Below are positions 1-59,493 of a stretch of 59,493 bases of DNA, one piece after another. The DNA is taken from the NCBI GenBank assembly GCA_043815185.1, contig JBDRJF010000023.1:1-59493 (forward strand), in the 5' to 3' direction. The stretch comes from Candidatus Omnitrophota bacterium. Lineage in GTDB: Bacteria > Omnitrophota > Gorgyraeia > Duberdicusellales > 4484-171. Position 1 is the stretch's first letter; the number at the start of each line of letters is the position of its first letter. The translations under genes were made by a program, and so were the position numbers. The notes beneath the pieces are model-generated. The model made no database searches and had not been told where the DNA came from. It saw nothing but the letters and a program-made list of their open reading frames with translations.

Positions 1-645
1 TTTACTTTGGTTTTTAAGCAGATTTTCTATTTTCTTTACTGTCTTCTTCATCTCTACCAGAAAATCATCACCTTCGTCAGGATTATATTGACCGGAAAAG
101 GTCTCTACCATATACCTATATTTCCAGCGCGTCTTGCCTAAAACCTTAATCCACTCATCCAGCAATTCCGGTAAAGATATAAGGCGAAGAGCATGGCCGG
201 TAGGCGCGGTATCTATAATATACTTATCAAATTTTGCCTCTTCAATAATGTCAACTATAGTTTTAAAACCCATTACTTCATCTATGCCGGGGATAGGTAA
301 GGCAAAAATTGAGTCAACATCTTCCTGGTCTAGGTAAGTAGAAGTATCAAAGATTTTCTTTATCTGGCCCTCATATTTTACCTTGAATTTAGAAAGCGCT
401 TTCTCCGCGCTTATCTCCAAAGCGCTTAGGTTTTTTATGCCCTTTACTTCTTTTATCTCACTACCGATTTCTTGGCCTAAACTATCAGAGAGCGAATGCG
501 CGGGGTCTGTGGAAATAAGGAGTGTTCTAAAATCCTTGGCTAAATAAAGACCTGTGCTTGAGGCACAGGTCGTTTTCCCCACTCCGCCCTTTCCGCCGAA
601 TAAAATCATCTTTAAACTATCTTCTTTTAAGCCGGTTAATGCCAT
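1..645 (-). CDS. ArsA/Get3-family P-loop ATPase (C-terminus runs off the left window edge)
   Basis: Manual minus-strand translation from ATG at 645-643: MALTGLKEDSLKMILFGGKGGVGKTT...LISTDPAHSL...IIDTAPTGHALRL. It has the deviant Walker A GKGGVGKT and the DTAPTGH signature typical of ArsA/Get3. An SD-like GGAAGGA lies upstream. Absent from the ORF track because there is no stop inside the window. Confidence 0.8.
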   Translation of the reverse strand, partial: MALTGLKEDSLKMILFGGKGGVGKTTCASSTGLYLAKDFRTLLISTDPAHSLSDSLGQEIGSEIKEVKGIKNLSALEISAEKALSKFKVKYEGQIKKIFDTSTYLDQEDVDSIFALPIPGIDEVMGFKTIVDIIEEAKFDKYIIDTAPTGHALRLISLPELLDEWIKVLGKTRWKYRYMVETFSGQYNPDEGDDFLVEMKKTVKKIENLLKNQSK

Positions 646-709
646 ACAGCTATCATCCTTCCGCCCCTTTTAGCCGCTCAAGGATAGCCCCTTAAGCGAA
701 TTCGCTGGG

Positions 710-1261
710 TTATTTTTTGATTTTAACTTCTAAAATACCATTTTTATAGCATGAGGTTAGATTTTCCGCTTTCACTTTTGCCGGAAGTAAAACTTCTTTA
801 TGGTATTTCCTCTCGCCGCTTTGAGCTTCAAATACCAGGATGTCTTCTTTTAAATCTATTTTTATATCCTCTTGGCTTACGCCCGGCATTTCAGCATAAA
901 CCCTGATCTCATCTTTCTCATCAAAGACATCCGTGATCGGCTCTCTTTCTTCTTCAACCTTTGGCCCTTGGGGAGTCTTTTTGATATTCCCAAATGACTC
1001 TACAATGGGCTTTCCGCCCACAGCTGTCTTGACCGAAAAACCAAATACTCCCTTCATTCCTTCTTTTAAGCGGCTTAAGTCTATCTCTCCTTCTTTCTTA
1101 ATTTCGCCGCCTGACTCTTTCAAATCTGCCGCAAGGTCAATTAACTTCTCAATACCTTTAAATAAGCCGCTGATGCCAAAATCTCCACTAAAAAGATTGG
1201 CGGATCCGCCTTTGGCGGAAAAATTCACCCCTTCTTCTTCCTTTTTCTTCCCTTTGGCCAT
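710..1261 (-). CDS. Hsp20/alpha-crystallin domain protein, GvpH-like size and architecture
   Basis: C-terminal alpha-crystallin-type domain (DVFDEKDEIRVYAEMPGVSQEDIKIDL...YKNGILEVKIKK) after a Gly/Lys-rich N-terminal region. Lies in the gvpA/gvpN operon. The GvpH assignment is inference from context. Confidence 0.7.
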   Translation of the reverse strand: MAKGKKKEEEGVNFSAKGGSANLFSGDFGISGLFKGIEKLIDLAADLKESGGEIKKEGEIDLSRLKEGMKGVFGFSVKTAVGGKPIVESFGNIKKTPQGPKVEEEREPITDVFDEKDEIRVYAEMPGVSQEDIKIDLKEDILVFEAQSGERKYHKEVLLPAKVKAENLTSCYKNGILEVKIKK

Positions 1262-1286
1262 TCTTATTTCCTCCTCTACCTGAAAA

Positions 1287-1664
1287 TTATTTCTTTGGAA
1301 CAGCCCCTTTCCCTTTACACGTCAAACAGGGCAGGCCACTTTTTTCTCTTCCCCTGCCTTTACAGGCAGGACAGGTTTCAATATCTTTACTGCTCACGCT
1401 TACTACGCCTTTTCCTTTACAGATAATGCAGGTAAGCTCTCTGTTCAGGAACGAGCGCCCCTCTTCGTTACAATAAGCGCAAATAACCGCTGGTGACGAA
1501 ACCTTTACAGTTCCATCGCCTAAGCAGGCAGGGCATCGTGTACTTTTTTTAGAGGGCATCAGCCCCATTCCTTTACAAAATCCACACTTATAACTCGTTT
1601 TGTAAAGAACCTCGCCTTTTTGGCCTACCTTTTGGCTTTTCCAATCAAATGTCTTCCAATACAT
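1287..1664 (-). CDS. Stand-alone DnaJ-type zinc-finger protein (six CxxCxGxG-like repeats)
   Basis: Repeats CGFCKGMG, CPACLGDG, CAYCNEEG, CIICKGKG, CPACKGRG and CLTCKGKG. No J domain. Confidence 0.7.
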   Translation of the reverse strand: MYWKTFDWKSQKVGQKGEVLYKTSYKCGFCKGMGLMPSKKSTRCPACLGDGTVKVSSPAVICAYCNEEGRSFLNRELTCIICKGKGVVSVSSKDIETCPACKGRGREKSGLPCLTCKGKGAVPKK

Positions 1665-1688
1665 TAAAATCCTTATTACCCGCTAATC

Positions 1689-1994
1689 CTAATATTGTAT
1701 AGACATCGTTTTCAGGGGTTTTGTCGGGACATTCCTATGCGTCTTAATTTTCTGTTTTTCGTGTGTTTCGGTTTGCAGCTTTTCAATCCGCTTATTAATA
1801 GAGCCTAAAAGCCTTTTGGCAGTGTTTCTTCTTTTGTCCAATACAAAGATTTCTTTTTCAAGTCTATCCTTTTCTCTTCTAAACATATACAATTCCAGGT
1901 AGGCAGACCTTTGCGCTTTAGGGATAGACCTGGCATTGATAGAATGTATGCTCTTTATTTCTCTAACACCTGTTACATGTAATATTCCTTTCAT
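1689..1994 (-). CDS. Hypothetical small basic coiled-coil protein
   Basis: ORF track gives 1689..2006. An ATG at 1994 with GGGTGG 8 nt upstream is the more likely start. No recognisable motif. Co-directional in the operon. Confidence 0.4.
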   Translation of the reverse strand: MKGILHVTGVREIKSIHSINARSIPKAQRSAYLELYMFRREKDRLEKEIFVLDKRRNTAKRLLGSINKRIEKLQTETHEKQKIKTHRNVPTKPLKTMSIQY

Positions 1995-2177
1995 CTGGAC
2001 TACCACCCTTTTTTATTTTAAGGCAAGCAATTTACTTGCCTTATTTATTCCGCCGGGCCTTAATTATAACCTATCGCCCGGCTTAATCTTAACTTCTTTA
2101 CGAATAACGCTGTATCGTAATCTTATTTTTATTATCGATCTTCGATAAAACACGCGAAAGCGACAATTTCCACCTCG

Positions 2178-3149
2178 CTAAACAAGAACAGCTTCCTTCT
2201 CTATCTTCCTGATACCCCTAACAGCCCCGGTGATACCGCTTTCTTTCTTAACAAGTTCTTTAACAATTTCTTTCACTCTATTCTGATTAGTCTTTGAGCC
2301 GACCCTGCTTGTTTCAGAAGCCAATATATCCTGGCACATCTGCGTAAAAGCCCCATTGGCATTTGCGGGAGTAATGCTTAGAACCTTAAGCGTCTTGGCA
2401 ATCATAATACAGCCGCGGACAGTCGGAGCAAATTCACACTTTCCCGACTCTCTTAAGCCCCTTACGATATTAACGATTATCTCAGAATTTTGTTTAGAGA
2501 GTTTAGACTTTGCCTGGGTTATAGCGACCTCTGTCTCATAGTCAAAATAATCCAGATCCATAGTGATCATCCTGTCCCTTAAAGCATCCTGGCTCCTGTG
2601 CACACCGGCATATTCTTCCGGATTAGAAGTAAAAATAGCGTTAAAATCCGGGTCAACCCTTAAATACGGTTCATCTCCGCCTCTTCCCACAGGTAAGTCC
2701 ATCATCTTCTCCTGCAGGATGGAAAGAAGGATGTTATTTGCCTCAGGCCGGGAGCGGGTAAATTCATCGTAAATTAAAGTAAATCCATACTTACAGGCAA
2801 CGGTGAGGCGATTATCCACCCAGCGTTTTACCATATCCTCTTCTGTCTTTAAAACCCTTGAGATAAATCGGTCTACGACCTTTCTAACTCGATAGCCATA
2901 CTCACCGCCTACCAAATCAGAAGTAGTAAACTCCTCATCTCCGTGAATCATAACCACCGGCCTTTTAATCTTACCGGCTATGTGCATAGCCAGCGTAGTC
3001 TTGCCGGAACCGGATACGCCTCTAAAATGGACCGGAAAACCCGCTTTAATATAGGCAAGGGCCCTCTTGGCAATATCCTTGATATACTTTGTCTCCACAA
3101 AGTCCAACAAAGGAGTTGGCTCTAATACTGTAGTGTTCTCGTCAATCAT
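2178..3149 (-). CDS. gvpN: GvpN-type AAA+ (MoxR/CbbQ-like) ATPase
   Basis: Walker A GVSGSGKTT and Walker B LIYDEF, with GvpN/CbbQ-like length and layout. About 2.2 kb from gvpA in the same operon. The start overlaps the upstream stop as ATGA (3146-3149). Confidence 0.8.
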   Translation of the reverse strand: MIDENTTVLEPTPLLDFVETKYIKDIAKRALAYIKAGFPVHFRGVSGSGKTTLAMHIAGKIKRPVVMIHGDEEFTTSDLVGGEYGYRVRKVVDRFISRVLKTEEDMVKRWVDNRLTVACKYGFTLIYDEFTRSRPEANNILLSILQEKMMDLPVGRGGDEPYLRVDPDFNAIFTSNPEEYAGVHRSQDALRDRMITMDLDYFDYETEVAITQAKSKLSKQNSEIIVNIVRGLRESGKCEFAPTVRGCIMIAKTLKVLSITPANANGAFTQMCQDILASETSRVGSKTNQNRVKEIVKELVKKESGITGAVRGIRKIEKEAVLV

Positions 3150-3490
3150 TTTATATCACCTTTCTTCTTAGCTTCTACAGTTTTATTCATCTTATTCCAG
3201 AGCTTGCTTGCCTCGATCAAATCGGCGCGGATCTCTTTTTCCTTCTTTCTGAAATCTTCCCTTAGCAAAGAGACCTTCTTAACCAGTTCTTCTCTGTCTT
3301 CTTTAAGCTCCTTTGTTAAGCCTTTGGCCATCTCCTGATGAACTTTTCTGCAATGGCCTACGAACTTCCTGGCATTGTCTCTAATCGACTCTGCTTGTTC
3401 CTTCAAATCTTTTATGCTTCTCTTTCTATCTCCATGGGCCGCGGAGATATCTTCACAAAGAGACTTCATACCGCCCGATATGTTGTTCAT
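3146..3490 (-). CDS. Coiled-coil protein, short paralog of the two repeat proteins at 3897-5243
   Basis: Shares the motif F..H.K.HQEMA..L..EL and an N-terminal M..I...MKS..E.I with its neighbours. Translationally coupled to gvpN. Confidence 0.5.
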   Translation of the reverse strand: MNNISGGMKSLCEDISAAHGDRKRSIKDLKEQAESIRDNARKFVGHCRKVHQEMAKGLTKELKEDREELVKKVSLLREDFRKKEKEIRADLIEASKLWNKMNKTVEAKKKGDIK

Positions 3491-3570
3491 ACTCTAATCT
3501 CCTCAAATTTACGAAGCAAATTTAATTCCGGACCATCATAGTTTTTTCTATCAGACGAGAGATTTGCTTC

Positions 3571-3888
3571 TTATTTCCGTACCACCCCTGTACCTCGACA
3601 GACACTGCAGGGGAGGTTTCCATCTACCTTATAACCGCTGCCTTCACAATTAGGGCATTCCTCTTTACAGCCTCGAGATGCAACACTGCCTTTTCCGTTA
3701 CAGGCAGAGCAGGTAACCCGACTATGGGGATGAACGCCAGTGGCCTTACAAAAGGCACATTTAATCCTCGGCTCATCAACCCTAACCTTTCCTGTGCCGC
3801 CGCATACCTGACATGCAGCCAATTTTGACAGCAGATTGAAAGGGTCTTTACCTTTACCCTTACAAAAGGCGCATTTTATTTCACTCAT
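3571..3888 (-). CDS. Stand-alone DnaJ-type zinc-finger protein (six CxxCxGxG repeats)
   Basis: Repeats CAFCKGKG, CQVCGGTG, CAFCKATG, CSACNGKG, CPNCEGSG and CSVCRGTG. Paralog of 1287..1664. Confidence 0.7.
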   Translation of the reverse strand: MSEIKCAFCKGKGKDPFNLLSKLAACQVCGGTGKVRVDEPRIKCAFCKATGVHPHSRVTCSACNGKGSVASRGCKEECPNCEGSGYKVDGNLPCSVCRGTGVVRK

Positions 3889-3896
3889 CGTCTCAC

Positions 3897-4631
3897 TTAT
3901 CCTTTCTTCTTTCTTCCTCTCTTCTTTCCTTTCTTCTTCCCCTTCTTAACAGCTTCCTTAACTGTGGTTACTTTTTCTCCGGCTTCGATTCTGGGCATTA
4001 CTCCGCCTCTTCGGGATTTGGCTAAAGAGGAAGCCATACTCTGCCATGCACCTTTTGCGTCGGCCATATCAGAGCTATACTCGCCCAAGAGCTTCTTGAT
4101 ACTGCTGACTATGCCGTCAACATATCTAGCTAAGCTCTTTTTTAAAGCACCACTCATCTCGGCATGAGATTCGTCAAACTCTTTTAACATCTTCTTAACC
4201 TGTTTTTCAAGTTCCTCAGCATCTTTAACAAGCTTGTCTTTTAGTTCTTTTGACGTCTTGGTCCGATCCGTGCTCATCTGTTTAAGCACACCCTGAGCTT
4301 CCTTGAGTAGACCTTTCACATACTTTGCCACATTTTTAACGAAGCCGGCCAAATCCTTAGCCTGTTGTTCACTCATCTCCTGGTGGTTCTTCTGGAATAT
4401 TTTGAGCATATCTCCTACAGTCTTAGACAAATCCTTAGCAAAATCAGCTAAATTCTTAGCCTGTTCGCTGGCCATCTTCTTCCTATCCGCGGCAAACCCT
4501 TTTACATCCTTCCGTGCATCAGCCAGTGCCTTGCGGGTATCAACCACTAAATCACCCAAAGCCTTGACCCGAAGATCATAGGAAGCAATGATGTTTTCGG
4601 TAATACTTTTCATACTATCAGCTATTCCCAT
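3897..4631 (-). CDS. Coiled-coil repeat protein with a 33-residue period and a Lys/Gly/Arg-rich tail (candidate GvpC-like shell-binding protein)
   Basis: MASEQAKNLADFAKD... and MSEQQAKDLAGFVKN... start exactly 33 aa apart. At DNA level the 11-mer cttagcctgtt recurs at 4356 and 4455, 99 nt apart. The C-terminus reads KKGKKKGKKRGRKKKG. Confidence 0.6.
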   Translation of the reverse strand: MGIADSMKSITENIIASYDLRVKALGDLVVDTRKALADARKDVKGFAADRKKMASEQAKNLADFAKDLSKTVGDMLKIFQKNHQEMSEQQAKDLAGFVKNVAKYVKGLLKEAQGVLKQMSTDRTKTSKELKDKLVKDAEELEKQVKKMLKEFDESHAEMSGALKKSLARYVDGIVSSIKKLLGEYSSDMADAKGAWQSMASSLAKSRRGGVMPRIEAGEKVTTVKEAVKKGKKKGKKRGRKKKG

Positions 4632-4661
4632 TTCTTATCCCTCCTTTCAAATTACCGGCTC

Positions 4662-5243
4662 TTATTTAGCCGCGGCCATTGTTAATTTTCGTCCTGAAAA
4701 AACCAAATCTTGCTTTGCGCGGATATTGTTTACCGCCTCTTTAAAATCCTTGACCTCTATGGCTTCTCCTTTATCTAAAAGGCTACGCAGCGATTCAGCC
4801 ATTTCTTTATGCTCGCTTTGAAATTCCTTAAGGGTAGTACTCACTTCATTTTCTCTGGCCTTCTGCCTAGACTGAATATTCTCTAAAGTCTTTTTAAAAT
4901 CCTCTATCTTTACCTTTTTGCCATCTCCCAGGTTTCTCTTAAGAAGTTCAGCTATCTCTTTTTGTTCCTCAAAGAAGGTCTTTAATAAATTCTTTACTTC
5001 TTCTTCGCTTTCATCTTGATAAATGAAAATATCCCCGATCATATTGTCAAAATCTTTTCTCCTTAGGGATTCTTCTTTAGCCAGGGTCTCTTTAAGTTGT
5101 TCACTCATCTGTTTTCTTTCGGCTCTAAAATCTTCCAAAATCTGGTGAGTATCATCTACGATCTTCGCTACGGTCGAAACTCTGGCTTGGTAAGAAGAAA
5201 CAATCTCTAAAGCAACTCTTTTCATGTCTTCGGTAATTCCCAT
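4662..5243 (-). CDS. Coiled-coil repeat protein (three ~45-aa repeats), paralog of 3897..4631
   Basis: N-terminus MGITEDMKRVALEIVSSYQARV parallels MGIADSMKSITENIIASYDLRV. It has the repeats F..E.K(E/Q)(M/I)(A/S)E.L...L.......DF......I. Confidence 0.6.
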   Translation of the reverse strand: MGITEDMKRVALEIVSSYQARVSTVAKIVDDTHQILEDFRAERKQMSEQLKETLAKEESLRRKDFDNMIGDIFIYQDESEEEVKNLLKTFFEEQKEIAELLKRNLGDGKKVKIEDFKKTLENIQSRQKARENEVSTTLKEFQSEHKEMAESLRSLLDKGEAIEVKDFKEAVNNIRAKQDLVFSGRKLTMAAAK

Positions 5244-5293
5244 AATTACATTCCTTTCTAAAGGTTAAAGAAGGACCTCCTTGGCGCGATATG

Positions 5294-5319
5294 CCCTTGA
5301 CATCAAAGATGTCAAGGGG
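5294..5319 (-). terminator. Perfect 11-bp stem / 3-nt loop hairpin about 40 nt downstream of the gvpA stop (attenuator or mRNA-stabilising stem-loop)
   Basis: cccttgacatc-aaa-gatgtcaaggg. No U-tract follows, so it is not a classical intrinsic terminator. Confidence 0.4.
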
Positions 5320-5358
5320 ATGTCTCGGCAAGAATCCCTCTTAGATATTGACCAATCC

Positions 5359-5574
5359 TTATGCTGCTGTAGCTGTTAAACCAATGGCTTCAGCATACTT
5401 AAGATAAGTCTCGACTGATGCCACTACTACTCTGGCTTCAATCGCGAGTATTTCAATACCCACTAAAGAAACTCTTACCCAAGCATCAACAATTACGCCC
5501 TTATCCAGGATTCTGTCAATAACCTCAACCAAACTGGAAGAACCAATTGCTTTTTCTACTGCCATGTTCAACAC
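5359..5574 (-). CDS. gvpA: Gas vesicle structural protein GvpA
   Basis: 71 aa. [54 protein letters not shown] is the hallmark GvpA core. A strong SD AAGGAGGTG lies upstream. Confidence 0.95.
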
Positions 5575-5633
5575 CTCCTTCTTTTTTAGATTCCGCTTTT
5601 TTCAATTTAAGGAAAGCGGTTAACCCTTCTATT

Positions 5634-6350
5634 TTACTTCTTAAACACCTTGCCTAAAAAACCTTCAGCTTTACTTTTCGCTCCTAAACCAAAGCTAAGA
5701 GCTAAAGCTAAAATTAACCCGCCAAGAATAATATCTTTAGAATTATTAGTCAAAATAACTCCTAACCCCAAGCTGTTTAAGGCAATCAACCCGGCAACAA
5801 CAATAATGGCATACTTAGCAATGTTGGCGAGTATCTGAGCCTGAGCAATTCTGACATTTCCTCCTACCAAGGCGATTATCCCTGAAATAAGTATGGCCAA
5901 AAAAATCCCTAAAATTAGTATAAACACTGCGGCAATTACATTAGGGATATAAGAAAGAATTTGTGCTGTTATTCCGCTAGTAGTTAGTCCGTAAAACTCT
6001 AAAGCCACGATTAAAGTGCCAATGATAATTAAAAAAAATATTATCTCCGTAAGTAATTCACTTAAAGAAAGTCCAATGTTGCCTTTTTTGAGAATCTGAG
6101 GGATTTTGGCTTTCTTAGCCCCTTTTTCTAACTTAATAATCACCAGTAACTTTGCCACCAAGGCAACAATTCCTACTGCAATCAAAGCCCCAATCACCAA
6201 GATAAGCAACAATCCCCCTAATTTCGGCAAGTACTCTCCCAATTTAGCCAAACCAGTCTTAGCCGGTTCTAACACTCCAGCAAAAGCAGGCATAACCAAC
6301 AGGCTCATAACCACGGCCAAAAATACCCCTACTCTACTTACTTTCTGCAT
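5634..6350 (-). CDS. Multi-pass membrane protein with signal-like N-terminus and repeated Gly/Ala/Ile/Leu-rich TM helices
   Basis: MQKVSRVGVFLAVVMSLLVMPAFA is followed by several hydrophobic spans. It is the first gene after the sigma-54 promoter, immediately upstream of gvpA. Confidence 0.55.
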   Translation of the reverse strand: MQKVSRVGVFLAVVMSLLVMPAFAGVLEPAKTGLAKLGEYLPKLGGLLLILVIGALIAVGIVALVAKLLVIIKLEKGAKKAKIPQILKKGNIGLSLSELLTEIIFFLIIIGTLIVALEFYGLTTSGITAQILSYIPNVIAAVFILILGIFLAILISGIIALVGGNVRIAQAQILANIAKYAIIVVAGLIALNSLGLGVILTNNSKDIILGGLILALALSFGLGAKSKAEGFLGKVFKK

Positions 6351-6413
6351 TACCTCACCTCCCTTTTTTTCAATCTCCCCTCCAATCTAAACTTATCTCC
6401 TACCTTATATGTA

Positions 6414-6428
6414 GCAACTATCGTGCCA
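6414..6428 (-). promoter_or_regulatory. Sigma-54 (-24/-12) promoter
   Basis: The minus strand reads TGGCACGATAGTTGC, matching the consensus TGGCAC-N5-TTGC with correct GG/GC spacing. It lies about 65 nt upstream of the 6350 start. An NtrC-type activator gene is adjacent and rpoN is in the window. Confidence 0.7.
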
Positions 6429-6608
6429 AATGGTCTAATCAAGAGAAAATTCTTGGATGTATATTGCTTTGTAACTCAAGGAGTTAGAAAAGCGCTTTTT
6501 TTGATTAAACAGGTTTATTAAAAAAAATTTTTGTTTCCCAAAAACATAGAATCAAATCTACACTTTTGTGGAAATTACCTTACGCTGCCCCTCCAGGCTT
6601 ATTGCGGA

Positions 6609-7982
6609 TTATTCCAATTGAAACTCTCTTATCTTCGAATAGAGGCTGGTACGGTCTATCTTAAGGATTTTAGCAGCCTTGGTTTTATTGCCGCTTACTT
6701 TAGTTAAAGTTTGTTTAATTGCTTCTCTTTCGATTTGTTCGGTGACTTTTTTGGTCATTTCCCATAGAGAGGTTCCCTTATCTAAATCAGGCTGAAATTG
6801 TAGGCTTTTGGGTAAAGTAGAATTATTTAAACCTAGGTCACCGGAACTAATCATACTTGAATCAGCCAAAAGTACGGCTTTTCTGATTGCATTCTTTAAC
6901 TCTCGGACATTGCCCGGCCAATTATAAGCCAGTAAATGTTTCATGGCTTCAGGAGATATCTCTTCTATTTTTTTGTTAAGTTTCTGATTTTCTTCTTCTA
7001 AAAAACATTTGGCTAAAACAGGAATGTCTTCTTTTCTTTCCACCAAGGAAGGTAAATCTATACAAAACTCATTTAATCTATGAAACAAATCATTTCTAAA
7101 CTTTCCCGCTCTTACCTCCTCCCAAAGGTTAGTCCCGGTAGCGGCAATAATTCGAACATTTACGCTTATGTCCTTCTTACCTCCTAAATGCTGTAATTTC
7201 CGCTCTTCAATTACCCGTAATAACTTTGCCTGTACGGCCAAAGATAAATTGGCAATCTCATCTAAAAATAAAGTGCCGCCTTGAGCCTGTTCAAATTTGC
7301 CTTCCTTTCTCTCCTCAGCTCCGGTAAAAGCGCCTTTCTCATAGCCGAATAATTCACTTTCCACTAAACTTTCCGGGATTGCTCCGCAATCTATAGGCAC
7401 AAATGGTTTATTAGCTCTTTTGCTCTTTTGATAAATCAAGTTAGCAATAACCTCTTTGCCGGTTCCGCTTTCACCCTCTAGAATAACCGTCATGTTTGTG
7501 CAAGCAACAATTTCTACTTGCTTTAAAACCTTCTTTATCTGAGGACTTTCTCCCATCACTATTTCTATAGTTTCTTTTTCGCCTAATTTTTTTCTTAACC
7601 TTTCTACTTCTCTACTTAAATATTGAGTCTTAAGGGCTTTTTTAATAGTAAAAACCAGCTCTTCATTGTTGAAAGGTTTGGTAACATAATCAAATGCCCC
7701 TAACTTTATCGCTTTCACTGCTTCTTTAACCTCGCTATAGGCAGTAAGCATTATAATAATTAAATCTTTATCTCTTCTTTTCATTTCCTCTAAAATCTTC
7801 ATCCCATCCATACTGGGAAGCTTAAGGTCTAACAAAACTAAATTGGGGCAATTTCTTTCAACTGCCTTAAGAGCACTCCTCCCATCTCCGGCACTAACCA
7901 GATCATAACCTTCCTCTCCTAAAACAGCTGAAAGATTAAAACAGAAGTCTTTATCATCATCTACAATAAGGATAGTTTCCAT
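6609..7982 (-). CDS. Sigma-54-dependent response regulator (NtrC family: REC-AAA+-HTH)
   Basis: REC domain (LLDLKLPSMDG), Walker A GESGTGKE, GAFTGA loop (EKGAFTGA) and C-terminal Fis-type HTH (KTKAAKILKIDRTSLYSKI). Confidence 0.9.
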   Translation of the reverse strand: METILIVDDDKDFCFNLSAVLGEEGYDLVSAGDGRSALKAVERNCPNLVLLDLKLPSMDGMKILEEMKRRDKDLIIIMLTAYSEVKEAVKAIKLGAFDYVTKPFNNEELVFTIKKALKTQYLSREVERLRKKLGEKETIEIVMGESPQIKKVLKQVEIVACTNMTVILEGESGTGKEVIANLIYQKSKRANKPFVPIDCGAIPESLVESELFGYEKGAFTGAEERKEGKFEQAQGGTLFLDEIANLSLAVQAKLLRVIEERKLQHLGGKKDISVNVRIIAATGTNLWEEVRAGKFRNDLFHRLNEFCIDLPSLVERKEDIPVLAKCFLEEENQKLNKKIEEISPEAMKHLLAYNWPGNVRELKNAIRKAVLLADSSMISSGDLGLNNSTLPKSLQFQPDLDKGTSLWEMTKKVTEQIEREAIKQTLTKVSGNKTKAAKILKIDRTSLYSKIREFQLE

Positions 7983-7996
7983 TTAACCTACTTCCC

Positions 7997-8599
7997 TTAA
8001 CTAGCTATCTTTCTTATATTTCTTAATATATCTTCCTCAGTAAAAGGTTTATCAATAAAGGCAAAAACTCCTTTTCTTTTAGCCTCTCTTCTAATTTCAT
8101 CATCTCCATAAGCAGAAATTATAGTTACTAAGGTCTGCGGGCTTATCTTTCTGATCTTAGAAAGCAGTTTAATTCCGTCACCGTCAGGAAGTTTTAAATC
8201 TAAAAAAATTAGGTCCGGCGCCTCCTTCTTTACCTGACTTATAGCATTTCTCCTTGTATTAACAACTTCTACCTTATAGTTTTTTGAGCTTAAAAAATCA
8301 GCTAAAAGCGCACACAAATCTTCTTCATCTTCTACAATTAAAATGTTCTTTATTTGCTTCTTTAAAGGTTCAGCGTAAACTATCGGTTTCTCTTTATTCC
8401 GACGTTTTTCGCACTGCTTAAGAAATAGCTTAAATTCATCAAGTTCATCAAGTCTGCGCCAACCCGAAAGGCCGCTGCGCCAAACAAAAGTTTCTTCCAT
8501 TTTAACTTTTCCTGTAGAAATCCACTTTTGCAATCGCGAAATATAAATTGACCTATATATATCTGCTCCTTTTCTGATATCGTATTTTATTTCAACCAC
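7997..8599 (-). CDS. GYF_2-like N-terminal domain fused to a receiver (REC) domain
   Basis: The N-terminus WISTGKVKMEETFVWRSGLSGWRRLDEL resembles a GYF_2 domain. C-terminal REC domain (ILIVEDEEDL...FLDLKLPDGDG...K). Confidence 0.7.
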   Translation of the reverse strand: MVEIKYDIRKGADIYRSIYISRLQKWISTGKVKMEETFVWRSGLSGWRRLDELDEFKLFLKQCEKRRNKEKPIVYAEPLKKQIKNILIVEDEEDLCALLADFLSSKNYKVEVVNTRRNAISQVKKEAPDLIFLDLKLPDGDGIKLLSKIRKISPQTLVTIISAYGDDEIRREAKRKGVFAFIDKPFTEEDILRNIRKIAS

Positions 8600-8619
8600 A
8601 GCTCTTTCCTCTTAATCTC

Positions 8620-9852
8620 TTATTTTAAACGCGACTCTCTCAATTTCTGTCTAACTGGCAGAGAAACTGTAAATGTAGAACCCTTTCTCCACTTACTTTC
8701 CACCTCTATTGTCCCCTCATGGCTTACCACCACTCCATAGCAAAGGGTTAATCCTAAACCTACACCTTCATTCTTGGTGCTAAAGAAAGGATCGAACATC
8801 TTGATTATATCTTTCTCGGGAATCCCTTTACCTGTATCCTCAATTCTGGTCACGAAAAAATTTTCCTTAATTTCAGTAAGGATAGTTAACTTGCCTCCCT
8901 TAGGCATAGCCTCAATAGCATTGAGAACTAAATTTAAAAATACCCGCCCCATCTGTTCTTTATCTATCATTATTTTGGATGGTTTAGAATAAAAGTGCTT
9001 AACTATTTCTATCTTCCGGGATTCAATCTTAATCCATACTGTACTTAAAACATTTTTTAATACCTTATGGATATCAGAGAGGCACATATTAAGTTTTGGT
9101 GGCCGGGCACAGTTTAGGAGTTCGGTAATTAAATAATTAATTCTCTGAATATTTCTTTCCACAATTTCAATATGTTTTTTTGCTCTAGAATCTTTATTGG
9201 CTATAGCTTTCCTAAGTTGTTGGATAGACATAGATACATTGGCCAAAGGATTTCTTACTTCATGGGCAACACTGGCAGCTATCCGGCCAGTGTAGGCAAG
9301 TTTCTCAGAACGAATTAGCTCTTCCTCACTATCTTGTAGTTCCTTATAAACCTTCTCTAATTCTTCTGCCTTTCTCCTTTCAGCTTCGGCAATTTTTATA
9401 TGCTCCTTCTCTATTCTTTTACGTTCAGTAATATCCCGGATAATACCCACAAGCCCGATTATATTACCCTTATCATCAAACCAGAGAAACTTAATTGTAT
9501 GAAGCCAATGCTTTTCCCCCTCCTTGTCAGTTATGTGTTTAGTAAACTCCCTTGGCTTTCCGGTATCGAAAACTAACTGATCATCTTTAATGATTTCAGC
9601 AGCTTTTTTTCTATCTAATAGTATCTCCGCGTCATCCTTTCCAATAACTTGTTGGCCAGATAACCCTAAAGTCTCTAAAGCCTTGTTATTAACAACTACG
9701 TATTGGCTGTTTAAGTTTTTAAAAAAGATAGCTCCATGTTCCGATGCCACCATAAATTGATATTGCCTAAATCTTTTCTCTGCCTTTTCGCGTTCAATGA
9801 TGTCATTTATATCAGTTTTAATATTATTGATCAGCATTTTAGGTTCTTCCAT
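8620..9852 (-). CDS. PAS-domain sensor histidine kinase
   Basis: PAS region, H-box ASVAHEVRNPL, N box LNLVLNAIEAM, G boxes DTGKGI and GVGLGL. Confidence 0.85.
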   Translation of the reverse strand: MEEPKMLINNIKTDINDIIEREKAEKRFRQYQFMVASEHGAIFFKNLNSQYVVVNNKALETLGLSGQQVIGKDDAEILLDRKKAAEIIKDDQLVFDTGKPREFTKHITDKEGEKHWLHTIKFLWFDDKGNIIGLVGIIRDITERKRIEKEHIKIAEAERRKAEELEKVYKELQDSEEELIRSEKLAYTGRIAASVAHEVRNPLANVSMSIQQLRKAIANKDSRAKKHIEIVERNIQRINYLITELLNCARPPKLNMCLSDIHKVLKNVLSTVWIKIESRKIEIVKHFYSKPSKIMIDKEQMGRVFLNLVLNAIEAMPKGGKLTILTEIKENFFVTRIEDTGKGIPEKDIIKMFDPFFSTKNEGVGLGLTLCYGVVVSHEGTIEVESKWRKGSTFTVSLPVRQKLRESRLK

Positions 9853-9954
9853 TGCCTGTTTATTCCTTTTTTATTACAAAAAATTTATATCAACATTACG
9901 ATTTCGTAATTATCCCTTGAGGACTTATATTGATATTTCGCATTACCTAGTTTA

Positions 9955-10191
9955 TTATTCTTTATCAAGCGCTCTTTCTCTCTCCCATCTCTCGGTCAAT
10001 TCTAATCCTATTCTTTTACCATCATTAGAGATAATAAAGATAATCCTTCCCCACCCATCAAGAATTTGTAGAGCATTCTGTTTTGCTTTAAGGTCGCCTT
10101 TACCGTATATCTCAAGTGTCACACCTAAAGCCTCTTTTATCTTTTCTATTTCCCCTTTACTCAAATGACAAATTTCTTTTTTCTGCCCCAT
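9955..10191 (-). CDS. Hypothetical small protein
   Basis: 78-aa ORF with an AAGGAGGAAC SD-like sequence upstream. No recognisable motif. Confidence 0.3.
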   Translation of the reverse strand: MGQKKEICHLSKGEIEKIKEALGVTLEIYGKGDLKAKQNALQILDGWGRIIFIISNDGKRIGLELTERWERERALDKE

Positions 10192-10312
10192 AAGTTCCTC
10201 CTTAAATTTTGAAACGATTCTGGTGAATTTCTATCTATATCCTTCAATTTATTTAAGACTTTGCTCATTACCAACTCTCAGTATTGTCGATGAGTTAAAT
10301 TAGGAATAAAAT

Positions 10313-10357
10313 AAAAAAAACCCAAATCTTACCTTTTGTTAAAAGCCAAAATTTGGG
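10313..10357 (-). terminator. Rho-independent terminator
   Basis: Minus-strand RNA forms the stem CCCAAAU...AUUUGGG (with an inner CUUUU/AAAAG extension) followed by U8. Confidence 0.6.
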
Positions 10358-10544
10358 CTATCTTTTCGATTCGCCTATATTTCGAAGCATAAAGTGATAT
10401 GTGATATAGCATGCTACATCCATCCTTCCTAATGTCAAGAATAAACTTTGGTTGGTAAACTTTTTTTCTAAAATCATCCCTTCAGCAATAACTAACTTAA
10501 ATTAAGTATTGCTTAATTTTATAGCAAAAAATATGTGTAGCTTA

Positions 10545-10943
10545 TTACTCTAATGTCCCATCTCCCGCATAACTAGCAATTTTCTGCCTATCCTCTTTTT
10601 TAATCTCTAAAAATTCTACTCCTATCCTATATTTATTCTCTCCTTGTTCGAAACTCTCTTTCTTTATGTTTCTTGACCAAATTACCCTTGCTAAAGTAGC
10701 GATAGAAAAAATTATATCCTTAGAATGTTTGATTGGTTGATGTATCTCGAGTTCTAATTTGCTTCCTGGGGGAATATCCCTTTCTGTCTCAAACATTAAA
10801 CCACCACCGCTTATATTCTTAGCGATAGCTTTAACTTTATCCGAAGTATTTGACTCTAAACAATAGGTGATAAAAAGATTCTTCTCTAGACGTAAAAATT
10901 TTCTTCTCTCGAAACTCACAAATTTATCTTTTTCCATTACCAA
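10545..10943 (-). CDS. Single-domain PilZ protein (c-di-GMP receptor type)
   Basis: Has ERRKFLR (RRxxxR) and NISGGG (D/NxSxxG). Paralog of 15297..15695. Confidence 0.8.
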   Translation of the reverse strand: MVMEKDKFVSFERRKFLRLEKNLFITYCLESNTSDKVKAIAKNISGGGLMFETERDIPPGSKLELEIHQPIKHSKDIIFSIATLARVIWSRNIKKESFEQGENKYRIGVEFLEIKKEDRQKIASYAGDGTLE

Positions 10944-11014
10944 TTTTCTTGCCTCCCTTCAATTAGCGAAATTTTTAAATAGACTAAGCGGGCGCAAAAA
11001 CAACCCACAGCAAT

Positions 11015-11524
11015 TTAGCTTCTGTATTTCTTATATTTCACCATCTTTAATGCAGTACCTTCGTTAAGGATGGATTTAAATTCGCATTTATCCATTGTTT
11101 TCTTAATCAGGGGAATCCCCCTGATTGATTCACCAGGCTGGCTCTCTTTATCTAAAAGTAGAGAATCCTCGGCACCAAAAATAAACCCTTTTCCTTTATC
11201 TCTTACGAATATGGCTAATTTGTTAGAGTAAATAAAAAACTTAATTCCTATTTTCCCTTCTTTACCTTTACTGTAGGCGTGCTGAACAACGTTAGCACAT
11301 GCCTCACCTATTGCGAAACCAATATCTTCTGCATCATTCTTATTAAACGCCATTCTGTCTGTAATTACCGATGTTACAATTCGAGGCACCTTCAGCCATT
11401 CAGCCAAAGCAGGTAAATTAAAACTTATAATCCTTTTGATTTTATTTCTTGTCTTTTGATTCTGTTGAGATCGTTTCATGCAGCTTTCCCTAACAACAAA
11501 ACCCAAATTCTGCCAGTCAATCAC
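11015..11524 (-). CDS. RsbW/SpoIIAB-like anti-sigma factor serine kinase (HATPase_c)
   Basis: N-box-like GEACANVVQHAY and G-box VRDKGKGF. The true start may be an internal Met. Confidence 0.6.
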   Translation of the reverse strand: MIDWQNLGFVVRESCMKRSQQNQKTRNKIKRIISFNLPALAEWLKVPRIVTSVITDRMAFNKNDAEDIGFAIGEACANVVQHAYSKGKEGKIGIKFFIYSNKLAIFVRDKGKGFIFGAEDSLLLDKESQPGESIRGIPLIKKTMDKCEFKSILNEGTALKMVKYKKYRS

Positions 11525-11595
11525 GATTAATCTTTCTTTCCCCTGGGCGAAAATTCAAGAATTGTCTGTAAGGATTAAATTGCTTGCCTCGGCCC

Positions 11596-11841
11596 TTACT
11601 CCTCTTCCAGCTTCCTTATCGCCCCCCCAAGGGTATACTTCTTACTGTCGACTAATGCTTTAACCAAAACAACTCTATGGATATCTTCTTGGGAATATTT
11701 TCTAAATTTTTTTATCCCGCATCGGACATACTTTGGTTTAACAATACCTAGCCTTTCCCAATAACGCAGTCTCTCCGGAGATATACCTATCTGTTGTGTT
11801 ATTTCTACTATCCCCAATCTATGGTTTCTATTCTTTTTCAT
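11596..11841 (-). CDS. Short MerR-family HTH protein
   Basis: IVEITQQIGISPERLRYWERLGIVKP...RKYSQEDI is a typical MerR N-terminal HTH. No effector domain. Confidence 0.75.
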   Translation of the reverse strand: MKKNRNHRLGIVEITQQIGISPERLRYWERLGIVKPKYVRCGIKKFRKYSQEDIHRVVLVKALVDSKKYTLGGAIRKLEEE

Positions 11842-11849
11842 TCGATAAC

Positions 11850-12053
11850 TTAAATTTTAGGGCACTCTTTATAGCAGTTGTGGTAATTATTTGTGGTCAA
11901 ACAAAACTTTTCTGCCGCCTCTTCTGGAACATAAGTCAAACTACTAACCCCAGGGCGGCCAGTAAGACACGAATTTACTTTTCCAATCTCCAAAAAAAAC
12001 CACCATACTCTCGATAGCAAGGACATTTTGAAGCTCTTTCTATGATTGTTCAT
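11850..12053 (-). CDS. Hypothetical Cys-containing small protein
   Basis: ORF track gives 11850..12074. An internal ATG (MNNHRKSF) removes the overlap with the upstream gene. No recognised domain. Confidence 0.3.
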   Translation of the reverse strand: MNNHRKSFKMSLLSRVWWFFLEIGKVNSCLTGRPGVSSLTYVPEEAAEKFCLTTNNYHNCYKECPKI

Positions 12054-12060
12054 GCTCTCC

Positions 12061-12336
12061 TTACTCAATAACAACTTCTTTTGTTTTGGCTGCGGCTAAA
12101 TGGCTATATTTCTGCATGTATTTGACGCTAAGAGAGTGACAGTTTAGGCAATCTAGATTATTTACATCATAACGAAAACAGGGCAAGAGTGCTCGAAACT
12201 CCAGTAAAATATCCTGAGCATAATATTGTTTTTCTTTAAAGCTACGGGGTTCTCTTGTCTTCAGCTCAGTCCTTCTAATTACTGCCTGAGCCTCAAGAAA
12301 AATAGTGCATTTAACCTTTTGATCTGGAAATTCCAT
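12061..12336 (-). CDS. Hypothetical protein
   Basis: 91-aa ORF co-directional between PilZ and MerR. Contains a CLNC motif. No recognised domain. Confidence 0.3.
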   Translation of the reverse strand: MEFPDQKVKCTIFLEAQAVIRRTELKTREPRSFKEKQYYAQDILLEFRALLPCFRYDVNNLDCLNCHSLSVKYMQKYSHLAAAKTKEVVIE

Positions 12337-12351
12337 TTTAAAAAATTATCT

Positions 12352-12729
12352 TTATCTATAATTTCGCCATTGGCTTACGCAATTTGAGATGTTATTTTTA
12401 TTATCCTTACTTAATTCTTTAAACTGAATAGCTACACCAGAATTACCGAAACCATCCCCCGGCTCTGCTGATTCAATTCTCACTATTACCCCTATACAAT
12501 CGATTACCTTTGGCCATACAGTAATTCTTGATGATCTAGACCTATTTAATAACAAAATAACTCTCACCTCCCCCTTTAAAAGCCCGGTTTCGTTAGTTTT
12601 GCAATATAGTCCAGAACAACTTATATTTTTGGTTTCAATTATAAGGGTAAAACCTTCTCCTCTAATTGTAACTGGAAAGCTACATTCTATTCGGGGATAG
12701 TATCTTCTTTCAGTTGGAGATTTAAACAT
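12352..12729 (-). CDS. Single-domain PilZ protein
   Basis: Has ERRYYPR (RRxxxR) and NISCSG (NxSxxG). Confidence 0.75.
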   Translation of the reverse strand: MFKSPTERRYYPRIECSFPVTIRGEGFTLIIETKNISCSGLYCKTNETGLLKGEVRVILLLNRSRSSRITVWPKVIDCIGVIVRIESAEPGDGFGNSGVAIQFKELSKDNKNNISNCVSQWRNYR

Positions 12730-13093
12730 ATAAAGTTAGTTTGTTTTCCAAACCTCTAGGTCTGCTTTGTGCTTTGCTTGATATTCCGCTCCCTTCTCTT
12801 TCCGGGTTTTCACTACCATCTTTTATCCTCCTTTTCAGGTTATTTTTTTATTTTAAGACCGCATTAAATCCAAAAATACCCAAATTTCCTTGTGCTCTCG
12901 GTGGTAAGGGCATCTTGACTGTTTCGTTTTCCTCTTTGAGAGAATTTTTCACTTCCTACCTTCGCAAAAGCCGATATCCTATCCTAATTTGCCTTTAATT
13001 ATTGCTTATAACGGTAAGAAGAGCAACGGGGAATGAAAGGGTAGATAATGGATACTTAAAGTACCCATTCAAATATGAGGAAGGTAATCTATC

Positions 13094-15202
13094 TTAAAAT
13101 TTTTGTAGAAAAGAGACTAGGTTAATACCTTTACTAGATATCTTTATTTTATGCCGGATATTTTTGCGGTGTTTTCCTACTGTTTGAATAGAAATATTTA
13201 GAAGATTGGAAATCTCTTTGCTGGTAAGGCTGCTCTTTAACATATTGCAAATTTCAATCTCTCTAGGGGTTAGCTTAAGGTTTTTTTGGGTTATTTTACG
13301 GCCAAATGAAGAGGTTAGTTCTTTTAAGTGATATTGGAGCAAATTAAGATATTTAGCCGATGTTCCTTTTAATCTAAGTTTTCTTAAAATTGGCAGTAAT
13401 GATTCATCTATATTGATTGCTATATCTTCCTTTGTCTTATTTTTTGTCCTCTCGATATGCTCTATCATTTCTTTAAGCGCCAAGTTCTTTTGCTCCAAAG
13501 CTAATTTTTGTTCCCGTAGCATTGACTCAGACTTTTTCAGCTCCTCCTCCGCCTTCTTGCGCTCGGTGGTGTCCATACAAATACCCTGCATATCGACTAC
13601 CTTACCCTTCTCGTCTTTTTGCCATCTTACCCTATCTTCCAGCCATTTTATTTCTTTATTTCTGCTAACGATCCTGTACTCTAAGACTATATCTTCTTCT
13701 TCTTGAGCCTTGCTTAACAAAGAGAAAAGCCTTTCTTTATCTTCCGGATAAATTGTCTTCTCCCATAAGGAAGGGTCGGAAAGCCACTCTTTCTGGGTGT
13801 AGCCATAAATTTCTTCTACTGCTTTATTGACATAAATAGCTGCGAAATTCTTCGGGTCAGCTATATACACTAATTCCTTCATGTTCTCAGCTAATTCTCT
13901 ATATTTCTTTTCTGATTTCTCTAAGGCCTCCTCCACCTTCTTGCGCGAAAACGCGATGCCGATGCTAGTGCCCAACCCCTCAAAAAAAATAATCATATCC
14001 AGCGTAAAAGAGTTGCGTTTACGGTCATTAATCTGCAACAGCCCTATTATGCTGCTGCCAGCCTTGAGCGGAATCAGCGCCACGGATTCGTAGCCTGCGG
14101 TATTGCAGCGGTTGCGGGTGCGTGCCTGGCGCTCCTTTTCTGTGGTCGAGGCCAAAAGATCTGTGGTGCTATTGGTCCAGAAACTACCGCCCTCGGTAAA
14201 AAACGGCAGGTTAGCGTCAAACCGGCCAGAAAGGATACTCCCGCACATACACTCTAATACCGCATTCCCCTTTATGTCACGTATAATATTCCTCTTGTCT
14301 TCGCGGGCGCAAAAATACCGCCCTTTAAGTAGGAAATCTTCAGAAAAACCTTTAGTTTCGTAGTAAGGAAAATCTTCTCCTTCGCGTAGGCGGACACCAA
14401 TAGCCTCAAAACCCATGCTTTGTTTAATCAGCTGCAAGATAGAGGCAATAGTACCCGTTGTATCCTGCGGGTCGCTGAGTAAAACCAGCGTATCATGGCT
14501 AAGCTTTTCCATGATTTCCACCTTCTTGCGCTCAGAGCTTTCAAGAATCTCCCACTTACCTTCCCGTCTAATAAGGGCGAATTGATGATTGTTAACCACA
14601 TCTACAATTTCTGATGCCCCGCACTTATCAAGAGAATAGGTGCATATGGCAAGCATCCGATGTTTGCCGATAGCATTATTCACTGCTGCCTCATAATCAG
14701 CAAATTTTTTCCAATCATTTTTTTCAAGCCACGAGATATTTCCGGTTAAGCGCAAACCATCAAACCCCATCTTCAAGGCCTGGGCTTCTTTTTCAACCCA
14801 ACCCCGGAGTATATTATCAGCTTCGAACTTGCCCGATTTTGTATACCATTGACTATGGTCCAGGATTTCTATTTGGCCTTTTGTAATATACTTATCCAGA
14901 TCCTTTACTTTTTCTTTAAGTGCTTTCTTTACATCTTCAACTCCTAACGGTTCAAAAGTAACCCACATACAAAATTCATTATTCTCCAAACCCGCTTTAA
15001 AATAAGGCACCAGGATATCAATTAGATCTTCTTTGGTCTGGTAAAATTGGCAGAAGTGTGTACCCCAGGAAACATCACCGATAATGTCAATTCCCATTTT
15101 TCTAACTTTCTCAGCAGCTATAGGCGCTTTCGCTTTCCTGCGCTTGCTGATATCGTTGATATCGGTCTTAATATTACTATTCAGCACTTCAGGTTTATCC
15201 AT
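13094..15202 (-). CDS. MEDS-GAF-PAS-coiled-coil-LuxR(HTH) multidomain transcription regulator
   Basis: N-terminal MEDS-type motif GTHFCQFY...LVPYFKAGLENNEFCMWV, a central GAF-like region and a PAS region. C-terminal LuxR HTH LTPREIEICNMLKSSLTSKEISNLLNISIQTVGKHRKNI. Confidence 0.7.
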   Translation of the reverse strand: MDKPEVLNSNIKTDINDISKRRKAKAPIAAEKVRKMGIDIIGDVSWGTHFCQFYQTKEDLIDILVPYFKAGLENNEFCMWVTFEPLGVEDVKKALKEKVKDLDKYITKGQIEILDHSQWYTKSGKFEADNILRGWVEKEAQALKMGFDGLRLTGNISWLEKNDWKKFADYEAAVNNAIGKHRMLAICTYSLDKCGASEIVDVVNNHQFALIRREGKWEILESSERKKVEIMEKLSHDTLVLLSDPQDTTGTIASILQLIKQSMGFEAIGVRLREGEDFPYYETKGFSEDFLLKGRYFCAREDKRNIIRDIKGNAVLECMCGSILSGRFDANLPFFTEGGSFWTNSTTDLLASTTEKERQARTRNRCNTAGYESVALIPLKAGSSIIGLLQINDRKRNSFTLDMIIFFEGLGTSIGIAFSRKKVEEALEKSEKKYRELAENMKELVYIADPKNFAAIYVNKAVEEIYGYTQKEWLSDPSLWEKTIYPEDKERLFSLLSKAQEEEDIVLEYRIVSRNKEIKWLEDRVRWQKDEKGKVVDMQGICMDTTERKKAEEELKKSESMLREQKLALEQKNLALKEMIEHIERTKNKTKEDIAINIDESLLPILRKLRLKGTSAKYLNLLQYHLKELTSSFGRKITQKNLKLTPREIEICNMLKSSLTSKEISNLLNISIQTVGKHRKNIRHKIKISSKGINLVSFLQKF

Positions 15203-15296
15203 TACTATTGCTTCTTTTTTCTCCCATTATTTAACTACACTTAACTTAATTTGAGTATTACTTAAATTTATGAGCAAAAAAATACCTGTTGGCTAT

Positions 15297-15695
15297 TTAG
15301 CTAATATGTTTAGTGCGGTTATCCACATACCTAGTGATTAGCTCTCTATCTTCTTCTTTGATCCCTGGAAATTCTACTCCTACTCTATATTTATTCTCTC
15401 CTTGCTCGAAATTCTCCTTCTCTATTTTTTCTACCCAAATTACTTTTGCCAAAACAGGTACACAGCGAATCGTACTCTTACCACAATTTATAGGTTGATA
15501 TATCTCCAGCTCCAATTCTTTCTCCTTAGAAATCTTTCTTTCTGTTTCAAACATTAATCCACCAGCACTTATATCGCAAGTAATAGCCTTTAACTTAATA
15601 TGGGGGCTCGCTCTTAAAAAACATACAATAAACATATTATCTTTGAAGCGAGGCAATTTTCTCCTCTCTAAATCTGGAAATCTCTCTTTCTCCAT
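15297..15695 (-). CDS. Single-domain PilZ protein, paralog of 10545..10943
   Basis: Has ERRKLPR and DISAGG. Shares GGLMFETER, ELELEI.QPI and FEQGENKYR.GVEF with the paralog. Confidence 0.8.
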   Translation of the reverse strand: MEKERFPDLERRKLPRFKDNMFIVCFLRASPHIKLKAITCDISAGGLMFETERKISKEKELELEIYQPINCGKSTIRCVPVLAKVIWVEKIEKENFEQGENKYRVGVEFPGIKEEDRELITRYVDNRTKHIS

Positions 15696-15734
15696 TTCTC
15701 TCTCCCACCTCCTCAGGAATTCCTTTAAATTTAA

Positions 15735-16280
15735 TTAAACTAGCCCAAAAATAATCCAAAGCAATCTAGCTTCTGTTTCACCAATATTTCTCACTTTTTG
15801 AGGACTCTGTGTATAATCGCAATAAAGACTATCGTCTTTTTTAAGAATTAGTTTTTCTGACTCACATAAAAATTCCACCTTTCCTTCAAGTAACATTCCA
15901 AATTTTTCGCCTTCAGAATAAATCAACTCCTTTCTTAACTCTGCACCGATTCCTATAGTAAAAACTTGTGGCTGCATCTTTATGTTCAAAAGTCCAGAAG
16001 CCAAAGTTTCACAAAAGACATTTTTTTCTTCACCAATAACTCTTTTAGCCCTGTCCTTCTTAACAAAGATTAGTCCCTTTCCCTCTTCGCCTCCAAAGAA
16101 ATAACCTACCTTTGTGTTTAAGGCCTCGGATATTTTTTCTAACGAGCCAACCGAAGGCGATGCAAGACCCCTTTCTAATTGAGAAAGGAAACTTGTAGTT
16201 AGCCCCGCCTTTTTTGCTAATTCCTTCAAAGTGATTCTTTGACGAGTGCGCAAATCTTTTATTCTGGCCCCAATTTTCAT
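15735..16280 (-). CDS. XRE-family HTH plus cupin domain regulator
   Basis: N-terminal IKDLRTRQRITLKELAKKAGLTTSFLSQLERG and a C-terminal cupin-like beta-barrel region. Confidence 0.8.
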   Translation of the reverse strand: MKIGARIKDLRTRQRITLKELAKKAGLTTSFLSQLERGLASPSVGSLEKISEALNTKVGYFFGGEEGKGLIFVKKDRAKRVIGEEKNVFCETLASGLLNIKMQPQVFTIGIGAELRKELIYSEGEKFGMLLEGKVEFLCESEKLILKKDDSLYCDYTQSPQKVRNIGETEARLLWIIFGLV

Positions 16281-16379
16281 CTTTTATCCCCCTATGGCTA
16301 GTCCTGCCTACTTTGCTATTAATTTTATCTTATTCCTCAACAAAAAGATGTCAAGCTAAATTCCTTTTTGACACCCTTT

Positions 16380-16395
16380 TGGTATAAATGTTGCG
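16380..16395 (+). promoter_or_regulatory. Weak sigma-54-like -24/-12 element upstream of rpoN
   Basis: TGGTATAAATGTTGCG has correct GG-N10-GC spacing and a TTGC -12 box, but a degenerate -24 box. Confidence 0.3.
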
Positions 16396-16458
16396 TAATA
16401 AAAAAATTATGGTATATAAATATAGTAGCTCTTTTAATATATAATAATCAGAAAAATC

Positions 16459-17790
16459 ATGTCGCTACAAGTAAAACTCACCAATAAATTAACCTATAAA
16501 TTAAAACTGACTCCCCAAATGAGACTGGGCATTAAACTCTTACAAATACCCCTGATTAAACTCCAGGAATTTATAAAACAAGAAGTTGAAGAAAATCCTC
16601 TTTTAGATGTGGAAAGCCCACCGGCGCTTAAACAGGAAAATTATAATTTCGACGATGAAGAAAAGAAAAATTATCGAGAAAGCCTCTTAACAAAGCCTGC
16701 TACACTTGCAGAACACCTTTTAAGGCAATTGCGCTTGTTTGTTGATACTTGCGATAAACGCCGGGCCGGAGAATTAATTATCGGTAATATAGATAACAAT
16801 GGATATTTACAATCTTCCGTAGAAGATATGGCTGAATCGCTCAAAACAACAAAGTCTTTAGTTGAAGGGGCATTATCCTTAATTCAAACCTTTGATCCTA
16901 TCGGTGTAGGAGCAAAAGACTTAAGGGAGTGTCTTTTATTACAACTAAAAGCAAAAGGGAAACAAAACCCCTTTGCCTGCCAAATTATCGATAAGTATCT
17001 GCCCTACCTTGAAAAGAAAAGCTACGAGTTTATTGCCAAGAAACTGTCCGCCGAAGGCGGATCCGTCTCTGGCGGAAAAGTTTCGGTTGAACAAATCAAG
17101 GAAGCAATAAAAGAAATAGCCCAGCTAGAACCTAAACCCGGCCGTTCTTTTAATGCAGAAAAAACTGTATACTTAATACCAGATGCTATATTAAAGAAAA
17201 ACAAAAAGCATTATGAGGTTGTATTCAATGACTGGGAATTGCCTCGTGTTACGCTTAATAATAAATATAAGCAAATGATAAAGCAAAAAAATACGCCCCG
17301 GGACACAAAAGAATACTTAAAAGAAAGACTTAGGGCTGCTCGGGCCTTGATTGAGGCTGTAGAAAAACGTAAAAAAACAATCCAAGAGATAATGGAAGCT
17401 ATTGTTTATATTCAGAAAGACTTTCTGGATAATGGAAAAACTAACTTTAAGCCAATGACTTTAGAACAAATTGCCAAAAAAATCGGCAAGCATAAATCTA
17501 CAATAAGCCGGGCCGTAGCTGACAAATATCTTCAGACACCTTGGGGTATCTTGGAATTAAGGTCTTTTTTAAATTCCGGGGTTAAGCAGAAAAACGGAGA
17601 GCTTTTCTCATCTAAGGCAATTAAATCAAAGATAAAAGGCCTAATCGAAAACGAAAACAAAAAGAAACCTTTAAGTGATCAGCAGATTGCCGGGTTCTTC
17701 AAACGAGAAGGAATATCTGTATCCCGCCGCACCATCGCCAAATACCGAACCCAGCTCAAACTCCTCCCCTCCCAATCACGACGCGAATAA
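16459..17790 (+). CDS. rpoN: RNA polymerase sigma-54 factor
   Basis: N-terminal LKLTPQM..GIKLLQ, C-terminal HTH and RpoN box SRRTIAKYR. Confidence 0.9.
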   Translation: MSLQVKLTNKLTYKLKLTPQMRLGIKLLQIPLIKLQEFIKQEVEENPLLDVESPPALKQENYNFDDEEKKNYRESLLTKPATLAEHLLRQLRLFVDTCDKRRAGELIIGNIDNNGYLQSSVEDMAESLKTTKSLVEGALSLIQTFDPIGVGAKDLRECLLLQLKAKGKQNPFACQIIDKYLPYLEKKSYEFIAKKLSAEGGSVSGGKVSVEQIKEAIKEIAQLEPKPGRSFNAEKTVYLIPDAILKKNKKHYEVVFNDWELPRVTLNNKYKQMIKQKNTPRDTKEYLKERLRAARALIEAVEKRKKTIQEIMEAIVYIQKDFLDNGKTNFKPMTLEQIAKKIGKHKSTISRAVADKYLQTPWGILELRSFLNSGVKQKNGELFSSKAIKSKIKGLIENENKKKPLSDQQIAGFFKREGISVSRRTIAKYRTQLKLLPSQSRRE

Positions 17791-17802
17791 ACCACCGGTA
17801 CC

Positions 17803-17824
17803 TAATTCGGGACAGACCCTATTT
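17803..17824 (+). repeat. REP-like repeat copy 1
   Basis: taattcgggacagaccctattt. Confidence 0.7.
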
Positions 17825-17890
17825 AAAAAAAATTAAAAAAAATGAAAGAATTTTGCCTTCTCATACGTCTATTAGATAAGGGAGTTGATT

Positions 17891-17908
17891 CAGGACAGAC
17901 CCTATTTA
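17891..17908 (+). repeat. REP-like repeat copy 2 (same orientation as copy 1)
   Basis: caggacagaccctattta. Confidence 0.6.
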
Positions 17909-17922
17909 TTCCATTTTAACTT

Positions 17923-18618
17923 ATGTCACGAATAGCTAGAATAGTATATCCAGCGTATCCTCATCATATAGTCCAACGGGGAAACAATAAACAGCCTATA
18001 TTTGGCGATGATCAAGATAAGCACTTTTACTTTGGATTACTGAAAAAATATGCCCGGCAAGGCGGTTGTAAAGTACATGCCTACTGCCTTATGACTAACC
18101 ACACTCATCTTTTACTAGTTCCTAATGAAAAAAATTCTCTAGCAATAACAATGCAAAAATTAAGCATGTCCTATACTCAACATATTAACAGAAAATATGA
18201 CCGATCCGGTAGATTGTGGGAAGGCAGATTCTTCTCTGCACTGATTGATAAAGAATCGTACTTATGGACAGTCTGTAGATATATTGAACAAAATCCTCTC
18301 CGGGCCAGAATAAGTGAGAAAGCTACTGATTATATGTGGTCTAGTGCAAGAATAAACAGCGGTTTAATAAAGTCTGATTTCCTTGAGCCTATATGGGAAA
18401 CATACTTAGATAAAAATGAATATCAAAGGCTTTTAGCTGAAGGTATTGAAGAAGCAGAAATAAAAAAGGTAAGAAAATCTACTTCGAAAGGGATTCCCTT
18501 AGGTTCTCAGGAGTTTTTCGATAGAATGGTTGGGCAATTTGGAAAATTGATAATCCCTAACCCCAGAGGAAATCCCTACAGAAAAAGAAATGGGGTCTGT
18601 CCCGAATTAAAAAATTAA
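17923..18618 (+). CDS. REP-associated tyrosine transposase (RayT, IS200/IS605 Y1 HUH family)
   Basis: YPHHIVQRGNN, HUH motif NHTHLLL and catalytic Tyr region RYIEQNPLRA. Confidence 0.85.
   Translation: MSRIARIVYPAYPHHIVQRGNNKQPIFGDDQDKHFYFGLLKKYARQGGCKVHAYCLMTNHTHLLLVPNEKNSLAITMQKLSMSYTQHINRKYDRSGRLWEGRFFSALIDKESYLWTVCRYIEQNPLRARISEKATDYMWSSARINSGLIKSDFLEPIWETYLDKNEYQRLLAEGIEEAEIKKVRKSTSKGIPLGSQEFFDRMVGQFGKLIIPNPRGNPYRKRNGVCPELKN
18588..18609 (-). repeat. REP-like repeat copy 3 (inverted; overlaps the last codons of the transposase)
   Basis: aaatggggtctgtcccgaatta. Confidence 0.7.
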
Positions 18619-18645
18619 GGAATTTGTGGCAAGATAAGACTTACG

Positions 18646-18808
18646 GCCGATAAGGGGGTGGCTTATGATATTTCACCTCCCGACTGCAACCCAGCCACCA
18701 TAGTAAACCCAAGTGTTTAACTTACCCTACGATCAGATAACCGCTCCTGGATACCTTAGGCCTGTTGGCTTTGCGCCCCTCGGTTTCCCGAAGTTTGCCT
18801 TCATCGGC
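18646..18808 (-). promoter_or_regulatory. GEMM-I (c-di-GMP-I) riboswitch-like structured RNA
   Basis: The minus-strand RNA reads GCCGAUGAAGGCAAAC-UUCGG-GAAA-CCGAG-GGGCGCAAAGCC-AACAGG-CCUAAG... This parallels the Vc2 aptamer AGGGCAAAC-stem-GAAA-stem-GGGACGCAAAGCC...GGCCUAAA. A GAAA tetraloop is present with 11-nt receptor halves CCUAAG and UAUGG. A long closing helix pairs GCCGAUGAAGG with CCUUAUCGGC. Confidence 0.65.
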
Positions 18809-18906
18809 TTTAATCTAAATATACAATATTTTTTGATCAGATTTCAAGGCCAGCAAAATTTACTCTTGGGTAAAATAGGGTCATCAACTCCCTTTTTTCT
18901 GGGGAA

Positions 18907-19311
18907 TTAAGGACGGGGGTTGCGATGAATGATAATAACTCTGCCCTCACTAATCATATCTTTTATCTTTTTCTTAAGCCATTGTTTAAACAATCTCCGC
19001 GTAAAGGAAATCAGCCCCATAAACCCAATCAAATCAGTTATAAGACCCGGAGTTAAAAGCAATATACCGCTGCATAAAATCAAAATGCCATCGAATAATT
19101 TATCTGCCGGCATCCGGCCATTATTTATCTCTTCCTGAATCCTGCGCAGAGTGATAAAACCTTGTAGCTTTGCCAGATAGGCACCTGTAACTCCGGTCAG
19201 AATTACAATCCCCAGGGTATAGCCTACTCCTATATACTGGCCAACCTTTATTAAAAGAGCTAACTCTACAATCGGTACCAACGTAAATAGTAAAATTAAG
19301 TATCCTAACAT
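18907..19311 (-). CDS. fxsA: FxsA-family inner-membrane protein
   Basis: N-terminal TM helices and LLLTPGLITDLIGF motif. About 130 aa. Confidence 0.75.
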   Translation of the reverse strand: MLGYLILLFTLVPIVELALLIKVGQYIGVGYTLGIVILTGVTGAYLAKLQGFITLRRIQEEINNGRMPADKLFDGILILCSGILLLTPGLITDLIGFMGLISFTRRLFKQWLKKKIKDMISEGRVIIIHRNPRP

Positions 19312-19476
19312 AATTTTTGCTTATTTTTTAAGAAATTTCGGACTTCTATTCCAGAACTATCTCTATATTGCTTATACCATCAGGCATTGTTTTTTCTTCC
19401 CCTTCTTATAAAATTCCTTTTAATTTTCTTCTGGGCAGGGAAAAAATAAAATTGGGGTCAAGAAAATGGTTCTTGT

Positions 19477-22170
19477 TTAAGGAATCGGCAGGACAATTCT
19501 AACTTCGGCCCCCTTATTCGGCTGACTATTAATCAACAGAGAACCATTATGGTTCTCAACAATGGTCTTAGACATAGCCAACCCTAAACCAGTTCCTTTT
19601 TTACTCCTTTTGGTGGTAAAGAACGGTTCAAATATCTTGGGGAGATTCTCCGCTGATATGCCTTCGCCGGTATCAGTTACCTCAATTATACAAACTGGCC
19701 TTTTTTTAGAAAACTCGGCTCCCGAGGCTTTATAAGTTTTGACCTTGATTCCACCGCCTTTAGGCATAGCATCAATTGAGTTAATAAAAAGGTTAAACAA
19801 AACCTGGTGTAGCTGATTCTTGTCTACCTCAATATAGATGTTCTCTTTGGAGAACTCAGTAGTAATGTCCACGCTTACCAGAGCCAGCCGATATTTAAGT
19901 AAAGACAAAGCATCTTCAACTAAATCCTGGGGTGCAATCTTCTCTTTCTTAATTTCGGAAGGCATAGCAAACTTTACTAAGTTGCGAACAATAGTATCGG
20001 CTCTTAAAGTAGATTCTTTTATTTTGATTAAAGCGGTCGTAACATCTTTATCCTTAGATTTTAACTTACGCTCCAGATATTCGGTGCCGCCAAGAATAAT
20101 CCCTAAAGGATTCTTCACCTCATGGGCTACGCCGGAAGAAAATCTTCCTAAGGCTGCAAGTTTTTCCGACTGGACCAAACTATACTGAGCCTCTTCAAGC
20201 TTAGCTGAAGCATGGCTCAATTCTTCATTGGCTTTTATCCGCTCCTCTTCTATCCCTATGGCTGAAGCAATGATTCCTAAAAACTTCTTATCTTCCTCCC
20301 CCAATAAAGGCTCATTCTTATAAATACCGCAGACTACGCCTATTGGTTTACCCCGGCACTTAACTGTTTGACCGATATAGGTACGGAATTGATAAAGCGA
20401 ACAAAAGGGGTCTTTACCGATATAATCGGAATGGGGTAAATTATATACAGTAAGAGCTCCTTCCTCGCGTTTATTGACTACATCGGAACAAATACTCTCA
20501 GAATACTTACCCTCAATTACATAATCAGCCGGAGGTTTATACCGGACTAAAGAATAGTAAGTATCTTCCTTAAAATTAATACGATTATAAAAGGCGGGGC
20601 TTGCTCCCAGAATATCGCCACAGAGCGTAACTAATTGTCGGATATTGTTTAAAGAATCAGCACCTAAATTTAGCAAACATTCGTTTGTCTGGCTTAAACG
20701 CTGTTCATCCTTTTTACGCTGGATAACTCCGGCTAAAGTAGTAGTAATCGTATTTAAAAAATCTTCTTCTTTTTTATCCCGCTTATGCCCTTTCTCTAAA
20801 TAGACGCCAATTGCCCCGACTATATTCCCGGCATAGACAATCGGACTGCAATAGCTGGCATAGGATACTTGAGTTTTACTCTTAGTCTGAATGTTTTTTC
20901 CAAGGCCATCGTCAAATTGAAAATCTCCCAAAGCTGCTGCTCGGCCACAAACCCCTTTACCAAAAGGAATCCGCCGATACTCCCTTTGCAAGGCTGGCGG
21001 GAGCCGGCTTTGAACTTTCATCACTAAAACCTGGGGGTCTTTTTCTACCAGAAATATTGCTCCTATGGCTTCTGAAGAAAATGAAGGGGCTGAGAGAATA
21101 ATATTAAGTGCACACTTTAGGAATCCCTCTAAAGAAATACTTTCCAAGGAGAAACGTAAAAGAGAATTTATTGCTGCCTGGGCACGATAGCTATGACGAA
21201 TTTCCTCTTCCTGCCGATTAATTTTAGTAAAATCCTCAACCGTCTCAATCGCCGCTATAACCTGGCCTTCTTTGTTCTCTACCGGAAAAGAAATTACCTT
21301 ATAAACCGCCTTTACCCCTCTTAAATTAGTCTTCATCAAAGCTTCCTGAATCTCTCGGCTAGCTAAGGCCTTACAGGTCGGACAAACCTTACAAGGATCC
21401 TTGGAAAAATTACTAAAGATATTATGACAAGCTGAAGTTTCGGTAAAATCTTTACCGGAAAACCACCTCTTCATCTGTTTATTCATGTATAGTAACTCAA
21501 TCTGGGGAGATACTAAAGATACCCCGATACGAATATTGTCAATTATGCTCTTATACCCCTTTTCAGTCTTCTTTAGTACATCTTCGGCCTGCTGATGAGT
21601 AGTAATGTCTATGCCGACACTAATAACATATTTAGCAAAGCCCCGATTATCGCAAACAACATTATTAGCCCACTTTATTAATCTCGGGCTCCCGTCTCTA
21701 CAGATCCAAGGATCTTCATACTCCTTGGGAAACTTACCCCGCTTTAAATCAAATAAATCATCCTTTGCTGTTTGGGCATCCTTTTTATTAAGAAACACCT
21801 TCCAAAAATGTTTACCCTTAACCTCCTCAAAAGAATAGCCGGTTATTCGTTCACAGGTGCGATTGAAGCGAATAATTCGCCCCAAAGAGTCAAAAACGAC
21901 TACTAACGACCCTACCCTGTCTAAAAGCGAAGGAATTAAGTCGTAGCTCTCTTTGGCCTCTTCTTCAAGCTTCTTCTGCCGGCGGCTGATAAGCTGAAAG
22001 TAAACACTGGCAACGGTCAAAAATAAAACTACTGTTAAGCGTGACCAGAAAATATAGACTGAGGGGTTAAAGGCTACCTCAATCAAATTACCTTGGTCAA
22101 AAATAAAAGCATCCACTCCCGACCAAATCAGCCAATAGACTAAACTAAGGATAATTGAGAAGATTATCAT
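19477..22170 (-). CDS. Large membrane-anchored PAS/GAF sensor histidine kinase
   Basis: N-terminal TM segments, PAS regions, a Cys cluster CHNIFSNFSKDPCKVCPTCKA and GAF-like regions. H-box SSGVAHEVKNPL, N box FNLFINSIDAM, G boxes DTGEGI and GTGLGL. Confidence 0.85.
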   Translation of the reverse strand: MIIFSIILSLVYWLIWSGVDAFIFDQGNLIEVAFNPSVYIFWSRLTVVLFLTVASVYFQLISRRQKKLEEEAKESYDLIPSLLDRVGSLVVVFDSLGRIIRFNRTCERITGYSFEEVKGKHFWKVFLNKKDAQTAKDDLFDLKRGKFPKEYEDPWICRDGSPRLIKWANNVVCDNRGFAKYVISVGIDITTHQQAEDVLKKTEKGYKSIIDNIRIGVSLVSPQIELLYMNKQMKRWFSGKDFTETSACHNIFSNFSKDPCKVCPTCKALASREIQEALMKTNLRGVKAVYKVISFPVENKEGQVIAAIETVEDFTKINRQEEEIRHSYRAQAAINSLLRFSLESISLEGFLKCALNIILSAPSFSSEAIGAIFLVEKDPQVLVMKVQSRLPPALQREYRRIPFGKGVCGRAAALGDFQFDDGLGKNIQTKSKTQVSYASYCSPIVYAGNIVGAIGVYLEKGHKRDKKEEDFLNTITTTLAGVIQRKKDEQRLSQTNECLLNLGADSLNNIRQLVTLCGDILGASPAFYNRINFKEDTYYSLVRYKPPADYVIEGKYSESICSDVVNKREEGALTVYNLPHSDYIGKDPFCSLYQFRTYIGQTVKCRGKPIGVVCGIYKNEPLLGEEDKKFLGIIASAIGIEEERIKANEELSHASAKLEEAQYSLVQSEKLAALGRFSSGVAHEVKNPLGIILGGTEYLERKLKSKDKDVTTALIKIKESTLRADTIVRNLVKFAMPSEIKKEKIAPQDLVEDALSLLKYRLALVSVDITTEFSKENIYIEVDKNQLHQVLFNLFINSIDAMPKGGGIKVKTYKASGAEFSKKRPVCIIEVTDTGEGISAENLPKIFEPFFTTKRSKKGTGLGLAMSKTIVENHNGSLLINSQPNKGAEVRIVLPIP

Positions 22171-22307
22171 TTCAAGAACATTTTAACCCCTCTTCAAGAG
22201 GTGTCAATAGGCCTTTAAAGAAAAGAATACTCTTTACAATACTTTTTATCTTGTTATATTTAACCTGCTATCTAATTGTAGGATTAAATTCTATCAAGCC
22301 ATATTAT

Positions 22308-23048
22308 ATGTTCGGCAACTATCTAAAAGCAGCAAAAGACCTATTTTTCCCTTGTCTCTGTCTTTGTTGTGGAAAAAAGATTGATCAAGATTACCTCTGC
22401 AGCCAGTGTTTGGGAAAAATAGTCTTTCTTACCCAGCCGCGCTGCCGTTATTGTGCCCGAGCAGTGAAGTCTGAATCCGGCGACACCTGCAGTAAATGTC
22501 GCCAAAAAGTCTACCCCTACCACAGGCTTATCAGCGCTACTGCCTACCAAGAGCCAATGGCCAGCTTAATCCATCTATTTAAATACACAAATTATGATTA
22601 TCTTGCCGGTTTCCTGGCATCCCTAATCAAAAAATACCTATTAAAGATCAGCTTTAATCCCAATAATCACCACCTGATTACTCCGGTTCCCCTGCATCGC
22701 GATAAGCTGAAAATAAGAGGCTATAATCAAGCCGGGCTCCTAGCAAAATTGTTATCAAATTATTTTAAAATCCCTTTCCGGGATGATATAATAAGCAATA
22801 CAAATATCCGTCCTTCTCAGGTAAAACTTCCCCCACAAAGAAGGAAAACCAATGTTCAAGGAATATTTGCGGTAGATGAAGACCTAAAACAGAGAAAAAT
22901 AATTCTCATCGATGATATTTTTACTACTGGGGCAACAGTCAGCGCCTGCTCCAAAGCTTTGGCTGAAAAAGGAACCGAGATAATTACCGTAATAACTTTA
23001 TCAAAAACATTAAACACGAATGACCACGAAAAAAGAAATATGGATTAA
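22308..23048 (+). CDS. comF: ComF-family phosphoribosyltransferase
   Basis: N-terminal Cys-rich finger (CLCCGKK...CSQC...CRYC...CSKC) and PRT motif ILIDDIFTTGAT. The ORF-track start at 22155 gives an implausible extension overlapping the divergent kinase start, so ATG 22308 is preferred. Confidence 0.75.
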   Translation: MFGNYLKAAKDLFFPCLCLCCGKKIDQDYLCSQCLGKIVFLTQPRCRYCARAVKSESGDTCSKCRQKVYPYHRLISATAYQEPMASLIHLFKYTNYDYLAGFLASLIKKYLLKISFNPNNHHLITPVPLHRDKLKIRGYNQAGLLAKLLSNYFKIPFRDDIISNTNIRPSQVKLPPQRRKTNVQGIFAVDEDLKQRKIILIDDIFTTGATVSACSKALAEKGTEIITVITLSKTLNTNDHEKRNMD

Positions 23049-23112
23049 CACGAATCTATATTTATTCGTGGAAATTCGATAGACATTAGCGGACATTCGT
23101 GTCAAAAAAAAG

Positions 23113-24189
23113 ATGAAGATTATAAGAAACTACATCATTAAAGATTTCTTGTCTGTATTCATCTTCTCATTTCTTATCCTGAGCATGGTAATGCTTATGG
23201 GCAATATGATGAAGATATCCGATATGGTAGTAAGAAAAGGGGTTAACATCATTGATGCCTTAAAAATCCTCTCTTTCTTTATTCCCTACCTATTGGGTTT
23301 CACTATTCCCTTAGCTTTTCTCTTAGGCGTTTTATTAGTTATGGGCCGCTTAATCGCGGATAACGAAATTGTAGCTATCCGGATAGCCGGAATATCTTTA
23401 TTTAAACTTTTAAACATCTTTTTGATTCTGGGATTTATCTTCTCTCTTCTCCTCTTCATCCTCAATGACCGGGTAATTCCCGATTTTCATTATCGCTATC
23501 GCAGTGAAATAAAGAACATTTACTCTAAAAACATCTCAGCCCTGATCGAACCGGGGGTATTCTTAGAACACTTTGATAACTATATCCTTTATGTTACGGA
23601 TAAAAATGAGAATAAATTAAAGAATATCTTCATCTATGAGATTGATCAGAAACAAAAGTCAACTAAAGTGACCTTTGCTAAAAATGGTGAATTCATCGTC
23701 GAAGGGGATATTCTAAAAATAAAACTTGAAGATGGTTTTCGGGATGAAACACTTTCTAAGGAGAAGTTGGAGCTCTATCGGCTTAACTTCAAAATTTTCT
23801 TTATGGATATTCCGATACAAAAACAAGAAAAGGTACAAGTAAGCAAAAAACCCTCGGATATGCGGCTGGAAGAACTACGCAGAAAAATATCCTTGCTCAA
23901 CGCCCCGGAATTACGCGGTGAATTCCATAAAAGAATCAGTTTCTCTTTTGCCTGCCTGGCCTTTATTATTCTCGGCTTTGGTATATCTTTAGTAGTAAAA
24001 CACCGCGAAAAAACGATGAATTTCGGTATCGCTTTTTTAACTGCCGGGGTTTACTACTTACTATTTATCCTGGGAGAAACTCTTCTTGAATATCGCTTCA
24101 TTGCCCCTTCTTTGGGCATGTGGCTTCCCAATATAATTGTGGTCTCCCTGGGAGTATACCTTATCTTTAAAAATGCGCATCCTCGATAA
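23113..24189 (+). CDS. lptF: LPS export ABC permease LptF (YjgP/YjgQ family)
   Basis: Starts MKIIRNYIIKDF and has six-TM permease topology with a central periplasmic domain. Paired with the following paralog. Confidence 0.8.
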   Translation: MKIIRNYIIKDFLSVFIFSFLILSMVMLMGNMMKISDMVVRKGVNIIDALKILSFFIPYLLGFTIPLAFLLGVLLVMGRLIADNEIVAIRIAGISLFKLLNIFLILGFIFSLLLFILNDRVIPDFHYRYRSEIKNIYSKNISALIEPGVFLEHFDNYILYVTDKNENKLKNIFIYEIDQKQKSTKVTFAKNGEFIVEGDILKIKLEDGFRDETLSKEKLELYRLNFKIFFMDIPIQKQEKVQVSKKPSDMRLEELRRKISLLNAPELRGEFHKRISFSFACLAFIILGFGISLVVKHREKTMNFGIAFLTAGVYYLLFILGETLLEYRFIAPSLGMWLPNIIVVSLGVYLIFKNAHPR

Positions 24190-25261
24190 ATATATTATAA
24201 AAAATGTCAGTCTGGGGTACTTATTTGTCCTTTTGGTATTTGTAGGACTCTATTTTATCGCCGATATCTTCACCAACCTATCGGATATCCTAAAAGCTAA
24301 AACTCCGATAGATACTCTTGGCCAATATTATTTATCCTCACTGCCCTTAATAATTTTACGGGTAAGCCCATTATCACTACTTATAAGCACTCTCTATACC
24401 TTTGGGGAATTAAACAGGAACAATGAAATCATAAGCATTCGGGCGTCCGGGGTAAGCATCATAAGGATTGCCATGCCGGTAATACTTTTTTCCTTACTTC
24501 TTTCGGTGTCAACATTCTTCCTTCAAGAAAAAACCCTGATGACGTCTCAACGAAAGGTCGATGAGATAAAAACCCAGTTTATAAAAAATAGTGTGTCTAC
24601 TGCTGGTGAAGAGAGAAATCTTGCTTTTACCTCCGGAGACCGGATATTTTTCGTTCAGAAATTCTATCCTAAAAAAGGAATATTGGATAATGTTATAATC
24701 TTTAAAGAGGGAGAAAGCAGGCAGCTTGAGAAAAAAATAGTCTGCAAAGAGATTGCTTATGAATATGGATTTTGGATTGCCAAAAATCTCATCGAATACG
24801 ATCTGGACAGCAAAGGGGATATAATCGGTAACCCCACCTCTTTTAAAACCAAAAAAATCGGTTTAAAAGAAAAACCCCGGGAACTCCTCTTAAAAAGAAG
24901 TATTTTTTCCCAGTTCTCCTCTTTAAGTAACTTAAAAAAGGAAATTAGCCGGCTTAAGAAGGTCAAGGCTGACAAGTTGCTGGCAAGCTTAACAATTGAC
25001 TACCATCAAAAGATTGCTGAACCCTTCTCGCATCTTTTTCTGGTTATCGGCATCTTGCCTTTAGCTTTAGAAATTAAAAAAAGAAAGGTAGCTCTCTCCT
25101 CTTTAGGTACCGGTTTTATCTTCAGCTTCATCTACTATATCCTATCCTCCTTTAGCGTTGCTTTGGGAAAATCAGGGATTCTCCTGCCCTTTCTTAGCGT
25201 AAGCTTAGCCCCTTTATTCTTTCTGACTGTCGGTATAAGCGGCCTAATTTTAATTAGATAA
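24173..25261 (+). CDS. lptG: LPS export ABC permease LptG
   Basis: Starts MRILDKYIIKNV, a YjgP/YjgQ family start. The ATG at 24173 is preferred over the track start at 24137. Confidence 0.8.
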   Translation: MRILDKYIIKNVSLGYLFVLLVFVGLYFIADIFTNLSDILKAKTPIDTLGQYYLSSLPLIILRVSPLSLLISTLYTFGELNRNNEIISIRASGVSIIRIAMPVILFSLLLSVSTFFLQEKTLMTSQRKVDEIKTQFIKNSVSTAGEERNLAFTSGDRIFFVQKFYPKKGILDNVIIFKEGESRQLEKKIVCKEIAYEYGFWIAKNLIEYDLDSKGDIIGNPTSFKTKKIGLKEKPRELLLKRSIFSQFSSLSNLKKEISRLKKVKADKLLASLTIDYHQKIAEPFSHLFLVIGILPLALEIKKRKVALSSLGTGFIFSFIYYILSSFSVALGKSGILLPFLSVSLAPLFFLTVGISGLILIR

Positions 25262-26369
25262 GGGAATTCTTATATATCCGGGGTATTTTTAACGAAAAGC
25301 AGCTAATAATCTCATAGGGAATAGTGTTGGCTTTCCGGGCCAGTTCCTCAGCGCTTATTCTTAAACCTTTAGCTTCACCCAGCAGGATAACCTCATCACC
25401 AGCTTTAATATCAACTCTTTTCCCTAAATCAACCATAATATGGTCCATACAGACCCGGCCGGCAAGATTAAAAAAATGATTCTTGATAATCACCTGACCC
25501 TTGTTGGATAAGGCCCAAGGATAACCATCAGCATAACCGACAGCTACGGTAGCAATACTGCGTAAGCTCTTAACAATATAGTTGCGGCCATAACTTATAC
25601 CCCTGCCTTTTGAGACAGGCTTAACAAAGATAACCTTTGACTTCAACGAAAGAACCGGCTTAACCTCTAAGTTAACTCGCTGTGCCGGCTTAACTCCGTA
25701 GAGAATAAGGCCTGGCCTAACCATATTAAAGTGAGCGTTGGGATAATTTATTATCCCGATACTGTTAGCGCAGTGGCAAAACTTAAACCGTATTTTTTGA
25801 CTAGCTAATACCTCAATAAAGCGATTGAAAGCGCCGATCTGACGATTGGTAAAATCGCGATCAGTATCAGCAACCGGAAAGTGAGTATAAATACCTTCTA
25901 AAGATAAATTCTTAAAACCAGCCAAACGTTTAATGAAAATATGGGCTTGGCTGTGGCAAGGTCCTAATCTTCCCATGCCAGTATCAATCTTTACATGGAT
26001 TGGGAGAATCTTCTTAGCAGCGCCAGCTGCCTGATCCAATTTCCTGGCAAAATCTAAATCAACAATAGTAGGGATTATTTTATGCTTAATGAAAGCATCA
26101 ACGAATTCCCCTAAGACTGCGCTTAAAACCAGGAGTGAACCCCTAAAACCATTCTCTCTTAAACTAATTGCCTCCTCAACGCTCCCCAAACCGAAGAAAT
26201 CAACTCCGCTTTTACTTAACTCCTTGGCTATCGGTATTAAACCATGGCCATAAGCCGATTGCTTTATGGTGGCAACCACTTTAACTCCAGGACTAAGGTA
26301 ATTTTTAATAGCTTTAAGATTACTTCTTAAAGCGCCTAAATCTACTTCGATCCATAAGGGTCTAATCAT
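25254..26369 (-). CDS. alr: Alanine racemase
   Basis: PLP-lysine region VVATIKQSAYGHG and C-terminal CMDHIMVDL and IPYEI motifs. Confidence 0.9.
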   Translation of the reverse strand: MIRPLWIEVDLGALRSNLKAIKNYLSPGVKVVATIKQSAYGHGLIPIAKELSKSGVDFFGLGSVEEAISLRENGFRGSLLVLSAVLGEFVDAFIKHKIIPTIVDLDFARKLDQAAGAAKKILPIHVKIDTGMGRLGPCHSQAHIFIKRLAGFKNLSLEGIYTHFPVADTDRDFTNRQIGAFNRFIEVLASQKIRFKFCHCANSIGIINYPNAHFNMVRPGLILYGVKPAQRVNLEVKPVLSLKSKVIFVKPVSKGRGISYGRNYIVKSLRSIATVAVGYADGYPWALSNKGQVIIKNHFFNLAGRVCMDHIMVDLGKRVDIKAGDEVILLGEAKGLRISAEELARKANTIPYEIISCFSLKIPRIYKNSLI

Positions 26370-26374
26370 AATAG

Positions 26375-27043
26375 TTACTTTTTTCGCCTCACCTGGGGAG
26401 CCTTAGAATGCAGGTACAAGGGGCTCAGCTTATCCAAACTGGTGAACTTACCTTTATTATAATATATTTCAGCCAAAGGCATAAGATATTTTGCCCGGGG
26501 ATAGACATCCTGGGGATAGATACTTAGCTGGGAGTTAAGCCCTAAAATTTGTTGGCGTAAATTCGAATCATAGGTGATAAAAAGATAATCACCGCTTACT
26601 TTCCCCAACTGGTCCAAAGTAACCAATTTAGCTTTAACCTCTTTAATCAGATTACCTCCCTGGCAGTTAAAAGAAGCTAAGTAAATCAGGCCTCGCCGTG
26701 CATCCGAGATAACCGCTACCTTTTCAGCCTTATTTTTAAAAGGGTAAGCGCAAGCGTAAAAGGAAGAAAGGACAATTGCCGGTTTCTTTGTTGCCAGCAT
26801 AAAAGCCTTAACCAGGCTAAAGGATATTCGCAAACCGGTAAACGAACCCGGGCCAGCCCCAATAACAAAAGTATCGATATCCGATAAGCTTAATTTTACT
26901 CTTTTTAAATTCTTATCGATAAAACTTATCAGTTGCGATGCCCCAAACTTAATCCTCCGATTAAAATCAATTTCTTTATCCTTACCTTTTCTTATATAGA
27001 GTGAAAGATTCTCACTTGAGGTATCAACGGCTAAAATATTCAT
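26375..27043 (-). CDS. tsaB: tRNA t6A37 modification protein TsaB
   Basis: Starts ILAVDTS, has GPGSFTGLRI motif. Adjacent to tsaE. Confidence 0.8.
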   Translation of the reverse strand: MNILAVDTSSENLSLYIRKGKDKEIDFNRRIKFGASQLISFIDKNLKRVKLSLSDIDTFVIGAGPGSFTGLRISFSLVKAFMLATKKPAIVLSSFYACAYPFKNKAEKVAVISDARRGLIYLASFNCQGGNLIKEVKAKLVTLDQLGKVSGDYLFITYDSNLRQQILGLNSQLSIYPQDVYPRAKYLMPLAEIYYNKGKFTSLDKLSPLYLHSKAPQVRRKK

Positions 27044-27504
27044 AGTTTATAAACCTTTTTTATCGAATCGAGTTTTTGCTGAGGGTAACCTTTGATTGAA
27101 AATCTTATATCCCGAACATTCTGGCCACTAAACCTAAACTCTAACCTAATATACTTATCCAGCTCATCCTCTATCTTACTGCCCCATTCAATAAGTGTTA
27201 TTATCTTATCGGAATAGAGAAAATCATCAATACCTAAGTCAAATATATCACTAAATTTTAAGCGATATAAGTCGAGATGATAAACTGCTATATTTTTTAG
27301 CTCATATTGACGCAGCAAGGTAAAAGAAGGGCTCAAGACCCTTCCCTTATAGCCTAACCCGGCCAGCAAACCTCTGGCAAAGGTAGTTTTTCCTCCGCCT
27401 AAGGCCCCCGCTAATACAACCACATCTTTCCCTTCTAAGACTTGGGAAAATATCTTACCGAACTTAACCGTCTCACTAGCTGAGTTGCTCTTTAATTTAA
27501 GCAT
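27040..27504 (-). CDS. tsaE: tRNA t6A37 modification ATPase TsaE
   Basis: Walker A GALGGGKTTFARGL and SPSFTL..Y...HLDLYRL. Confidence 0.85.
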   Translation of the reverse strand: MLKLKSNSASETVKFGKIFSQVLEGKDVVVLAGALGGGKTTFARGLLAGLGYKGRVLSPSFTLLRQYELKNIAVYHLDLYRLKFSDIFDLGIDDFLYSDKIITLIEWGSKIEDELDKYIRLEFRFSGQNVRDIRFSIKGYPQQKLDSIKKVYKL

Positions 27505-27508
27505 GATC

Positions 27509-28393
27509 TTAAAACTGACTATATCCTTTAACCTTAACCCTGGATGATTTCTCTTTATCCTTTAACTTATAACCCAAACTCTGGGAAGTTATTCTTCCGA
27601 TACAATAAAACTTACCCTTTAAGAGATTGATCTTTGGCTCTTTCTTATCAATAGTAAAGATTAACTCATAATCTTCACCGCGATAAAGGTCATTGACTCC
27701 TCTGGTCAAAGGAAGGGTTTCCCGCTCAATTACGGCTCCTTTTTTACTTAATTTTAATATCCGGGATAAATCAAGAATCAAACCGTCACTGATATCGATC
27801 ATTGAATTGACCTTAAAGTTCTTAACTAAATACTGGGCCTCTTTAATCCTGGGCTCAAAAGGCTTATTAAACGGCCGCTGGCCTAACCGATTCGTTACAA
27901 AAATATAATCTCCGACCTTGGCTCCAGACCTCAGTATTGGCTTTCGACAACTACCCATGCCCCAAACATCTAAAATCAGCTGATCTGAAGTACAAGTATC
28001 CCCGCCGGCTAAGGAAAATTTATATTTTTTGGCAAGCCTTAAGACTCCCTTTAATATTTGCTTAAGATACCGCTTATCCAAACCGCGGGAAACGCCTAAA
28101 GATACACCGATAAATTTAGGCACTCCGCCGCAGGCGGCGAAATCAGAAAGGACTCTGGCTACTGCCCGCCGGCCGATATCCTCAAAACTTATATTTTTTA
28201 ACTTAAAATGCACTCCCTCGATAAATAAGTCGCTTTTAAGCAGCAGCTTTTGGCTTCCTACCTTAACCACAGCGCAGTCATCGCCGATGCCAACCAGCAA
28301 ATCCTTAGCTGGCTTGACCTTTTTCCTTAAATAATCAATCCATTTCAGCTCGTTCATTCTGGGTTTGGTTTTGTAATTCGCAATTCGGGACAC
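27509..28393 (-). CDS. thiL: Thiamine-monophosphate kinase
   Basis: AIR-synthase-like fold motifs IGDDCAV, DLFIEGVHF and SLAGGDT. Confidence 0.8.
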   Translation of the reverse strand: MSRIANYKTKPRMNELKWIDYLRKKVKPAKDLLVGIGDDCAVVKVGSQKLLLKSDLFIEGVHFKLKNISFEDIGRRAVARVLSDFAACGGVPKFIGVSLGVSRGLDKRYLKQILKGVLRLAKKYKFSLAGGDTCTSDQLILDVWGMGSCRKPILRSGAKVGDYIFVTNRLGQRPFNKPFEPRIKEAQYLVKNFKVNSMIDISDGLILDLSRILKLSKKGAVIERETLPLTRGVNDLYRGEDYELIFTIDKKEPKINLLKGKFYCIGRITSQSLGYKLKDKEKSSRVKVKGYSQF

Positions 28394-28487
28394 AGCCTAT
28401 TTGAATTTCCCTTATCAGACTTATCTTTTTTTTGGGGATTTTCCTTTTTTTCCGCAAAATTTAAAACCGAAATTGTTTTCCTTTTTT

Positions 28488-29570
28488 TCAAAAAAAGTCG
28501 TTTACCAGCTTAGCTTTTTTAAATGGGGTCTGTCCCGAATTGCCCAGGGTTTGGACGATGTTTTTGATAAAGGGGGGGTAGATTATGCCCTTATCGCTGA
28601 CTATGGCAGTGATTAGTTTGTGGGAAGTTACATCAAAGGCGGGATTATAAACTTTTACTTTCTTAGGGGCAACTTCTACTTTATTGACTAACTTTCTTAT
28701 TTCATCTTTATTTCGCTCTTCAATCGGAATGGATTTGCCGCTCTTTAACTTTAAATCAAAGGTGTTAAAAGGAGCGACTACATAAAAAGGGATTTTATGG
28801 TAATTAGCTAATATTGCCAAACCATAAGTACCAATTTTATTGGCAGCATCGCCATTAGCAGCAATTCTATCAGCCCCGACAAAAATCTTATCGATTTTAC
28901 CCTGCGCCATTAAAATTGCCGCCATATTGTCACAGATAACAGTTGTTGGAACACCTCTTTTAGTTAACTCCCAAGCACTCAGCCGTGAACCCTGCAACAG
29001 AGGCCTGGTCTCATCAGTATAAACTTTTATATCTTTATAGAACTCATGAGCCTTATAAATAACCGCCAAGGCTGTTCCATCCCCGGAAGTAGCTAAAAAT
29101 CCGGCATTACAATGAGTTAATATTCTGTCACCTTTTTTTATAAGCTTAACTCCGTAATCAGCCATCCGCTCACAAAGCAAGATATCTTCTTGATTAATTG
29201 CCTTAGCTTCGTTTAAAATTATTTCTTTTATCTGGCTAACACTCTTATTTTTATTTTTTGATCCAGCTCTTTCTAATCTCTCTAAAGCCCAGGCTAAATT
29301 AATTGCTGTCGGACGACAAGATTTAAGGCGTTTTGAAGCTTTCTGAAATTCGCTTAAGAATTTCTTCTTAGTTAAAGATTTATTCTTAAAATGTACATAA
29401 AGACAATATGCTGCAAAGACTCCGATTAAAGGAGCGCCCCTTACTTGGAGCTCTCCTATAGCCTTATAACCGCTATCTAAACCCTCACACTCTTTCCAGG
29501 CCTCTTTTAAGGGGAGTTTAGTCTGATCAATATAAAATAACCGCTTATTTTTAAACTTTATAGCTCGCAT
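28488..29570 (-). CDS. mtnA: Methylthioribose-1-phosphate isomerase (eIF-2B alpha/beta/delta-like family)
   Basis: VRGAPLIG, DETRPLLQGSRL and GADRIAANGDAANKIGTY. ATG 29570 (MRAIKF) is preferred. The last ~15 codons read through a REP copy. Confidence 0.8.
   Translation of the reverse strand: MRAIKFKNKRLFYIDQTKLPLKEAWKECEGLDSGYKAIGELQVRGAPLIGVFAAYCLYVHFKNKSLTKKKFLSEFQKASKRLKSCRPTAINLAWALERLERAGSKNKNKSVSQIKEIILNEAKAINQEDILLCERMADYGVKLIKKGDRILTHCNAGFLATSGDGTALAVIYKAHEFYKDIKVYTDETRPLLQGSRLSAWELTKRGVPTTVICDNMAAILMAQGKIDKIFVGADRIAANGDAANKIGTYGLAILANYHKIPFYVVAPFNTFDLKLKSGKSIPIEERNKDEIRKLVNKVEVAPKKVKVYNPAFDVTSHKLITAIVSDKGIIYPPFIKNIVQTLGNSGQTPFKKAKLVNDFF
28521..28541 (-). repeat. REP-like repeat copy 4, embedded in the 3' end of the mtnA ORF
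   Basis: aaatggggtctgtcccgaatt is identical to 18588-18608. Confidence 0.7.
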
Positions 29571-29632
29571 TTTGATTTTATTATTCGAAAATATTGGAAG
29601 AACCATTGTTGCGAAGATGAAACAAAGAGTAA

Positions 29633-30013
29633 TTATTTCTTGATCAATCTATTGATACAATCAAGTAGTTTTTCGGGGTCAAAAGGTTTATTCAAAAAGG
29701 CTTGCGCACCCATCTTATAGGCCTTATTCCTTGATTCCTCTCCCTGTTGAGCAGTTAACACTATAATAGGTATATTGTTCGTATGGGTTGAACTTTTTAA
29801 ATTCGCTAAAACCGAAAATCCTCCGCCGGCAGGTAGGCCTAAGTCTAAAATCACTAGATCGATATCTCCCTTATGAGCCTGACTGGTGCCGTAAATTCCG
29901 TCATTGGCGATAGTAGTTACATACCCTTGTGATTTCAGCAGGCTGGATAAACCCAGCGCTAATTCGTTCTGGTCTTCAACAATTAATATTTTCTTAGTTG
30001 TTTCTTCGCCCAT
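29633..30013 (-). CDS. Single-domain response regulator (REC)
   Basis: ILIVEDQ...ILDLGLPAGGG...K. Confidence 0.85.
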   Translation of the reverse strand: MGEETTKKILIVEDQNELALGLSSLLKSQGYVTTIANDGIYGTSQAHKGDIDLVILDLGLPAGGGFSVLANLKSSTHTNNIPIIVLTAQQGEESRNKAYKMGAQAFLNKPFDPEKLLDCINRLIKK

Positions 30014-31004
30014 CTTTAGATCTTCTACCCCCTCTTAAATCACATGGCAGCAGTACAACAAATTTACTACCTTTGCCTGCCCAATCCTCAGCCCAAATTT
30101 TTCCCTTGTGAAACTCAACAATATCCCTAGTAATTGCAAGCCCGAGGCCGCTGCCTTCTTTATCGGTATTGGCCCTTTCAAATTTATCAAATATTTTTGT
30201 TAGTTTATCAACAGGTATACCTGGCCCGCTATTCACACATTCTAATCTAAGCAAATTGTTATTAAGAAAAGCTTTCAGGCTTACCGAACCACCTTCGGGG
30301 GTATATTTTGCAGCATTGCCAATAAGATTATTCAATACTTGATTAATTCTATCTTTATCTCCCCATAAAAATAATTCATCATTGGCAATATTCTTATCTA
30401 ACTTTATAGATTTTTTATGAAACATAACATCAAATTCTTTAGCCTGCTCATCCAATATCTGCGAAAAATTACACAATTCTCTCTTACCGCTAACTATCCC
30501 GGCTTCAATCTTATGTAAATCTAGGAGATTAGCTACGAGGCGGCTCATCCTGTCTACTACATTACGACACATGCTAAGAATTTTTTCCTGCTCGGTAGTT
30601 ACATCGCCAGCTATGCCTTTTAGCATATTAAATATATTTAGCCGGATGACAGCAAGAGGATTTTTAAGTTCGTGTGAAACTGTGGCAACAAATCTTGATT
30701 TTACTTGGTCACTGTATTTTGCCTGCGCAGCATAAGCTATAATTCTAGTTAAAATATTTCTTATAATAGAATACCCTATATAGAAACCACAAATAGAAAT
30801 AAAGATAGTTACGGCTAACATAAAGCCGATATCACCGGTAAGAATATCAATAGTAAACAATCGATTCACTAAAATATAAAAGAACACCAAAAAAGGCACT
30901 ATGCTCATCAAAGAAAAAGCTATATTAAATTTACGGCGGGGGTCTTCTCTTAGTTCCTGCAGTACTAATTTTAATGACTGATCATCACTTTTTTCCTTTC
31001 TCAT
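29994..31004 (-). CDS. Membrane sensor histidine kinase
   Basis: Two TM segments, H-box VSHELKNPL, N box NLIGNAAKY, G box GSGLGLAI. Overlaps the REC gene by 20 nt. Confidence 0.85.
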   Translation of the reverse strand: MRKEKSDDQSLKLVLQELREDPRRKFNIAFSLMSIVPFLVFFYILVNRLFTIDILTGDIGFMLAVTIFISICGFYIGYSIIRNILTRIIAYAAQAKYSDQVKSRFVATVSHELKNPLAVIRLNIFNMLKGIAGDVTTEQEKILSMCRNVVDRMSRLVANLLDLHKIEAGIVSGKRELCNFSQILDEQAKEFDVMFHKKSIKLDKNIANDELFLWGDKDRINQVLNNLIGNAAKYTPEGGSVSLKAFLNNNLLRLECVNSGPGIPVDKLTKIFDKFERANTDKEGSGLGLAITRDIVEFHKGKIWAEDWAGKGSKFVVLLPCDLRGGRRSKDGRRNN

Positions 31005-31090
31005 GCAGCCTCCAATATCGATAAATATTCACTTTCTAGCCTATTATAATGGAGAAAAATTCCTTTTTCAAGTAAATTATATCACAAGTA

Positions 31091-31837
31091 TTAATGCCGG
31101 AAAAGCACTCTCTCGGCATTGGAAAAAACAATACCTCTTAACTTTTCCTCCTCTATGCCTTTGATCGATGCAGCATGAGAATAAACTCTACCTATATCTA
31201 AAGGCGTTGAAGGTTTACCTCCCACCCGCATATAAGGCGAATCAGTCTCGAGCAGCAATTTATCCAAAGGGCAGCTTTTTAATGCCGCAGTGATATCCTC
31301 TTTATGACGCAGGATATTAAGTGAAAAAGAGACATAACCTCCGCGTTCAATAATCTTAGCCAAAAACTCTTTGTCGTATGAGAAACAGTGAAGAATAACC
31401 TTCTGATAACCGGATAAATACTTATCGAGAATATCTAAAATTTTGGTATCTGGCCAGCGGTTATGCAAAATAATTGGCAGCTGCTTGGATTTTGCCAGTT
31501 GCAGAAAAGCAGCTAAGACAGTTTCTTGCTTGTCAGCCGGAATCGTAGCTGTGCTATCCAAACCGATTTCACCGACGGCTACTACTTTTTCGTTCTGATC
31601 AATCAATTCCCCATAATCCTCAACTATTGAAGGTGAAAAGTCTTCAGCTGAGAAAGGATGATATCCTAGAGAACTATAGATAAAACTATACTGCCGGGAA
31701 AGCTCTACTGAAAGCTTAGCGCTACTTAAATCAATAGCCGAATCAATGAAACAATAATTACTGCTGGAAGCAGAAATTACTTCCTCTCTGGTAATCTGGG
31801 AAAGTGTATTCAGATGACAGTGTGTATCAATCAACAT
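31091..31837 (-). CDS. tatD: TatD-family metal-dependent hydrolase/DNase
   Basis: Starts LIDTHCHL, has EIGLD and a C-terminal ETDSPY. Confidence 0.85.
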   Translation of the reverse strand: MLIDTHCHLNTLSQITREEVISASSSNYCFIDSAIDLSSAKLSVELSRQYSFIYSSLGYHPFSAEDFSPSIVEDYGELIDQNEKVVAVGEIGLDSTATIPADKQETVLAAFLQLAKSKQLPIILHNRWPDTKILDILDKYLSGYQKVILHCFSYDKEFLAKIIERGGYVSFSLNILRHKEDITAALKSCPLDKLLLETDSPYMRVGGKPSTPLDIGRVYSHAASIKGIEEEKLRGIVFSNAERVLFRH

Positions 31838-33377
31838 TTATCCGCGGGAAAAGTGGTGGTTCTTTACTTATTGAAAAACTTCGAACCCGGCCCCAGGCTG
31901 TATTATCTAAGTGCGGGGAATCGAATTTTACTCCTAACTGTCGATAGATTGACTCACTAACTTTAGGCATAACCGGATAAACATAAACAGCGATAATCCG
32001 GATCCCCTCACAAAGCTGATAAAGGAACTTCTTAATTTCATCGACTTTTTTCTGCTTAAACAGAACCCAAGGCTTAGTATCTTCAATATACTTATTGATT
32101 ACCCGGATAAAAGCAAAAATCTCCTCCATTGCTAAAGAAAACTCAACCTTATCCAGATGAAGACTATATTTTTTACCAAGATTTTCCAAACAGGGATTAA
32201 ACTCAAAAGGCGCAGAGGAGACGCCTGAAACCTCACCTTTAAGGTATTGCTCAGCCATATTAAGAGTGCGAAAGACTAAATTACCCAAATCATTGGCTAA
32301 ATCAGAGTTAATCCTGCTTACCAGAGCCGGCCAGGAAAAACTTCCGTCAGAACCGACGGGAACTTCCCGAAGCAGAAAATAACGCAAAGCATCTACAGCT
32401 ACTGCTTGATTATTGCCTAAAGATTCACTTAAGGCTGATAGTAGCTCCCAAGGATTAACAATATTTCCCCGGGATTTAGATATCTTTTCCTCATCCTTCT
32501 GCCACCAACCATGGGCAAAGACCATTTTTGGCGGCTCGATACCAGCTGCTTTTAACATTATCGGCCAGAAGATTGCATGATGCCTTAAAATATCTTTGCC
32601 GATAAAGTGGATATCAGCCGGCCAGAGCTGTTTAAACTTACCACTATCCCAATAGCAGCCTACCCCGCTGATATAATTAATCAGGGCATCAAACCAGACA
32701 TAGATTACATAGTTATTGTCAAGCGGAAAATCTATACCCCAAGACACTCGGGACTTAGGCCGGGAGATGCAAAGGTCAGCTAAAGGATGATTATTTAAGA
32801 ACCCGATTACTTCATTGTAACGTATCTGCGGTCGGATGAAAGAAGGGTTGGCTCTAAGGTGGTCTTTTAACCACTGCTCATACTTTGAGAGCTTGAAAAA
32901 ATAATTTTCTTCTTCTATTTCCTCTACCGGGCGCCTGCATTCCGGACACCCGCCAGCTTCTTTGGCCTGCGACCCGGTCCAAAAAGATTCACAGGGAACA
33001 CAGTAGAAAGCTTTATACTTATCTTTATAAATATCTCCCTTCTTATCTAAGGTAGTTATAACTTCTTGAACAACCTTGATGTGGAAATCATCGGTGGTGC
33101 GGATGAAAAAATCATAAGAGATATTAAGCTTCGACCATAAGCTTTTAAAAACCTCCGCTCCTTGATCGACAAAAGCTTTAACTTCACTATTGATAGAAGT
33201 TGCTGCCTGTTTTATCTTCTCACCATGCTCATCAGTACCGGTAAGATAAAAAACCTTATCTCCCTTCATTCGCCTGTAACGAGACATACTGTCAGCTATA
33301 ATGCTAGTATAGGCGTGGCCAATATGGGGACTGGCATTTACATAGTAGATAGGAGTAGTAAGATAGAACTTATTCAT
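31827..33377 (-). CDS. metG: Methionyl-tRNA synthetase
   Basis: HIGH (PHIGHAYT), zinc knuckle (CVPCE...CPECR) and KMSKS (KISKSRG). Confidence 0.95.
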   Translation of the reverse strand: MNKFYLTTPIYYVNASPHIGHAYTSIIADSMSRYRRMKGDKVFYLTGTDEHGEKIKQAATSINSEVKAFVDQGAEVFKSLWSKLNISYDFFIRTTDDFHIKVVQEVITTLDKKGDIYKDKYKAFYCVPCESFWTGSQAKEAGGCPECRRPVEEIEEENYFFKLSKYEQWLKDHLRANPSFIRPQIRYNEVIGFLNNHPLADLCISRPKSRVSWGIDFPLDNNYVIYVWFDALINYISGVGCYWDSGKFKQLWPADIHFIGKDILRHHAIFWPIMLKAAGIEPPKMVFAHGWWQKDEEKISKSRGNIVNPWELLSALSESLGNNQAVAVDALRYFLLREVPVGSDGSFSWPALVSRINSDLANDLGNLVFRTLNMAEQYLKGEVSGVSSAPFEFNPCLENLGKKYSLHLDKVEFSLAMEEIFAFIRVINKYIEDTKPWVLFKQKKVDEIKKFLYQLCEGIRIIAVYVYPVMPKVSESIYRQLGVKFDSPHLDNTAWGRVRSFSISKEPPLFPRINVD

Positions 33378-34164
33378 TGGTTTTAAAGATTACTTTCTCA
33401 ATCCGGCCGTCTTCTAACTCAACGTAAATCAGCCGCTTGAGGACATTTACCGAGATAACCTTACCCTTTCCTTGGGGCGAATCTACGGTCTGTCCTTCTT
33501 TCGGCAAACCCTTAGACAGTTCCCGATAGTTCTTGTACTCATAAGAAAGACAACACATTAGCCTTCCGCAGATTCCGGAAATCTTCCCCGAACTTAAAGG
33601 AAGCCTTTGGGTCTTAGCCATCTTCATACTTACCGGCTCAAAAGATTTTAAATAGCGCATACAGCATAACTTCTGGCCGCAGGGGCCGATCCCGCCAAAG
33701 ATTCGGGCTTCATCCCTTACTCCGATTTGACGCATCTCAATACGAATTTTGAATACCTTTGCCAGCTCCTTAACTAACTCCCGAAAATCTACCCTTCCCT
33801 CAGAGGTAAAGTAAAAGACAATCTTCTTTTTATCAAATGAGTACTCACCATCGACTAATTTCATCGCCAGTTTATACTCCCGAATTTTACGTGAACATAA
33901 TTGCATAGCATCTTTAGCTTCCCGCTCGTTAATTTTTATTTGCTTTAAATCCTCAGGGGAGAGCTTACGTACTATACTCTTAATTGCCCTATCTTTGGCA
34001 TCGACCTTGGGGCAAAAATTGACATCATTAATTTCAATAACCTCACCGTAGTCAACACCCCGGTCAGCTTCGACAACCACATAATCATGAACGTTTATCT
34101 GTGGGGATACTTGATAAGTCATAATTTGGCCGGCTTCTCTTAATCTTACTGAAGCAACTCTCAT
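33370..34164 (-). CDS. PSP1 domain protein (RicT/YaaT-like)
   Basis: PSP1 C-terminal region with GPCGQKLCCMRYL and GICGRLMCCLSYE. Confidence 0.8.
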   Translation of the reverse strand: MRVASVRLREAGQIMTYQVSPQINVHDYVVVEADRGVDYGEVIEINDVNFCPKVDAKDRAIKSIVRKLSPEDLKQIKINEREAKDAMQLCSRKIREYKLAMKLVDGEYSFDKKKIVFYFTSEGRVDFRELVKELAKVFKIRIEMRQIGVRDEARIFGGIGPCGQKLCCMRYLKSFEPVSMKMAKTQRLPLSSGKISGICGRLMCCLSYEYKNYRELSKGLPKEGQTVDSPQGKGKVISVNVLKRLIYVELEDGRIEKVIFKTNE

Positions 34165-34189
34165 CTTTTAATTATCCTTTGTTTTTCAC

Positions 34190-34966
34190 CTAACTTAGTC
34201 TTAGGCGGATTAAATTAAGGGCTAAATTCATATTTATACTCTTATAGGCCCCGTAAATATTCAAAATATCCTTTAAAATACTATCGATTTTATCTAGGGA
34301 GTAAGAACTTAAGATTATCTCACTTTCCCGGTTTCCCAACAATTGGTTATTTCGGGAGTCAACTTTAGCCAGTAAACCCCGGCGTAAGACCATAACTAAA
34401 GCCCAAAGAAAGTCGGGAAACTTCTTCCGGTCGCTGAATCGAATATCCTCACCGCCTAAGAACCTCAGAGCAGACTCCTCAGATACACTATCTACTTGGC
34501 TAAACTTAGGAGGCAAGAAGATTTTGCGGCAACGGGAGATTATGGTGGGAAGTACCCCTTCAAGTTTAGATGTTGTAATAGCCATAAAAGAGTGTTTGGG
34601 CGGCTCCTCCAAAGTTTTAAGAAAAGCATTGGCTGCTGCCGGAGTTAAATTTTGAGCCTCTTTTATAATCATAACCTTATTCTTTGACCGGAAACTCTTT
34701 AACGACAGAAAACGCATCCCTTCCCTAATCGTTTCAATCTTTACATTGAATCCGTCGGGCTCAACTGTAAATAGATCCGGGTGATTGCCGGATTCAATCC
34801 TCTTGCAATCCCAGCAACTGTCACAAAAATATGAGTCTTGAGGGCAATTAATTAATTTTACGATATCGGGGATTAAGGAAGTATCTTCGCCGATAAAAAG
34901 ATAAGAAGTGCCTAAGAGTTCTCTTTTCTTGAGAATCTGAAAGTAGTTTAACAAATCTTGGCTCAA
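34190..34966 (-). CDS. holB: DNA polymerase III delta-prime subunit
   Basis: Clamp-loader AAA+-like fold with zinc module CDSCWDCKRIESGNHPD and SRC motif (IISRCRKI). Conserved tmk-holB neighbourhood. Confidence 0.75.
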   Translation of the reverse strand: MSQDLLNYFQILKKRELLGTSYLFIGEDTSLIPDIVKLINCPQDSYFCDSCWDCKRIESGNHPDLFTVEPDGFNVKIETIREGMRFLSLKSFRSKNKVMIIKEAQNLTPAAANAFLKTLEEPPKHSFMAITTSKLEGVLPTIISRCRKIFLPPKFSQVDSVSEESALRFLGGEDIRFSDRKKFPDFLWALVMVLRRGLLAKVDSRNNQLLGNRESEIILSSYSLDKIDSILKDILNIYGAYKSINMNLALNLIRLRLS

Positions 34967-35574
34967 AATACTCTCCTAAGAATCTTAGCGACTTTTTTCT
35001 TAATTTGATCTAAACTGGTATTAGCATTAATTATTTCAACTCTTTGTGGATATCTTTTGCTCAGCTGTAAGTAACCTCTGCGCAGGCGCTTATGAAAACT
35101 CAAAGCTCTTGATTCAATACGGTCCTTACACTTTAATCTGGCTAAGCCCACTTTTGGAGGAGCATCCAGGACTAAGGTCAGATTAGGAACCAGGCCTAAA
35201 GAAAACATCTTAACTGACCACTCAACAATCTTACCGAGCCTTAAGCCAAAACCCTGATAGACCAAAGTTGAATCAAAAAAACGGTCACAAATAATAAAGT
35301 CGTAGTTTTCTAAATCTTTGATTAACTTCTCCTCAATAAGCTGGGTCCGGGCAGCAAGGTAGAGAAGCAACTCGGTGTGAGCTGATAACTTTTTATTCTT
35401 CTTATCGAGAAGGATCTTTCTAATCTTCTCACCGACTTTAGTTGAGCCTGGTTCACGATAGACTTTAAAAGAGAGCTTTCGCTCCCTTAAGAGCTTGCTG
35501 ATAAACCTGATAATACTACTCTTACCACTGCCTTCTAAACCTTCCAGGGTGATAAAATAAGCTTTGCCTTTCAT
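34963..35574 (-). CDS. tmk: Thymidylate kinase
   Basis: P-loop LEGLEGSGKSS, DRF motif (CDRFFDST). Confidence 0.9.
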   Translation of the reverse strand: MKGKAYFITLEGLEGSGKSSIIRFISKLLRERKLSFKVYREPGSTKVGEKIRKILLDKKNKKLSAHTELLLYLAARTQLIEEKLIKDLENYDFIICDRFFDSTLVYQGFGLRLGKIVEWSVKMFSLGLVPNLTLVLDAPPKVGLARLKCKDRIESRALSFHKRLRRGYLQLSKRYPQRVEIINANTSLDQIKKKVAKILRRVF

Positions 35575-35576
35575 TT

Positions 35577-36992
35577 TTAATTATTATCTTCTTCGGGTAA
35601 TTTTTTTGCTACAAACATCGTAGAAGTAGCGGAATCAGTAACATAATATGGCGATTCATCTTCTATTTTTTTTCTTAGCACATCTGCTGTTTTGAAATCC
35701 TTCTTCGCTCTGGCCCGTAATCTTTTTTTAGCCATTTTTATCTGTTCAGATGATATCTTCTCTTTTTTTTTCACCTTAAGCCCAAATATTTTGAAAAAAA
35801 CTTCTAATTTCGACTTAATATAATTAAAAGCTGTTTCTTTGTCAGAAGATACAAAACCAGAGCCTAAATCAACTAACTCAAATAAACTAGCTAAAGCCCG
35901 AGGTGTATTAAAATCATCATCCATTGCTTGATGAAATTTTGCACAGGCAGCATCTATTTTATCTATATCTTCTTTTAAGGTGACAGTTTTTATTCCCGAT
36001 ATTCGCGAATTAGTTTTATCAAAAAAATCATAGAAACTTTTTTTCTGCTTTTTAACTTCTTCTATCTTTTCCTGGTTATAGTCAATGGAGTGCGAATAAT
36101 GGGCCGATAGAAAGAATAATTTTAATAAATCGGAATCTCTATACTTATCCATAAAACCTTTGATTGTAACAAAGTTGCCTAAAGATTTAGCCATCTTCTG
36201 CTTATCAATAGTCAGAAGGCCGTGGTGTATCCAGAAATTGGCAAAGGTTTTATTAGTTAGGCTTTCAGCCTGGGCCCGCTCATTCTCATGGTGGGGAAAG
36301 ATTAAATCTCTTCCGCCGCCGTGAATATCTAAGGTATCGGTTCTTAAAAACTTCCGGCTCATCACTGAGCATTCAATATGCCAACCTGGCCTACCCTTGC
36401 CCCAGGGACTGGGCCAGGAGGGCTCGCTCTGCTTAGCCTTCTTCCAAAGCGCAAAATCTAAGGCATCAACTTTAGCTTCATCGCCCTTAATCCTCACTCC
36501 TTCCCGCATCTGGTCAACACTCTGGCCGGAAAGCTTACCGTAACCTTTAAATTTACGGACGCTGAAATATACACCTGACTCAGTGACATAAGCACAACCC
36601 TTATTAATTAACCCCTGGATATACTTAATCATATCCTTTATATTCTCAGTAGCCCGGGGTTCTTGGTCAGCCTTACTGATGCCTAAAGCCTTTAAATCCT
36701 CATAGTAGCGGCTGATATACTTATTAACTAAATCTCGCCAGTTAATATTTAACTGATTAGCCCGGTTGATAATCTTATCGTCAATATCAGTGATATTTCT
36801 GATAAACTTAACTTTATAGCCCCGATAGTTTAAGTACCTCCGGATGACTTCAAAAACATAGAGACTTCGAGCATGCCCGATATGGCAATCATCATAGACA
36901 GTAACCCCGCAAGCATAGATCTCTACTGTCTGCGCTCTCTTAGGCACAAAAGGTTCTTTGCTCCTGGTTAAGGAGTTAAATATCTTTAGCAT
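35577..36992 (-). CDS. cysS: Cysteinyl-tRNA synthetase
   Basis: HIGH (CHIGHARS) and KMSKS (KMAKSLGN). Confidence 0.95.
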   Translation of the reverse strand: MLKIFNSLTRSKEPFVPKRAQTVEIYACGVTVYDDCHIGHARSLYVFEVIRRYLNYRGYKVKFIRNITDIDDKIINRANQLNINWRDLVNKYISRYYEDLKALGISKADQEPRATENIKDMIKYIQGLINKGCAYVTESGVYFSVRKFKGYGKLSGQSVDQMREGVRIKGDEAKVDALDFALWKKAKQSEPSWPSPWGKGRPGWHIECSVMSRKFLRTDTLDIHGGGRDLIFPHHENERAQAESLTNKTFANFWIHHGLLTIDKQKMAKSLGNFVTIKGFMDKYRDSDLLKLFFLSAHYSHSIDYNQEKIEEVKKQKKSFYDFFDKTNSRISGIKTVTLKEDIDKIDAACAKFHQAMDDDFNTPRALASLFELVDLGSGFVSSDKETAFNYIKSKLEVFFKIFGLKVKKKEKISSEQIKMAKKRLRARAKKDFKTADVLRKKIEDESPYYVTDSATSTMFVAKKLPEEDNN

Positions 36993-36993
36993 C

Positions 36994-38160
36994 TTATGAA
37001 CATCCCTGTTTTTTTAAAGCGGCAAAGACAAAGCAACTAATGCTGTTCCTTCCGCCCAAAATATCCAAACCTTCCTTGGATTTAAGTTTGACATTTACAC
37101 TCGGCAAGGAGAGAATCTTCCTCAAGGAAGCAGTAATTTTCCCTTTGTAAGGAAAGAGGCGCGGTTTATCAGTAATAATAATTACATCGAGATTGCCAAT
37201 CGTAAACTGTTTGTTGACTTTCTTTAAGATAAACTCAACGATGCTTCGGCTGTCAATTCCTTTTGATCTTTTATCCTGGGGCGGAAAATAATCCCCGATG
37301 TCTCCCAAGCCCGCGGCACCGCATAAAGCATCACTTAGAGCATGCAGCACCACATCTCCGTCTGATACCGCCACAAGACCAAAAGCAGAAGGAATTTTAA
37401 TCCCTCCCAGGATTAAATCCTTTCTTCTCCGGCTAATCCGGTGGACATCAAAACCTAAACCTACGCTGTAGCCTCCCCGGGCTATCTTTTTAGCCAGCCT
37501 TAAATCCTCAGGGTAAGTTAGCTTAAAATTTAAGCCCTCACCCTTAATCATCTTAACCGGCTTACCCATAGCCTCAACCATTTGAGCCTCGTCAGTAAAC
37601 TGGCTATTCGGCAAATTAAGTTGCCTCATCCTAACCCTCTTATAAGCCTTAAGTATTACCTCTCGTTTAAAACCCTGAGGGGTTTGGACAAAATAGACAT
37701 CTTCCCGGCAAAGAGTCTTTTTAATAAACCCTTGCTTTACTAATTTTAAAGTATCGGAACACTTTAGTCCGCAGATTACTGCCGGATGTTTTTTTAGCTC
37801 TTTTAAAATGTTAAGGACTAACTGCTTAGTTACGAAAGGCCGGGCCGCGTCATGAATAAGGACCCGATCTATGCCTTCACTTAAAGCGCCTAAGCCGTTA
37901 AATACTGAGTCGGTTCTTTTTGCGCCTCCGGCTACTAAAGTAATATTATTGCCTTTAATATTCTTCCTGGCTAAAGGAAAATTACTTTTTCGCAAGACCA
38001 AAACAATCTCCTTGATGCTTTTTATGCTTTGAAAGGTCTTAAGGCTCTTATAAAAAAGAGGTTCTCCCTCTAATTTTAAAACAGCTTTATCCCCTTTAGC
38101 TAACCTCATCCCCCGGCCAGCTGCGACTATAACTACACCGATACCCGAAGCCATCTTCAA
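36994..38160 (-). CDS. ispDF: Bifunctional IspD/IspF (MEP cytidylyltransferase / MEcPP synthase)
   Basis: IspD N-terminus VIVAAGRGMRL. IspF C-terminal half GLGFDVHR...SDGDVVLHAL. Confidence 0.9.
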   Translation of the reverse strand: MKMASGIGVVIVAAGRGMRLAKGDKAVLKLEGEPLFYKSLKTFQSIKSIKEIVLVLRKSNFPLARKNIKGNNITLVAGGAKRTDSVFNGLGALSEGIDRVLIHDAARPFVTKQLVLNILKELKKHPAVICGLKCSDTLKLVKQGFIKKTLCREDVYFVQTPQGFKREVILKAYKRVRMRQLNLPNSQFTDEAQMVEAMGKPVKMIKGEGLNFKLTYPEDLRLAKKIARGGYSVGLGFDVHRISRRRKDLILGGIKIPSAFGLVAVSDGDVVLHALSDALCGAAGLGDIGDYFPPQDKRSKGIDSRSIVEFILKKVNKQFTIGNLDVIIITDKPRLFPYKGKITASLRKILSLPSVNVKLKSKEGLDILGGRNSISCFVFAALKKQGCS

Positions 38161-38173
38161 CTTTAGGCCTCCT

Positions 38174-39169
38174 CTAACTATTATTGACTAGTTTGGTAAA
38201 GACGATTCTACCGCTGGAGCTTTGTAATATTGAGGTAACTTCGATGTTGACAGTCTTACCTACCAGACGCCGGGCATTCTCAACCACCACCATAGTTCCG
38301 TCTTCTAAGTATCCTACGGCTTGATTATGCTCTTTGCCTTCCTTAATCAGCTTAAGCGAAAATTTCTGCCCGGCGATAAAAGTCGGCTTGAGAGCATTAG
38401 CCAGGTCGTTGATGTTTAAAACCTTTACCCCTTGGAGTTGAGCAATGCGATTTAAATTATAGTCGGTAGTCAAAACTTCGCAGTCCAGGACCTGGGCTAG
38501 CTTTATGATCTTCTCGTCAACGCTCTTCACACTCTCCACATTCTGGTCAGAGACTTCCACCTCAATATTTGGCTCCTTCTTTAAAGAATGAAGGACTTCG
38601 ATACCCCTTTTCCCTTTTTGTCGTTTCATGTGGTCGGTAGAATCAGCTAAAGCCTGCAGCTCATTGAGAACAAATCGCGGAATAATAAGTTTTGCTTCGA
38701 CGAATCCGGTCTTTACAATATCCAGGATTCGTCCGTCAATGATACTGCTGGTGTCAACCACAATTGTTTCTTCCCTCTGGCTCTGGCGCTTAAGTTTAAC
38801 ATAAGGGATTACCAAACTGAACTCATCTTTTCCCTTAACTCCTAAGGTAAGCCCCAGATAAACAAATATAAAAGTAACAAATAGCTTAATATACTGAATA
38901 ATCTCAGTAGAAAAATCTTTAGGAAAACGGAATTGATCCAAGGTCGCACCGAATATCCAGGCAATTATCAAGCCGAGCATTATCCCAAACACGGCACTGG
39001 AAAGCCCCTTTAAAGAGACCCGGCGGCTGAAAGTTTCGAAACAGACCACTATCGCTCCTCCCAAAAACCCCATGCCTGCATAGAAAAAAGGGTTAACACC
39101 TCCTAAAGAATAACCTATCCCGGTAAAGATAAGGACAAAAAATACTCTTAAGAAAAATAAACCCATCAT
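38174..39169 (-). CDS. Membrane-anchored PIN-TRAM domain protein (YacL-like)
   Basis: N-terminal TM helices, PIN domain (VVDTSSIIDGR...TTDYNL) and C-terminal TRAM-like barrel. Confidence 0.8.
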   Translation of the reverse strand: MMGLFFLRVFFVLIFTGIGYSLGGVNPFFYAGMGFLGGAIVVCFETFSRRVSLKGLSSAVFGIMLGLIIAWIFGATLDQFRFPKDFSTEIIQYIKLFVTFIFVYLGLTLGVKGKDEFSLVIPYVKLKRQSQREETIVVDTSSIIDGRILDIVKTGFVEAKLIIPRFVLNELQALADSTDHMKRQKGKRGIEVLHSLKKEPNIEVEVSDQNVESVKSVDEKIIKLAQVLDCEVLTTDYNLNRIAQLQGVKVLNINDLANALKPTFIAGQKFSLKLIKEGKEHNQAVGYLEDGTMVVVENARRLVGKTVNIEVTSILQSSSGRIVFTKLVNNS

Positions 39170-39174
39170 AGAAA

Positions 39175-39203
39175 CCTCCTCAATGATCCGCCTTAGGCGG
39201 AGA
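39175..39203 (-). repeat. 29-nt conserved leader element (hairpin plus SD), copy 1
   Basis: Plus strand cctcctcaatgatccgccttaggcggaga is identical to 48900-48928. On the mRNA it reads UCUCCGCCUAAGGCGGAUCAUUGAGGAGG, immediately 5' of the start codon. Confidence 0.6.
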
Positions 39204-39222
39204 TTATTTAAACCTGTCAGAG

Positions 39223-40560
39223 CTATTTAAACACATCCTTGACGACATCCCCTAAAGTCGAAAACCCGCGGACTTTGAGGTTAAACTTCTCATCCACCTC
39301 CTTTAGATTAACCTCAGGAATTATACACTGTTTAAACCCGGCTCTGGCGACCTCCTTTAACCTTAGATTTATATTATTAACCCTTCTTAACTCTCCGGCC
39401 AGACCAATTTCCCCGATAAAAACCATACCCGAAGGTATACTATTCTCTCTAAAACTGGAAATAATAGCCATGACTGCCCCTAAATCTGCTGCCGGATCAT
39501 TTATCTTTAGGCCTCCGGCAACATTCAGAAAAACATCTTCACTGGATAAGGAAAGTTTTAGCCTCTTTTCAATTATGGCAATCAGAAGAGAAAAACGGTT
39601 AAAATCAAAACCGAGACTCCTGCGGCGGGCAATCCCGAAGTTTGCTCTACTGGCTAAGGATTGGAGTTCAATAAGCAGGGGCCTTAAGCCTTCTATAACA
39701 CAAATCACACAACTACCGGAAAAAGACTGCTCCCGATGGGGGAGAAAAATGTCATTTAGCTTCTGGACCTCTTTTAAGCCGGTAGATTTCATCTCAAAGA
39801 CAGCAATATCACCGGTAGAACCAAACCGGTTCTTTATTGACCGCAAGATCCGGTAGTTTGAAAGCAATTCTCCCTCAAAGTATAAAACGCAATCGACGAT
39901 ATGCTCCAGTAATTTTGGTCCGGCAATTGCTCCATCTTTGGTGACGTGGCCGACCACAAAAATAACTATGCCTAAAGACTTGGCAATCTGAGTAAGATAA
40001 TCAGCGCAGCCACGAACCTGTGAGATACTTCCCTTACTGCCTTCGCAGGTTAAGGTATGCACTACTTGAATCGAATCAATTACCACAAATTTAAACCCCT
40101 GGCTCTTAATGTATTCGAAGACATCCTCAAGCCTATCCTCACCGAGAATATAGATATTATCTAACTTACTCTTGCCTAATCTCTTAGCCCGCAAGCCAAT
40201 CTGCTGGGGAGATTCCTCAGCGCTAACATAAAGAGTCTTACCCTTTGCGGCCAGTTGTGAACTAACCTCAAGCAGAAGCGTAGACTTGCCTACTCCGGGA
40301 GCTCCGCCTACTAAGACTATCTCTCCGGCAATCAAGCCTCCGCCTAAAATTCGATCAAACTCGGCTAAACCGGTGGGAATTCTTTTAAAACCGCTGCTTT
40401 CAATATCTTTAAGCAGCTGAGGCGGCTGCTTCTCTCTCAGGCGTCTCTTTGCCCCTTTTTTATCTTCTATTTCTTCAGAAAAGGTCTCCCAGCCGCCGCA
40501 TAAGGGGCACTTACCTAACCATTTAATTGACTTATTACCACACTCAGAACAGCTAAACAT
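39223..40560 (-). CDS. radA: DNA repair protein RadA/Sms
   Basis: Zinc finger CSECGNKSIKWLGKCPLCGGW, Walker A GAPGVGKST, KNRFG motif and a Lon-like C-terminal domain. Confidence 0.95.
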   Translation of the reverse strand: MFSCSECGNKSIKWLGKCPLCGGWETFSEEIEDKKGAKRRLREKQPPQLLKDIESSGFKRIPTGLAEFDRILGGGLIAGEIVLVGGAPGVGKSTLLLEVSSQLAAKGKTLYVSAEESPQQIGLRAKRLGKSKLDNIYILGEDRLEDVFEYIKSQGFKFVVIDSIQVVHTLTCEGSKGSISQVRGCADYLTQIAKSLGIVIFVVGHVTKDGAIAGPKLLEHIVDCVLYFEGELLSNYRILRSIKNRFGSTGDIAVFEMKSTGLKEVQKLNDIFLPHREQSFSGSCVICVIEGLRPLLIELQSLASRANFGIARRRSLGFDFNRFSLLIAIIEKRLKLSLSSEDVFLNVAGGLKINDPAADLGAVMAIISSFRENSIPSGMVFIGEIGLAGELRRVNNINLRLKEVARAGFKQCIIPEVNLKEVDEKFNLKVRGFSTLGDVVKDVFK

Positions 40561-40705
40561 TGTTTAAGCTAAATACTTTGGCTAACTGGTAAATGGAAGA
40601 ATGAGCCAATGAGTATATGGGTTAATAGGGTTTAACATTTCTACTCTTATTCCCCCTTACACCCTTACACTCTTTTACTCATTTACCCATTTACTAATTG
40701 CGGGT

Positions 40706-41416
40706 TTAGGGTTTTCTTTTCTCTTTTGGTTTATGAAGCAGCTTCCAGGGATGGTTTTTTAAATCCGTGAGAAACTCTTCGGTGGCCTGGTATAAAGAAT
40801 CATCATAAACTAGCCGGCCGATTGTTCCTTGCTTATTCTTCACATCTTTAACTAAGCCTTTTATATCTAAACTTATATCTTCTAGGTTAAGCAATATATT
40901 CTCAAAAGAGTTCTTAAGCTTTCCCTCTTTCACAAATTCGTCTATTTCCTTCATGGTTTTAGTAAAAGCTGCAAAAACAGTAAAAAGCGGCACTGGCGAA
41001 GTCCCTTCGATAATATCACCATCGTTGATATAAGCTGTTGGCTCATCAATAGGAGTAATCTCTAAGTATTTTTCACCAAATAAACTCAAACTATTAACAA
41101 AAAAGTAAGCGTTTTTGGGAATTTTTACTCCCTGCTGGACTTTGGCGTGAACATAAACTTTAGAGTGACCCTTCTCCTCCCGGACTAAAACCTTTTGCAC
41201 TTCTCCTACATCTACGCCGCAAAAACGGACCGGCGAAGAAGTGCGCAGGCCTTCGGCAAAATCAAATTTAGCAATTACAATATAGCTGCCTTTAAAAATA
41301 TTGATATCTCGCAGAGAAAGAAGGGTAATAAAAAATAAAGTAAAAGCGGCCAAGAAAAAAGTACCTAATTTTACATAAGTAAGACTTTTTTTTCTGTCCC
41401 ATAAATTTATTCCCAT
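40706..41416 (-). CDS. mlaD: MlaD-family MCE-domain protein
   Basis: N-terminal TM anchor plus MCE domain. Sits in an operon with MlaE and MlaF. Confidence 0.75.
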   Translation of the reverse strand: MGINLWDRKKSLTYVKLGTFFLAAFTLFFITLLSLRDINIFKGSYIVIAKFDFAEGLRTSSPVRFCGVDVGEVQKVLVREEKGHSKVYVHAKVQQGVKIPKNAYFFVNSLSLFGEKYLEITPIDEPTAYINDGDIIEGTSPVPLFTVFAAFTKTMKEIDEFVKEGKLKNSFENILLNLEDISLDIKGLVKDVKNKQGTIGRLVYDDSLYQATEEFLTDLKNHPWKLLHKPKEKRKP

Positions 41417-42169
41417 TTAGACCTCCATTTCTTTTATCGGGCCGCCGGAACTTCCCTTTAAAAACTGTAATAATCGCTTATCTTGGGATTTTTTTAAATC
41501 CTGCTTATTGCCTTCAAAAATAATTTTTCCTCCTAATAAAAACGCTAGACGGTCAGCAAGCTTTAAACCTACCTCCAAATCATGGGTTACTACTACTGAG
41601 GTAATTGCTAAACGTTGATGGAGGTCCTCGATTAAAGATACTATCTTATCGACGGCAATCGGGTCGATTCCAGTAGTCGGCTCATCATAGATTATAATTT
41701 TAGGATTATAGATAATTGCCCGGGCTATAGCTACCCGCTTCTTCATGCCACCGCTTAACTGATAAGGATACATATCCTCTATGCCTTCTAAGCCTACTAA
41801 AGCTAAAGTCTTGGTTACTCTTTGGCGTATTTCCCGCTTGCTTAGCTTAGTGTGCTGATAAAAGAAAAACCCAACATTTTCCTCTACAGTTAAGAAGTCA
41901 AAGAGAGCACTGCTTTGAAAAACCAGACCGAATTGCAATCTCACCTGCTCCAGCTCTTGCTTAGTCAACTGGGTAATATCTACGCCATCGATGGCAATAG
42001 TACCGGAATCCGGCCTTAGCAAACCAATGATGTTCTTAAGCAAGACGGTTTTGCCGGCACCGCTGCGTCCGATTAATAAGTAATTCTCACCATTATTGAC
42101 CGTAAGGGTAACTCCGTTGAGAACATGCTTTCCGCCAAATGAACGATAAATGTTACGTATTTTTATCAT
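41417..42169 (-). CDS. mlaF: Mla-type ABC transporter ATPase
   Basis: Walker A GRSGAGKT, signature LSGGMKKR, Walker B IIYDEP. The ATG at 42169 overlaps the mlaE stop as ATGA, so the track start at 42205 was rejected. Confidence 0.85.
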   Translation of the reverse strand: MIKIRNIYRSFGGKHVLNGVTLTVNNGENYLLIGRSGAGKTVLLKNIIGLLRPDSGTIAIDGVDITQLTKQELEQVRLQFGLVFQSSALFDFLTVEENVGFFFYQHTKLSKREIRQRVTKTLALVGLEGIEDMYPYQLSGGMKKRVAIARAIIYNPKIIIYDEPTTGIDPIAVDKIVSLIEDLHQRLAITSVVVTHDLEVGLKLADRLAFLLGGKIIFEGNKQDLKKSQDKRLLQFLKGSSGGPIKEMEV

Positions 42170-42930
42170 ACCCAAGTAAAATAAAAAAGTGCCGTTAAAA
42201 TACAATCAGTAATAATAATAAGCATAAAAGACCTTACTACCGAATGGGTAACCGACCGGGAAACATCAGTAGAAGAAAAAGGCCGGAATCCTTCATAGCA
42301 AGCAATAAAAGCAATTACGCTGCCAAAACAAACACTCTTTACAAGACCGCTAAGAATATCCTTAAACTTTAAAGCATCAAGAGTCATCCGGAAGTAAAGA
42401 CCGAAGGGAATAGCAAACTTAGTTGAACCGACTACATATCCGCCTAAGATACCCAAAAAATCGGCATAAATAATTAAAATTGGCATACAGATAATCAGAG
42501 CAACAAATTTAGGGACCACTAAGTAATCAATCGGCTCAACCCCCAATGCTTCCAAGGCATCTATCTGTTCGCTGATCTTCATCGAACCGATTCCGGCGGT
42601 AATCGAAGCTCCTCCTCTTGCGGCTACAATTAAGGCCCCGATTACCGGCCCTAATTCTCTTACCAAGGAGAGGGCTACCAGAGTAGCAAGTTGAATTTCG
42701 GAACTAAATTGCTGCAATTGGTAAGCAGTTTGAAAAGCAATAATCATTCCAATAAAAAAGGCAATTAAGGAAACTAGGGGGAAGCTGTCGATACCAATAA
42801 AAATGATCTCCCGGATTAAAGATTTTATATTTCTTTTTTTAGTAAATAGCCAGCGGAAGATATTTTTTATAAAAAATCCGATACTGCCGATATAGTGAAA
42901 TAACTCCAGTAATTTTCTAATTGTCTGCAT
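42166..42930 (-). CDS. mlaE: Mla-type ABC transporter permease
   Basis: MlaE/YrbE family topology and the conserved EQIDALEALG motif. Confidence 0.85.
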   Translation of the reverse strand: MQTIRKLLELFHYIGSIGFFIKNIFRWLFTKKRNIKSLIREIIFIGIDSFPLVSLIAFFIGMIIAFQTAYQLQQFSSEIQLATLVALSLVRELGPVIGALIVAARGGASITAGIGSMKISEQIDALEALGVEPIDYLVVPKFVALIICMPILIIYADFLGILGGYVVGSTKFAIPFGLYFRMTLDALKFKDILSGLVKSVCFGSVIAFIACYEGFRPFSSTDVSRSVTHSVVRSFMLIIITDCILTALFYFTWV

Positions 42931-43877
42931 TAAAAATCTCTTCGCTTCTCAAGCCGCAAACTGGTCCCTTCCTCTTCCATCCTTAACCTTAAAAATTTAT
43001 CATCCTTCCAGTTATAACGTAACTCTGTCTTAGGGCTTGAATTTTCTGTTTCTGAGTCGGTATTTACAAAAACATTGAATTTCTCATCCAGCTGTTTCTT
43101 AAGCCCAATCTTACTATCATCCTCAGAAAATAATTGCCACTGATCGATAAAAACTTTCTGAATCTCATATTCTGCTCCCGGCAAAATATCCGAGAAGTCC
43201 CGCAAATCTAATACCCCTTTGATCTCTACCACATTGCCGCTCTCAAACACCAGTTGGGAATCAGTAATATTTAGCACTGGCGGCCGGCCTAAGAAATCTA
43301 TGCGCAGGTGAGAAAACTCTTTCCCTTTGTATTCTCCGCCATCCATTACTAAATAGCCGCTGAGAAGAAAACTGCTAATACCTCCCCAGGCTTTCATCTG
43401 TAGGTTTATTTCACCCTTCAAGAATTCTGATTCTTCTATCCAACTGCCTTCAAGGTCAAGATTAAGCTGATTCTTGGCTAAATCTACCTCACCTTTAACC
43501 ACAAATTGCGGTGAATAAAGATAAGGGATAAATAAAATCTTTCCCCTTAAGATTAGCTTAGCTTCAAGCCAAGGAATACCCTTATCACCCTCTCCCTCCA
43601 GATACTCTTTATCCAAAGGGGTGATAGCAATCTTTCTTCCCTTTATAGCTACTATCAAAGAACTTTCTTTATCCCCACTCCCAGGAGTTAACTCCCCAGC
43701 AGAATGAACTTTAAAACCAAACTCCCCGTTAACCTTGTAGCCCCCGAGATTAAAGTCAATTAGCCTTATTTGGTCTTCGGTTAAATTAACTTCAACTAAG
43801 TCCTGGCTAAAAACCCAAGTATTAGGATAAATTATCCCAAGAACTAACAGGAAGATAGCCAAAAGGCATTTTTTCAT
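42930..43877 (-). CDS. Exported protein of unknown function, first gene of the mla-like operon
   Basis: Signal peptide [18 protein letters not shown]. No recognisable domain. The stop overlaps the mlaE start. Confidence 0.4.
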
Positions 43878-46321
43878 TCAAATTTTAATATCTCACCCTT
43901 ACGGATTGCTTTTATCTTTATAGCTTTTTCTTCCTTCTCCCCTTTAGCCTTCTTGGAGAAAACTCCCCTGATGATATCTTCAGCTAAAGGATCTTCCATA
44001 AACCGCTGGATAACTCTCTTTAAGGGCCGGGCTCCAAAAACCGGATCAAATCCTTTTTCGATGAAAAATTCTTTAGCCTCAGGCGTCAACTCTACTTCAA
44101 AACCCTGTTCAATTAACCTTGTATTCACGTAGGAAATTTCAATATTTACTATTGTATCTAAATCTTTCTTGGTTAAAGATTTAAATACAATAACCTCATC
44201 TAAACGGTTTAGGAATTCCGGCTTAAAGGTATTCTTTACCTCCCCCATCAATACATTTTTCATCTCCTCGTAACCGATATCTTCACTAATTTCTTTGAAA
44301 CCTAAAGAACTTCTCTTCCTAATAATGTCCGCTCCCACATTAGAAGTCATAATAAGAATGGTGTTACGGAAATCGACTCTCCGGCCATAACTATCAGTAA
44401 GTCTTCCCTCTTCAAGAATCTGCAAGAGGAGGTTAAAGACATCAGGATGAGCTTTTTCAATCTCGTCTAATAAAATCACTGCGTACGGCTTGCGCCTTAT
44501 CCTTTCGGTTAATTGTCCGCCCTCTTCATAACCCACATAACCCGGAGGCGCACCAATTAAACGCGATACATTAAACTTCTCCATATACTCACTCATATCC
44601 AATTGGATTAAAGCCTCATCGTTACCAAACATAAACTCAGCTAAAGCCCGGGCAAGCAGGGTTTTCCCCACGCCGGTAGGGCCTAAAAACATAAACGAAC
44701 CTATGGGCCTGCGGGGCTCTTTTATTCCGGCTCTGGCCCGTTTGACTGAACGGGCAATCGCACTAATTGCTTCCTTCTGGCCCACCACTCGGGCACTCAA
44801 CTCTTCCTCTATCTTCAGTAATTTTGTCGACTCCCTCTCCTCTAGTCTATAGATAGGTACACCGGTGATCTGGGATACCAGCTGGGCAATCTCTTCTTCT
44901 CCTACCTCGGGGGTAATCTGATCTCTCTGCTTGCTCCACCCATTTCTTAATTCCTTTAATTGAGACCGCAGGGTCTTCTCCTCATCGCGCAAGCGGGCAG
45001 CTTTCTCAAAGTCCTGCTGTTTAATCAAGGCTTCCTTCTCAGTAACAATCTTAGCTATCTTTGCGTCGATTTCCTTAATATTAGTGGGAGCGGTTAAGGC
45101 TGCCAGACGCGATTTTGCTCCGGCTTCATCAATTAAGTCAATAGCCTTATCCGGAAGGTATCTGCCGGAAATATATCGGTCGGCTAGTTTAGCTGCTGCC
45201 TCAAGAGACTGATTAGTAAATTTTACCCGATGGTGAGCCTCATACCTATCCCTTAAGCCCTCTAAGATTTGTATTGTCTCCCCAACTGTATTTGCCTCGA
45301 CAAATATCGGCTGGAACCGCCTCTCGAGAGCTGCATCCTTCTCAATATTTTTCCGGTATTCATTAAAAGTAGTTGCTCCAATACATTGGATCTCACCTCG
45401 GGATAAAGCCGGCTTAAGAATATTCGATGCATCAATAGCTCCTTCGGCAGCTCCGGCTCCCACTAAAGTATGCAACTCATCAATAAAGATAATCACGTCT
45501 TTGGAACGTTTTATCTCTTCCATAACTGCTTTTATCCGCTCTTCAAATTGACCACGATACTTGGTTCCAGCAATCATCAAAGCCAGATCTAAAACTACTA
45601 TCCGCTTGTTCCTTAAGATCTCCGGCACATCACCATTTACAATATCCTGGGCTAAACCTTCAACTATTGCTGTCTTTCCCACGCCAGCTTCTCCCAAGAG
45701 AACCGGATTGTTTTTAGTGCGCCGGGATAATATCTGGATAATCCTTTCGATCTCAGCCGTCCTGCCAATTACTGGATCAAGTTTTCCATCTTTAGTTAAC
45801 TTAGTTAAATCCCGGCCAAAAGAATCCAAAGCCGGGGTCTTTGAAGCAGTCTGACCGGCTCCGCCACTAGGCTGGGGATGGGCGGTTCCGCCCAAAAGGG
45901 CAGAAATTTCTTTTCTTAATCCCATTAAGTCTACTCCCACCGAAAGAAGAACCTGGGAAGCAATTCCTTCTTCCTCTTTCAATAAACCTAAGAGTATATG
46001 TTCGGTTCCGATATAGTTATGACTTAAGCCTCGGGCCTCTTCAGCTGCAAGCTCTAAAGCCTTCTTAGCCCGGGGGGTAAAAGGTATGTCGCCTAAGACT
46101 GAGCCGACACTTCCGGTTGATACTAACTTCTCAACCTCAATTCTTAAACGTTCTAAATCTACCCCTAAATTCTGCAAAACTGCGCAAGCCACCCCTTCAC
46201 CTTCTCGGACCAAACCTAAAAGTATATGTTCAGTCCCGATATAATCATGGTTAAATCTACGGGCTTCTTCCTTGGCCAAAACTAAAACCTTTCGTGCTCT
46301 TTCTGTAAACCGGTTAAACAT
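43874..46321 (-). CDS. clpC: ATP-dependent Clp protease ATPase subunit ClpC
   Basis: Two Clp_N repeats, Walker [10 protein letters not shown] and GPTGVGKT, and a UVR-like linker. Confidence 0.95.
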
Positions 46322-47390
46322 TTCTTCCTCCTAACTTCTTTCTTAAGATTTCCGCTCTGATATAATCACGCTCTCTTTCCTTCAAAGACTTCAACTCTAT
46401 CTTCTGCAGATGTGCCGGCTGAATTATAATAAATAAACTATTTACTACCTCTCTTGCATCTCGCCTAGAGGCTAAATCCGTGCTCTTAATTATACCTAAA
46501 TCTAAGCCTAAACACAAGACAGAAAGGTGGCTTAAAGCTTCCCGGCTGCTGATCAAACGGCAGTTTCTTAAAATTCCTAAAGCCCGCCAGACATTATCTT
46601 CCAAGCTTAACTTATGTTTCTTCAAGAGCAGGTTACGGGCGCTGGCCTCTTGAGTCTTAACTTGATTTACCACCCCAATAAGGTTATCGATCAACTCTTC
46701 TTCGGATAAGCCTAAACTGACTTGATTGGAAATCTGGAAAAAGTTCCCTAAAGCCTGGGTTCCTTCTCCGAATAAGCCCCGGGTAGTAAAAGATATCCGA
46801 GTTAACAGCTCTAATATCTTATTTATCCGCTTAGTAAGGGTAAGGGCCGGAAGATGCAGCATGCAAGATGCCCTTAGAGCTGTGCCGACATTAGTCGGGC
46901 AAGCAGTTAAATAACCTAAATCCGATGAAAACGAAAACGAAATCTTCTTGGCTAAATCATTATCGATATCCTCCAAAATCTGCCAGCAGCTTTTCAAGTC
47001 AAAGCCGGAGAGAAGAACCTGAGACCGAAGATGGTCTTCTTCATTGATCATAATTGAAATATTCTCATCGCCAGATACAATCAAACCCTTCTCCTTGTTA
47101 GGGCTGATATGCTCCTGACTAATTAAGTGCCGCTCGAGTAAAAACTGGCTGTCTAAAGTACTTAACTCGGCCATGTTCACAAAAGTGCTCTTCTTTAACC
47201 TCTTTACCTGAAGGTAAACTTCTCTTACCTTATCCAAAACCTCCTTTTTCTGGGCATTACTTGCCCAGGAAGGAAAGGGAAGACCCACAATATTGCGGGC
47301 CAGGCGGATTCGGGAAGAAAAAATTATCTCCGCCTCCGGCCCCTTACCGTTTAACCAACTGTCCTGATTATTTAGAAAATTCTCAAACAT
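46314..47390 (-). CDS. mcsB: Protein arginine kinase McsB
   Basis: Guanidino-kinase catalytic domain motifs NEEDHLR and TACPTNVGT. Confidence 0.9.
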
Positions 47391-47451
47391 ATTTAAATAG
47401 TTTTAAATTTTACGGCTTGAGAAGGGATTTTAAGATTTTTTCAAAATTTAC

Positions 47452-47940
47452 TTACGGCTTCTTCTTTTCTGACTCTTTGATCTTATCTCTTAACTTGGCT
47501 GCCTCTTCATACTCTTCCAACTGGATCGCCTGTTTAAGACGGGCATAAAGATCTTTTATTTTTAATTGGCTTGATACCTTTTTATCCAGACGGCTGGGGA
47601 CTTTTCCAGTATGTTGAGTTGCGCTATGCACCTTTTTAAGCAGCGGCAAGAGCAATTTACGGAAAGTTGTGTAACAACTTTCACAACCTAATCTCCCCTT
47701 AGCCTTGAAATCTTCATAACTGAGGCCGCAATCAGGACACTTAAGCAATCCTTCTTGGGGGGAATCACCAACCATATCAGCAAGGCTTCCCAGAAAGCCT
47801 GATATGTTTAAGTGTTTATTTAGCTCATTGGCCTTAGTTTGGGCACAAGCCTGACAAATATGCATCTCAACAATCCTTTCATCGATAATCTCAGTGAGAT
47901 GAACCGTAGCGCTATTTTTATGACAGACATCACATAACAT
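47452..47940 (-). CDS. mcsA: McsA-like zinc-finger / UVR-domain activator of McsB
   Basis: N-terminal CDVC...CQAC and CPDC...CESC fingers and a C-terminal UVR motif (LKQAIQLEEYEEAAKLRDKIK). Confidence 0.8.
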   Translation of the reverse strand: MLCDVCHKNSATVHLTEIIDERIVEMHICQACAQTKANELNKHLNISGFLGSLADMVGDSPQEGLLKCPDCGLSYEDFKAKGRLGCESCYTTFRKLLLPLLKKVHSATQHTGKVPSRLDKKVSSQLKIKDLYARLKQAIQLEEYEEAAKLRDKIKESEKKKP

Positions 47941-48017
47941 AACTATTTCAGAATACAGAAAACAGAAGATAGAAGTCAGGTTTTTCGGTCATCTGTTCTC
48001 TGTCATCTGTCCTCTAA

Positions 48018-48893
48018 TTACAAACTATATTTTACTCCCCCGGTCTTGGTGATTTTTTTAAACTCTTTCATTATTGCCTCGGTAATTTTACCCGGCTTAC
48101 CGTCTCCGATTGACCGGCCATCAACCTTTACTACCGGAACGATTTCAGCGGCAGTCCCGGTTAAGAAACACTCCTCGCTAATAAAAAGTTCATGGCGGGT
48201 AAGTACATGTTCATGAGCCAATATCTTCTTCTTTTTAGCAATACCTAATACTGTATCGCGGGTAATACCTCTTAAAGTCCCCATGCATTGAGGCGGCGTA
48301 TAGAGTTCGCCTCCTTTCACCACGAAGATATTATCTCCGGTACATTCAGCAACATACCCTAGATGATCAAGCATTAAAGCCTCCTGACAGCCGGAGTTTA
48401 TAGCTTCGATTTTAGCCAAGATATTATTCAAGTAGTTTAAGGACTTTATCTGCGGGTTTAAAGCCTCGCACAAATTCCTAATAGTAGGAACCGTAACTAT
48501 CTCCATACCTTTATTGTATAATTCCTTAGGATAAAGAGCGATTTTGTCAGCAATTATAACTACTGTTTCATGGCCCTTGCACTTTCTGGGATCCAGGCCT
48601 AAGTCACCTTCACCCCGGGAGACTATTACCCGAATATAGGCATCCCTTAAATTGTTAGCCTTTATGGTTTTGATTATAGCCTGGACCAACTCTTTCTTAG
48701 TTAAAGGAATTTTTAGCATAATTGAATGAGCCGACTCAAACAGGCGGTCAACATGCTCCTTGAGTTTAAAAACTAAACAATCATAAGAACGTATTCCTTC
48801 AAATACACCATCTCCGTATAAAAACCCATGATCAAACACGGAAACTTTTGCCTCTTTCTTATCCACCAGTTTCTCATTTAAATAAATCTTCAT
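48018..48893 (-). CDS. ilvE: Branched-chain amino acid aminotransferase (class IV)
   Basis: FDHGFLYGDGVFEGIR and a class IV fold. ATG 48893 with SD GAGGAGGG is preferred over the TTG at 48908. Confidence 0.9.
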   Translation of the reverse strand: MKIYLNEKLVDKKEAKVSVFDHGFLYGDGVFEGIRSYDCLVFKLKEHVDRLFESAHSIMLKIPLTKKELVQAIIKTIKANNLRDAYIRVIVSRGEGDLGLDPRKCKGHETVVIIADKIALYPKELYNKGMEIVTVPTIRNLCEALNPQIKSLNYLNNILAKIEAINSGCQEALMLDHLGYVAECTGDNIFVVKGGELYTPPQCMGTLRGITRDTVLGIAKKKKILAHEHVLTRHELFISEECFLTGTAAEIVPVVKVDGRSIGDGKPGKITEAIMKEFKKITKTGGVKYSL

Positions 48894-48899
48894 CTCTTC

Positions 48900-48928
48900 C
48901 CTCCTCAATGATCCGCCTTAGGCGGAGA
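48900..48928 (-). repeat. 29-nt conserved leader element (hairpin plus SD), copy 2
   Basis: Identical to 39175-39203. Immediately 5' of the ilvE start. Confidence 0.6.
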
Positions 48929-49041
48929 ATTGCCCCGTGGAAATCGAAGATTTCCCGGGACTAAGTTCCTGAAATTTCTCCGAAATTTCTAGGGGATCCC
49001 GCCGAAGCCTGAGGCGGGATATACCTAAATATTAATATACC

Positions 49042-49707
49042 TCACCCAACCTCACCGTCTTTAATAAATAAACTTCGCTTAGCACACTTAGCCAGCTCTA
49101 AATTATGGGTAACTAAGACTATGGTTTTATTCTTCTCTTTATTTAATCTACCTAACAGAGCAACTATTCTGGTTTGAGAATCTTTATCCAGATTTCCGGT
49201 AGGCTCATCGCAAAGAATAATCTCAGGATCATTGGCTAAAGCCCGGGCAAAAGCTACCCTCTGCCTTTGGCCTCCTGAGAGCTGCGAAGGAAAAGCCTCC
49301 TTCCTATCTGCTATTCCTAAGTATTTTAACAATTCTTCGATCATTTTTAAAGAGTATTTTTTCCTGTTTAAATTCCTGGTTAAAGTGATATTTTCAAAAA
49401 CATTTAACTCCTCAATCAGGTGATAGAATTGAAAAACAAACCCAATATGCTTACCCCGCCACAAGGAAAGCTCTTTATCCTTCATCTTATAGATATCTCT
49501 TCCTTTAAAAAGTACCTTCCCGCGGCTGGGATAGTCTAAACCACCCAAGGTATGGAGTAGGGTAGACTTCCCGGCTCCTGAGGGCCCAACTATGGCCAGG
49601 TAATCTCCGGGAAAAAGTGCTAAAGAAAGGCTCTTTAAAGCTTGAATTGATTCAGTGCCGCTACAATAAGTCTTGGTTACTGATTCCAGTTTAAATAATT
49701 CACTCAT
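49042..49707 (-). CDS. lolD: Lipoprotein-release ABC ATPase LolD-like
   Basis: Walker [10 protein letters not shown], signature LSGGQRQR, Walker B ILCDEP. Paired with a LolC/E permease. Confidence 0.8.
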
Positions 49708-50857
49708 AACGCAAAGCTTCAGAGGGTTGTAGTTTAGCCGCCCTGATTGCCGGAATTAAACTAAAGATAAAGGATAAAATAATTCCCACCAGGATAATCA
49801 AACCAATATCTCGGTAATTTATAGCCATTGGCAGATACTCGATGTAGTAAATTTCCGCCGGTAACTTTATAAACGGGTACTTCTTTAAAATGAGACATAA
49901 GCCTAAACCCAAAGCTGTCCCGCTTAAGGTGCCAAGAAAACCCAAGAGTAGCCCCTGTAAGCAAAAAATTCTAGCTACTCGTCTGCGGGTAAAACCTAAA
50001 GATTTCAGAATCCCAATGTCTTTAGTCTTCTCGACTACTCCTACAGTTAAGGTAGCAAAAATATTAAATGCTGCTACTAAAATTATTAAGCTTAAGATAA
50101 TGAACATCGTTATCTTCTCTAATTTTAAAGCTGAGAAGAATACCTGGTTTGACTCCATCCAGGTAGATACGAATAACTCCTGGCTAAACTCCTTTAAGAT
50201 TTTCTTCTTCACTAAATGAGCCTTAAAAGGATCCTCTACTCTTACCCCCAGGGTAAGAAGGTAATTCGGAGACAAACTCTTAGCTTTTTCTAAGTCAGTA
50301 ATAAGGTAATTATTATCAATATCATAGAGGCCGACTTTAAAAGTGCCCCGAACTGCTTCCTCTTGCAGATTAAGCTTCTTCTCCAAGGGATAAAACTCTA
50401 TTTTATCAAGGATAAAAAATCTTCGCTCCAAGCCCTCTCCGATGAAAAAACCCTCAGTAGCCTTCTCCTCAGTCACATATTGATAAAGGTTTTGACTTTC
50501 CCCTTGGTCTTTGAGATCAATCCCCTTTACTACCAGAGGAAGGATTAGATTTTCAAACTTGGCAAAAATTTGAGTCTGAAGAGACAGCGAAGCAACCTTT
50601 ACCTCTTCCCAAGTTTTAAGTTTCTCCGCGACCTGAGTCAATTGCTGATTATCCAGGCACTCCACAGATAAGTGCTGGTTAAACCGCATCAGCTTCTCCA
50701 TTAAGTCTCGGTCAAAACCGTTCATTACCGAGATAACTACGATTAAAGTAGCTACACCTAAAGCAATACCTAAACAAGAAACAATTCCAATAAAGGAAAT
50801 GTGCCTGCTTTGTCCGCGGAAAAGATAACGCCGTGCCAAAAATAGCTCAGGTATCAT
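49700..50857 (-). CDS. lolC: LolC/LolE-family (FtsX-like) lipoprotein-release permease
   Basis: MacB-like periplasmic domain between TM1 and TM2, C-terminal FtsX domain. Starts ARRYLF. Confidence 0.8.
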   Translation of the reverse strand: MIPELFLARRYLFRGQSRHISFIGIVSCLGIALGVATLIVVISVMNGFDRDLMEKLMRFNQHLSVECLDNQQLTQVAEKLKTWEEVKVASLSLQTQIFAKFENLILPLVVKGIDLKDQGESQNLYQYVTEEKATEGFFIGEGLERRFFILDKIEFYPLEKKLNLQEEAVRGTFKVGLYDIDNNYLITDLEKAKSLSPNYLLTLGVRVEDPFKAHLVKKKILKEFSQELFVSTWMESNQVFFSALKLEKITMFIILSLIILVAAFNIFATLTVGVVEKTKDIGILKSLGFTRRRVARIFCLQGLLLGFLGTLSGTALGLGLCLILKKYPFIKLPAEIYYIEYLPMAINYRDIGLIILVGIILSFIFSLIPAIRAAKLQPSEALRYE

Positions 50858-52271
50858 TAGGTAAGGGTTTAAGGAGAGGGAAGAGAATTACGTCTCTGAT
50901 CGAAGGCTGATTGAGCAGAAGCATTACCAACCTATCCATGCCTATTCCTAAACCAGCAGCCGGAGGCATACCGTATTCTAAACTAAGTAAAAAGTCATTA
51001 TCGACCTTTTTTGGTAGTTCTTCTTCGACTGCTAATTGTTTATTAAAACGTTCCTTTTGTTCAAGAGGGTCGTTTAACTCAGAATAGGCATTGGCGATCT
51101 CAAGCCCTCCGATAAATAACTCAAACCTCTCCACCAAATTTGGATTATCCTTCTTTTTTTTAGCTAAAGGAGAAGTCCAGGTAAAAAAATCGACAATAAA
51201 TGCCGGCTTATTAAGCGGAAAATTCTTCTCGATCAGCTGCTCAGTTATGTTAAGAATTTGACTGCGGCTCAAGGACTTAGCTAAGTTTAACTTCTTACTT
51301 AGCTTCTTAAACATAATATCCTGGGAATCACTCTCCTCTACAGCGAACTCCCGCTTAAAAACTTCGGCAAAGGAAATTCTCTGCCAGGGCGGAGTAAGAT
51401 CTATTTTCCTGCCCTGATATTCCAAAACTAATGAAGAGTTTATCTGAGAAACAAGATATGAAAATAAATTCTCACAAACCTTCATCATATACTCATAATT
51501 CTCATAGGCACAATAAGCTTCAAGCATAGTGAATTCGGGATTATGCCGGGTGGAAACTCCTTCGTTGCGAAAGCTTCGGTTTATCTCATATATCTTTTCT
51601 AAACCGCCGACTAAAAGACGCTTGAGATACAGCTCAGGGGCAATGCGCAGATAGACGTCACTATCGGTAGCATTATGGAAGGTGGCAAATGGCCGGCCAG
51701 CTGCTCCTCCGGCAACCCGATGCAGCATCGGAGTCTCAACCTCCATATAATCAAGGCGGTTAAAGAAATCTCTGGTTAAAGAGATTATCTGAGAGCGCCT
51801 CTTAAACACTTCTTTAACTTCCGGATTAGAAATCAAATCAAGATAGCGCTGGCGGTATCTTACCTCTACATCTTTTAAGCCATGCCACTTCTCCGGCAAA
51901 GGCCTGAGGGCTTTAGACAGAAGCTTCAATTCACTGATTAAAACCGTAGGTTCACCGGTGCGGGTAGTAAATAACTTACCCCTAACCCCAATAATATCTC
52001 CGATGTCAATATCCTTAAACAGCTCAAAAATCTCACCTAAATCATTAGCCCGGGCATAAATCTGCAATTTCCCGCTATGGTCACTGATATGGGCAAACCC
52101 GGATTTGCCGTGTTCCCGCTTGGTGATTAACCTTCCGGCAACCGATACCTGCTCTTCCTCTTTAAAAGATTTAAGGATATCCTTGATAGCCAAAGGTTTA
52201 GAAAATTCAGTTACTTCAAAAGGAAAACCGAATTTTTCACTAATTTTCTTTAATTTTTCAATATTTTCCAT
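50847..52271 (-). CDS. lysS: Lysyl-tRNA synthetase, class II
   Basis: OB-fold N-domain, motif 2 FRNEGVSTRHNPEFTMLE and motif 3 GLGIGMDRL. Confidence 0.95.
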   Translation of the reverse strand: MENIEKLKKISEKFGFPFEVTEFSKPLAIKDILKSFKEEEQVSVAGRLITKREHGKSGFAHISDHSGKLQIYARANDLGEIFELFKDIDIGDIIGVRGKLFTTRTGEPTVLISELKLLSKALRPLPEKWHGLKDVEVRYRQRYLDLISNPEVKEVFKRRSQIISLTRDFFNRLDYMEVETPMLHRVAGGAAGRPFATFHNATDSDVYLRIAPELYLKRLLVGGLEKIYEINRSFRNEGVSTRHNPEFTMLEAYCAYENYEYMMKVCENLFSYLVSQINSSLVLEYQGRKIDLTPPWQRISFAEVFKREFAVEESDSQDIMFKKLSKKLNLAKSLSRSQILNITEQLIEKNFPLNKPAFIVDFFTWTSPLAKKKKDNPNLVERFELFIGGLEIANAYSELNDPLEQKERFNKQLAVEEELPKKVDNDFLLSLEYGMPPAAGLGIGMDRLVMLLLNQPSIRDVILFPLLKPLPNDT

Positions 52272-52376
52272 AACTTATAGATTATATATAATATATCGAT
52301 TACTGTCAAATCTATTTAAATCTCTCCCTAATTGAAATAATTAATGATTTGTACTGGGAATTGCAATGTAATCAGT

Positions 52377-52841
52377 TTAGAAATCGAGTTCTCTTTGGGG
52401 CGATGATGACTTTATTATCTTATAAATCTTGCCAACAAATTCTTCAGCAGTTTTTATTGCACCCTTTGCTTCCTTTAACGAACAAGGAATTCCAGGCTCG
52501 TAGATGAATTTATGCCGTTTCTTACGCATGAAATCGTAGTCATTAATAAGCCTTTTAAATTCATCTCCTAAAACTGCACTGGCAAATTTAATAATAGTTA
52601 AATGTTTATTCTTAATTTCGGGACGAAAACCCTTGCTAAACATTAAAGCTAAACCTGAATGTAGAAGGGCGTTGTAGGAATAAGTATAAGTACATTCCTC
52701 ATCATCGGAAAGATTCCTCTTAGCAGTCTTAACATCAGCATAAGCTCGTGCAACAAGATTCTTTATGGCTTTATGATCGATAGGGCACTTTTTGATAAAT
52801 CCCTGATTTGAAAGTTGCTGGACTGACTCTTTATAAATCAT
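52377..52841 (-). CDS. HEPN-domain protein (putative toxin of a HEPN/MNT pair)
   Basis: All-helical, about 150 aa, with a KKRHKFIYE region resembling the HEPN R..xH/Y motif. Overlaps the upstream MNT gene by 11 nt. Confidence 0.65.
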   Translation of the reverse strand: MIYKESVQQLSNQGFIKKCPIDHKAIKNLVARAYADVKTAKRNLSDDEECTYTYSYNALLHSGLALMFSKGFRPEIKNKHLTIIKFASAVLGDEFKRLINDYDFMRKKRHKFIYEPGIPCSLKEAKGAIKTAEEFVGKIYKIIKSSSPQRELDF

Positions 52842-53403
52842 TTTTTTTACCTATAAGTATTATCTTAGGATTTTTTAATAACTCTGTAATAAACCCGCTT
52901 TTAGCTTTCTTTTTGGCCTTATATTCTTTCAGGGAGTAAATTGTTGGGTTTATCTCCCGTTTTAATTTCTGCTCCAATCCAACAATTTTTTCATGGAGAT
53001 AAGAAGTGTCGGGGTCACCGGCTATCATAAGGTCTATGTCGCTATCGCCTTTTTCTTTCTGGGCTGCGAAAGAACCGTAGATAAAGGCTAACCTAACTCC
53101 TTTGACTGAAGATAGCATATCTCGCAAGCTCGCCTCAACGCCCACAGTTTTAGAAACAATGCTTTTGAATTCCTTATACAAAGAATATGCCTTATCAAGA
53201 GTGTAATAGGAAAGATTTCCCTTCTTGGAAGAAACAAAAATACCAGCTTTCTCTAAAGCTATCAATTCTTTACGCAGCATTGCAACAGGGGTATCAAGAA
53301 TCCTTTCCAATTCACGTAAATAATAAGATTTGTCGGGATTAGTAAAATATAGCCGAAATAAGGCTTGTCTTGCCTTTGATTTAAAAATCCTAGTTATGTC
53401 CAT
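52831..53403 (-). CDS. wHTH-fused minimal nucleotidyltransferase (MNT, putative antitoxin)
   Basis: N-terminal winged-helix-like region (YYLRELERILDTPVAMLRKELIALEKAG). NTase motif GSFAAQKEKGDSDIDLMI. Confidence 0.75.
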   Translation of the reverse strand: MDITRIFKSKARQALFRLYFTNPDKSYYLRELERILDTPVAMLRKELIALEKAGIFVSSKKGNLSYYTLDKAYSLYKEFKSIVSKTVGVEASLRDMLSSVKGVRLAFIYGSFAAQKEKGDSDIDLMIAGDPDTSYLHEKIVGLEQKLKREINPTIYSLKEYKAKKKAKSGFITELLKNPKIILIGKKNDL

Positions 53404-53407
53404 AATT

Positions 53408-53450
53408 TTGTAACCTTTTTATGTTACAATTGTAACCTTTTTATATTACA
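53408..53450. promoter_or_regulatory. Two tandem 21-nt direct repeats, each an inverted repeat (TGTAAC-N8-GTTACA / ATTACA); candidate operator
   Basis: ttgtaacctttttatgttaca (53408-53428) and ttgtaacctttttatattaca (53430-53450), starting 5 nt upstream of the MNT start. Confidence 0.5.
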
Positions 53451-53462
53451 CTGTCAACAAAA

Positions 53463-54398
53463 TTATTTCTGTTCTGTATATAAATAGCAATAGACAAAGT
53501 GTCCCGGCTCAACCTCTTGCTTCCCGCACTCTTGTTCACATTCAGGCTTCTTAAATGAACAACGCGACAAAAAGGAACAGCCTCGGAAATACTCAATCTC
53601 CTCTTTTAAATATATCAGCCGCTGCTGGGAAGCCTCTTTTAATAATTTAGTATAAGGATGAAGCGGGTTATCATAAATTAAATCCCGGGGGCCGTATTCC
53701 ATAATCTTACCCCGGTACATAATAAAACAATAATGGGATATCTTCTTTAATAATTTAAGGTTATGAGAGATAAACAAAAAAGTTACCCCCAACTCCTGCT
53801 GCAACTTAACTAATAATTGCATAATTTTAGAGGCGGTAGTAACATCTAAGCTGGATGTCGGCTCATCAAGAATTACTAATGGCGGCCGGTTGATCAGGCT
53901 TCGGGCAATGCATACCCGCTGAACCTGTCCGCCGCTTAATTGATCCGGCACCCGCTCCATTACGTCTTCTTCTAACTCAACCTCGGCTAAAGCTTGCTTT
54001 ATCAGCTCCCGGCTCTCAGATTTTTTTATTTTTTTACTTGTCCCGCCTTTAGCCGGGAAAACCGCTGCGGCTTCATCCAAAGAATAAAATACGCTATAGC
54101 GGGGGTCAAGGCTGGAGAAGGGATTTTGAAAGACGATTTGGATATTTTTTCTTATCAGCGGTAAATTATTCTTTAAAACTATATTCCTGCCTTGAAAGTA
54201 GATTTCCCCTGCTTGAGGCCGGTAAAAACCCAAAATCGTCCTGGCCAAAGTAGTTTTACCGCACCCGCTTTCACCGGCCAAAGAGGTTACTAAGCCTTTT
54301 TGTAAAAAGATATCAACACCGTCTAAGGCTTTGGTAACCCGGCCTTTCTGCTGAAAATGCAGCTTTAAATTACTGGTCTTTAATAAACTCTCCTGCAT
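53463..54398 (-). CDS. Opp/Dpp-type ABC ATPase (OppF-like)
   Basis: Walker A GESGCGKTT, signature LSGGQVQR and a C-terminal Cys-rich oligopeptide-type extension. Confidence 0.85.
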   Translation of the reverse strand: MQESLLKTSNLKLHFQQKGRVTKALDGVDIFLQKGLVTSLAGESGCGKTTLARTILGFYRPQAGEIYFQGRNIVLKNNLPLIRKNIQIVFQNPFSSLDPRYSVFYSLDEAAAVFPAKGGTSKKIKKSESRELIKQALAEVELEEDVMERVPDQLSGGQVQRVCIARSLINRPPLVILDEPTSSLDVTTASKIMQLLVKLQQELGVTFLFISHNLKLLKKISHYCFIMYRGKIMEYGPRDLIYDNPLHPYTKLLKEASQQRLIYLKEEIEYFRGCSFLSRCSFKKPECEQECGKQEVEPGHFVYCYLYTEQK

Positions 54399-54400
54399 CT

Positions 54401-55186
54401 TTACTCTTCTAAATCCTTAAAAGAAGTTAATAAGCGCTTAGTATAATCATCCTCGGGATTATTGAATAGCGCTTCTCGTCCCTTAATCTCTCTTACCTCG
54501 CCCTGGTAAAGCACAACTACCCGGTCGCATAAGGCTCTCACCAGGTCAAGATTGTGAGTAATAAAAATTATAGTTAACTTAAGTTTATCTCTTAACTCTT
54601 TAAATAAGTGGACAATCTGGCTTTCAATAGTTACGTCTAAAGAACTTGTCGGCTCATCAGCAATTAAAACTGCTGGCTTATAAGCAACTGCCATAGCTAT
54701 TGCCACTCGCTGCAATTGTCCTCCGCTTAATTGGTGAGGATAGCTGTTTAATATTCTCTCCGGTTCTCTCACCCGGGCCTGATCCAAAGAATCAAAGATA
54801 ATCTTTTCTCTTACTGCTTTAAACTTAACACTCAACTTATTTTTAAGAATCTCGTTAAATTGATAATTTATGCTTAATACCGGATTAAAACTGCTGGCTG
54901 GCTCTTGGAAAATTAGCCCGATTTTATTCCCTCTTAATGCTTCTGATTCCCGCTCCTCGAGCTTAAAGATATTCCGGCCTTGAAAAATTATCTCCCCCTG
55001 GCTCTTAACATTGGGGGGCAGAAGATTGAGGATTGAAAGAGCAAGGGTGCTTTTGCCGCTGCCGGACTCACCGACTATAGCTAAGATTTCACCCTGATTA
55101 ACCCCCCAGCTAACTTCCTTTAAGGCATTAACATATCTAGTTTTAGCCTGATAAGATACACTTAGATTCTTTGCTTCTAAAATCAT
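54401..55186 (-). CDS. Opp/Dpp-type ABC ATPase (OppD-like)
   Basis: Walker A GESGSGKST, signature LSGGQLQR. ATG 55186 overlaps the permease stop as ATGA, so the 52-codon N-terminal extension in the track was rejected. Confidence 0.85.
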   Translation of the reverse strand: MILEAKNLSVSYQAKTRYVNALKEVSWGVNQGEILAIVGESGSGKSTLALSILNLLPPNVKSQGEIIFQGRNIFKLEERESEALRGNKIGLIFQEPASSFNPVLSINYQFNEILKNKLSVKFKAVREKIIFDSLDQARVREPERILNSYPHQLSGGQLQRVAIAMAVAYKPAVLIADEPTSSLDVTIESQIVHLFKELRDKLKLTIIFITHNLDLVRALCDRVVVLYQGEVREIKGREALFNNPEDDYTKRLLTSFKDLEE

Positions 55187-56238
55187 AATATCCTTCGCTT
55201 GGGATCTAAAATGTCGCGTAGAGTATCCCCCAGTAGGTTGAAACAAACAACCGTAACGATAATAAAGGCACCGGGAATTAAAATCCAGGGAAAAAGACGA
55301 ATATTTACTATACCCATGGCTGAACTTAGTAGATTTCCCCAACTTGCCTCAGGTTCCTGGATACCTAAACCAATAAGGCTTAAACCAGCCTCGCCTAAAA
55401 TGTAAGCCGGTATGCGTAAGACTACAGCAACCAAGGCATAAGATAAGGTATGAGGAAGGATATGGCGAATAATTATCTTAAAATGTTTAAGACCGATTGC
55501 TTTAGCGGCATAGATAAATTCATTCTCACGTAAAGACATAGCCATACCCCGGATAATCCGGGCAGTAGCCGCCCAGCCAATAAATGAAAGAATTACTATA
55601 ATCAAAAGATAGACCTGACCCGAACTTAAATTAGGAGGAAATGAAGCCCTGAGTGCCAGCATAAGATAAAAAGCAGGAATCATCATCATCATCTCACAGA
55701 TTCGCATTAAAAAATTATCTACCCTGCCTCCGAAGTATCCTGATATACCTCCCACGATTAAACCAATAAATAGCGATATCGCAGCACCGATCAATCCTAT
55801 CGAAAGAGAAATTCTCCCTCCGTAGAGAATCCGGGTAAAAAGATCTCTTCCCTTTAAGTCTGCTCCCAGAAGATAAATCTTGCCTTCGCCTACACCGAAT
55901 AAATGCCGATCAGTCTCCCCGAGTCCTAAAAACTTATACTTAAACCCCTTAGTAAAGAACTTAATTGGGTAAATCTTACCCTTATCTTCCTGATAAATTC
56001 TCTGATAGTACTCATTAATTTCATAGGTCTGCCCGTAAATGAAGGGTCCAAATTGTTTCTTTTCAAGGTTTAGGAAATGTATCTTTGTAGGCGGCGCATA
56101 AGAGTGCAGGACATCATCGTCATCGTAAGGATAAGGAGCGAAAAAAGGAGCAAAGATTACCGAGAAGTACAGAAAACCTAAGACTAATAAAGCTATTCTC
56201 CCCGGTCTATTATTTATAATCTGCTTTAAAATACCCAT
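55183..56238 (-). CDS. Opp/Dpp-type ABC permease (OppC-like)
   Basis: BPD_transp_1 family topology with an EAA-like loop (AAKAIGLKHFKII). Confidence 0.85.
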   Translation of the reverse strand: MGILKQIINNRPGRIALLVLGFLYFSVIFAPFFAPYPYDDDDVLHSYAPPTKIHFLNLEKKQFGPFIYGQTYEINEYYQRIYQEDKGKIYPIKFFTKGFKYKFLGLGETDRHLFGVGEGKIYLLGADLKGRDLFTRILYGGRISLSIGLIGAAISLFIGLIVGGISGYFGGRVDNFLMRICEMMMMIPAFYLMLALRASFPPNLSSGQVYLLIIVILSFIGWAATARIIRGMAMSLRENEFIYAAKAIGLKHFKIIIRHILPHTLSYALVAVVLRIPAYILGEAGLSLIGLGIQEPEASWGNLLSSAMGIVNIRLFPWILIPGAFIIVTVVCFNLLGDTLRDILDPKRRIL

Positions 56239-56241
56239 AGC

Positions 56242-57213
56242 TTATTCTTTATCATATCTTATCCTGGGGTCAAAGTAAGCCAGGAGAATATCAGCGCCTA
56301 AATTACCTAAGATAAGTAAAGCTCCTCCGGCTAAAATCGAGCCCATAACTAAATATATATCCTGAGAACGCACTGCCTCTAAAGTTACCACCCCCAGGCC
56401 CGGCCAACCGACAATAATCTCAACTAAAGCTGCACCGCTAAGCAGAGCTGAAAATTGATAACCAAAAATAGTAATCATCGGGTTTATGGCATTTTTTAAG
56501 GCGTGGATATAAAGGATTCTTGATTTTTTAAGGCCTCTGGCTTTTGCCCCTAAAATATAAGGAGAACCTAAAGCCTCAAGCAAATTTGCCCGCATTATTC
56601 TCTGCAAAACGCAGATACTCCCTAAAGAAAGCACTAAGGTGGGAATAATCAGGTGTTTTCCGATATCGATAACCTTACCTAAAAAACTTAACTCCTCAAA
56701 CCTTATCGAACGCATTCCGCCTAAAGGGAGCCAGCCGGTAAAAGTAGCCAGATAAAGCAGTAAAAAGGCTAAGAAGAATGAAGGAACAGATATTCCTAAG
56801 TAAGAGAAAAAAGATAAAAACCGGTCAGTAAATTTATTGCGGTTTAATGCCGCAATTACCCCTAAGGGAATAACAAAAATCCAAGTAAAAATAAGTGAGG
56901 AAAGAGATAATATAAAGGTATTTAAAAGTCGCGACGAGACAACATCAAAAACCTTGGCTTTAAAGGAAAAAGAATAGCCAAAGTCACCACGGAGGATGTT
57001 TTTTAGCCAGACCAGGTATTGAACCATCAGCGGCTTATCCAGATGGAACTTTTGCTCATACAATTCAATACTGGTTTGCGAAACTTGAGGATTTAACCTT
57101 AATGTGCCTAAGAAATCACCGGGGGCAATTTGAATAAAAAGAAAGGTAAGGAAAGTTATCCCTAAGAGTAAAGGTAACGAAAAGAATAATCGCTTCAAGA
57201 TAAAACGGCCCAT
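56242..57213 (-). CDS. Opp/Dpp-type ABC permease (OppB-like)
   Basis: Starts MGRFILKRL, has GAKARGLKKSRILY loop and ends DPRIRY. Confidence 0.85.
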   Translation of the reverse strand: MGRFILKRLFFSLPLLLGITFLTFLFIQIAPGDFLGTLRLNPQVSQTSIELYEQKFHLDKPLMVQYLVWLKNILRGDFGYSFSFKAKVFDVVSSRLLNTFILSLSSLIFTWIFVIPLGVIAALNRNKFTDRFLSFFSYLGISVPSFFLAFLLLYLATFTGWLPLGGMRSIRFEELSFLGKVIDIGKHLIIPTLVLSLGSICVLQRIMRANLLEALGSPYILGAKARGLKKSRILYIHALKNAINPMITIFGYQFSALLSGAALVEIIVGWPGLGVVTLEAVRSQDIYLVMGSILAGGALLILGNLGADILLAYFDPRIRYDKE

Positions 57214-57287
57214 AAATAATAAGTAGGGAACCCTACTACGTCATTGTGTAAGAATTTCATAGAAGCAGACTTCGTAGGGTGAAACGT

Positions 57288-57587
57288 TTACACAACCATT
57301 ACTAAAGGAAAGGATAACCGCTTGCTAAACTCAACTCCTGCCCGCCACTCCTCAGGAGTCTTGCTGCACCAGCGCACTATTCCTTCGACCGCTAAAGGTG
57401 TCTTGGTTTTAGTACAAAGATTCAGGCGTAAACGAGTTTCAACCGGTAAGTATTCAAGGCTGGCTACACCTACACCTCTGGCACTTAGGTCATAGCATTT
57501 TACGCCTAAAGATGCATTATTACTGTCTATGCATGAGGCTAAAACATTGCAAGGATATCTTTCGAATATTCTTCTTTCAATAACCAT
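57288..57587 (-). CDS. Small single-domain PilZ protein
   Basis: Has ERRIFER (RRxxxR) and DLSARG (DxSxxG). Confidence 0.7.
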   Translation of the reverse strand: MVIERRIFERYPCNVLASCIDSNNASLGVKCYDLSARGVGVASLEYLPVETRLRLNLCTKTKTPLAVEGIVRWCSKTPEEWRAGVEFSKRLSFPLVMVV

Positions 57588-57637
57588 TAAATACCACCTT
57601 TTTTATTTTAACACAGTTCATTTTTTTCTACCCCTGG

Positions 57638-58750
57638 TTAAGGGAAATTTAATTCATAAAAAACGCTTCGACCTTTGGGTTTATGCTGAATCAATATTTT
57701 CTTTTTCACTAAATCAGTAATATCTCTATAGGCAGTAGCTCTACTCACTCTTGCCATTGCTACATACTTTCTTGTACTCAACCCTCCTGCAAAACCATCC
57801 GGTCCTGCCTCTAATAAACGATTAATTACCTTTTGTTGATTCTTATTTGAAATAGTTTGCGCATGTTTTTGCCAAAATTCTGCTTTTTTCAATACCTTAA
57901 ACATAGCAACTTCCGAATCTTCTATTGCACGTAAATAGCACTCAAGAAACCATAATAACCATTCCGTTATATCGAGAGTGCCTCTCTGGCTTTGTTCCAA
58001 AACATTATAATACGCTTTTCTTTCCATCATTATTCTGCCTGAAAGCGAGTAATATCTCTTCGGTAGATTTTCATCCTGAGTTAATGCCATATCCGTAAGT
58101 ACTCTGGCTATGCGGCCATTACCATCTTCAAAAGGGTGGATGGTCACGAAATAAAAATGGGCAATAGCGGCTCTCAATAATCCATCGACATTCTTTGATT
58201 CCTTCTTCCACCAATTTATAAATTTTCGCATTTCAGAAATGACTTTATCTCCTGACGGTGTCTCAAAATGAATTCTCTCACGCCCTATAGGGCCAGATAC
58301 TACCTGCATTTGCACTTTCCCACGCCATTCTCCAACCCGGATCTTTGTTAATCCTGAATAGCCGGTGGGAAATAATGCTGCCTGCCATATTTTTAGACGC
58401 TTTGTTGTTAACGGTTTCTGGTAATCCGTTGTCGCATCCAGTATTACATCGATTAATCCCTCCACATTTCTATCCGGCGCCTTTAATCCTGCTGTCGGCA
58501 ACCCCAATCTCCGGGCAACCGATGAACGTACTGCTTCTCGATCTAAACGCAGGCCTTCAATAGCAGCCGTTTTAACCGTTTCCTCGATTAATATCTCAGA
58601 CCTGGATTCTTGGCTGAGATCCAATCCCAAAGAACGAATCTTAGTCAATAGCTTACTCTGAAAAAGCCTTGCCTGGCTTAAGCTATTAATTAATCGCTTA
58701 CTCTGCCACTTAAAATTCGGCCATTCTTTTTGCTCCCAGATATAGAGCAT
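57638..58750 (-). CDS. Fic-family protein (AMPylase type) with C-terminal wHTH
   Basis: Fic motif HPFEDGNGRIAR and an N-terminal DUF4172-like MLYIWEQKEWPNFKW. Confidence 0.9.
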   Translation of the reverse strand: MLYIWEQKEWPNFKWQSKRLINSLSQARLFQSKLLTKIRSLGLDLSQESRSEILIEETVKTAAIEGLRLDREAVRSSVARRLGLPTAGLKAPDRNVEGLIDVILDATTDYQKPLTTKRLKIWQAALFPTGYSGLTKIRVGEWRGKVQMQVVSGPIGRERIHFETPSGDKVISEMRKFINWWKKESKNVDGLLRAAIAHFYFVTIHPFEDGNGRIARVLTDMALTQDENLPKRYYSLSGRIMMERKAYYNVLEQSQRGTLDITEWLLWFLECYLRAIEDSEVAMFKVLKKAEFWQKHAQTISNKNQQKVINRLLEAGPDGFAGGLSTRKYVAMARVSRATAYRDITDLVKKKILIQHKPKGRSVFYELNFP

Positions 58751-58761
58751 TTAATACCTCC

Positions 58762-58786
58762 AATCGCTTCATATTATGAAGCGATT
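58762..58786. promoter_or_regulatory. Perfect palindrome upstream of fic; candidate operator
   Basis: aatcgcttcata-t-tatgaagcgatt, 12 nt upstream of the fic start. A third half-site attcgcttcatt lies at 58796-58807. Confidence 0.5.
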
Positions 58787-59083
58787 ATGTCACATATTCG
58801 CTTCATTGGCAAGAAAAAAATTTAGCTATCCTGCCGCCAAATTCTCAACAATGCCCCATTCCTGTCTGTTCCTTTTTCTCTTCTCTCTTCCATCTTCCTC
58901 ACCTCATATCTTATACTGGCCGGCTGGCCTTAAGGAATGTATTTTTTAGAAGAAGGGCCAGGCAAGGAGCTCCCACCAGCCACGGAAAAGGTAAACTCCT
59001 TGTTAATTAGAACCTGGCCCAATATTTCTTTAATACCCTCTACTATTATTCTAACAAAAAAAATAATTTTACCTACTATCATT

Positions 59084-59476
59084 TTAATTTCTCTCAATTA
59101 TTTTAGAATTTTCTTGAGAATCGCTGTTAGAAGTGTTTCGCCACCAAATCTCTCCTCTTAATTTATCAGCAAAATTCCTTTCTATATAAGCCAGAATTCT
59201 TTCTCTGTTAGCATCTCTTATCCTGGTGAATAAAATACCGCAGAATGAATTACCTTCGATCTGGCTATTCCAAACCACCTCACCTAAAGCATTAATCTCC
59301 CCATAATCACCGGGTATATTTATCTGCAACTTAATTTCTTCTCCCACTAAAAGCGGATTTAAAGGGCTGAATTTAACTCCTCTTAAGCTTAAATCCGATA
59401 ATTGTGCTTCCTGAAACTGATCAGACTCAAGCAAACCATACCTTAAAGTCATATCCACCTTCCAGCGATATCCCAT
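59084..59476 (-). CDS. PilZ-like protein with degenerate N-terminal motif
   Basis: DLSLRG (DxSxxG) is present and the beta-barrel-like layout resembles the other PilZ genes. No clear RRxxxR (YRWKVD). Confidence 0.5.
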   Translation of the reverse strand: MGYRWKVDMTLRYGLLESDQFQEAQLSDLSLRGVKFSPLNPLLVGEEIKLQINIPGDYGEINALGEVVWNSQIEGNSFCGILFTRIRDANRERILAYIERNFADKLRGEIWWRNTSNSDSQENSKIIERN

Positions 59477-59493
59477 CCTGGTCTTCCTACTTG

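Follow-up and report, generated by a model that had tools for sequence, protein, structure and literature searches.

The DNA analysed, hereafter the window, is a stretch of 59,493 nucleotides from Candidatus Omnitrophota bacterium (GCA_043815185.1, JBDRJF010000023.1:1-59493), and the part studied here holds a block of gas-vesicle (gvp) genes, all on the minus strand. At one end lies gvpA (5359-5574), encoding the major shell protein and recognised by PF00741 and NF006874 (130 bits), whose true start is likely the ATG at 5565 (MAVEKAIG...); at the other is gvpN (2178-3149), encoding an AAA+ ATPase (TIGR02640, 335 bits). Three minus-strand open reading frames, just as a first-pass annotation of this DNA had described them, sit in the gvpA-gvpN interval: p193 (4662-5243), p244 (3897-4631; 244 aa) and p114 (3146-3490). 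That annotation gave the span 3146-5243 to three paralogous proteins. The three are indeed there, but the span also contains a DnaJ-type CXXCXGXG zinc-finger gene (3571-3888, minus strand; PF00684, 41 bits), which is not paralogous to p244, p193 or p114, yet is by synteny a conserved member of the block. A conserved RNA hairpin (5266-5341, minus strand) lies in the gvpA-p193 intergenic region. Annotation pipelines at present call all three proteins hypothetical, and scanning them with Pfam and NCBIfam gave nothing above cutoff.

Homologous loci were collected by a genome scan made with an alignment of 10 close sequences. The order gvpA - p193 - p244 - (zinc finger) - p114 - gvpN recurred across 28 genome loci spread over many phyla, representing at least eight phylum-level groups going by the record labels (Omnitrophota, Nitrospirota, Thermodesulfobacteriota, Planctomycetia, Latescibacter, KSB1 and Bacteroidetes among them), and further members of the p244 family were found in Desantisbacteria MAGs. 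At every genome locus compared, genes of the p244, p193 and p114 types were strictly linked to gvpA and gvpN. The p244 gene lies next to gvpA, with gvpN downstream, an order also seen in the Nostoc and Halobacterium reference loci; here p193, the zinc-finger gene and p114 share the interval with the p244 gene. A tblastn search of plasmids with p244 gave no match. Plasmids of Spartinivicinus and Octadecabacter encode proteins annotated as hypothetical in the gvpA-gvpN slot, and that of Spartinivicinus, the only one compared, was unrelated to both p244 and GvpC and served as a negative control. GvpA of the window shares 81% identity with its Nostoc counterpart, and an 11-residue segment of helix alpha2 is the same in both; judged from sequence, the docking surface on this helix is conserved.

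The p244 protein opens with an N-terminal helix, followed by four 33-residue repeats, a W-motif, a conserved MPRIEAGEKVTTV segment and the polybasic tail KKGKKKGKKRGRKKKG (3900-3947, minus strand), the latter already pointed out in the first-pass annotation. The repeats, all encoded on the minus strand, cover residues 45-77 (4401-4499; 57.4 bits with the repeat HMM), 78-110 (4302-4400; 55.4 bits), 118-150 (4182-4280; 24.4 bits) and 151-183 (4083-4181; 42.1 bits). Their starts at residues 45, 78, 118 and 151 leave one spacing of 40 (33 + 7), a 7-residue insertion offsetting the third repeat. The annotation had spoken of an exact 33-codon repeat. The spacing is exact, with MASEQAKNLADFAKD beginning at residue 53 and MSEQQAKDLAGFVKN 33 positions further on, at residue 86, but the copies are not identical, since units 1 and 2 agree at 13/33 residues and 55/99 nt. 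The 11-mer cttagcctgtt was found at 4356 and 4455 as reported; 13% of codon shuffles yield a recurring 11-mer somewhere in the gene. With TRF and DNA-level repeat searches, only the Lys-codon tail was detected, and no 99-nt array, because the 99-nt units are too diverged.

At the protein level the 33-residue register is real. The BLOSUM autocorrelation of p244 at lag 33 was 0.65, compared to a maximum of 0.15 over all lags in shuffled sequences (0/1000). It is also kept in orthologs, where 386 of the 494 spacings between successive repeats equal 33 and the family mean again peaks at lag 33. Between 1 and 6 repeat copies were detected per protein, with indels occurring in 33-residue units. The AF2 model of p244 shows a helix over residues 2-208 and no compact fold, with a modest pLDDT of 65. 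At 50% identity, a profile search assigned about 1,500 clusters to the family. Its long members carry an acidic linker and a winged-helix-like domain in place of the polybasic tail; the tail or C-terminal domain is the variable part of the family and the repeat rod the conserved part.

Cyanobacterial GvpC is an external strengthening protein, made of 33-residue repeats that match the GvpA rib lattice. The first-pass annotation found its periodicity in the window, without obvious GvpC sequence. Curated models indeed miss the family: PF01304 and the NCBIfam GvpC models gave nothing at E ≤ 1 with the window's p244, PF01304 was absent from the 25 families matched by most of 37 p244-family members at E ≤ 10 and from the precomputed domains of the p244-family matches listed, and no source checked gives the name GvpC to any cluster member. 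Profile comparisons nevertheless bring the sequence to light. The p244-family profile matched a profile of six cyanobacterial GvpCs with an hhalign probability of 81% (E 1.2e-5, score 38.7, compared to 12.2 for the reversed control and 11.1 +/- 2.0 for column shuffles), and the PGAP-annotated Nostoc GvpC with 91.9% (E 7e-7), collinearly from residue 1; with HMMER, the Nostoc protein scored 58.8 bits, its best domain 43.3. The cyanobacterial comparison set is small, these six sequences and Nostoc. Reciprocally, the profile of the six GvpCs put 28 p244-family ORFs at the top among 1,814 ORFs, with an E-value of 1.3e-5 for the window's p244 and of 1.9 for the first unrelated ORF.

The repeats themselves could be superimposed in one way. 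Of all circular shifts between the p244 and GvpC 33-mers, a single best one, 13, stood out (+19.8, against -0.5 for the next), and its score was reached by 0/2000 column-permuted controls. The residues of the GvpC binding face were identified by Huber et al. 2023 (PMC9994262) as L4, F11, L12, R19, Q26, L30 and F33. At this shift the first four correspond to L/I24, M/L31, L32 and R/H6 of the p244 family, and the last three to Q/L13, L17 (99%) and F/Y20. Taking 98 degrees per residue, the two conserved faces have coinciding helical phases of 307 and 310 degrees. Cyanobacterial GvpC (Anabaena/Dolichospermum flos-aquae P09413; PF01304 Gas_vesicle_C) and p244 thus have in common tandem 33-residue alpha-helical repeats in variable number, the register of conserved residues, a related N-terminal segment, the gvpA-gvpN slot and a conserved alpha2 target helix in GvpA. 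They differ in that identity is about 20-25%, GvpC F11, T15 and Q22 are M/L, F and M in the p244 family, and the C-terminus carries a W-motif, MPRIEAGExVTTV and a polybasic tail or wHTH-like domain where cyanobacterial GvpC has ...FRQDLFVSIFG; moreover, cyanobacteria are without the two companion paralogs p193 and p114. From the reciprocal profile searches, the unique register and the matching binding-face residues and N-terminal segment, we conclude that p244 is, on sequence grounds, a remote, divergent and so far unannotated homolog of cyanobacterial GvpC, forming a new GvpC subfamily.

One reading offered by the first-pass annotation is an independent origin. On this view p244 would have arrived at its 33-residue amphipathic repeat by convergence, since a helix that binds four GvpA monomers could have no other period and would need a comparable Leu/Phe/Arg face. 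With a nearly invariant alpha2 target, similar contact residues could conceivably have arisen twice, and the failure of curated GvpC models to recognise the family is in line with it. Amphipathic repeats can moreover score strongly in the absence of homology: the summed score of the p244-family profile against ApoA-IV was 55 bits, similar to that of GvpC, which indicates that proteins built of amphipathic 11-mers can reach sizeable scores without being related. The ApoA-IV match is fragmentary, however, its best piece yielding 25.9 bits compared to 43.3 for GvpC. Against convergence there also stand a likeness that reaches the non-repeat N-terminal segment, collinear from GvpC residue 1, the high specificity of the reciprocal GvpC profile search and the shared operon position, between gvpA and gvpN. 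We consider an independent origin unlikely.

The same apolipoprotein matches raise another possibility, namely that these proteins form a generic coat of the phasin or exchangeable-apolipoprotein type, whose 11-mer amphipathic helices would bind to hydrophobic interfaces or other inclusions and would follow no particular register on the lattice of GvpA. Sub-threshold Pfam matches to Apolipoprotein (36/37 members), ApoLp-III and PhaP_Bmeg (21/37), a PDB profile search matching ApoA-IV at E 2e-13, and the four long, compactly packing helices predicted for p193 (pTM 0.60) would agree with this. All Pfam matches lie under their gathering scores, though, and the single p244 sequence had no significant match to ApoA-IV; the repeats have a period of 33, the polar residues R and Q being conserved at one position in every 33 and not in every 11 or 22, and the strict gvpA/gvpN linkage holds in every locus. 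A confident match to an unrelated family was looked for and none was found. Apolipoprotein homology (PF01442) was rejected on its score of 32.9 bits against a Pfam cutoff of 90, the period of 33 and the fragmentary PDB profile match, weaker than GvpC on the same footing. The exchangeable apolipoproteins A-I, A-IV and E do resemble p244 in having surface-lying amphipathic helices of 11-residue units, but theirs are Pro-punctuated 22-mer repeats, and as these are secreted proteins of vertebrates, the resemblance is one of analogy and does not make p244 a member of their family. The phasin alternative raised by the first-pass annotation fared no better, the matches (PhaP_Bmeg PF09602 and related; 21/37 members, best E 1.8e-4) being sub-threshold and compositional only. 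A generic coat is very improbable. Equally far down we place a function in nucleic-acid or nucleoid binding, or in regulation of the gvp operon, through the polybasic tail or winged-helix domain instead of a role in the shell. It is suggested by the tail itself and by the C-terminal domains of long homologs, with sub-threshold matches to MarR_2 (2e-5), HTH_24 and EutK_C. These wHTH matches are under cutoff, tail and domain vary within the family while the repeat rod is conserved, and haloarchaeal GvpC is a shell protein despite its globular C-terminal domain (PMC10903477).

Paralogy of the three proteins, also claimed in the first-pass annotation, was borne out. Compared to p244, p193 gave a BLASTP E-value of 1e-13 and, with family alignments, an hhalign probability of 99.1% (E 5.7e-19); for p114 the values were 3e-5 and 96% (E 4e-9, over the N-terminus and the C-terminal W-motif). 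The connection between p193 and p114 is made mainly via p244, and direct similarity of either to GvpC was not found. All three share the N-terminal helix M(G)I..(S/D)MK...E.I..SY..R. The 33-residue logic, in contrast, does not extend beyond p244. In p193 the N-terminal helix is followed by three units of about 51 residues, the autocorrelation peaking at lag 51 (58 in the p193 family, hence units of 51-58 residues). Its AF2 model has four long helices (pLDDT 75, pTM 0.60), for which Foldseek retrieved only generic helical bundles from the PDB (E > 0.2, TM < 0.4). The p193 family comprises at least 613 clusters, none of them named. The spacings of 40, 51 and 58 would equal 5, 6 and 7 GvpA monomers at 8.25 residues each, a numerology that is not relied on; the idea was dropped because the p193 model shows four separate, loop-broken helices and not one continuous rod. 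No significant repeat was detected by autocorrelation in p114 (p = 0.14), a mini-paralog reduced to the N-terminal helix and C-terminal W-motif of p244. The first-pass annotation had it translationally coupled to gvpN, and the two genes do overlap, the stop of p114 and the start of gvpN falling in one ATGA; this overlap is kept in three other genome loci (L006, L009 and L016). We conclude from these comparisons that p193 and p114 are true, remodelled and uncharacterised paralogs of p244.

Between gvpA and p193, the hairpin at 5266-5341 is supported by covariation and folding energy. The 115-nt intergenic region containing it has an MFE of -40 kcal/mol. In 17 sequences, its 21 pairs were 94% paired, compared to 42-56% when the structure was slid, and compensatory changes were found at 7 pairs; G-U pairs are frequent, which indicates the sense strand. 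No match was found in Rfam. As a putative attenuator or stabiliser, this element may fix the ratio of GvpA to GvpC-family expression.

Gas-vesicle systems outside the cyanobacteria offer further points of comparison. Haloarchaeal GvpC is an outer-shell protein with helical repeats of 32-39 residues, followed by a linker and a globular C-terminal domain (PMC10903477, PMC9501494). The protein of H. salinarum NRC-1 (pNRC100) and the long p244 homologs are alike in their succession of helical repeats, linker and C-terminal domain, and the 4-bp gvpC/gvpN overlap on pNRC100 (locus L035, 2812-2815) resembles that of p114 and gvpN here. Unlike p244, haloarchaeal GvpC is an acidic protein with irregular repeat lengths, and the p244-family profile detected no similarity to Halobacterium salinarum GvpC (hhalign 0.6%; HMMER 4 bits). 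In Serratia sp. ATCC 39006, mutation of gvpC lowers the collapse pressure from 0.43 to 0.14 MPa, and clusters of beta-, gamma- and delta-proteobacteria reportedly share a conserved GvpC (Tashiro et al. 2016, PMC4982088). The Serratia operon is of the same type, gvpA1-gvpC-gvpN with NtrC-type GvrA regulators, a likeness drawn from the published description.

Taken together, the best explanation, which we hold to be probable, is that p244 is a divergent GvpC and that p193 and p114 are remodelled paralogs from a common ancestor. The p244 protein would be elongated and nearly all alpha-helical, its four 33-residue repeats, 3 x 11 hendecads, exposing a single conserved stripe (F2, R/H6, M9, S10, Q13, L17, F20, L24, V28, M31, L32). 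By analogy with Anabaena GvpC, it would run along the GvpA ribs on helix alpha2, one repeat covering about four GvpA monomers, and its binding would raise the collapse pressure of the vesicle. The lattice-matching outer scaffold envisaged by the first-pass annotation is thus the best reading for p244; it does not carry over to p193 and p114, where the 33-residue logic is absent. These two would have kept the ancestral N-terminal helix and, in most members, the C-terminal W-motif, while their cores were remodelled, into helix units of 51-58 residues in p193 and to none in p114, which would be co-translated with GvpN. They are most likely vesicle-associated accessory or structural partners (for example at the caps, as assembly chaperones or as a GvpN adaptor) and not rib-matching rods.

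A bolder but unlikely reading makes the three paralogs one multi-component outer scaffold. Rods of p244 would lie on the cylinder ribs; p193, whose AF2 pTM of 0.60 is the basis for supposing it compact, would be a helical assembly opening onto or marking a different lattice context, such as the caps, seam or growing edges; p114, coupled to GvpN, would serve as adaptor or terminator; vesicles would be anchored to one another or to the nucleoid by the C-termini, whether polybasic or winged-helix; and the hairpin after gvpA would set the stoichiometry. If true, such a scaffold would be absent from every gas-vesicle system studied.

GvpC is a handle for tuning gas-vesicle mechanics and for engineering acoustic reporter genes and biosensors. 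To our knowledge, its binding motif has hitherto been based on cyanobacterial sequences alone. In the p244 family the same L/F/R/Q face and 33-residue register recur at about 20-25% identity on a near-identical GvpA helix alpha2, so that the family may be read as a broad mutational scan of the interface carried out by nature. The locus also brings to light two abundant and unannotated families of gvp clusters, those of p193 and p114.

A gas-vesicle operon, encoded on the minus strand, starts in the initial 5.6 kb of the window. It begins with gvpA (5359-5574; PF00741; NF006874, 130 bits), followed by p193 (4662-5243), p244 (3897-4631), a DnaJ-type CXXCXGXG zinc-finger protein (3571-3888, PF00684), p114 (3146-3490), gvpN (2178-3149; TIGR02640, 335 bits), a 105-aa protein with no Pfam or NCBIfam match (1689-2006), a second zinc-finger protein (1287-1664, PF00684) and an Hsp20/GvpH-like protein (710-1261; PF00011, PF05455), all on the minus strand. 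An ArsA-like ATPase on the same strand runs past the window start; its translated P-loop is GKGGVGKTT, and an ArsA_ATPase occupies the same place in two related gvp loci of other genomes, L001 and L002. When searched with Pfam and NCBIfam models, p244, p193 and p114 all fell below every cutoff. An Omnitrophota source genome is probable for the window: GvpA and p114 are respectively 97% and 88% identical to their counterparts in UBA10183. Directly upstream of gvpA, MscS-type TM helix repeats (PF05552) occur in a membrane protein (5634-6350, minus) that is not kept at this position in L001 or L002, and an NtrC-type response regulator (6609-7982) also lies upstream of the operon. The 105-aa protein 3′ of gvpN is kept there in nearly all related loci, at a size of ~100 aa, and may be a counterpart of GvpO or GvpV.

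The first-pass annotation had reported an exact 33-codon repeat in p244. The spacing was confirmed: the motif starts, at residues 53 and 86, are 33 apart, and the 33-residue period is well beyond chance (lag-33 autocorrelation 0.65, reached in 0 of 1000 shuffles at any lag). The copies are not exact, as units 1 and 2 share only 55 of 99 nt and 13 of 33 residues, and no 99-nt array was detected in the DNA by TRF. The recurrent 11-mer was found at both 4356 and 4455, although such a recurrence alone is expected in 13% of codon shuffles. The p244 repeats are old at the DNA level. A repeat HMM placed four units at residues 45, 78, 118 and 151, with spacings of 33, 40 and 33. The AF2 model of p244 is a helix over residues 2-208, with breaks only at the two H.EMS motifs and no compact fold (pLDDT 65, pTM 0.28).

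A word-indexed search yielded 223 relatives of p244. When 1.84 billion representatives were searched with a profile, 1,486 clusters reached E <= 1e-3 and 644 reached E <= 1e-10. Homologs have cleaner 33-residue units than the window protein does (GFQKSHKEMSEDQAKSLSDFVKSLTKGVGSMLS is an example), the family alignment contains indels of whole 33-residue units, and 1 to 6 repeat copies were detected per protein. The register is kept in orthologs, with 386 of 494 spacings exactly 33, and 45 of 494 equal to 40. A genome scan produced 28 loci, labelled on their records as Omnitrophota (which includes the closest, 64% identity), ‘Planctomycetia’, Nitrospirota, Syntrophorhabdus, Thermodesulfobacteriota, Latescibacter, KSB1 and Bacteroidetes. 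The conserved order is gvpA, p193, p244 (1 or 2 copies), zinc finger, p114, gvpN, 100-aa protein, a zinc finger in some cases, and Hsp20, after which related loci carry ArsA, a CDC48-like AAA+ protein, then gvpF/L, G, K and J. Two tandem p244-type genes, one divergent and one typical, are present in L012, L013, L015, L017 and L020. The L031 locus (KSB1) encodes a 413-aa protein, best matched by p193, with ~91-residue super-repeats and a C-terminal domain, and also holds two gvpN-like ORFs.

For comparison with GvpC, we used PF01304-positive cyanobacterial proteins together with the PGAP-annotated Nostoc gvpC. The Anabaena GvpC consensus repeat is YKELQETSQQFLSATAQARIAQAEKQAQELLAF, each repeat covering four GvpA monomers (PMC9994262), and its face binding GvpA helix alpha2 was defined by mutation as L4/L12/L30, F11/F33 and R19 (Huber et al. 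2023, PMC9994262). When 684 p244-family repeats were compared with 18 cyanobacterial repeats at all 33 circular shifts, a single register stood out, shift 13, with a score of +19.8 (next best -0.5) that none of 2000 column-permuted controls reached. In this register GvpC L4, F11, L12 and R19 correspond to L/I24, M/L31, L32 and R/H6 of the p244 family, and Q26, L30 and F33 to Q/L13, L17 (99% conserved) and F/Y20. Conservation peaks at ~97-98 degrees per residue in both families, meaning that the 33 residues divide into 3 x 11 hendecads and that the conserved stripe runs straight along the helix; the stripes of the two families are in phase (307 versus 310 degrees). As for the target, the window GvpA is 81% identical to that of Nostoc, and an 11-residue alpha2 segment is identical in both.

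Whole proteins were compared as well. With hhalign, the p244-family profile matched six cyanobacterial GvpCs at 81% (E 1.2e-5, score 38.7), compared to scores of 12.2 for the reversed GvpC alignment and 11.1 +/- 2.0 (maximum 16.7) for 100 column shuffles. Against Nostoc GvpC alone the match rose to 91.9% (E 7e-7); this alignment starts at GvpC residue 1 and continues collinearly over the N-terminal segment and repeats. HMMER gave 58.8 bits, with 43.3 bits for the best single domain. Reciprocally, the six-GvpC profile was run on 1,814 six-frame ORFs (>= 60 aa) from the window and 32 loci. The top ranks were 28 p244-family ORFs (E 1.5e-10 to 0.015; window p244, 1.3e-5), followed by p114 and p193 members with marginal E-values, the first unrelated ORF having an E-value of 1.9.

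Among PDB sequences, the p244-family profile also matched apolipoprotein A-IV (E 2e-13). Three fragmentary pieces add up to this match, none of them above 25.9 bits; neither the single p244 sequence nor its reverse matched significantly, the Pfam Apolipoprotein model scored p244 at 32.9 bits for a cutoff of 90, and hhalign gave 38%, versus 92% for GvpC. Homology with apolipoprotein was therefore rejected, and we read the likeness, surface-lying helices built on 11-residue units, as analogy. The match nevertheless tells that scores are inflated for such surface-helix proteins, which is why we rest GvpC homology jointly on register, N-terminal collinearity, reciprocal specificity and operon position. 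From these sequence comparisons we infer that the p244 family is a deep-branching GvpC subfamily with its binding face kept, where an independent origin had initially been proposed.

The polybasic tail of p244 was found as described. Between the W-motif and this tail lies a highly conserved non-helical segment, GVMPRIEAGEKVTTVKEA (residues ~209-228, ~3948-4006), absent from cyanobacterial GvpC. Many long homologs (for example P0006, P0008, P0035, P0052; L031 3428-4669) have, in place of the tail, an acidic linker and a ~55-residue domain with sub-threshold winged-helix matches to MarR_2 (2e-5), HTH_24 and EutK_C. This layout of helical rod, linker and small C-terminal domain is shared with haloarchaeal GvpC, which ends in a globular domain (PMC10903477), although p244 has no similarity to that protein in sequence.

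Paralogy of the three proteins was borne out, hhalign giving 99.1% (E 5.7e-19) for the p193 family and 96% (E 4e-9) for the p114 family against the p244 family. All three share the N-terminal helix, and the C-terminal A..W..M...LAK.R motif of p244 recurs in p114 and many p193 homologs. The 33-residue period holds for p244 only: p193 has a period of 51 residues in the window protein and 58 in the family, and p114 no significant repeat. The p193 units open with 33-mer positions 1 to 14-20 (F...R..M(S/A)E...), then diverge. AF2 predicted for p193 four helices of ~29-54 residues with short loops between them (pLDDT 75, pTM 0.60), a model that does not fit a continuous rib-matching rod, and Foldseek returned nothing specific for it. 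The p193 family comprises at least 613 clusters, with no informative name, and has no direct similarity to GvpC. As for p114, it looks like p244 minus the repeats. Its overlap with gvpN is seen in the sequence, where the p114 stop and gvpN start share ATGA; the 4 bp overlap recurs in L006, L009 and L016, and parallels the gvpC-gvpN overlap of Halobacterium, for which binding of GvpC to GvpN has been reported (PMC9501494).

A conserved long RNA hairpin occupies the gvpA-p193 spacer (5266-5341, minus strand). It is also found between gvpA and the first GvpC-like gene in L002, L005, L006, L008, L010-L019, L025 and L027, with an outer stem TTCTTGCCGAG/CTCGCCAAGAA, an inner stem ATCCTT/AAGCAT(G) and a variable apical hairpin. 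Over 17 sequences from several phyla its 21 pairs are 94% paired (42-56% with partners slid), 7 of the 21 show compensatory changes, and G-U pairs point to the sense strand. No Rfam family matches it. The hairpin may act by attenuation or by stabilising the mRNA, and plausibly sets a high ratio of GvpA to GvpC-family expression.

The two zinc-finger proteins are small, consist of the DnaJ central CXXCXGXG domain only, and are conserved in this gvp cluster type (L001, L002 and others). Beside them are Hsp20/GvpH and the ArsA-like ATPase in the window; related loci also encode the CDC48-like AAA+ protein and a fusion of GvpF/L with a DnaJ J-domain. This gas-vesicle cluster is unusually chaperone-rich.

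No source names any member GvpC; members are hypothetical at NCBI, and their JGI names are scattered. According to Tashiro et al. 2016, a conserved ‘GvpC’ is shared by beta-, gamma- and delta-proteobacterial clusters, and they showed that Serratia gvpC strengthens vesicles; some members may already be labelled GvpC informally. The p244-family GvpC subfamily is embedded in a conserved module of three paralogs, undescribed in the model systems.

What the first reader, a model, noticed from the sequence alone, without database searches (positions are those of the whole stretch)
9797..15695. Duplicated PilZ-plus-sensor module: paralogous PilZ genes, a conserved 3' flank, and a shared N-terminal peptide on two otherwise unrelated sensor regulators
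Seen in sequence: PilZ 10545..10943 and PilZ 15297..15695 are both 132 aa with long shared runs (GGLMFETER, ELELEI.QPI, FEQGENKYR.GVEF). About 40 nt downstream of each stop is conserved: 10494-10534 aacttaaattaagtattgcttaattttatagcaaaaaatat versus 15243-15285 aacttaatttgagtattacttaaatttatgagcaaaaaaatac. The next sensor gene on the strand begins with nearly the same peptide in both cases. These are MEEPKMLINNIKTDINDIIEREKAEK (PAS histidine kinase, 9852) and MDKPEVLNSNIKTDINDISKRRKAKA (MEDS-GAF-PAS-LuxR, 15202). After that the two proteins diverge completely. In copy 1 a terminator and a 78-aa ORF are inserted between PilZ and the sensor. Inference: the short conserved N-terminal tag may be a docking peptide for the cognate PilZ adaptor, linking c-di-GMP input to two different output regulators. 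Alternatively it is just a remnant of a segmental duplication.
Basis: partly seen in the sequence, partly recalled or inferred. Interest (0 to 1): 0.65.

Follow-up and report, generated by a model that had tools for sequence, protein, structure and literature searches.

The report
Two PilZ-headed sensor gene units
An uncultivated groundwater bacterium carries two old copies of a widespread unit, a small c-di-GMP receptor gene followed by a conserved 55-base control element, each ahead of a different sensor gene. The short peptide the two sensors share is a lineage-specific but selected leftover of a PAS-domain linker, not a general docking tag.

Summary
PilZ1 (10545-10943) and PilZ2 (15297-15695) are 52% identical. 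A ~50-nt flank follows each stop codon. The PAS kinase and the MEDS-GAF-PAS-LuxR regulator share their first 24-26 residues (15/24 identical) and nothing after that.

This is not a recent duplication. Synonymous sites are saturated in both PilZ and the tag, and the two PilZ genes are not sister sequences. The 3' flank is a family-wide element found in about 45 related loci (34 distinct sequences). It always abuts the PilZ stop, always precedes a co-oriented gene, and is more conserved than the PilZ coding DNA. It is most likely an internal promoter/operator plus leader.

The usual gene order is sigma-54 <-> HTH-cupin, PilZ, element, then variable sensors. MEDS sensors recur beside this PilZ. 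One locus encodes a PilZ::MEDS-PAS-LuxR fusion protein, which supports PilZ-sensor coupling.

The tag is under purifying selection. Outside the window it occurs only in one orthologous kinase. It is absent from 120 MEDS homologues, and its core matches the generic PAS-end "IRDITERK" motif. The PilZ-docking idea is therefore unsupported but not excluded.

The parts
16459..17790 (+). rpoN (sigma-54), divergent from the cupin-PilZ operon. The same arrangement occurs in L004, L044 and L065.
15735..16280 (-). HTH_3 + Cupin_2 regulator. It is the most constant neighbour of this PilZ subfamily (60-70% identity across loci). A sigma-70-like promoter, TTGACA-16-TAAGAT, lies at 16354-16327.
15297..15695 (-). 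PilZ2, a 132-aa stand-alone PilZ with RRKLPR (RxxxR) and DISAGG (D/NxSxxG). The model shows a beta-barrel plus a C-terminal helix.
15235..15285 (-). Conserved element, copy 2: T-tract, TTGCT, AATTTAAGT, ACTCAAATTAAGTTAAGT. It is 78-80% identical to elements in other genomes.
15195..15227 (-). 10-codon mini-ORF (MGEKRSNSNG). It may be a decayed start of the Cys-rich micro-ORF that follows the element in L010, L036, L038 and L044. This is a weak inference.
15125..15202 (-). Tag copy 2: the first 26 codons of the MEDS regulator (MDKPEVLNSNIKTDINDISKRRKAKA). AlphaFold2 gives pLDDT 40-46, and the segment does not pack on the MEDS domain.
13094..15202 (-). Tag::MEDS-GAF-PAS-LuxR(GerE) one-component regulator, 702 aa. 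Pfam confirms MEDS, PAS and GerE.
12352..12729 (-). PilZ3, a third and more distant stand-alone PilZ (RRYYPR, NISCSG), with no element after it.
10545..10943 (-). PilZ1, a stand-alone PilZ with RRKFLR and NISGGG.
10489..10537 (-). Conserved element, copy 1.
10313..10438 (-). Leader of orf78: sigma-70-like promoter TTGACA-16-TAGCAT (10438-10411), conserved 20-nt motif GGCGAATCGAAAAGATAGCC (10375-10356), and an intrinsic terminator hairpin plus U8 (10359-10313).
9955..10191 (-). orf78, a conserved small protein with no Pfam family. It has 77% identity in L010, where it likewise lies downstream of a PilZ gene.
9775..9852 (-). Tag copy 1: the first 26 codons of the PAS kinase (MEEPKMLINNIKTDINDIIEREKAEK).
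8620..9852 (-). Tag::PAS-HisKA-HATPase_c histidine kinase, 410 aa.
6609..8599 (-). GYF_2-REC protein (7997-8599) and REC-sigma-54-activator-HTH_8 regulator (6609-7982). These are the conserved tail of the operon.

Best explanation
**What the region is.** It is one instance of a conserved c-di-GMP-linked regulatory cluster of uncultivated groundwater and sediment bacteria. The order is sigma-54 <-> HTH-cupin regulator, a stand-alone canonical PilZ, a ~55-nt conserved element that starts at the PilZ stop codon, then an interchangeable set of sensor genes. Those are a Cys-rich micro-ORF, a PAS kinase with GYF-REC and an NtrC-type activator, or MEDS sensors.

**The window.** It holds two PilZ-plus-element units, which are old paralogues. 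PilZ2 heads the MEDS-GAF-PAS-LuxR gene. PilZ1 heads orf78 and the PAS-kinase operon.

**Shown.**
- The PilZ identity and c-di-GMP binding motifs.
- The family-wide conservation and fixed placement of the element.
- The recurrent PilZ-sensor adjacency and one PilZ::MEDS fusion.
- The age of the tag and the purifying selection on it.

**Inferred.**
1. The element is an internal promoter (-35 TTGCC, 18 bp, -10 TAACTT) with overlapping palindromic operator arms (TAAGT-N3-ACTTA and CTTAAC-TTAA-RTTAAG) and a short leader with a Shine-Dalgarno sequence. It drives whichever sensor gene lies downstream.
2. c-di-GMP-loaded PilZ acts in trans as an adaptor on its neighbours, namely the HTH-cupin regulator and/or the downstream sensor. 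Second-messenger level would then gate expression or activity of those sensors.
3. The 26-residue tag is the original 5' end of the downstream kinase. That end is itself the last strand plus 'DITERK' linker of a lost N-terminal PAS domain. It travelled with a PilZ-element unit and became fused in frame to the MEDS gene. It has since been kept by selection for a lineage-specific role, such as an N-terminal helix or strand used for self-association or partner binding.
For: **PilZ identity.**
- Pfam PilZ hits are above threshold, and RxxxR and [D/N]xSxxG are intact.
- The AlphaFold2 model (pLDDT 79) matches MotI, Alg44, MapZ, YcgR, MrkH and PA0012.
- Nearly all relatives are stand-alone proteins of 110-150 aa.

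**Age of the duplication.**
- For PilZ1 versus PilZ2, dN is 0.35 and dS is 1.24.
- PilZ2 has 64-65% identical relatives elsewhere but is only 53% identical to PilZ1.
- The two are not sister sequences in the NJ tree.

**The element.**
- nhmmer finds it in about 45 loci (34 distinct sequences), on the PilZ strand only.
- It starts -9 to +10 nt from the PilZ stop codon.
- A co-oriented gene follows it wherever enough downstream sequence was available (26 of 29 distinct loci; two contigs end too soon, and in L039 only short ORFs were called before the co-oriented fusion gene about 590 nt on). The gene starts at or just past the element end, typically 8-125 nt later, whatever it is: micro-ORF, REC, three kinase types, or RepA_C.
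- There is no indel between TTGCC and CTTAAC across the alignment.
- Copy 2 is 78-80% identical to elements whose adjacent PilZ genes are 64-71% identical overall and 46-60% identical at third codon positions.
- It does not fold better than shuffled sequence as RNA (z from +0.25 to -1.6).

**PilZ-sensor coupling.**
- HTH-cupin lies directly upstream in 33 of 52 assessable PilZ genes. A kinase lies downstream in 23 of 44, and a MEDS gene in 7 loci.
- L034 repeats the window's architecture.
- L039 ORF 2529-4331 is a 600-aa PilZ+MEDS+PAS+GerE protein with no intergenic remnant at the junction.
- Published precedents exist for stand-alone PilZ adaptors: HapZ-SagS, MapZ-CheR1 and TssZ-HinK (PMC10912698).

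**The tag.**
- pS is 0.93 and pN is 0.20 (Fisher p 5e-7). For codons 1-18 they are 0.64 and 0.13.
- It is present in the L020 orthologous kinase. There, 21 N-terminal residues are 86% identical to that protein's own post-PAS linker.
- Homologues of this PAS type are preceded by '..DITERKRAEE.L..YQFMVESAH'.
- L034 keeps a 5' kinase remnant between the element and its MEDS gene. This shows that cassettes land in the 5' end of the resident kinase.
Against: - No transcript data exist, so the promoter reading of the element is inference.
- Its -10 is weak (TAACTT), and the simple sigma-70 scan did not call it in the window.
- No similar motif was found upstream of the cupin gene, so the binding protein is unknown.
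- The spacer inside the second palindrome varies (TTAA, TTTTA, GGAA). That is unusual for a dimer operator.
- The PilZ::MEDS fusion rests on a single metagenomic contig.
- Strong purifying selection on the tag in the MEDS protein shows it does something there, and this account does not name that role.
- The order of events (which gene donated the tag, and when) is not resolved. PilZ1 does not group with the kinase-adjacent PilZ genes of L020 or L034 in the NJ tree.
Confidence: 0.55

Rival explanations
1. The shared N-terminal peptide is a docking motif through which the cognate PilZ, with c-di-GMP, binds two different output regulators.
For: - The tag is under purifying selection at the protein level in both genes.
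- It is a flexible N-terminal extension that does not pack on the MEDS domain (pLDDT 40-46).
- L7, I11, T13, I15, D17, I18 and R21 are invariant in the three known copies.
- Both tagged genes are the first sensor gene after a PilZ-element unit. In L020 the tagged kinase starts 18 nt after a PilZ stop.
- Stand-alone PilZ adaptors are known to bind partner proteins.
Against: - The tag is absent where the same PilZ subfamily sits next to homologous kinases or MEDS sensors: 92 loci searched, and only L020 is positive.
- It is absent from the listed best 120 MEDS homologues, most of which align only from about residue 30, and from 9 of 10 PAS homologues read.
- L039 fuses PilZ directly to MEDS without it.
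- Its invariant residues are those of the generic PAS-end 'I-R-D-I-T-E-R' motif.
- Between orthologous kinases the tag is less conserved (12/27) than the whole protein (63%).
Confidence: 0.12
2. The similarity is only the scar of a recent segmental duplication, with no function in the flank or the tag.
For: The order PilZ, flank, tag is the same in both copies.
Against: - dS is saturated in both PilZ and the tag.
- The PilZ copies are not sister sequences.
- Each window element is closer to elements in other genomes than to the other window copy.
- The element is conserved across about 45 loci.
Confidence: 0.03
3. The conserved element is a site-specific recombination or integration hot spot. 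That would explain why different gene cassettes follow it and why the PilZ-element unit is repeatedly duplicated.
For: - Downstream content is highly variable: micro-ORF, REC, three kinase types, MEDS, and RepA_C/TraG/T4SS coupling protein.
- The element is duplicated in tandem in L032 and L033.
- A truncated kinase 5' remnant follows the element in L034.
- The core is TTAA-rich and palindromic.
Against: - No integrase or recombinase is consistently linked. L004 has a resolvase and the window has an IS200-like gene, both beyond rpoN.
- The element keeps fixed promoter-like spacing, and a Shine-Dalgarno sequence plus ATG follows directly.
- Variable downstream content is equally expected for a conserved promoter.
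Confidence: 0.12
4. The element acts at the RNA level, as a 3' UTR, processing site or translational operator of a polycistronic cupin-PilZ-sensor transcript.
For: - The arms ACTTAAC/GTTAAGT can pair around loops of differing length and sequence (TTAA, TTTTA, GGAA).
- The base 5' of the stem varies A/G opposite T.
- No terminator separates PilZ from the element.
Against: - Folding energy is no better than for shuffled sequence in six representatives.
- Uncompensated stem changes occur in L004, L013, L032 (first copy) and L066.
- There is no Rfam match.
- Sequence rather than pairing is what is conserved.
Confidence: 0.15

Closest known systems
Stand-alone PilZ adaptor proteins: HapZ (PA2799)-SagS, MapZ (PA4608)-CheR1 and TssZ (PA0012)-HinK of Pseudomonas aeruginosa
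   Same: - A single PilZ domain of about 110-150 aa with RxxxR and D/NxSxxG motifs.
- The predicted fold matches MapZ and PA0012 structures.
- These adaptors are known to act in trans on a histidine kinase, a methyltransferase or a transcription factor (PMC10912698).
   Different: - There is no detectable sequence relationship to any solved PilZ (profile search of PDB sequences is empty).
- Here the PilZ is fixed in an operon after an HTH-cupin gene and is followed by a conserved non-coding element.
- The partner has not been identified experimentally.
- A natural fusion to a MEDS regulator exists (L039).
PilZ-containing transcription regulators such as MrkH of Klebsiella
   Same: PilZ is coupled to transcription control. 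The L039 fusion joins PilZ to a LuxR-type DNA-binding output. MrkH is among the structural matches.
   Different: MrkH has a PilZ domain plus a YcgR-N-like domain and binds DNA itself. Here the PilZ is separate in nearly all genomes, and the DNA-binding domains lie in neighbouring proteins (HTH-cupin, LuxR, NtrC).
PAS C-terminal 'DIT' motif and coiled-coil linker between PAS domains or between PAS and HisKA
   Same: Tag residues 15-21 (I-N-D-I-I-E-R and I-N-D-I-S-K-R) match 'I-R-D-I-T-E-R-K'. The best matches to the tag elsewhere are such linkers. The L020 N-terminus duplicates its own post-PAS linker.
   Different: Here the motif sits at the extreme N-terminus with no PAS core before it. In one protein it precedes a MEDS domain rather than a PAS domain.
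MEDS-domain sensors (DcmR type)
   Same: The window protein has a strong MEDS match (162 bits) and a confidently modelled MEDS domain.
   Different: No paper in the searched library mentions both PilZ and the MEDS domain. The N-terminal tag is absent from the listed best 120 MEDS homologues.

Membership tests
PilZ domain c-di-GMP receptors (PF07238) | Profile match above the curated threshold | tested here: met
   50.8, 47.3 and 37.7 bits for the three PilZ genes, against a cutoff of 22.5
PilZ domain c-di-GMP receptors (PF07238) | RxxxR and [D/N]xSxxG c-di-GMP binding motifs | tested here: met
   RRKFLR/NISGGG in PilZ1 and RRKLPR/DISAGG in PilZ2. Both arginines of the RxxxR motif (R12, R16) and G46 of the [D/N]xSxxG motif are invariant in 31 relatives; the serine varies in a few.
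PilZ domain c-di-GMP receptors (PF07238) | Six-stranded beta-barrel fold with a flexible N-terminal arm | tested here: met
   The AlphaFold2 model has pLDDT 79, six strands and a C-terminal helix. Foldseek top hits are all PilZ domains, with E down to 1e-5 and TM 0.6-0.8.
PilZ domain c-di-GMP receptors (PF07238) | Binds c-di-GMP | not testable with these tools
   Needs ITC, DRaCALA or a similar assay
Stand-alone PilZ adaptors (HapZ/MapZ/TssZ type) | No other domain in the protein | tested here: met
   132 aa, PilZ only. Relatives are 110-150 aa.
Stand-alone PilZ adaptors (HapZ/MapZ/TssZ type) | Direct binding to a partner protein that changes the partner's activity | not testable with these tools
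   Only indirect support: conserved adjacency and one PilZ::MEDS fusion.
Recent segmental duplication | Near-identical DNA, including synonymous and intergenic positions, with the copies as each other's closest relatives | tested here: not met
   dS is 1.24 in PilZ and saturated in the tag. The copies are not sister sequences. Each element is closer to elements of other genomes.
Sigma-70-type promoter (for the element) | -35 and -10 hexamers at 17 +/- 1 bp, with a transcription start downstream | tested here: inconclusive
   TTGCC(T) and TAACTT lie at a constant 18 bp with no indel in 34 sequences. The -10 is weak and was not called by the scan in the window. There are no transcript data.
Sigma-54 promoter (for the element) | GG and GC doublets separated by 10 nt (TGGCAC-N5-TTGC) | tested here: not met
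   Read directly. Copy 2 has GG-N9-GC, and copy 1 and most relatives have no GG.
Intrinsic terminator or structured RNA (for the element) | Stable hairpin (with a U-run for a terminator), or a match to a curated RNA family | tested here: not met
   z-scores from +0.25 to -1.6 in six copies. No Rfam match even at E 5.
PAS C-terminal DIT linker (for the tag) | I-x-D-I-T-E-R-K-like motif leading into a helical linker and a PAS domain | tested here: met
   The kinase tag has ...INDIIEREKAEKRFRQYQFMV, against ...IRDITERKRAEEHLKQYKFMV in homologues. L020 carries an internal repeat at 86% identity. In the MEDS copy the helical part has decayed (SKRRKAKAP).

The most novel reading that the evidence does not exclude
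The HTH-cupin regulator and the stand-alone PilZ form a two-protein, c-di-GMP-dependent transcription switch. It acts on the 55-nt element, a promoter-operator conserved across several candidate phyla. The switch sits in front of exchangeable sensor cassettes. In this lineage the 26-residue N-terminal peptide additionally addresses the same PilZ, or another shared partner, to two unrelated sensors.
Probability: 0.2. Interest if true: 0.7.

Novelty: new variant of a known kind. Interest (0 to 1): 0.45.

Why it matters
Stand-alone PilZ proteins are the commonest c-di-GMP receptors, yet the partners of most are unknown. This work yields a well-defined PilZ subfamily with three useful features:

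- a fixed genomic partner, the HTH-cupin regulator;
- a strongly conserved non-coding element at its stop codon;
- recurrent linkage to PAS kinases and MEDS sensors, including a natural PilZ::MEDS-LuxR fusion.

Together these give concrete and cheap hypotheses for how c-di-GMP feeds into two-component and one-component regulators in uncultivated groundwater lineages. The work also provides a previously uncatalogued conserved DNA element for regulatory studies. The shared peptide itself is a clear example of a gene's 5' end being carried onto another gene and then kept by selection.

Tried and rejected
- **Exact-sequence look-up of PilZ2.** Nothing on record.
- **Rfam.** At gathering and at E<=5 thresholds, nothing matched the element, the tag region or the orf78 leader. 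The only window hit is a c-di-GMP-I riboswitch outside the finding.
- **PDB sequence search with the PilZ profile.** Empty.
- **Sigma-54 promoter reading of the element.** Rejected on spacing (read).
- **Terminator or structured-RNA reading.** Rejected on folding.
- **Element-like motif upstream of the cupin gene (autoregulation).** Not seen.
- **Idea that the two window elements are each other's closest relatives.** Rejected. They are 69% identical to each other, against 72-80% to other genomes, although they share two rare substitutions (GCT for GCC, and T for G in AATGTAAG).
- **Idea that the first ten tag residues derive from the Cys-rich micro-ORF (KCPE..N).** The similarity is too weak to call.
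- **RNA-seq runs for transcript ends.** Only DNA metagenomes hold the sequence.
- **Literature.** No paper links PilZ with MEDS, and none links PilZ with an HTH-cupin partner.

Full report
**1. Checking the observation**

On the minus strand, ORFs 10545-10943 and 15297-15695 both match Pfam PilZ above threshold. They are 52% identical in protein and 66% in DNA. About 50 nt after each stop codon are alike. A 23-nt degenerate pattern from this flank matches only these two places in 59 kb, where 0.01 matches are expected.

The PAS histidine kinase (8620-9852) and the MEDS-GAF-PAS-LuxR regulator (13094-15202) begin with MEEPKMLINNIKTDINDIIEREKA and MDKPEVLNSNIKTDINDISKRRKA. That is 15/24 identities with E 1e-5. 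DNA identity falls to 20% straight after codon 26. No third copy exists in any frame of the window.

Copy 1 does carry an extra segment between flank and sensor. It holds a hairpin plus U8 (dG -26.5 kcal/mol, z -3.2) and a 78-aa ORF. Contigs assembled separately from one groundwater run cover 15096-15638 and 10052-10773 without a difference, so the junctions are not assembly artefacts.

**2. This is not a recent duplication**

- Between PilZ1 and PilZ2, dN is 0.35 and dS is 1.24.
- In the 26 tag codons, pS is 0.93 against pN 0.20 (Fisher p 5e-7). In codons 1-18 the values are 0.64 and 0.13.
- PilZ2 has relatives in other metagenomes at 64-65% identity, while PilZ1 is only its 65th-best hit at 53%.
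- In an NJ tree of 60 distinct relatives, PilZ2 groups with the cupin-adjacent PilZ of L034, and PilZ1 lies elsewhere.

The two units are therefore old paralogues. The tag is translated and kept by selection in both genes.

**3. The surrounding locus is a conserved cluster**

I fetched contigs that encode relatives and compared them with the window proteins. The recurring order is rpoN <-> HTH_3-Cupin_2 regulator, PilZ, flank, small ORFs, PAS kinase, (GYF-)REC, NtrC-type activator, mechanosensitive-channel-like protein.

- The cupin gene lies directly upstream of 33 of 52 assessable PilZ genes.
- A kinase lies downstream in 23 of 44.
- MEDS-domain sensors recur next to this PilZ in L019/L064, L034, L072, L074-L076 and L082.
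- L034 repeats the window's architecture: cupin, PilZ, flank, MEDS sensor, a second PilZ, kinase, GYF-REC.
- Tandem PilZ pairs occur in L020, L039 and L071.
- orf78 and its leader and terminator also recur (77% identity in L010).

The window is thus one variant of a family of loci, not a one-off rearrangement.

**4. The 3' flank is a family-wide non-coding element**

A profile built from 11 copies finds the element in about 45 loci, which give 34 distinct sequences. It is always on the PilZ strand and always starts -9 to +10 nt from the PilZ stop. The window has only its two copies.

The consensus is cATATA-TTTTTTGCC-tAt.AATGTAAGtag.aCTTAAC-TTAArTTAAGTgtaGtTAAAC.

The next gene is co-oriented wherever enough downstream sequence was available (26 of 29 distinct loci; two contigs end too soon, and in L039 only short ORFs were called before the co-oriented fusion gene about 590 nt further on). 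It starts at or just past the element end, typically 8-125 nt later, whatever it encodes: a Cys-rich micro-ORF, a REC protein, three different kinase types, or a RepA_C replication protein followed by TraG and a T4SS coupling protein in L006-L009.

Window copy 2 is 78-80% identical to elements of other genomes. The adjacent PilZ genes in those genomes are only 64-71% identical overall and 46-60% at third codon positions. The element is therefore under stronger constraint than the coding DNA. The two window copies are only 69% identical to each other, so their resemblance is explained by the family and not by duplication within this genome.

On its nature:
- It does not fold better than shuffled sequence as RNA.
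- It has no Rfam match.
- It lacks sigma-54 spacing.
- It does have a T-tract, a TTGCC block and a CTTAAC block at an invariant distance with no indel in 34 sequences. These can be read as -35 TTGCCT, 18 bp, -10 TAACTT.
- Two overlapping palindromes are present: TAAGT-N3-ACTTA and CTTAAC-TTAA-RTTAAG.
- In many loci a GGAGG/TAGG-like Shine-Dalgarno sequence and an ATG follow within about 20 nt.

I read it as a compact internal promoter-operator plus leader for whatever sensor gene follows. This is inference. The -10 is weak, the simple scan did not call it in the window, the palindrome spacer varies, and there are no transcript data.

**5. PilZ-sensor coupling**

The PilZ proteins are canonical. 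Both arginines of the RxxxR motif and the glycine (G46) of [D/N]xSxxG are invariant across 31 relatives. The AlphaFold2 model is a six-stranded barrel with a C-terminal helix. Its structural neighbours are MotI, Alg44, MapZ in complex with CheR1, YcgR, MrkH and PA0012. Relatives are almost all stand-alone proteins of 110-150 aa. Such proteins are known to work as trans-acting adaptors on a kinase (HapZ-SagS), a methyltransferase (MapZ-CheR1) or a transcription factor (TssZ-HinK) (PMC10912698).

The strongest new piece of evidence here is L039. Its ORF 2529-4331 encodes 600 aa with PilZ (10-125), MEDS (142-301), PAS and GerE domains in one frame. Its C-terminal half is clearly orthologous to the window's MEDS-LuxR regulator, and a MerR gene 72% identical to the window's follows it. 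The junction (..AEYVEEG|RKTRLDLIRDAPWGTH..) has no intergenic remnant, so this is a true deletion fusion and not a read-through. It rests on a single contig. A fusion of this kind, together with the recurrent adjacency, supports a functional and probably physical link between this PilZ and the MEDS sensor. The equally constant HTH-cupin neighbour is a second candidate partner.

**6. What the tag is**

- The listed best 120 MEDS homologues lack it. Most align only from about query residue 30, and the 14 N-termini I read directly are short and unrelated.
- Of the PAS-kinase homologues, only the L020 orthologue (63% identical overall) has it: MEKAKVLDNKIETNISDITERKQTEQ.
- The next closest orthologue, P0203, starts 18 residues later.
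- Between the window and L020 kinases the tag is less conserved (12/27) than the whole protein.
- Homologues of this PAS type are normally preceded by '..I(R)DITERKRAEE.L..YQFMVESAH..', which is the last strand and linker of an upstream PAS domain. The tag's invariant residues I15, D17, I18 and R21 are exactly that motif.
- In L020, 21 N-terminal residues are 86% identical to the protein's own post-PAS linker.
- Every other weak match to the tag in 92 loci is a DITERK linker.
- AlphaFold2 models the tag on the MEDS protein as a low-confidence extension (pLDDT 40-46) that does not pack on the well-modelled MEDS domain.
- L034 shows how such a piece can arise. A 100-aa ORF between the element and its MEDS gene is the 5' remnant of the resident two-PAS kinase.

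I conclude that the tag is the original 5' end of the downstream kinase, a PAS-end and linker relic. It was carried with a PilZ-element unit and fused in frame to the MEDS gene. In the MEDS copy the linker half has decayed (SKRRKAKAP) while residues 7-18 stayed intact. The peptide has therefore acquired or kept a role there that I cannot name. Docking to PilZ remains possible (about 0.12). However, it is not the general mechanism of PilZ-sensor coupling in this family, because that coupling is conserved where the tag is absent.

**7. Comparison with what is known, and novelty**

The PilZ genes are new members of a known receptor class. They are too distant from any solved PilZ for a profile search of PDB sequences to find them. 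I found no description of the fixed HTH-cupin-PilZ pair, the conserved element at the PilZ stop codon, the recurrent link to MEDS sensors, or the PilZ::MEDS-LuxR fusion. The element is not in Rfam.

I rate the whole as a new variant of a known kind. The shared peptide on its own is an ordinary, if neat, case of a gene's 5' end being carried onto another gene.

**8. Verdict**

| Question | Result |
|---|---|
| Observation | Confirmed |
| Best explanation | Confidence 0.55; descriptive parts high, promoter-operator reading about 0.5 |
| Interest | 0.45 |

Noticed in passing
window 18682-18809 (-): A c-di-GMP-I riboswitch aptamer (RF01051, 59 bits, full length). The gene it should control is missing on that strand. 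An IS200-like Y1 transposase ORF (17923-18618, +) lies directly downstream instead.
   Followed up: partly
window 10313-10438 (-); L010 2300-2440 and 2751-2772; L037 255; L071 1996: orf78 has a conserved leader: a sigma-70-like promoter, the 20-nt motif GGCGAATCGARAAGATAGCC, and a strong terminator. The same 20-nt motif recurs just after orf78 in L010, L037 and L071, directly before the next ATG. This suggests either direct repeats flanking an orf78 cassette or an attenuator/riboswitch-like leader. There is no Rfam match.
   Followed up: partly
window 11850-12729 (-): A third canonical PilZ (12352-12729) is followed 13 nt later by orf91. The N-terminus of orf91 (KVKCTIFLEAQ) and the C-terminus of overlapping orf74 (SCLTGRPG..FCLTTNNYHNCYKECP) resemble the two ends of the Cys-rich micro-ORF that follows the element in L010, L036, L038 and L044. 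This may be a split or frameshifted copy. A MerR gene follows, as in L039 and L033.
   Followed up: no
L039 2529-4331: A 600-aa PilZ::MEDS-PAS-LuxR fusion protein. Its PilZ part is nearly identical in its C-terminal half to the stand-alone PilZ 650 nt upstream, so the duplication and fusion in that lineage are recent.
   Followed up: yes
L006-L009 (for example L006 5417-12396): The cupin-PilZ-element unit is followed directly by RepA_C, TraG_N and a T4SS coupling protein. The unit therefore also travels on a plasmid or an integrative conjugative element.
   Followed up: no
L032 1219-1365; L033 3182-3328: Two tandem copies of the conserved element lie about 40 nt apart, with a 6-codon mini-ORF between them.
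   Followed up: no
window 6609-7982 (-): The receiver domain of the NtrC-type activator matches the Pfam VpsR domain right at its threshold (23.8 versus 23.7 bits). VpsR is, from my own knowledge, a c-di-GMP-binding activator in Vibrio.
   Followed up: no
Contigs from other metagenomes match this stretch at 90-95% identity. This hints at a more recently acquired domain-coding segment.
   Followed up: no

Follow-up and report, generated by a model that had tools for sequence, protein, structure and literature searches.

An orphan c-di-GMP-I riboswitch between REP copies, convergent with a RayT-like transposase gene, in an Omnitrophota genome

Riboswitches of the c-di-GMP-I (GEMM-I) class, typified by Vc2 of Vibrio cholerae (RF01051), are canonically found in the 5' UTR of an ORF together with an expression platform. 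Of the two guanines of the ligand, one is contacted by G20 and the other is paired with C92; in GEMM-Ib members, which sense cGAMP, position 20 is A (PMC6140456). Both orphan GEMM-I RNAs and antisense c-di-GMP riboswitches facing transposases are already on record. The merRNA of Bdellovibrio bacteriovorus is a massively expressed GEMM-I sRNA of 445 nt which is kept in a second strain and was proposed to act as a c-di-GMP buffer or sponge (PMC3627812). Among antisense riboswitches, c-di-GMP was the class most enriched in this orientation (152 antisense vs 2554 sense, P 4.6e-62), and 54 surveyed antisense cases face transposases, which was explained by insertion between the riboswitch and its true target (PMC9943018). 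The characterised examples, Listeria B12/AspocR and the S-box antisense of Clostridium acetobutylicum, oppose a gene from less than 500 nt beyond its 3' end and carry a ligand-controlled terminator ahead of the target (PMC9943018). REPtrons, or RAYT-REPIN systems, combine a Y1 HUH gene with inverted REP flanks and further REP copies (PMC3116915, PMC3337134, PMC5581495).

The riboswitch described here was analysed within a window of 59,493 nt, i.e. the whole stretch of DNA under study, to which all positions refer. The DNA is from the Omnitrophota, a phylum known from metagenomes only. The whole window was scanned with cmscan and Rfam 15. RF01051 (c-di-GMP-I) was the sole match above any gathering score (18809..18682, minus strand; 59.3 bits, E 4.3e-09, model positions 1-87/87), as judged against the curated cut-off of 35 bits for this family. 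A permissive Rfam rerun of the window returned nothing credible beyond it. This full-model match bears out the minus-strand GEMM-I core that a sequence-only reading had proposed, with a call for comparison with the Rfam c-di-GMP-I model, and the features named in that reading were found at the places it gave.

All testable sequence and structure features of RF01051 were found in the window aptamer, which lies entirely on the minus strand. The GGCAAAC core at the junction is located at 18799..18793. In the Rfam alignment, P2 has 6 bp (CUUCGG/CCGAGG) with the cap GAAA at 18787..18784, and the CGCAAAGCC junction is present. P3 carries the 11-nt tetraloop receptor, whose halves CCUAAG (18760..18755) and UAUGG (18702..18698) were assigned from sequence and alignment; tetraloop and both receptor halves had been recognised correctly in the sequence-only reading. 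The 3' UUGC of the GEMM-I family is likewise present in the RF01051 alignment. CCGAU (18807..18803) and GUCGG (18680..18684), the latter right after P3, form a standard short P1 with a duplex energy of -4.9 kcal/mol. The docking of a GNRA-capped P2 in a P3 receptor, the GGCAAAC and CGCAAAGCC junctions and the ligand-contact G and C are all shared with Vc2.

Two sequence features set the window RNA apart from canonical c-di-GMP-I members. The first is a P3 extension of 44 nt in the distal loop (18707..18750, an alignment insert), which CCAGG/CUUGG are able to close and into which folds of the RNA lengthen P3. The second is an exchange of the second C of the 3' 'gCC' to A, a position at which the good member L092 has U. 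The 59 bits of the window aptamer are below the 74-82 bits of four other GEMM-I members, a deficit largely due to the 44-nt insert.

The sequence-only reading had made its assignment depend on a covariation-supported fold. The aptamer was aligned with three unrelated GEMM-I members. Of 22 predicted pairs, 5 were changed on both sides with pairing kept, for example columns 47/118 (A-U in the window vs G-C in the other members), so that the fold is backed by more than primary-sequence similarity. The ligand-contact columns (Vc2 G20, A47 and C92, numbering mapped by eye) read GGCAAAC, CGCAAAG and UUGC. At the G20 equivalent, where GEMM-Ib members have A, both candidate positions under this by-eye mapping are G (GAAGGCAAAC). 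Together with C at the C92 equivalent, this indicates an RNA of the c-di-GMP type and not of the cGAMP type. Judged from its sequence, the element is almost certainly a real c-di-GMP-I riboswitch, and the aptamer is apparently ligand-competent and a predicted c-di-GMP binder.

Promoters and terminators were called by consensus scans, the promoters of the host phylum being uncharacterised. A sigma-70-like promoter (TTGAAA-18 nt-TATATT, 18818..18847, minus strand, 10/12 consensus matches) ends 9 nt 5' of the aptamer and is the top-scoring site in 17000-19500. The expected start is at about 18811-18809, at the first base of the riboswitch. As the total of promoter-like sites in 17000-19500 is not above shuffle expectation, the argument for this promoter rests on its placement and not on statistics. 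Upstream on the same strand lies fxsA (18907..19311), whose stop codon is followed by the riboswitch after 97 nt with no strong terminator between. An element of the fxsA 3' UTR, reached by read-through and affecting the 3'-end stability of fxsA mRNA, could therefore be considered. This is very improbable, as the well-placed promoter-like site separates fxsA from the aptamer and the riboswitch is missing from six fxsA contexts in relatives. To our knowledge, GEMM-I is without precedent as a 3'-UTR element of an upstream gene.

The sequence 3' of the aptamer was folded as a growing transcript. The minimum-energy structure is aptamer-like up to 18655, and once 18655-18645 are added it contains a closing helix of GCCGAUGAAGG (18808..18798) with CCUUAUCGGC (18655..18646). 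The latter is contained in a C-rich 3' segment, AAGCCACCCCCUUAUCGGC (18646..18664, minus strand), and in the folds the C-rich tail is unpaired only with the aptamer formed. The closing helix had been described in the sequence-only reading as 11 bp with a mismatch; it is present, with 10 bp and one bulged G instead (duplex energy -12.4 to -14.6 kcal/mol). Because GCCGAUGAAGG includes the 5' strand of P1 as well as the GG at or beside the ligand-contact position, the closing helix excludes the aptamer. It is modestly beyond chance, with 39/5000 dinucleotide shuffles of the 37-nt tail pairing equally well with the 5' strand. When hand-drawn aptamer pairs were enforced in the folds, a penalty of 24 kcal/mol resulted, which is mostly an artefact of the energy model at the junction; the figure was set aside.

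A second hairpin had been proposed from GGUGGCU (18699..18693) and AGCCACC (18663..18657) around the SD-like GGGAGGUG. Both sequences are in place, but their pairing is at chance level (1909/5000 shuffles). Since GGUGGCU is the 3' strand of the aptamer helix P3, this hairpin would compete with the aptamer and, if real, would be a second competing contact. The overall energy gain on addition of the tail is not unusual (166/1000 shuffles). The 3' tail as a statistically designed anti-aptamer is thus partly supported: the 5'-strand helix is significant, the P3-strand hairpin and the overall gain are not. The post-aptamer stretch has 30% C and 13% G, which corresponds to the 95th percentile of C-over-G in the window.

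For the output of the riboswitch, ORFs and terminators were searched for on the minus strand. The SD-like GGGAGGUG (18681..18674) has no start codon behind it. Inside it lies the GUG of a small ORF, which had been given as 12 codons and in fact consists of GUG, 10 codons and a stop (18676..18641). Down to 17800, the largest minus-strand ORFs have 20-32 aa, and none is credible; just one of them, of 23 aa with a TTG start, is close to the riboswitch, inside aptamer and tail, and the others fall within the rayT antisense. Translation of either small ORF, 11 codons from the GUG or 23 aa from the TTG inside the aptamer, is unsupported. In two scans, a terminator scan and a more lenient hairpin-plus-U scan, no intrinsic terminator was found on the minus strand in 18700-17700. 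Characterised antisense riboswitches have a ligand-controlled terminator before their target, whereas no terminator-like site is detectable here in 18682-17800. The window riboswitch therefore does not have the make-up of a cis-regulatory ORF leader with a terminator or an SD-sequestering platform. Where canonical c-di-GMP-I riboswitches precede an ORF with a platform, this one lies in a convergent intergenic spacer with neither, and it does not act as the leader of any protein-coding gene.

The gene ahead of the riboswitch is rayT (17923..18618, plus strand), a convergent RayT-like Y1 (HUH) transposase gene (PF01797, 59.4 bits). The best NCBIfam match of its product is NF047646 (REP-associated tyrosine transposase) with 71.2 bits, the equivalog cut-off being 80, and its translation shows the HTH (HUH) motif and YIEQNP. 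The rayT stop codon (18616-18618) would be met 27 nt past the closing helix, and from there the transcript would be antisense to rayT. Measured from the aptamer end at 18682, this layout falls under the operational definition of an antisense riboswitch (opposite to a gene, within 500 nt; PMC9943018) and is the same opposing arrangement at less than 500 nt from a gene 3' end as in Listeria and C. acetobutylicum. Beyond rayT on the minus strand, only the REP copy REP1 and the antisense of the 3' end of rpoN (sigma-54; 16459..17790, plus strand) follow, with no co-oriented gene. For that reason the insertion explanation of the survey does not fit the window. The sequence-only reading had described an orphan aptamer that lacks an ORF behind it and is directed at a RayT gene, followed by the REP repeat, that gene and the 3' end of rpoN, in a PilZ-rich context. 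The Rfam match, the ORF absence and the convergent orientation agree with this description, the next sequences are as it listed them, and three stand-alone PilZ genes were located at 10.5-15.7 kb of the window.

We tentatively favour a free-standing, riboswitch-headed non-coding transcript whose sole cis target is the convergent rayT. Transcription would begin at about 18811. Binding of c-di-GMP would hold P1 (CCGAU/GUCGG) together with the aptamer and leave the C-rich 18664..18646 unpaired. With the ligand absent, the C-rich segment would capture the 5' strand in the 10-bp closing helix and the binding pocket would be destroyed. With no terminator present and the opposite-strand stop codon of rayT 27 nt further on, the output in physical linkage with the switch would be an antisense RNA into rayT; here, as for every statement on the output of the unit, we infer. 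What may be controlled is the amount or fate of this antisense RNA, or its collision with rayT transcription. For instance, Rho or RNases may gain access to the C-rich, G-poor stretch in a ligand-dependent manner. Overall, c-di-GMP would thereby modulate the RayT transposase.

Several copies of a 21-nt REP unit, AATTCGGGACAGACCCYATTT, were identified in the window. REP1 (17803-17824) and REP2 (17887-17908) are direct plus-strand copies upstream of rayT. REP3 (18585..18610, minus strand) is inverted relative to these, with 85-95% complementarity, and overlaps the last rayT codons; its RNA reads GGGACAGACCC and then CAUUUCUUUUUC. REP', on the minus strand at 18871..18894, 12 nt after the fxsA stop, is a degenerate and inverted copy of REP2 together with the left flank of the latter (AAGGGAGTTGAT joined to GACCCTATTT, minus 8 nt). 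It is supported by the inverted repeat I5 (12/12) and by GACCCTATTT at 18873-18882. A further REP inverted doublet is found at 28392-28540. For the REP core, 4 matches were obtained vs 0.35 expected. As in described REPtrons, the window thus has a Y1 HUH gene with a 21-nt REP in inverted copies on its flanks and further REP copies at another site. The entire rpoN-fxsA spacer is bounded by inverted REPs and reads, over 1.1 kb, REP, REP, rayT, REP, riboswitch, degenerate REP. Within it, the 257 nt with promoter and riboswitch (18611-18867) are bracketed by REP3 and REP', and such a riboswitch unit between two flanking REPs is a feature of the window that is not described in PMC3116915, PMC3337134 and PMC5581495. 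From closing helix to REP3 there is an AU-rich linker of 35 nt with C over G (18611..18645, minus strand), which has no homologue elsewhere and contains the rayT stop codon on the other strand.

In the window, REP copies are found a short way beyond the 3' ends of genes, oriented as GGGACAGACCC-YAUUU, namely after rpoN, after a 372-aa gene (28.5 kb) and after the riboswitch, and fxsA is followed by a degenerate copy of REP2 type of which the GACCCTATTT half alone is kept. By this placement, the riboswitch RNA has the same kind of 3' end as the genes of the window. A discrete c-di-GMP-binding RNA of ~225 nt (~18811 to REP3), acting in trans or as a sponge in the manner of merRNA (PMC3627812), would agree with this kind of 3' end, with the promoter-like site of its own and with the lack of an ORF. 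Such an RNA would either buffer c-di-GMP or free its C-rich tail, CCACCCCCUUAUC, for pairing with other RNAs at G-rich or SD-like sites, and in the folds the tail is indeed unpaired only with the aptamer formed. A candidate for such pairing, GAUAAGGGAG, precedes the rayT start by 34-48 nt; over 17875-17890, the complement of the tail agrees at 13/16 positions, 8 of them contiguous (repeat D5). This reading is unlikely nonetheless. At -4.2 kcal/mol, the hairpin of REP3 is very weak and was not picked up in the terminator scans, so that REP3 was rejected as an intrinsic terminator. GATAAGGG occurs 11 times in the window, which makes the pairing site unspecific, conservation was not found, and a sponge role requires massive expression. 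Two matches upstream of rayT, GAATTTTGCCTTC (17848) and GATAAGGGAGTTGATT (17875; repeats D7/D5), were also considered as the relic of a second riboswitch copy. They were rejected because the sequence there shares homology with what precedes RayT in the relatives L080 and L084, and because GATAAGGG is over-represented in general.

For comparison with relatives, loci were collected around FxsA, RpoN and RayT, and nearly all of the named relatives were labelled Candidatus Omnitrophota. The closest RpoN in the protein database is 73% identical, which suggests that the genome is fairly isolated; an exact-protein look-up of FxsA gave no record. Direct convergence of rpoN and fxsA, 3' end to 3' end, was seen in three independent Omnitrophota relatives, with spacers of 98 nt (L002, FxsA 87% identical), 10 nt (L085/L086) and 8 nt (L095/L096). 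Other neighbours were found instead in L001, L087, L090, L097 and L107. No GEMM-I was found in the seven relatives' loci scanned with Rfam down to E 0.1, a set that does not include L107. The tight fxsA-rpoN convergence in relatives, with no GEMM-I, indicates that the 1.1 kb spacer including the riboswitch is lineage-specific. The riboswitch heads a small ORF-less unit of promoter, aptamer and switching helix, which is placed between two REP copies in a lineage-specific REP/RayT insertion.

The nearest RayT relative (L074; 88% aa, 89% nt) stands in a different context, and its DNA homology to the window covers only 17890-18518 and REP3. The gene is convergent with its downstream neighbour in 5/5 contexts of RayT relatives, across gaps of 27-100 nt that are too short to hold the riboswitch, and the Rfam scan found no GEMM-I in three of these contexts (L074, L080 and L084). 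It follows that the riboswitch does not belong to the RayT unit, and its transport as cargo of that unit was rejected on the same grounds. Counter-transcription toward the RayT family of the window is, from the 5/5 contexts, the rule. With blastn, no homologue of the 257-nt riboswitch segment was found in the 107 compared loci, where only the generic aptamer core matched, or in plasmids or phages. A degenerate pattern scan of metagenome contigs had 4 unrelated, GC-richer GEMM-I members among the matches listed. From its opening residues, the gene preceded by one of these members looks like a flagellar rod gene.

Promoter, aptamer and half a platform may alternatively be a stranded leader, which once preceded a gene, is functionless now and is still intact because the event was recent. 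The terminator or start codon and the gene would have been removed when a REP-flanked fragment moved, or by recombination or deletion associated with the REPs. We regard this as the main rival reading, possible but doubtful. The platform does look incomplete, having an anti-aptamer helix, the SD-like GGGAGGUG and an anti-SD-like CACCCCCUUA with no start codon or terminator. The riboswitch is unique, with no conserved homologue found, and sits in a REP cluster absent from relatives, i.e. in a rearranged spot. Its 59 bits fall short of the 74-82 bits of the four other members, though much of this deficit comes from the 44-nt P3 insert. In the published precedent, antisense riboswitches next to transposases are put down to accidental insertion (PMC9943018). 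The simple form of this, an insertion that parted riboswitch and target, is excluded here, however, by what lies beyond rayT, just REP1 and the 3' end of rpoN on the opposite strand. Relatives never have a gene between fxsA and rpoN, gene fragments are absent and only 35 nt separate the switch helix from REP3. In addition, promoter, ligand-contact positions, tetraloop, receptor and switch helix are all intact.

These results also bear on the proposal of the sequence-only reading that the regulated gene was lost or displaced by REPtron insertion, for which it had suggested to see which gene normally follows in relatives. The relatives show neither a gene nor a riboswitch between fxsA and rpoN (spacers 8-98 nt). 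Displacement of a regulated gene by the REPtron is unsupported by the synteny of L002, L085/86 and L095/96 and by the lack of GEMM-I in seven relatives. The simple form of the proposal is weakened, because there is no minus-strand gene beyond rayT and the riboswitch itself is within the lineage-specific insert; a more complex rearrangement is possible. The two other proposals of that reading, control of an antisense transcript across rayT and a c-di-GMP-responsive sRNA, are both possible.

The tentatively favoured non-coding transcript facing rayT draws on the firm identity of the aptamer, its own promoter-like site and the absence of downstream coding and of an intrinsic terminator. It is further suggested by the alternative fold with the closing helix (39/5000), the C-over-G tail (95th percentile) and the compactness of the unit, with 35 nt from switch helix to REP3 and no pseudogene debris. 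RayT relatives are convergent in 5/5 contexts, and the c-di-GMP class is enriched in antisense layouts (PMC9943018). Against it stand the single occurrence with no homologue found and the lack of a recognisable output module, be it a terminator or an SD plus start codon. The energy gain of the tail is ordinary (166/1000) and the GGUGGCU/AGCCACC pairing is not significant. REP3 might end the transcript before much of rayT is covered, and the authors of the survey see transposase-adjacent antisense riboswitches as insertion accidents (PMC9943018).

[quoted passage not shown] We consider this improbable. The coupling might proceed through antisense or convergent transcription gated by the ligand, or through the C-rich tail, released onto the rayT leader depending on the ligand. 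In common with merRNA, the window RNA has a c-di-GMP-I aptamer heading a non-coding RNA, has no conserved downstream ORF and is lineage-restricted (PMC3627812). The expression of merRNA is documented and a homologue exists in a second strain, whereas the window RNA is known from sequence alone and runs antisense into a transposase gene.

The aptamer itself is a textbook family member, and the interest lies in a riboswitch without a gene to regulate. It is unusual only in being set within a REPtron and in that the customary 'insertion accident' is excluded. Statistically, c-di-GMP riboswitches in orphan or antisense positions are common, but they are almost uncharacterised, and the window unit is a clean case, compact and intact, for which the usual transposon-landing explanation is excludable from synteny. 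If it is a relic, it documents the stranding of a regulatory RNA by REP clusters. If functional, it would tie a domesticated transposase/REP system to c-di-GMP signalling, or it would be a second riboswitch-only RNA after merRNA. Should the REPtron coupling hold true, this would be the first second-messenger control of REP/RAYT activity.

The RayT-like transposase gene of the window (rayT, 17923-18618, plus strand) is accompanied by a REP family (AATTCGGGACAGACCCYATTT), copies of which were located at 17803-17908, 18585-18610, 18871-18894 and 28392-28540. In the orientation GGGACAGACCC-YAUUU, REP copies lie directly beyond the 3' ends of rpoN and of a gene for a 372-aa protein (28488-29606). 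The two copies at 28.4-28.5 kb are inverted relative to each other at a spacing of about 110 nt, and this pair looks like a REPIN. The 3' end of the 372-aa gene falls within a REP, as is the case for rayT.

The encoded RayT is 231 aa long, compared with 187-204 aa among its relatives. In the stretch 18519-18618 of rayT, approximately 50 additional nt are present between the conserved part and the REP copy at 18585-18610 (REP3). The reading frame continues across REP3, so that the last residues of the protein, NGVCPELKN, are encoded by the repeat. At the other end of the gene, a 25-codon ORF (17842-17919) overlaps the upstream copy REP2 (17887-17908) and stops 3 nt ahead of the rayT ATG. From 17826 onwards, the DNA upstream of rayT is 71-74% conserved with the regions upstream of the RayT genes at loci L080 and L084.

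In all loci with RayT relatives (L074, L080, L084, L100 and L106), the RayT gene is convergent with the next gene, with gaps of 27-100 nt; the other flank, where visible, is divergent. At L080, the RayT gene is placed between the gene for ATP synthase subunit c and the remainder of an atp gene cluster. On the contig with the closest RayT relative (L074), positions 1-4657 hold an SMC-like gene whose product exceeds 1600 aa and matches intein and LAGLIDADG domains.

Three stand-alone PilZ-domain genes (10545-10943, 12352-12729 and 15297-15695) are found within a 5-kb stretch of the window. Genes in their vicinity encode a MEDS-PAS-LuxR regulator (13094-15202), an XRE-cupin regulator and PAS/GAF histidine kinases. 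L085 and L086 show a comparable rpoN/XRE-cupin/PilZ neighbourhood. At L090 (1805-3481), a 215-aa gene of unknown family lies between two fxsA paralogues, and this region adjoins AbiEi-like and nucleotidyltransferase genes. On the rpoN-bearing Candidatus Auribacterota contig (L003), a class A bacterial RNase P RNA (8361-8775, 270 bits) is located about 900 nt downstream of rpoN. A sub-threshold match to the mir-1262 microRNA family in the window (40870-40958, 30 bits versus a gathering threshold of 70) was taken as chance.

The octamer GATAAGGG occurs at 11 sites in the window (for example 17875, 18649, 28409 and 28588) versus 3.3 expected, a count reached in 0 of 100 shuffles. Four of the 11 sites lie close to a REP copy; one site corresponds to the complementary strand of the riboswitch tail. 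The excess could stem from codon usage or reflect a REP-associated motif.
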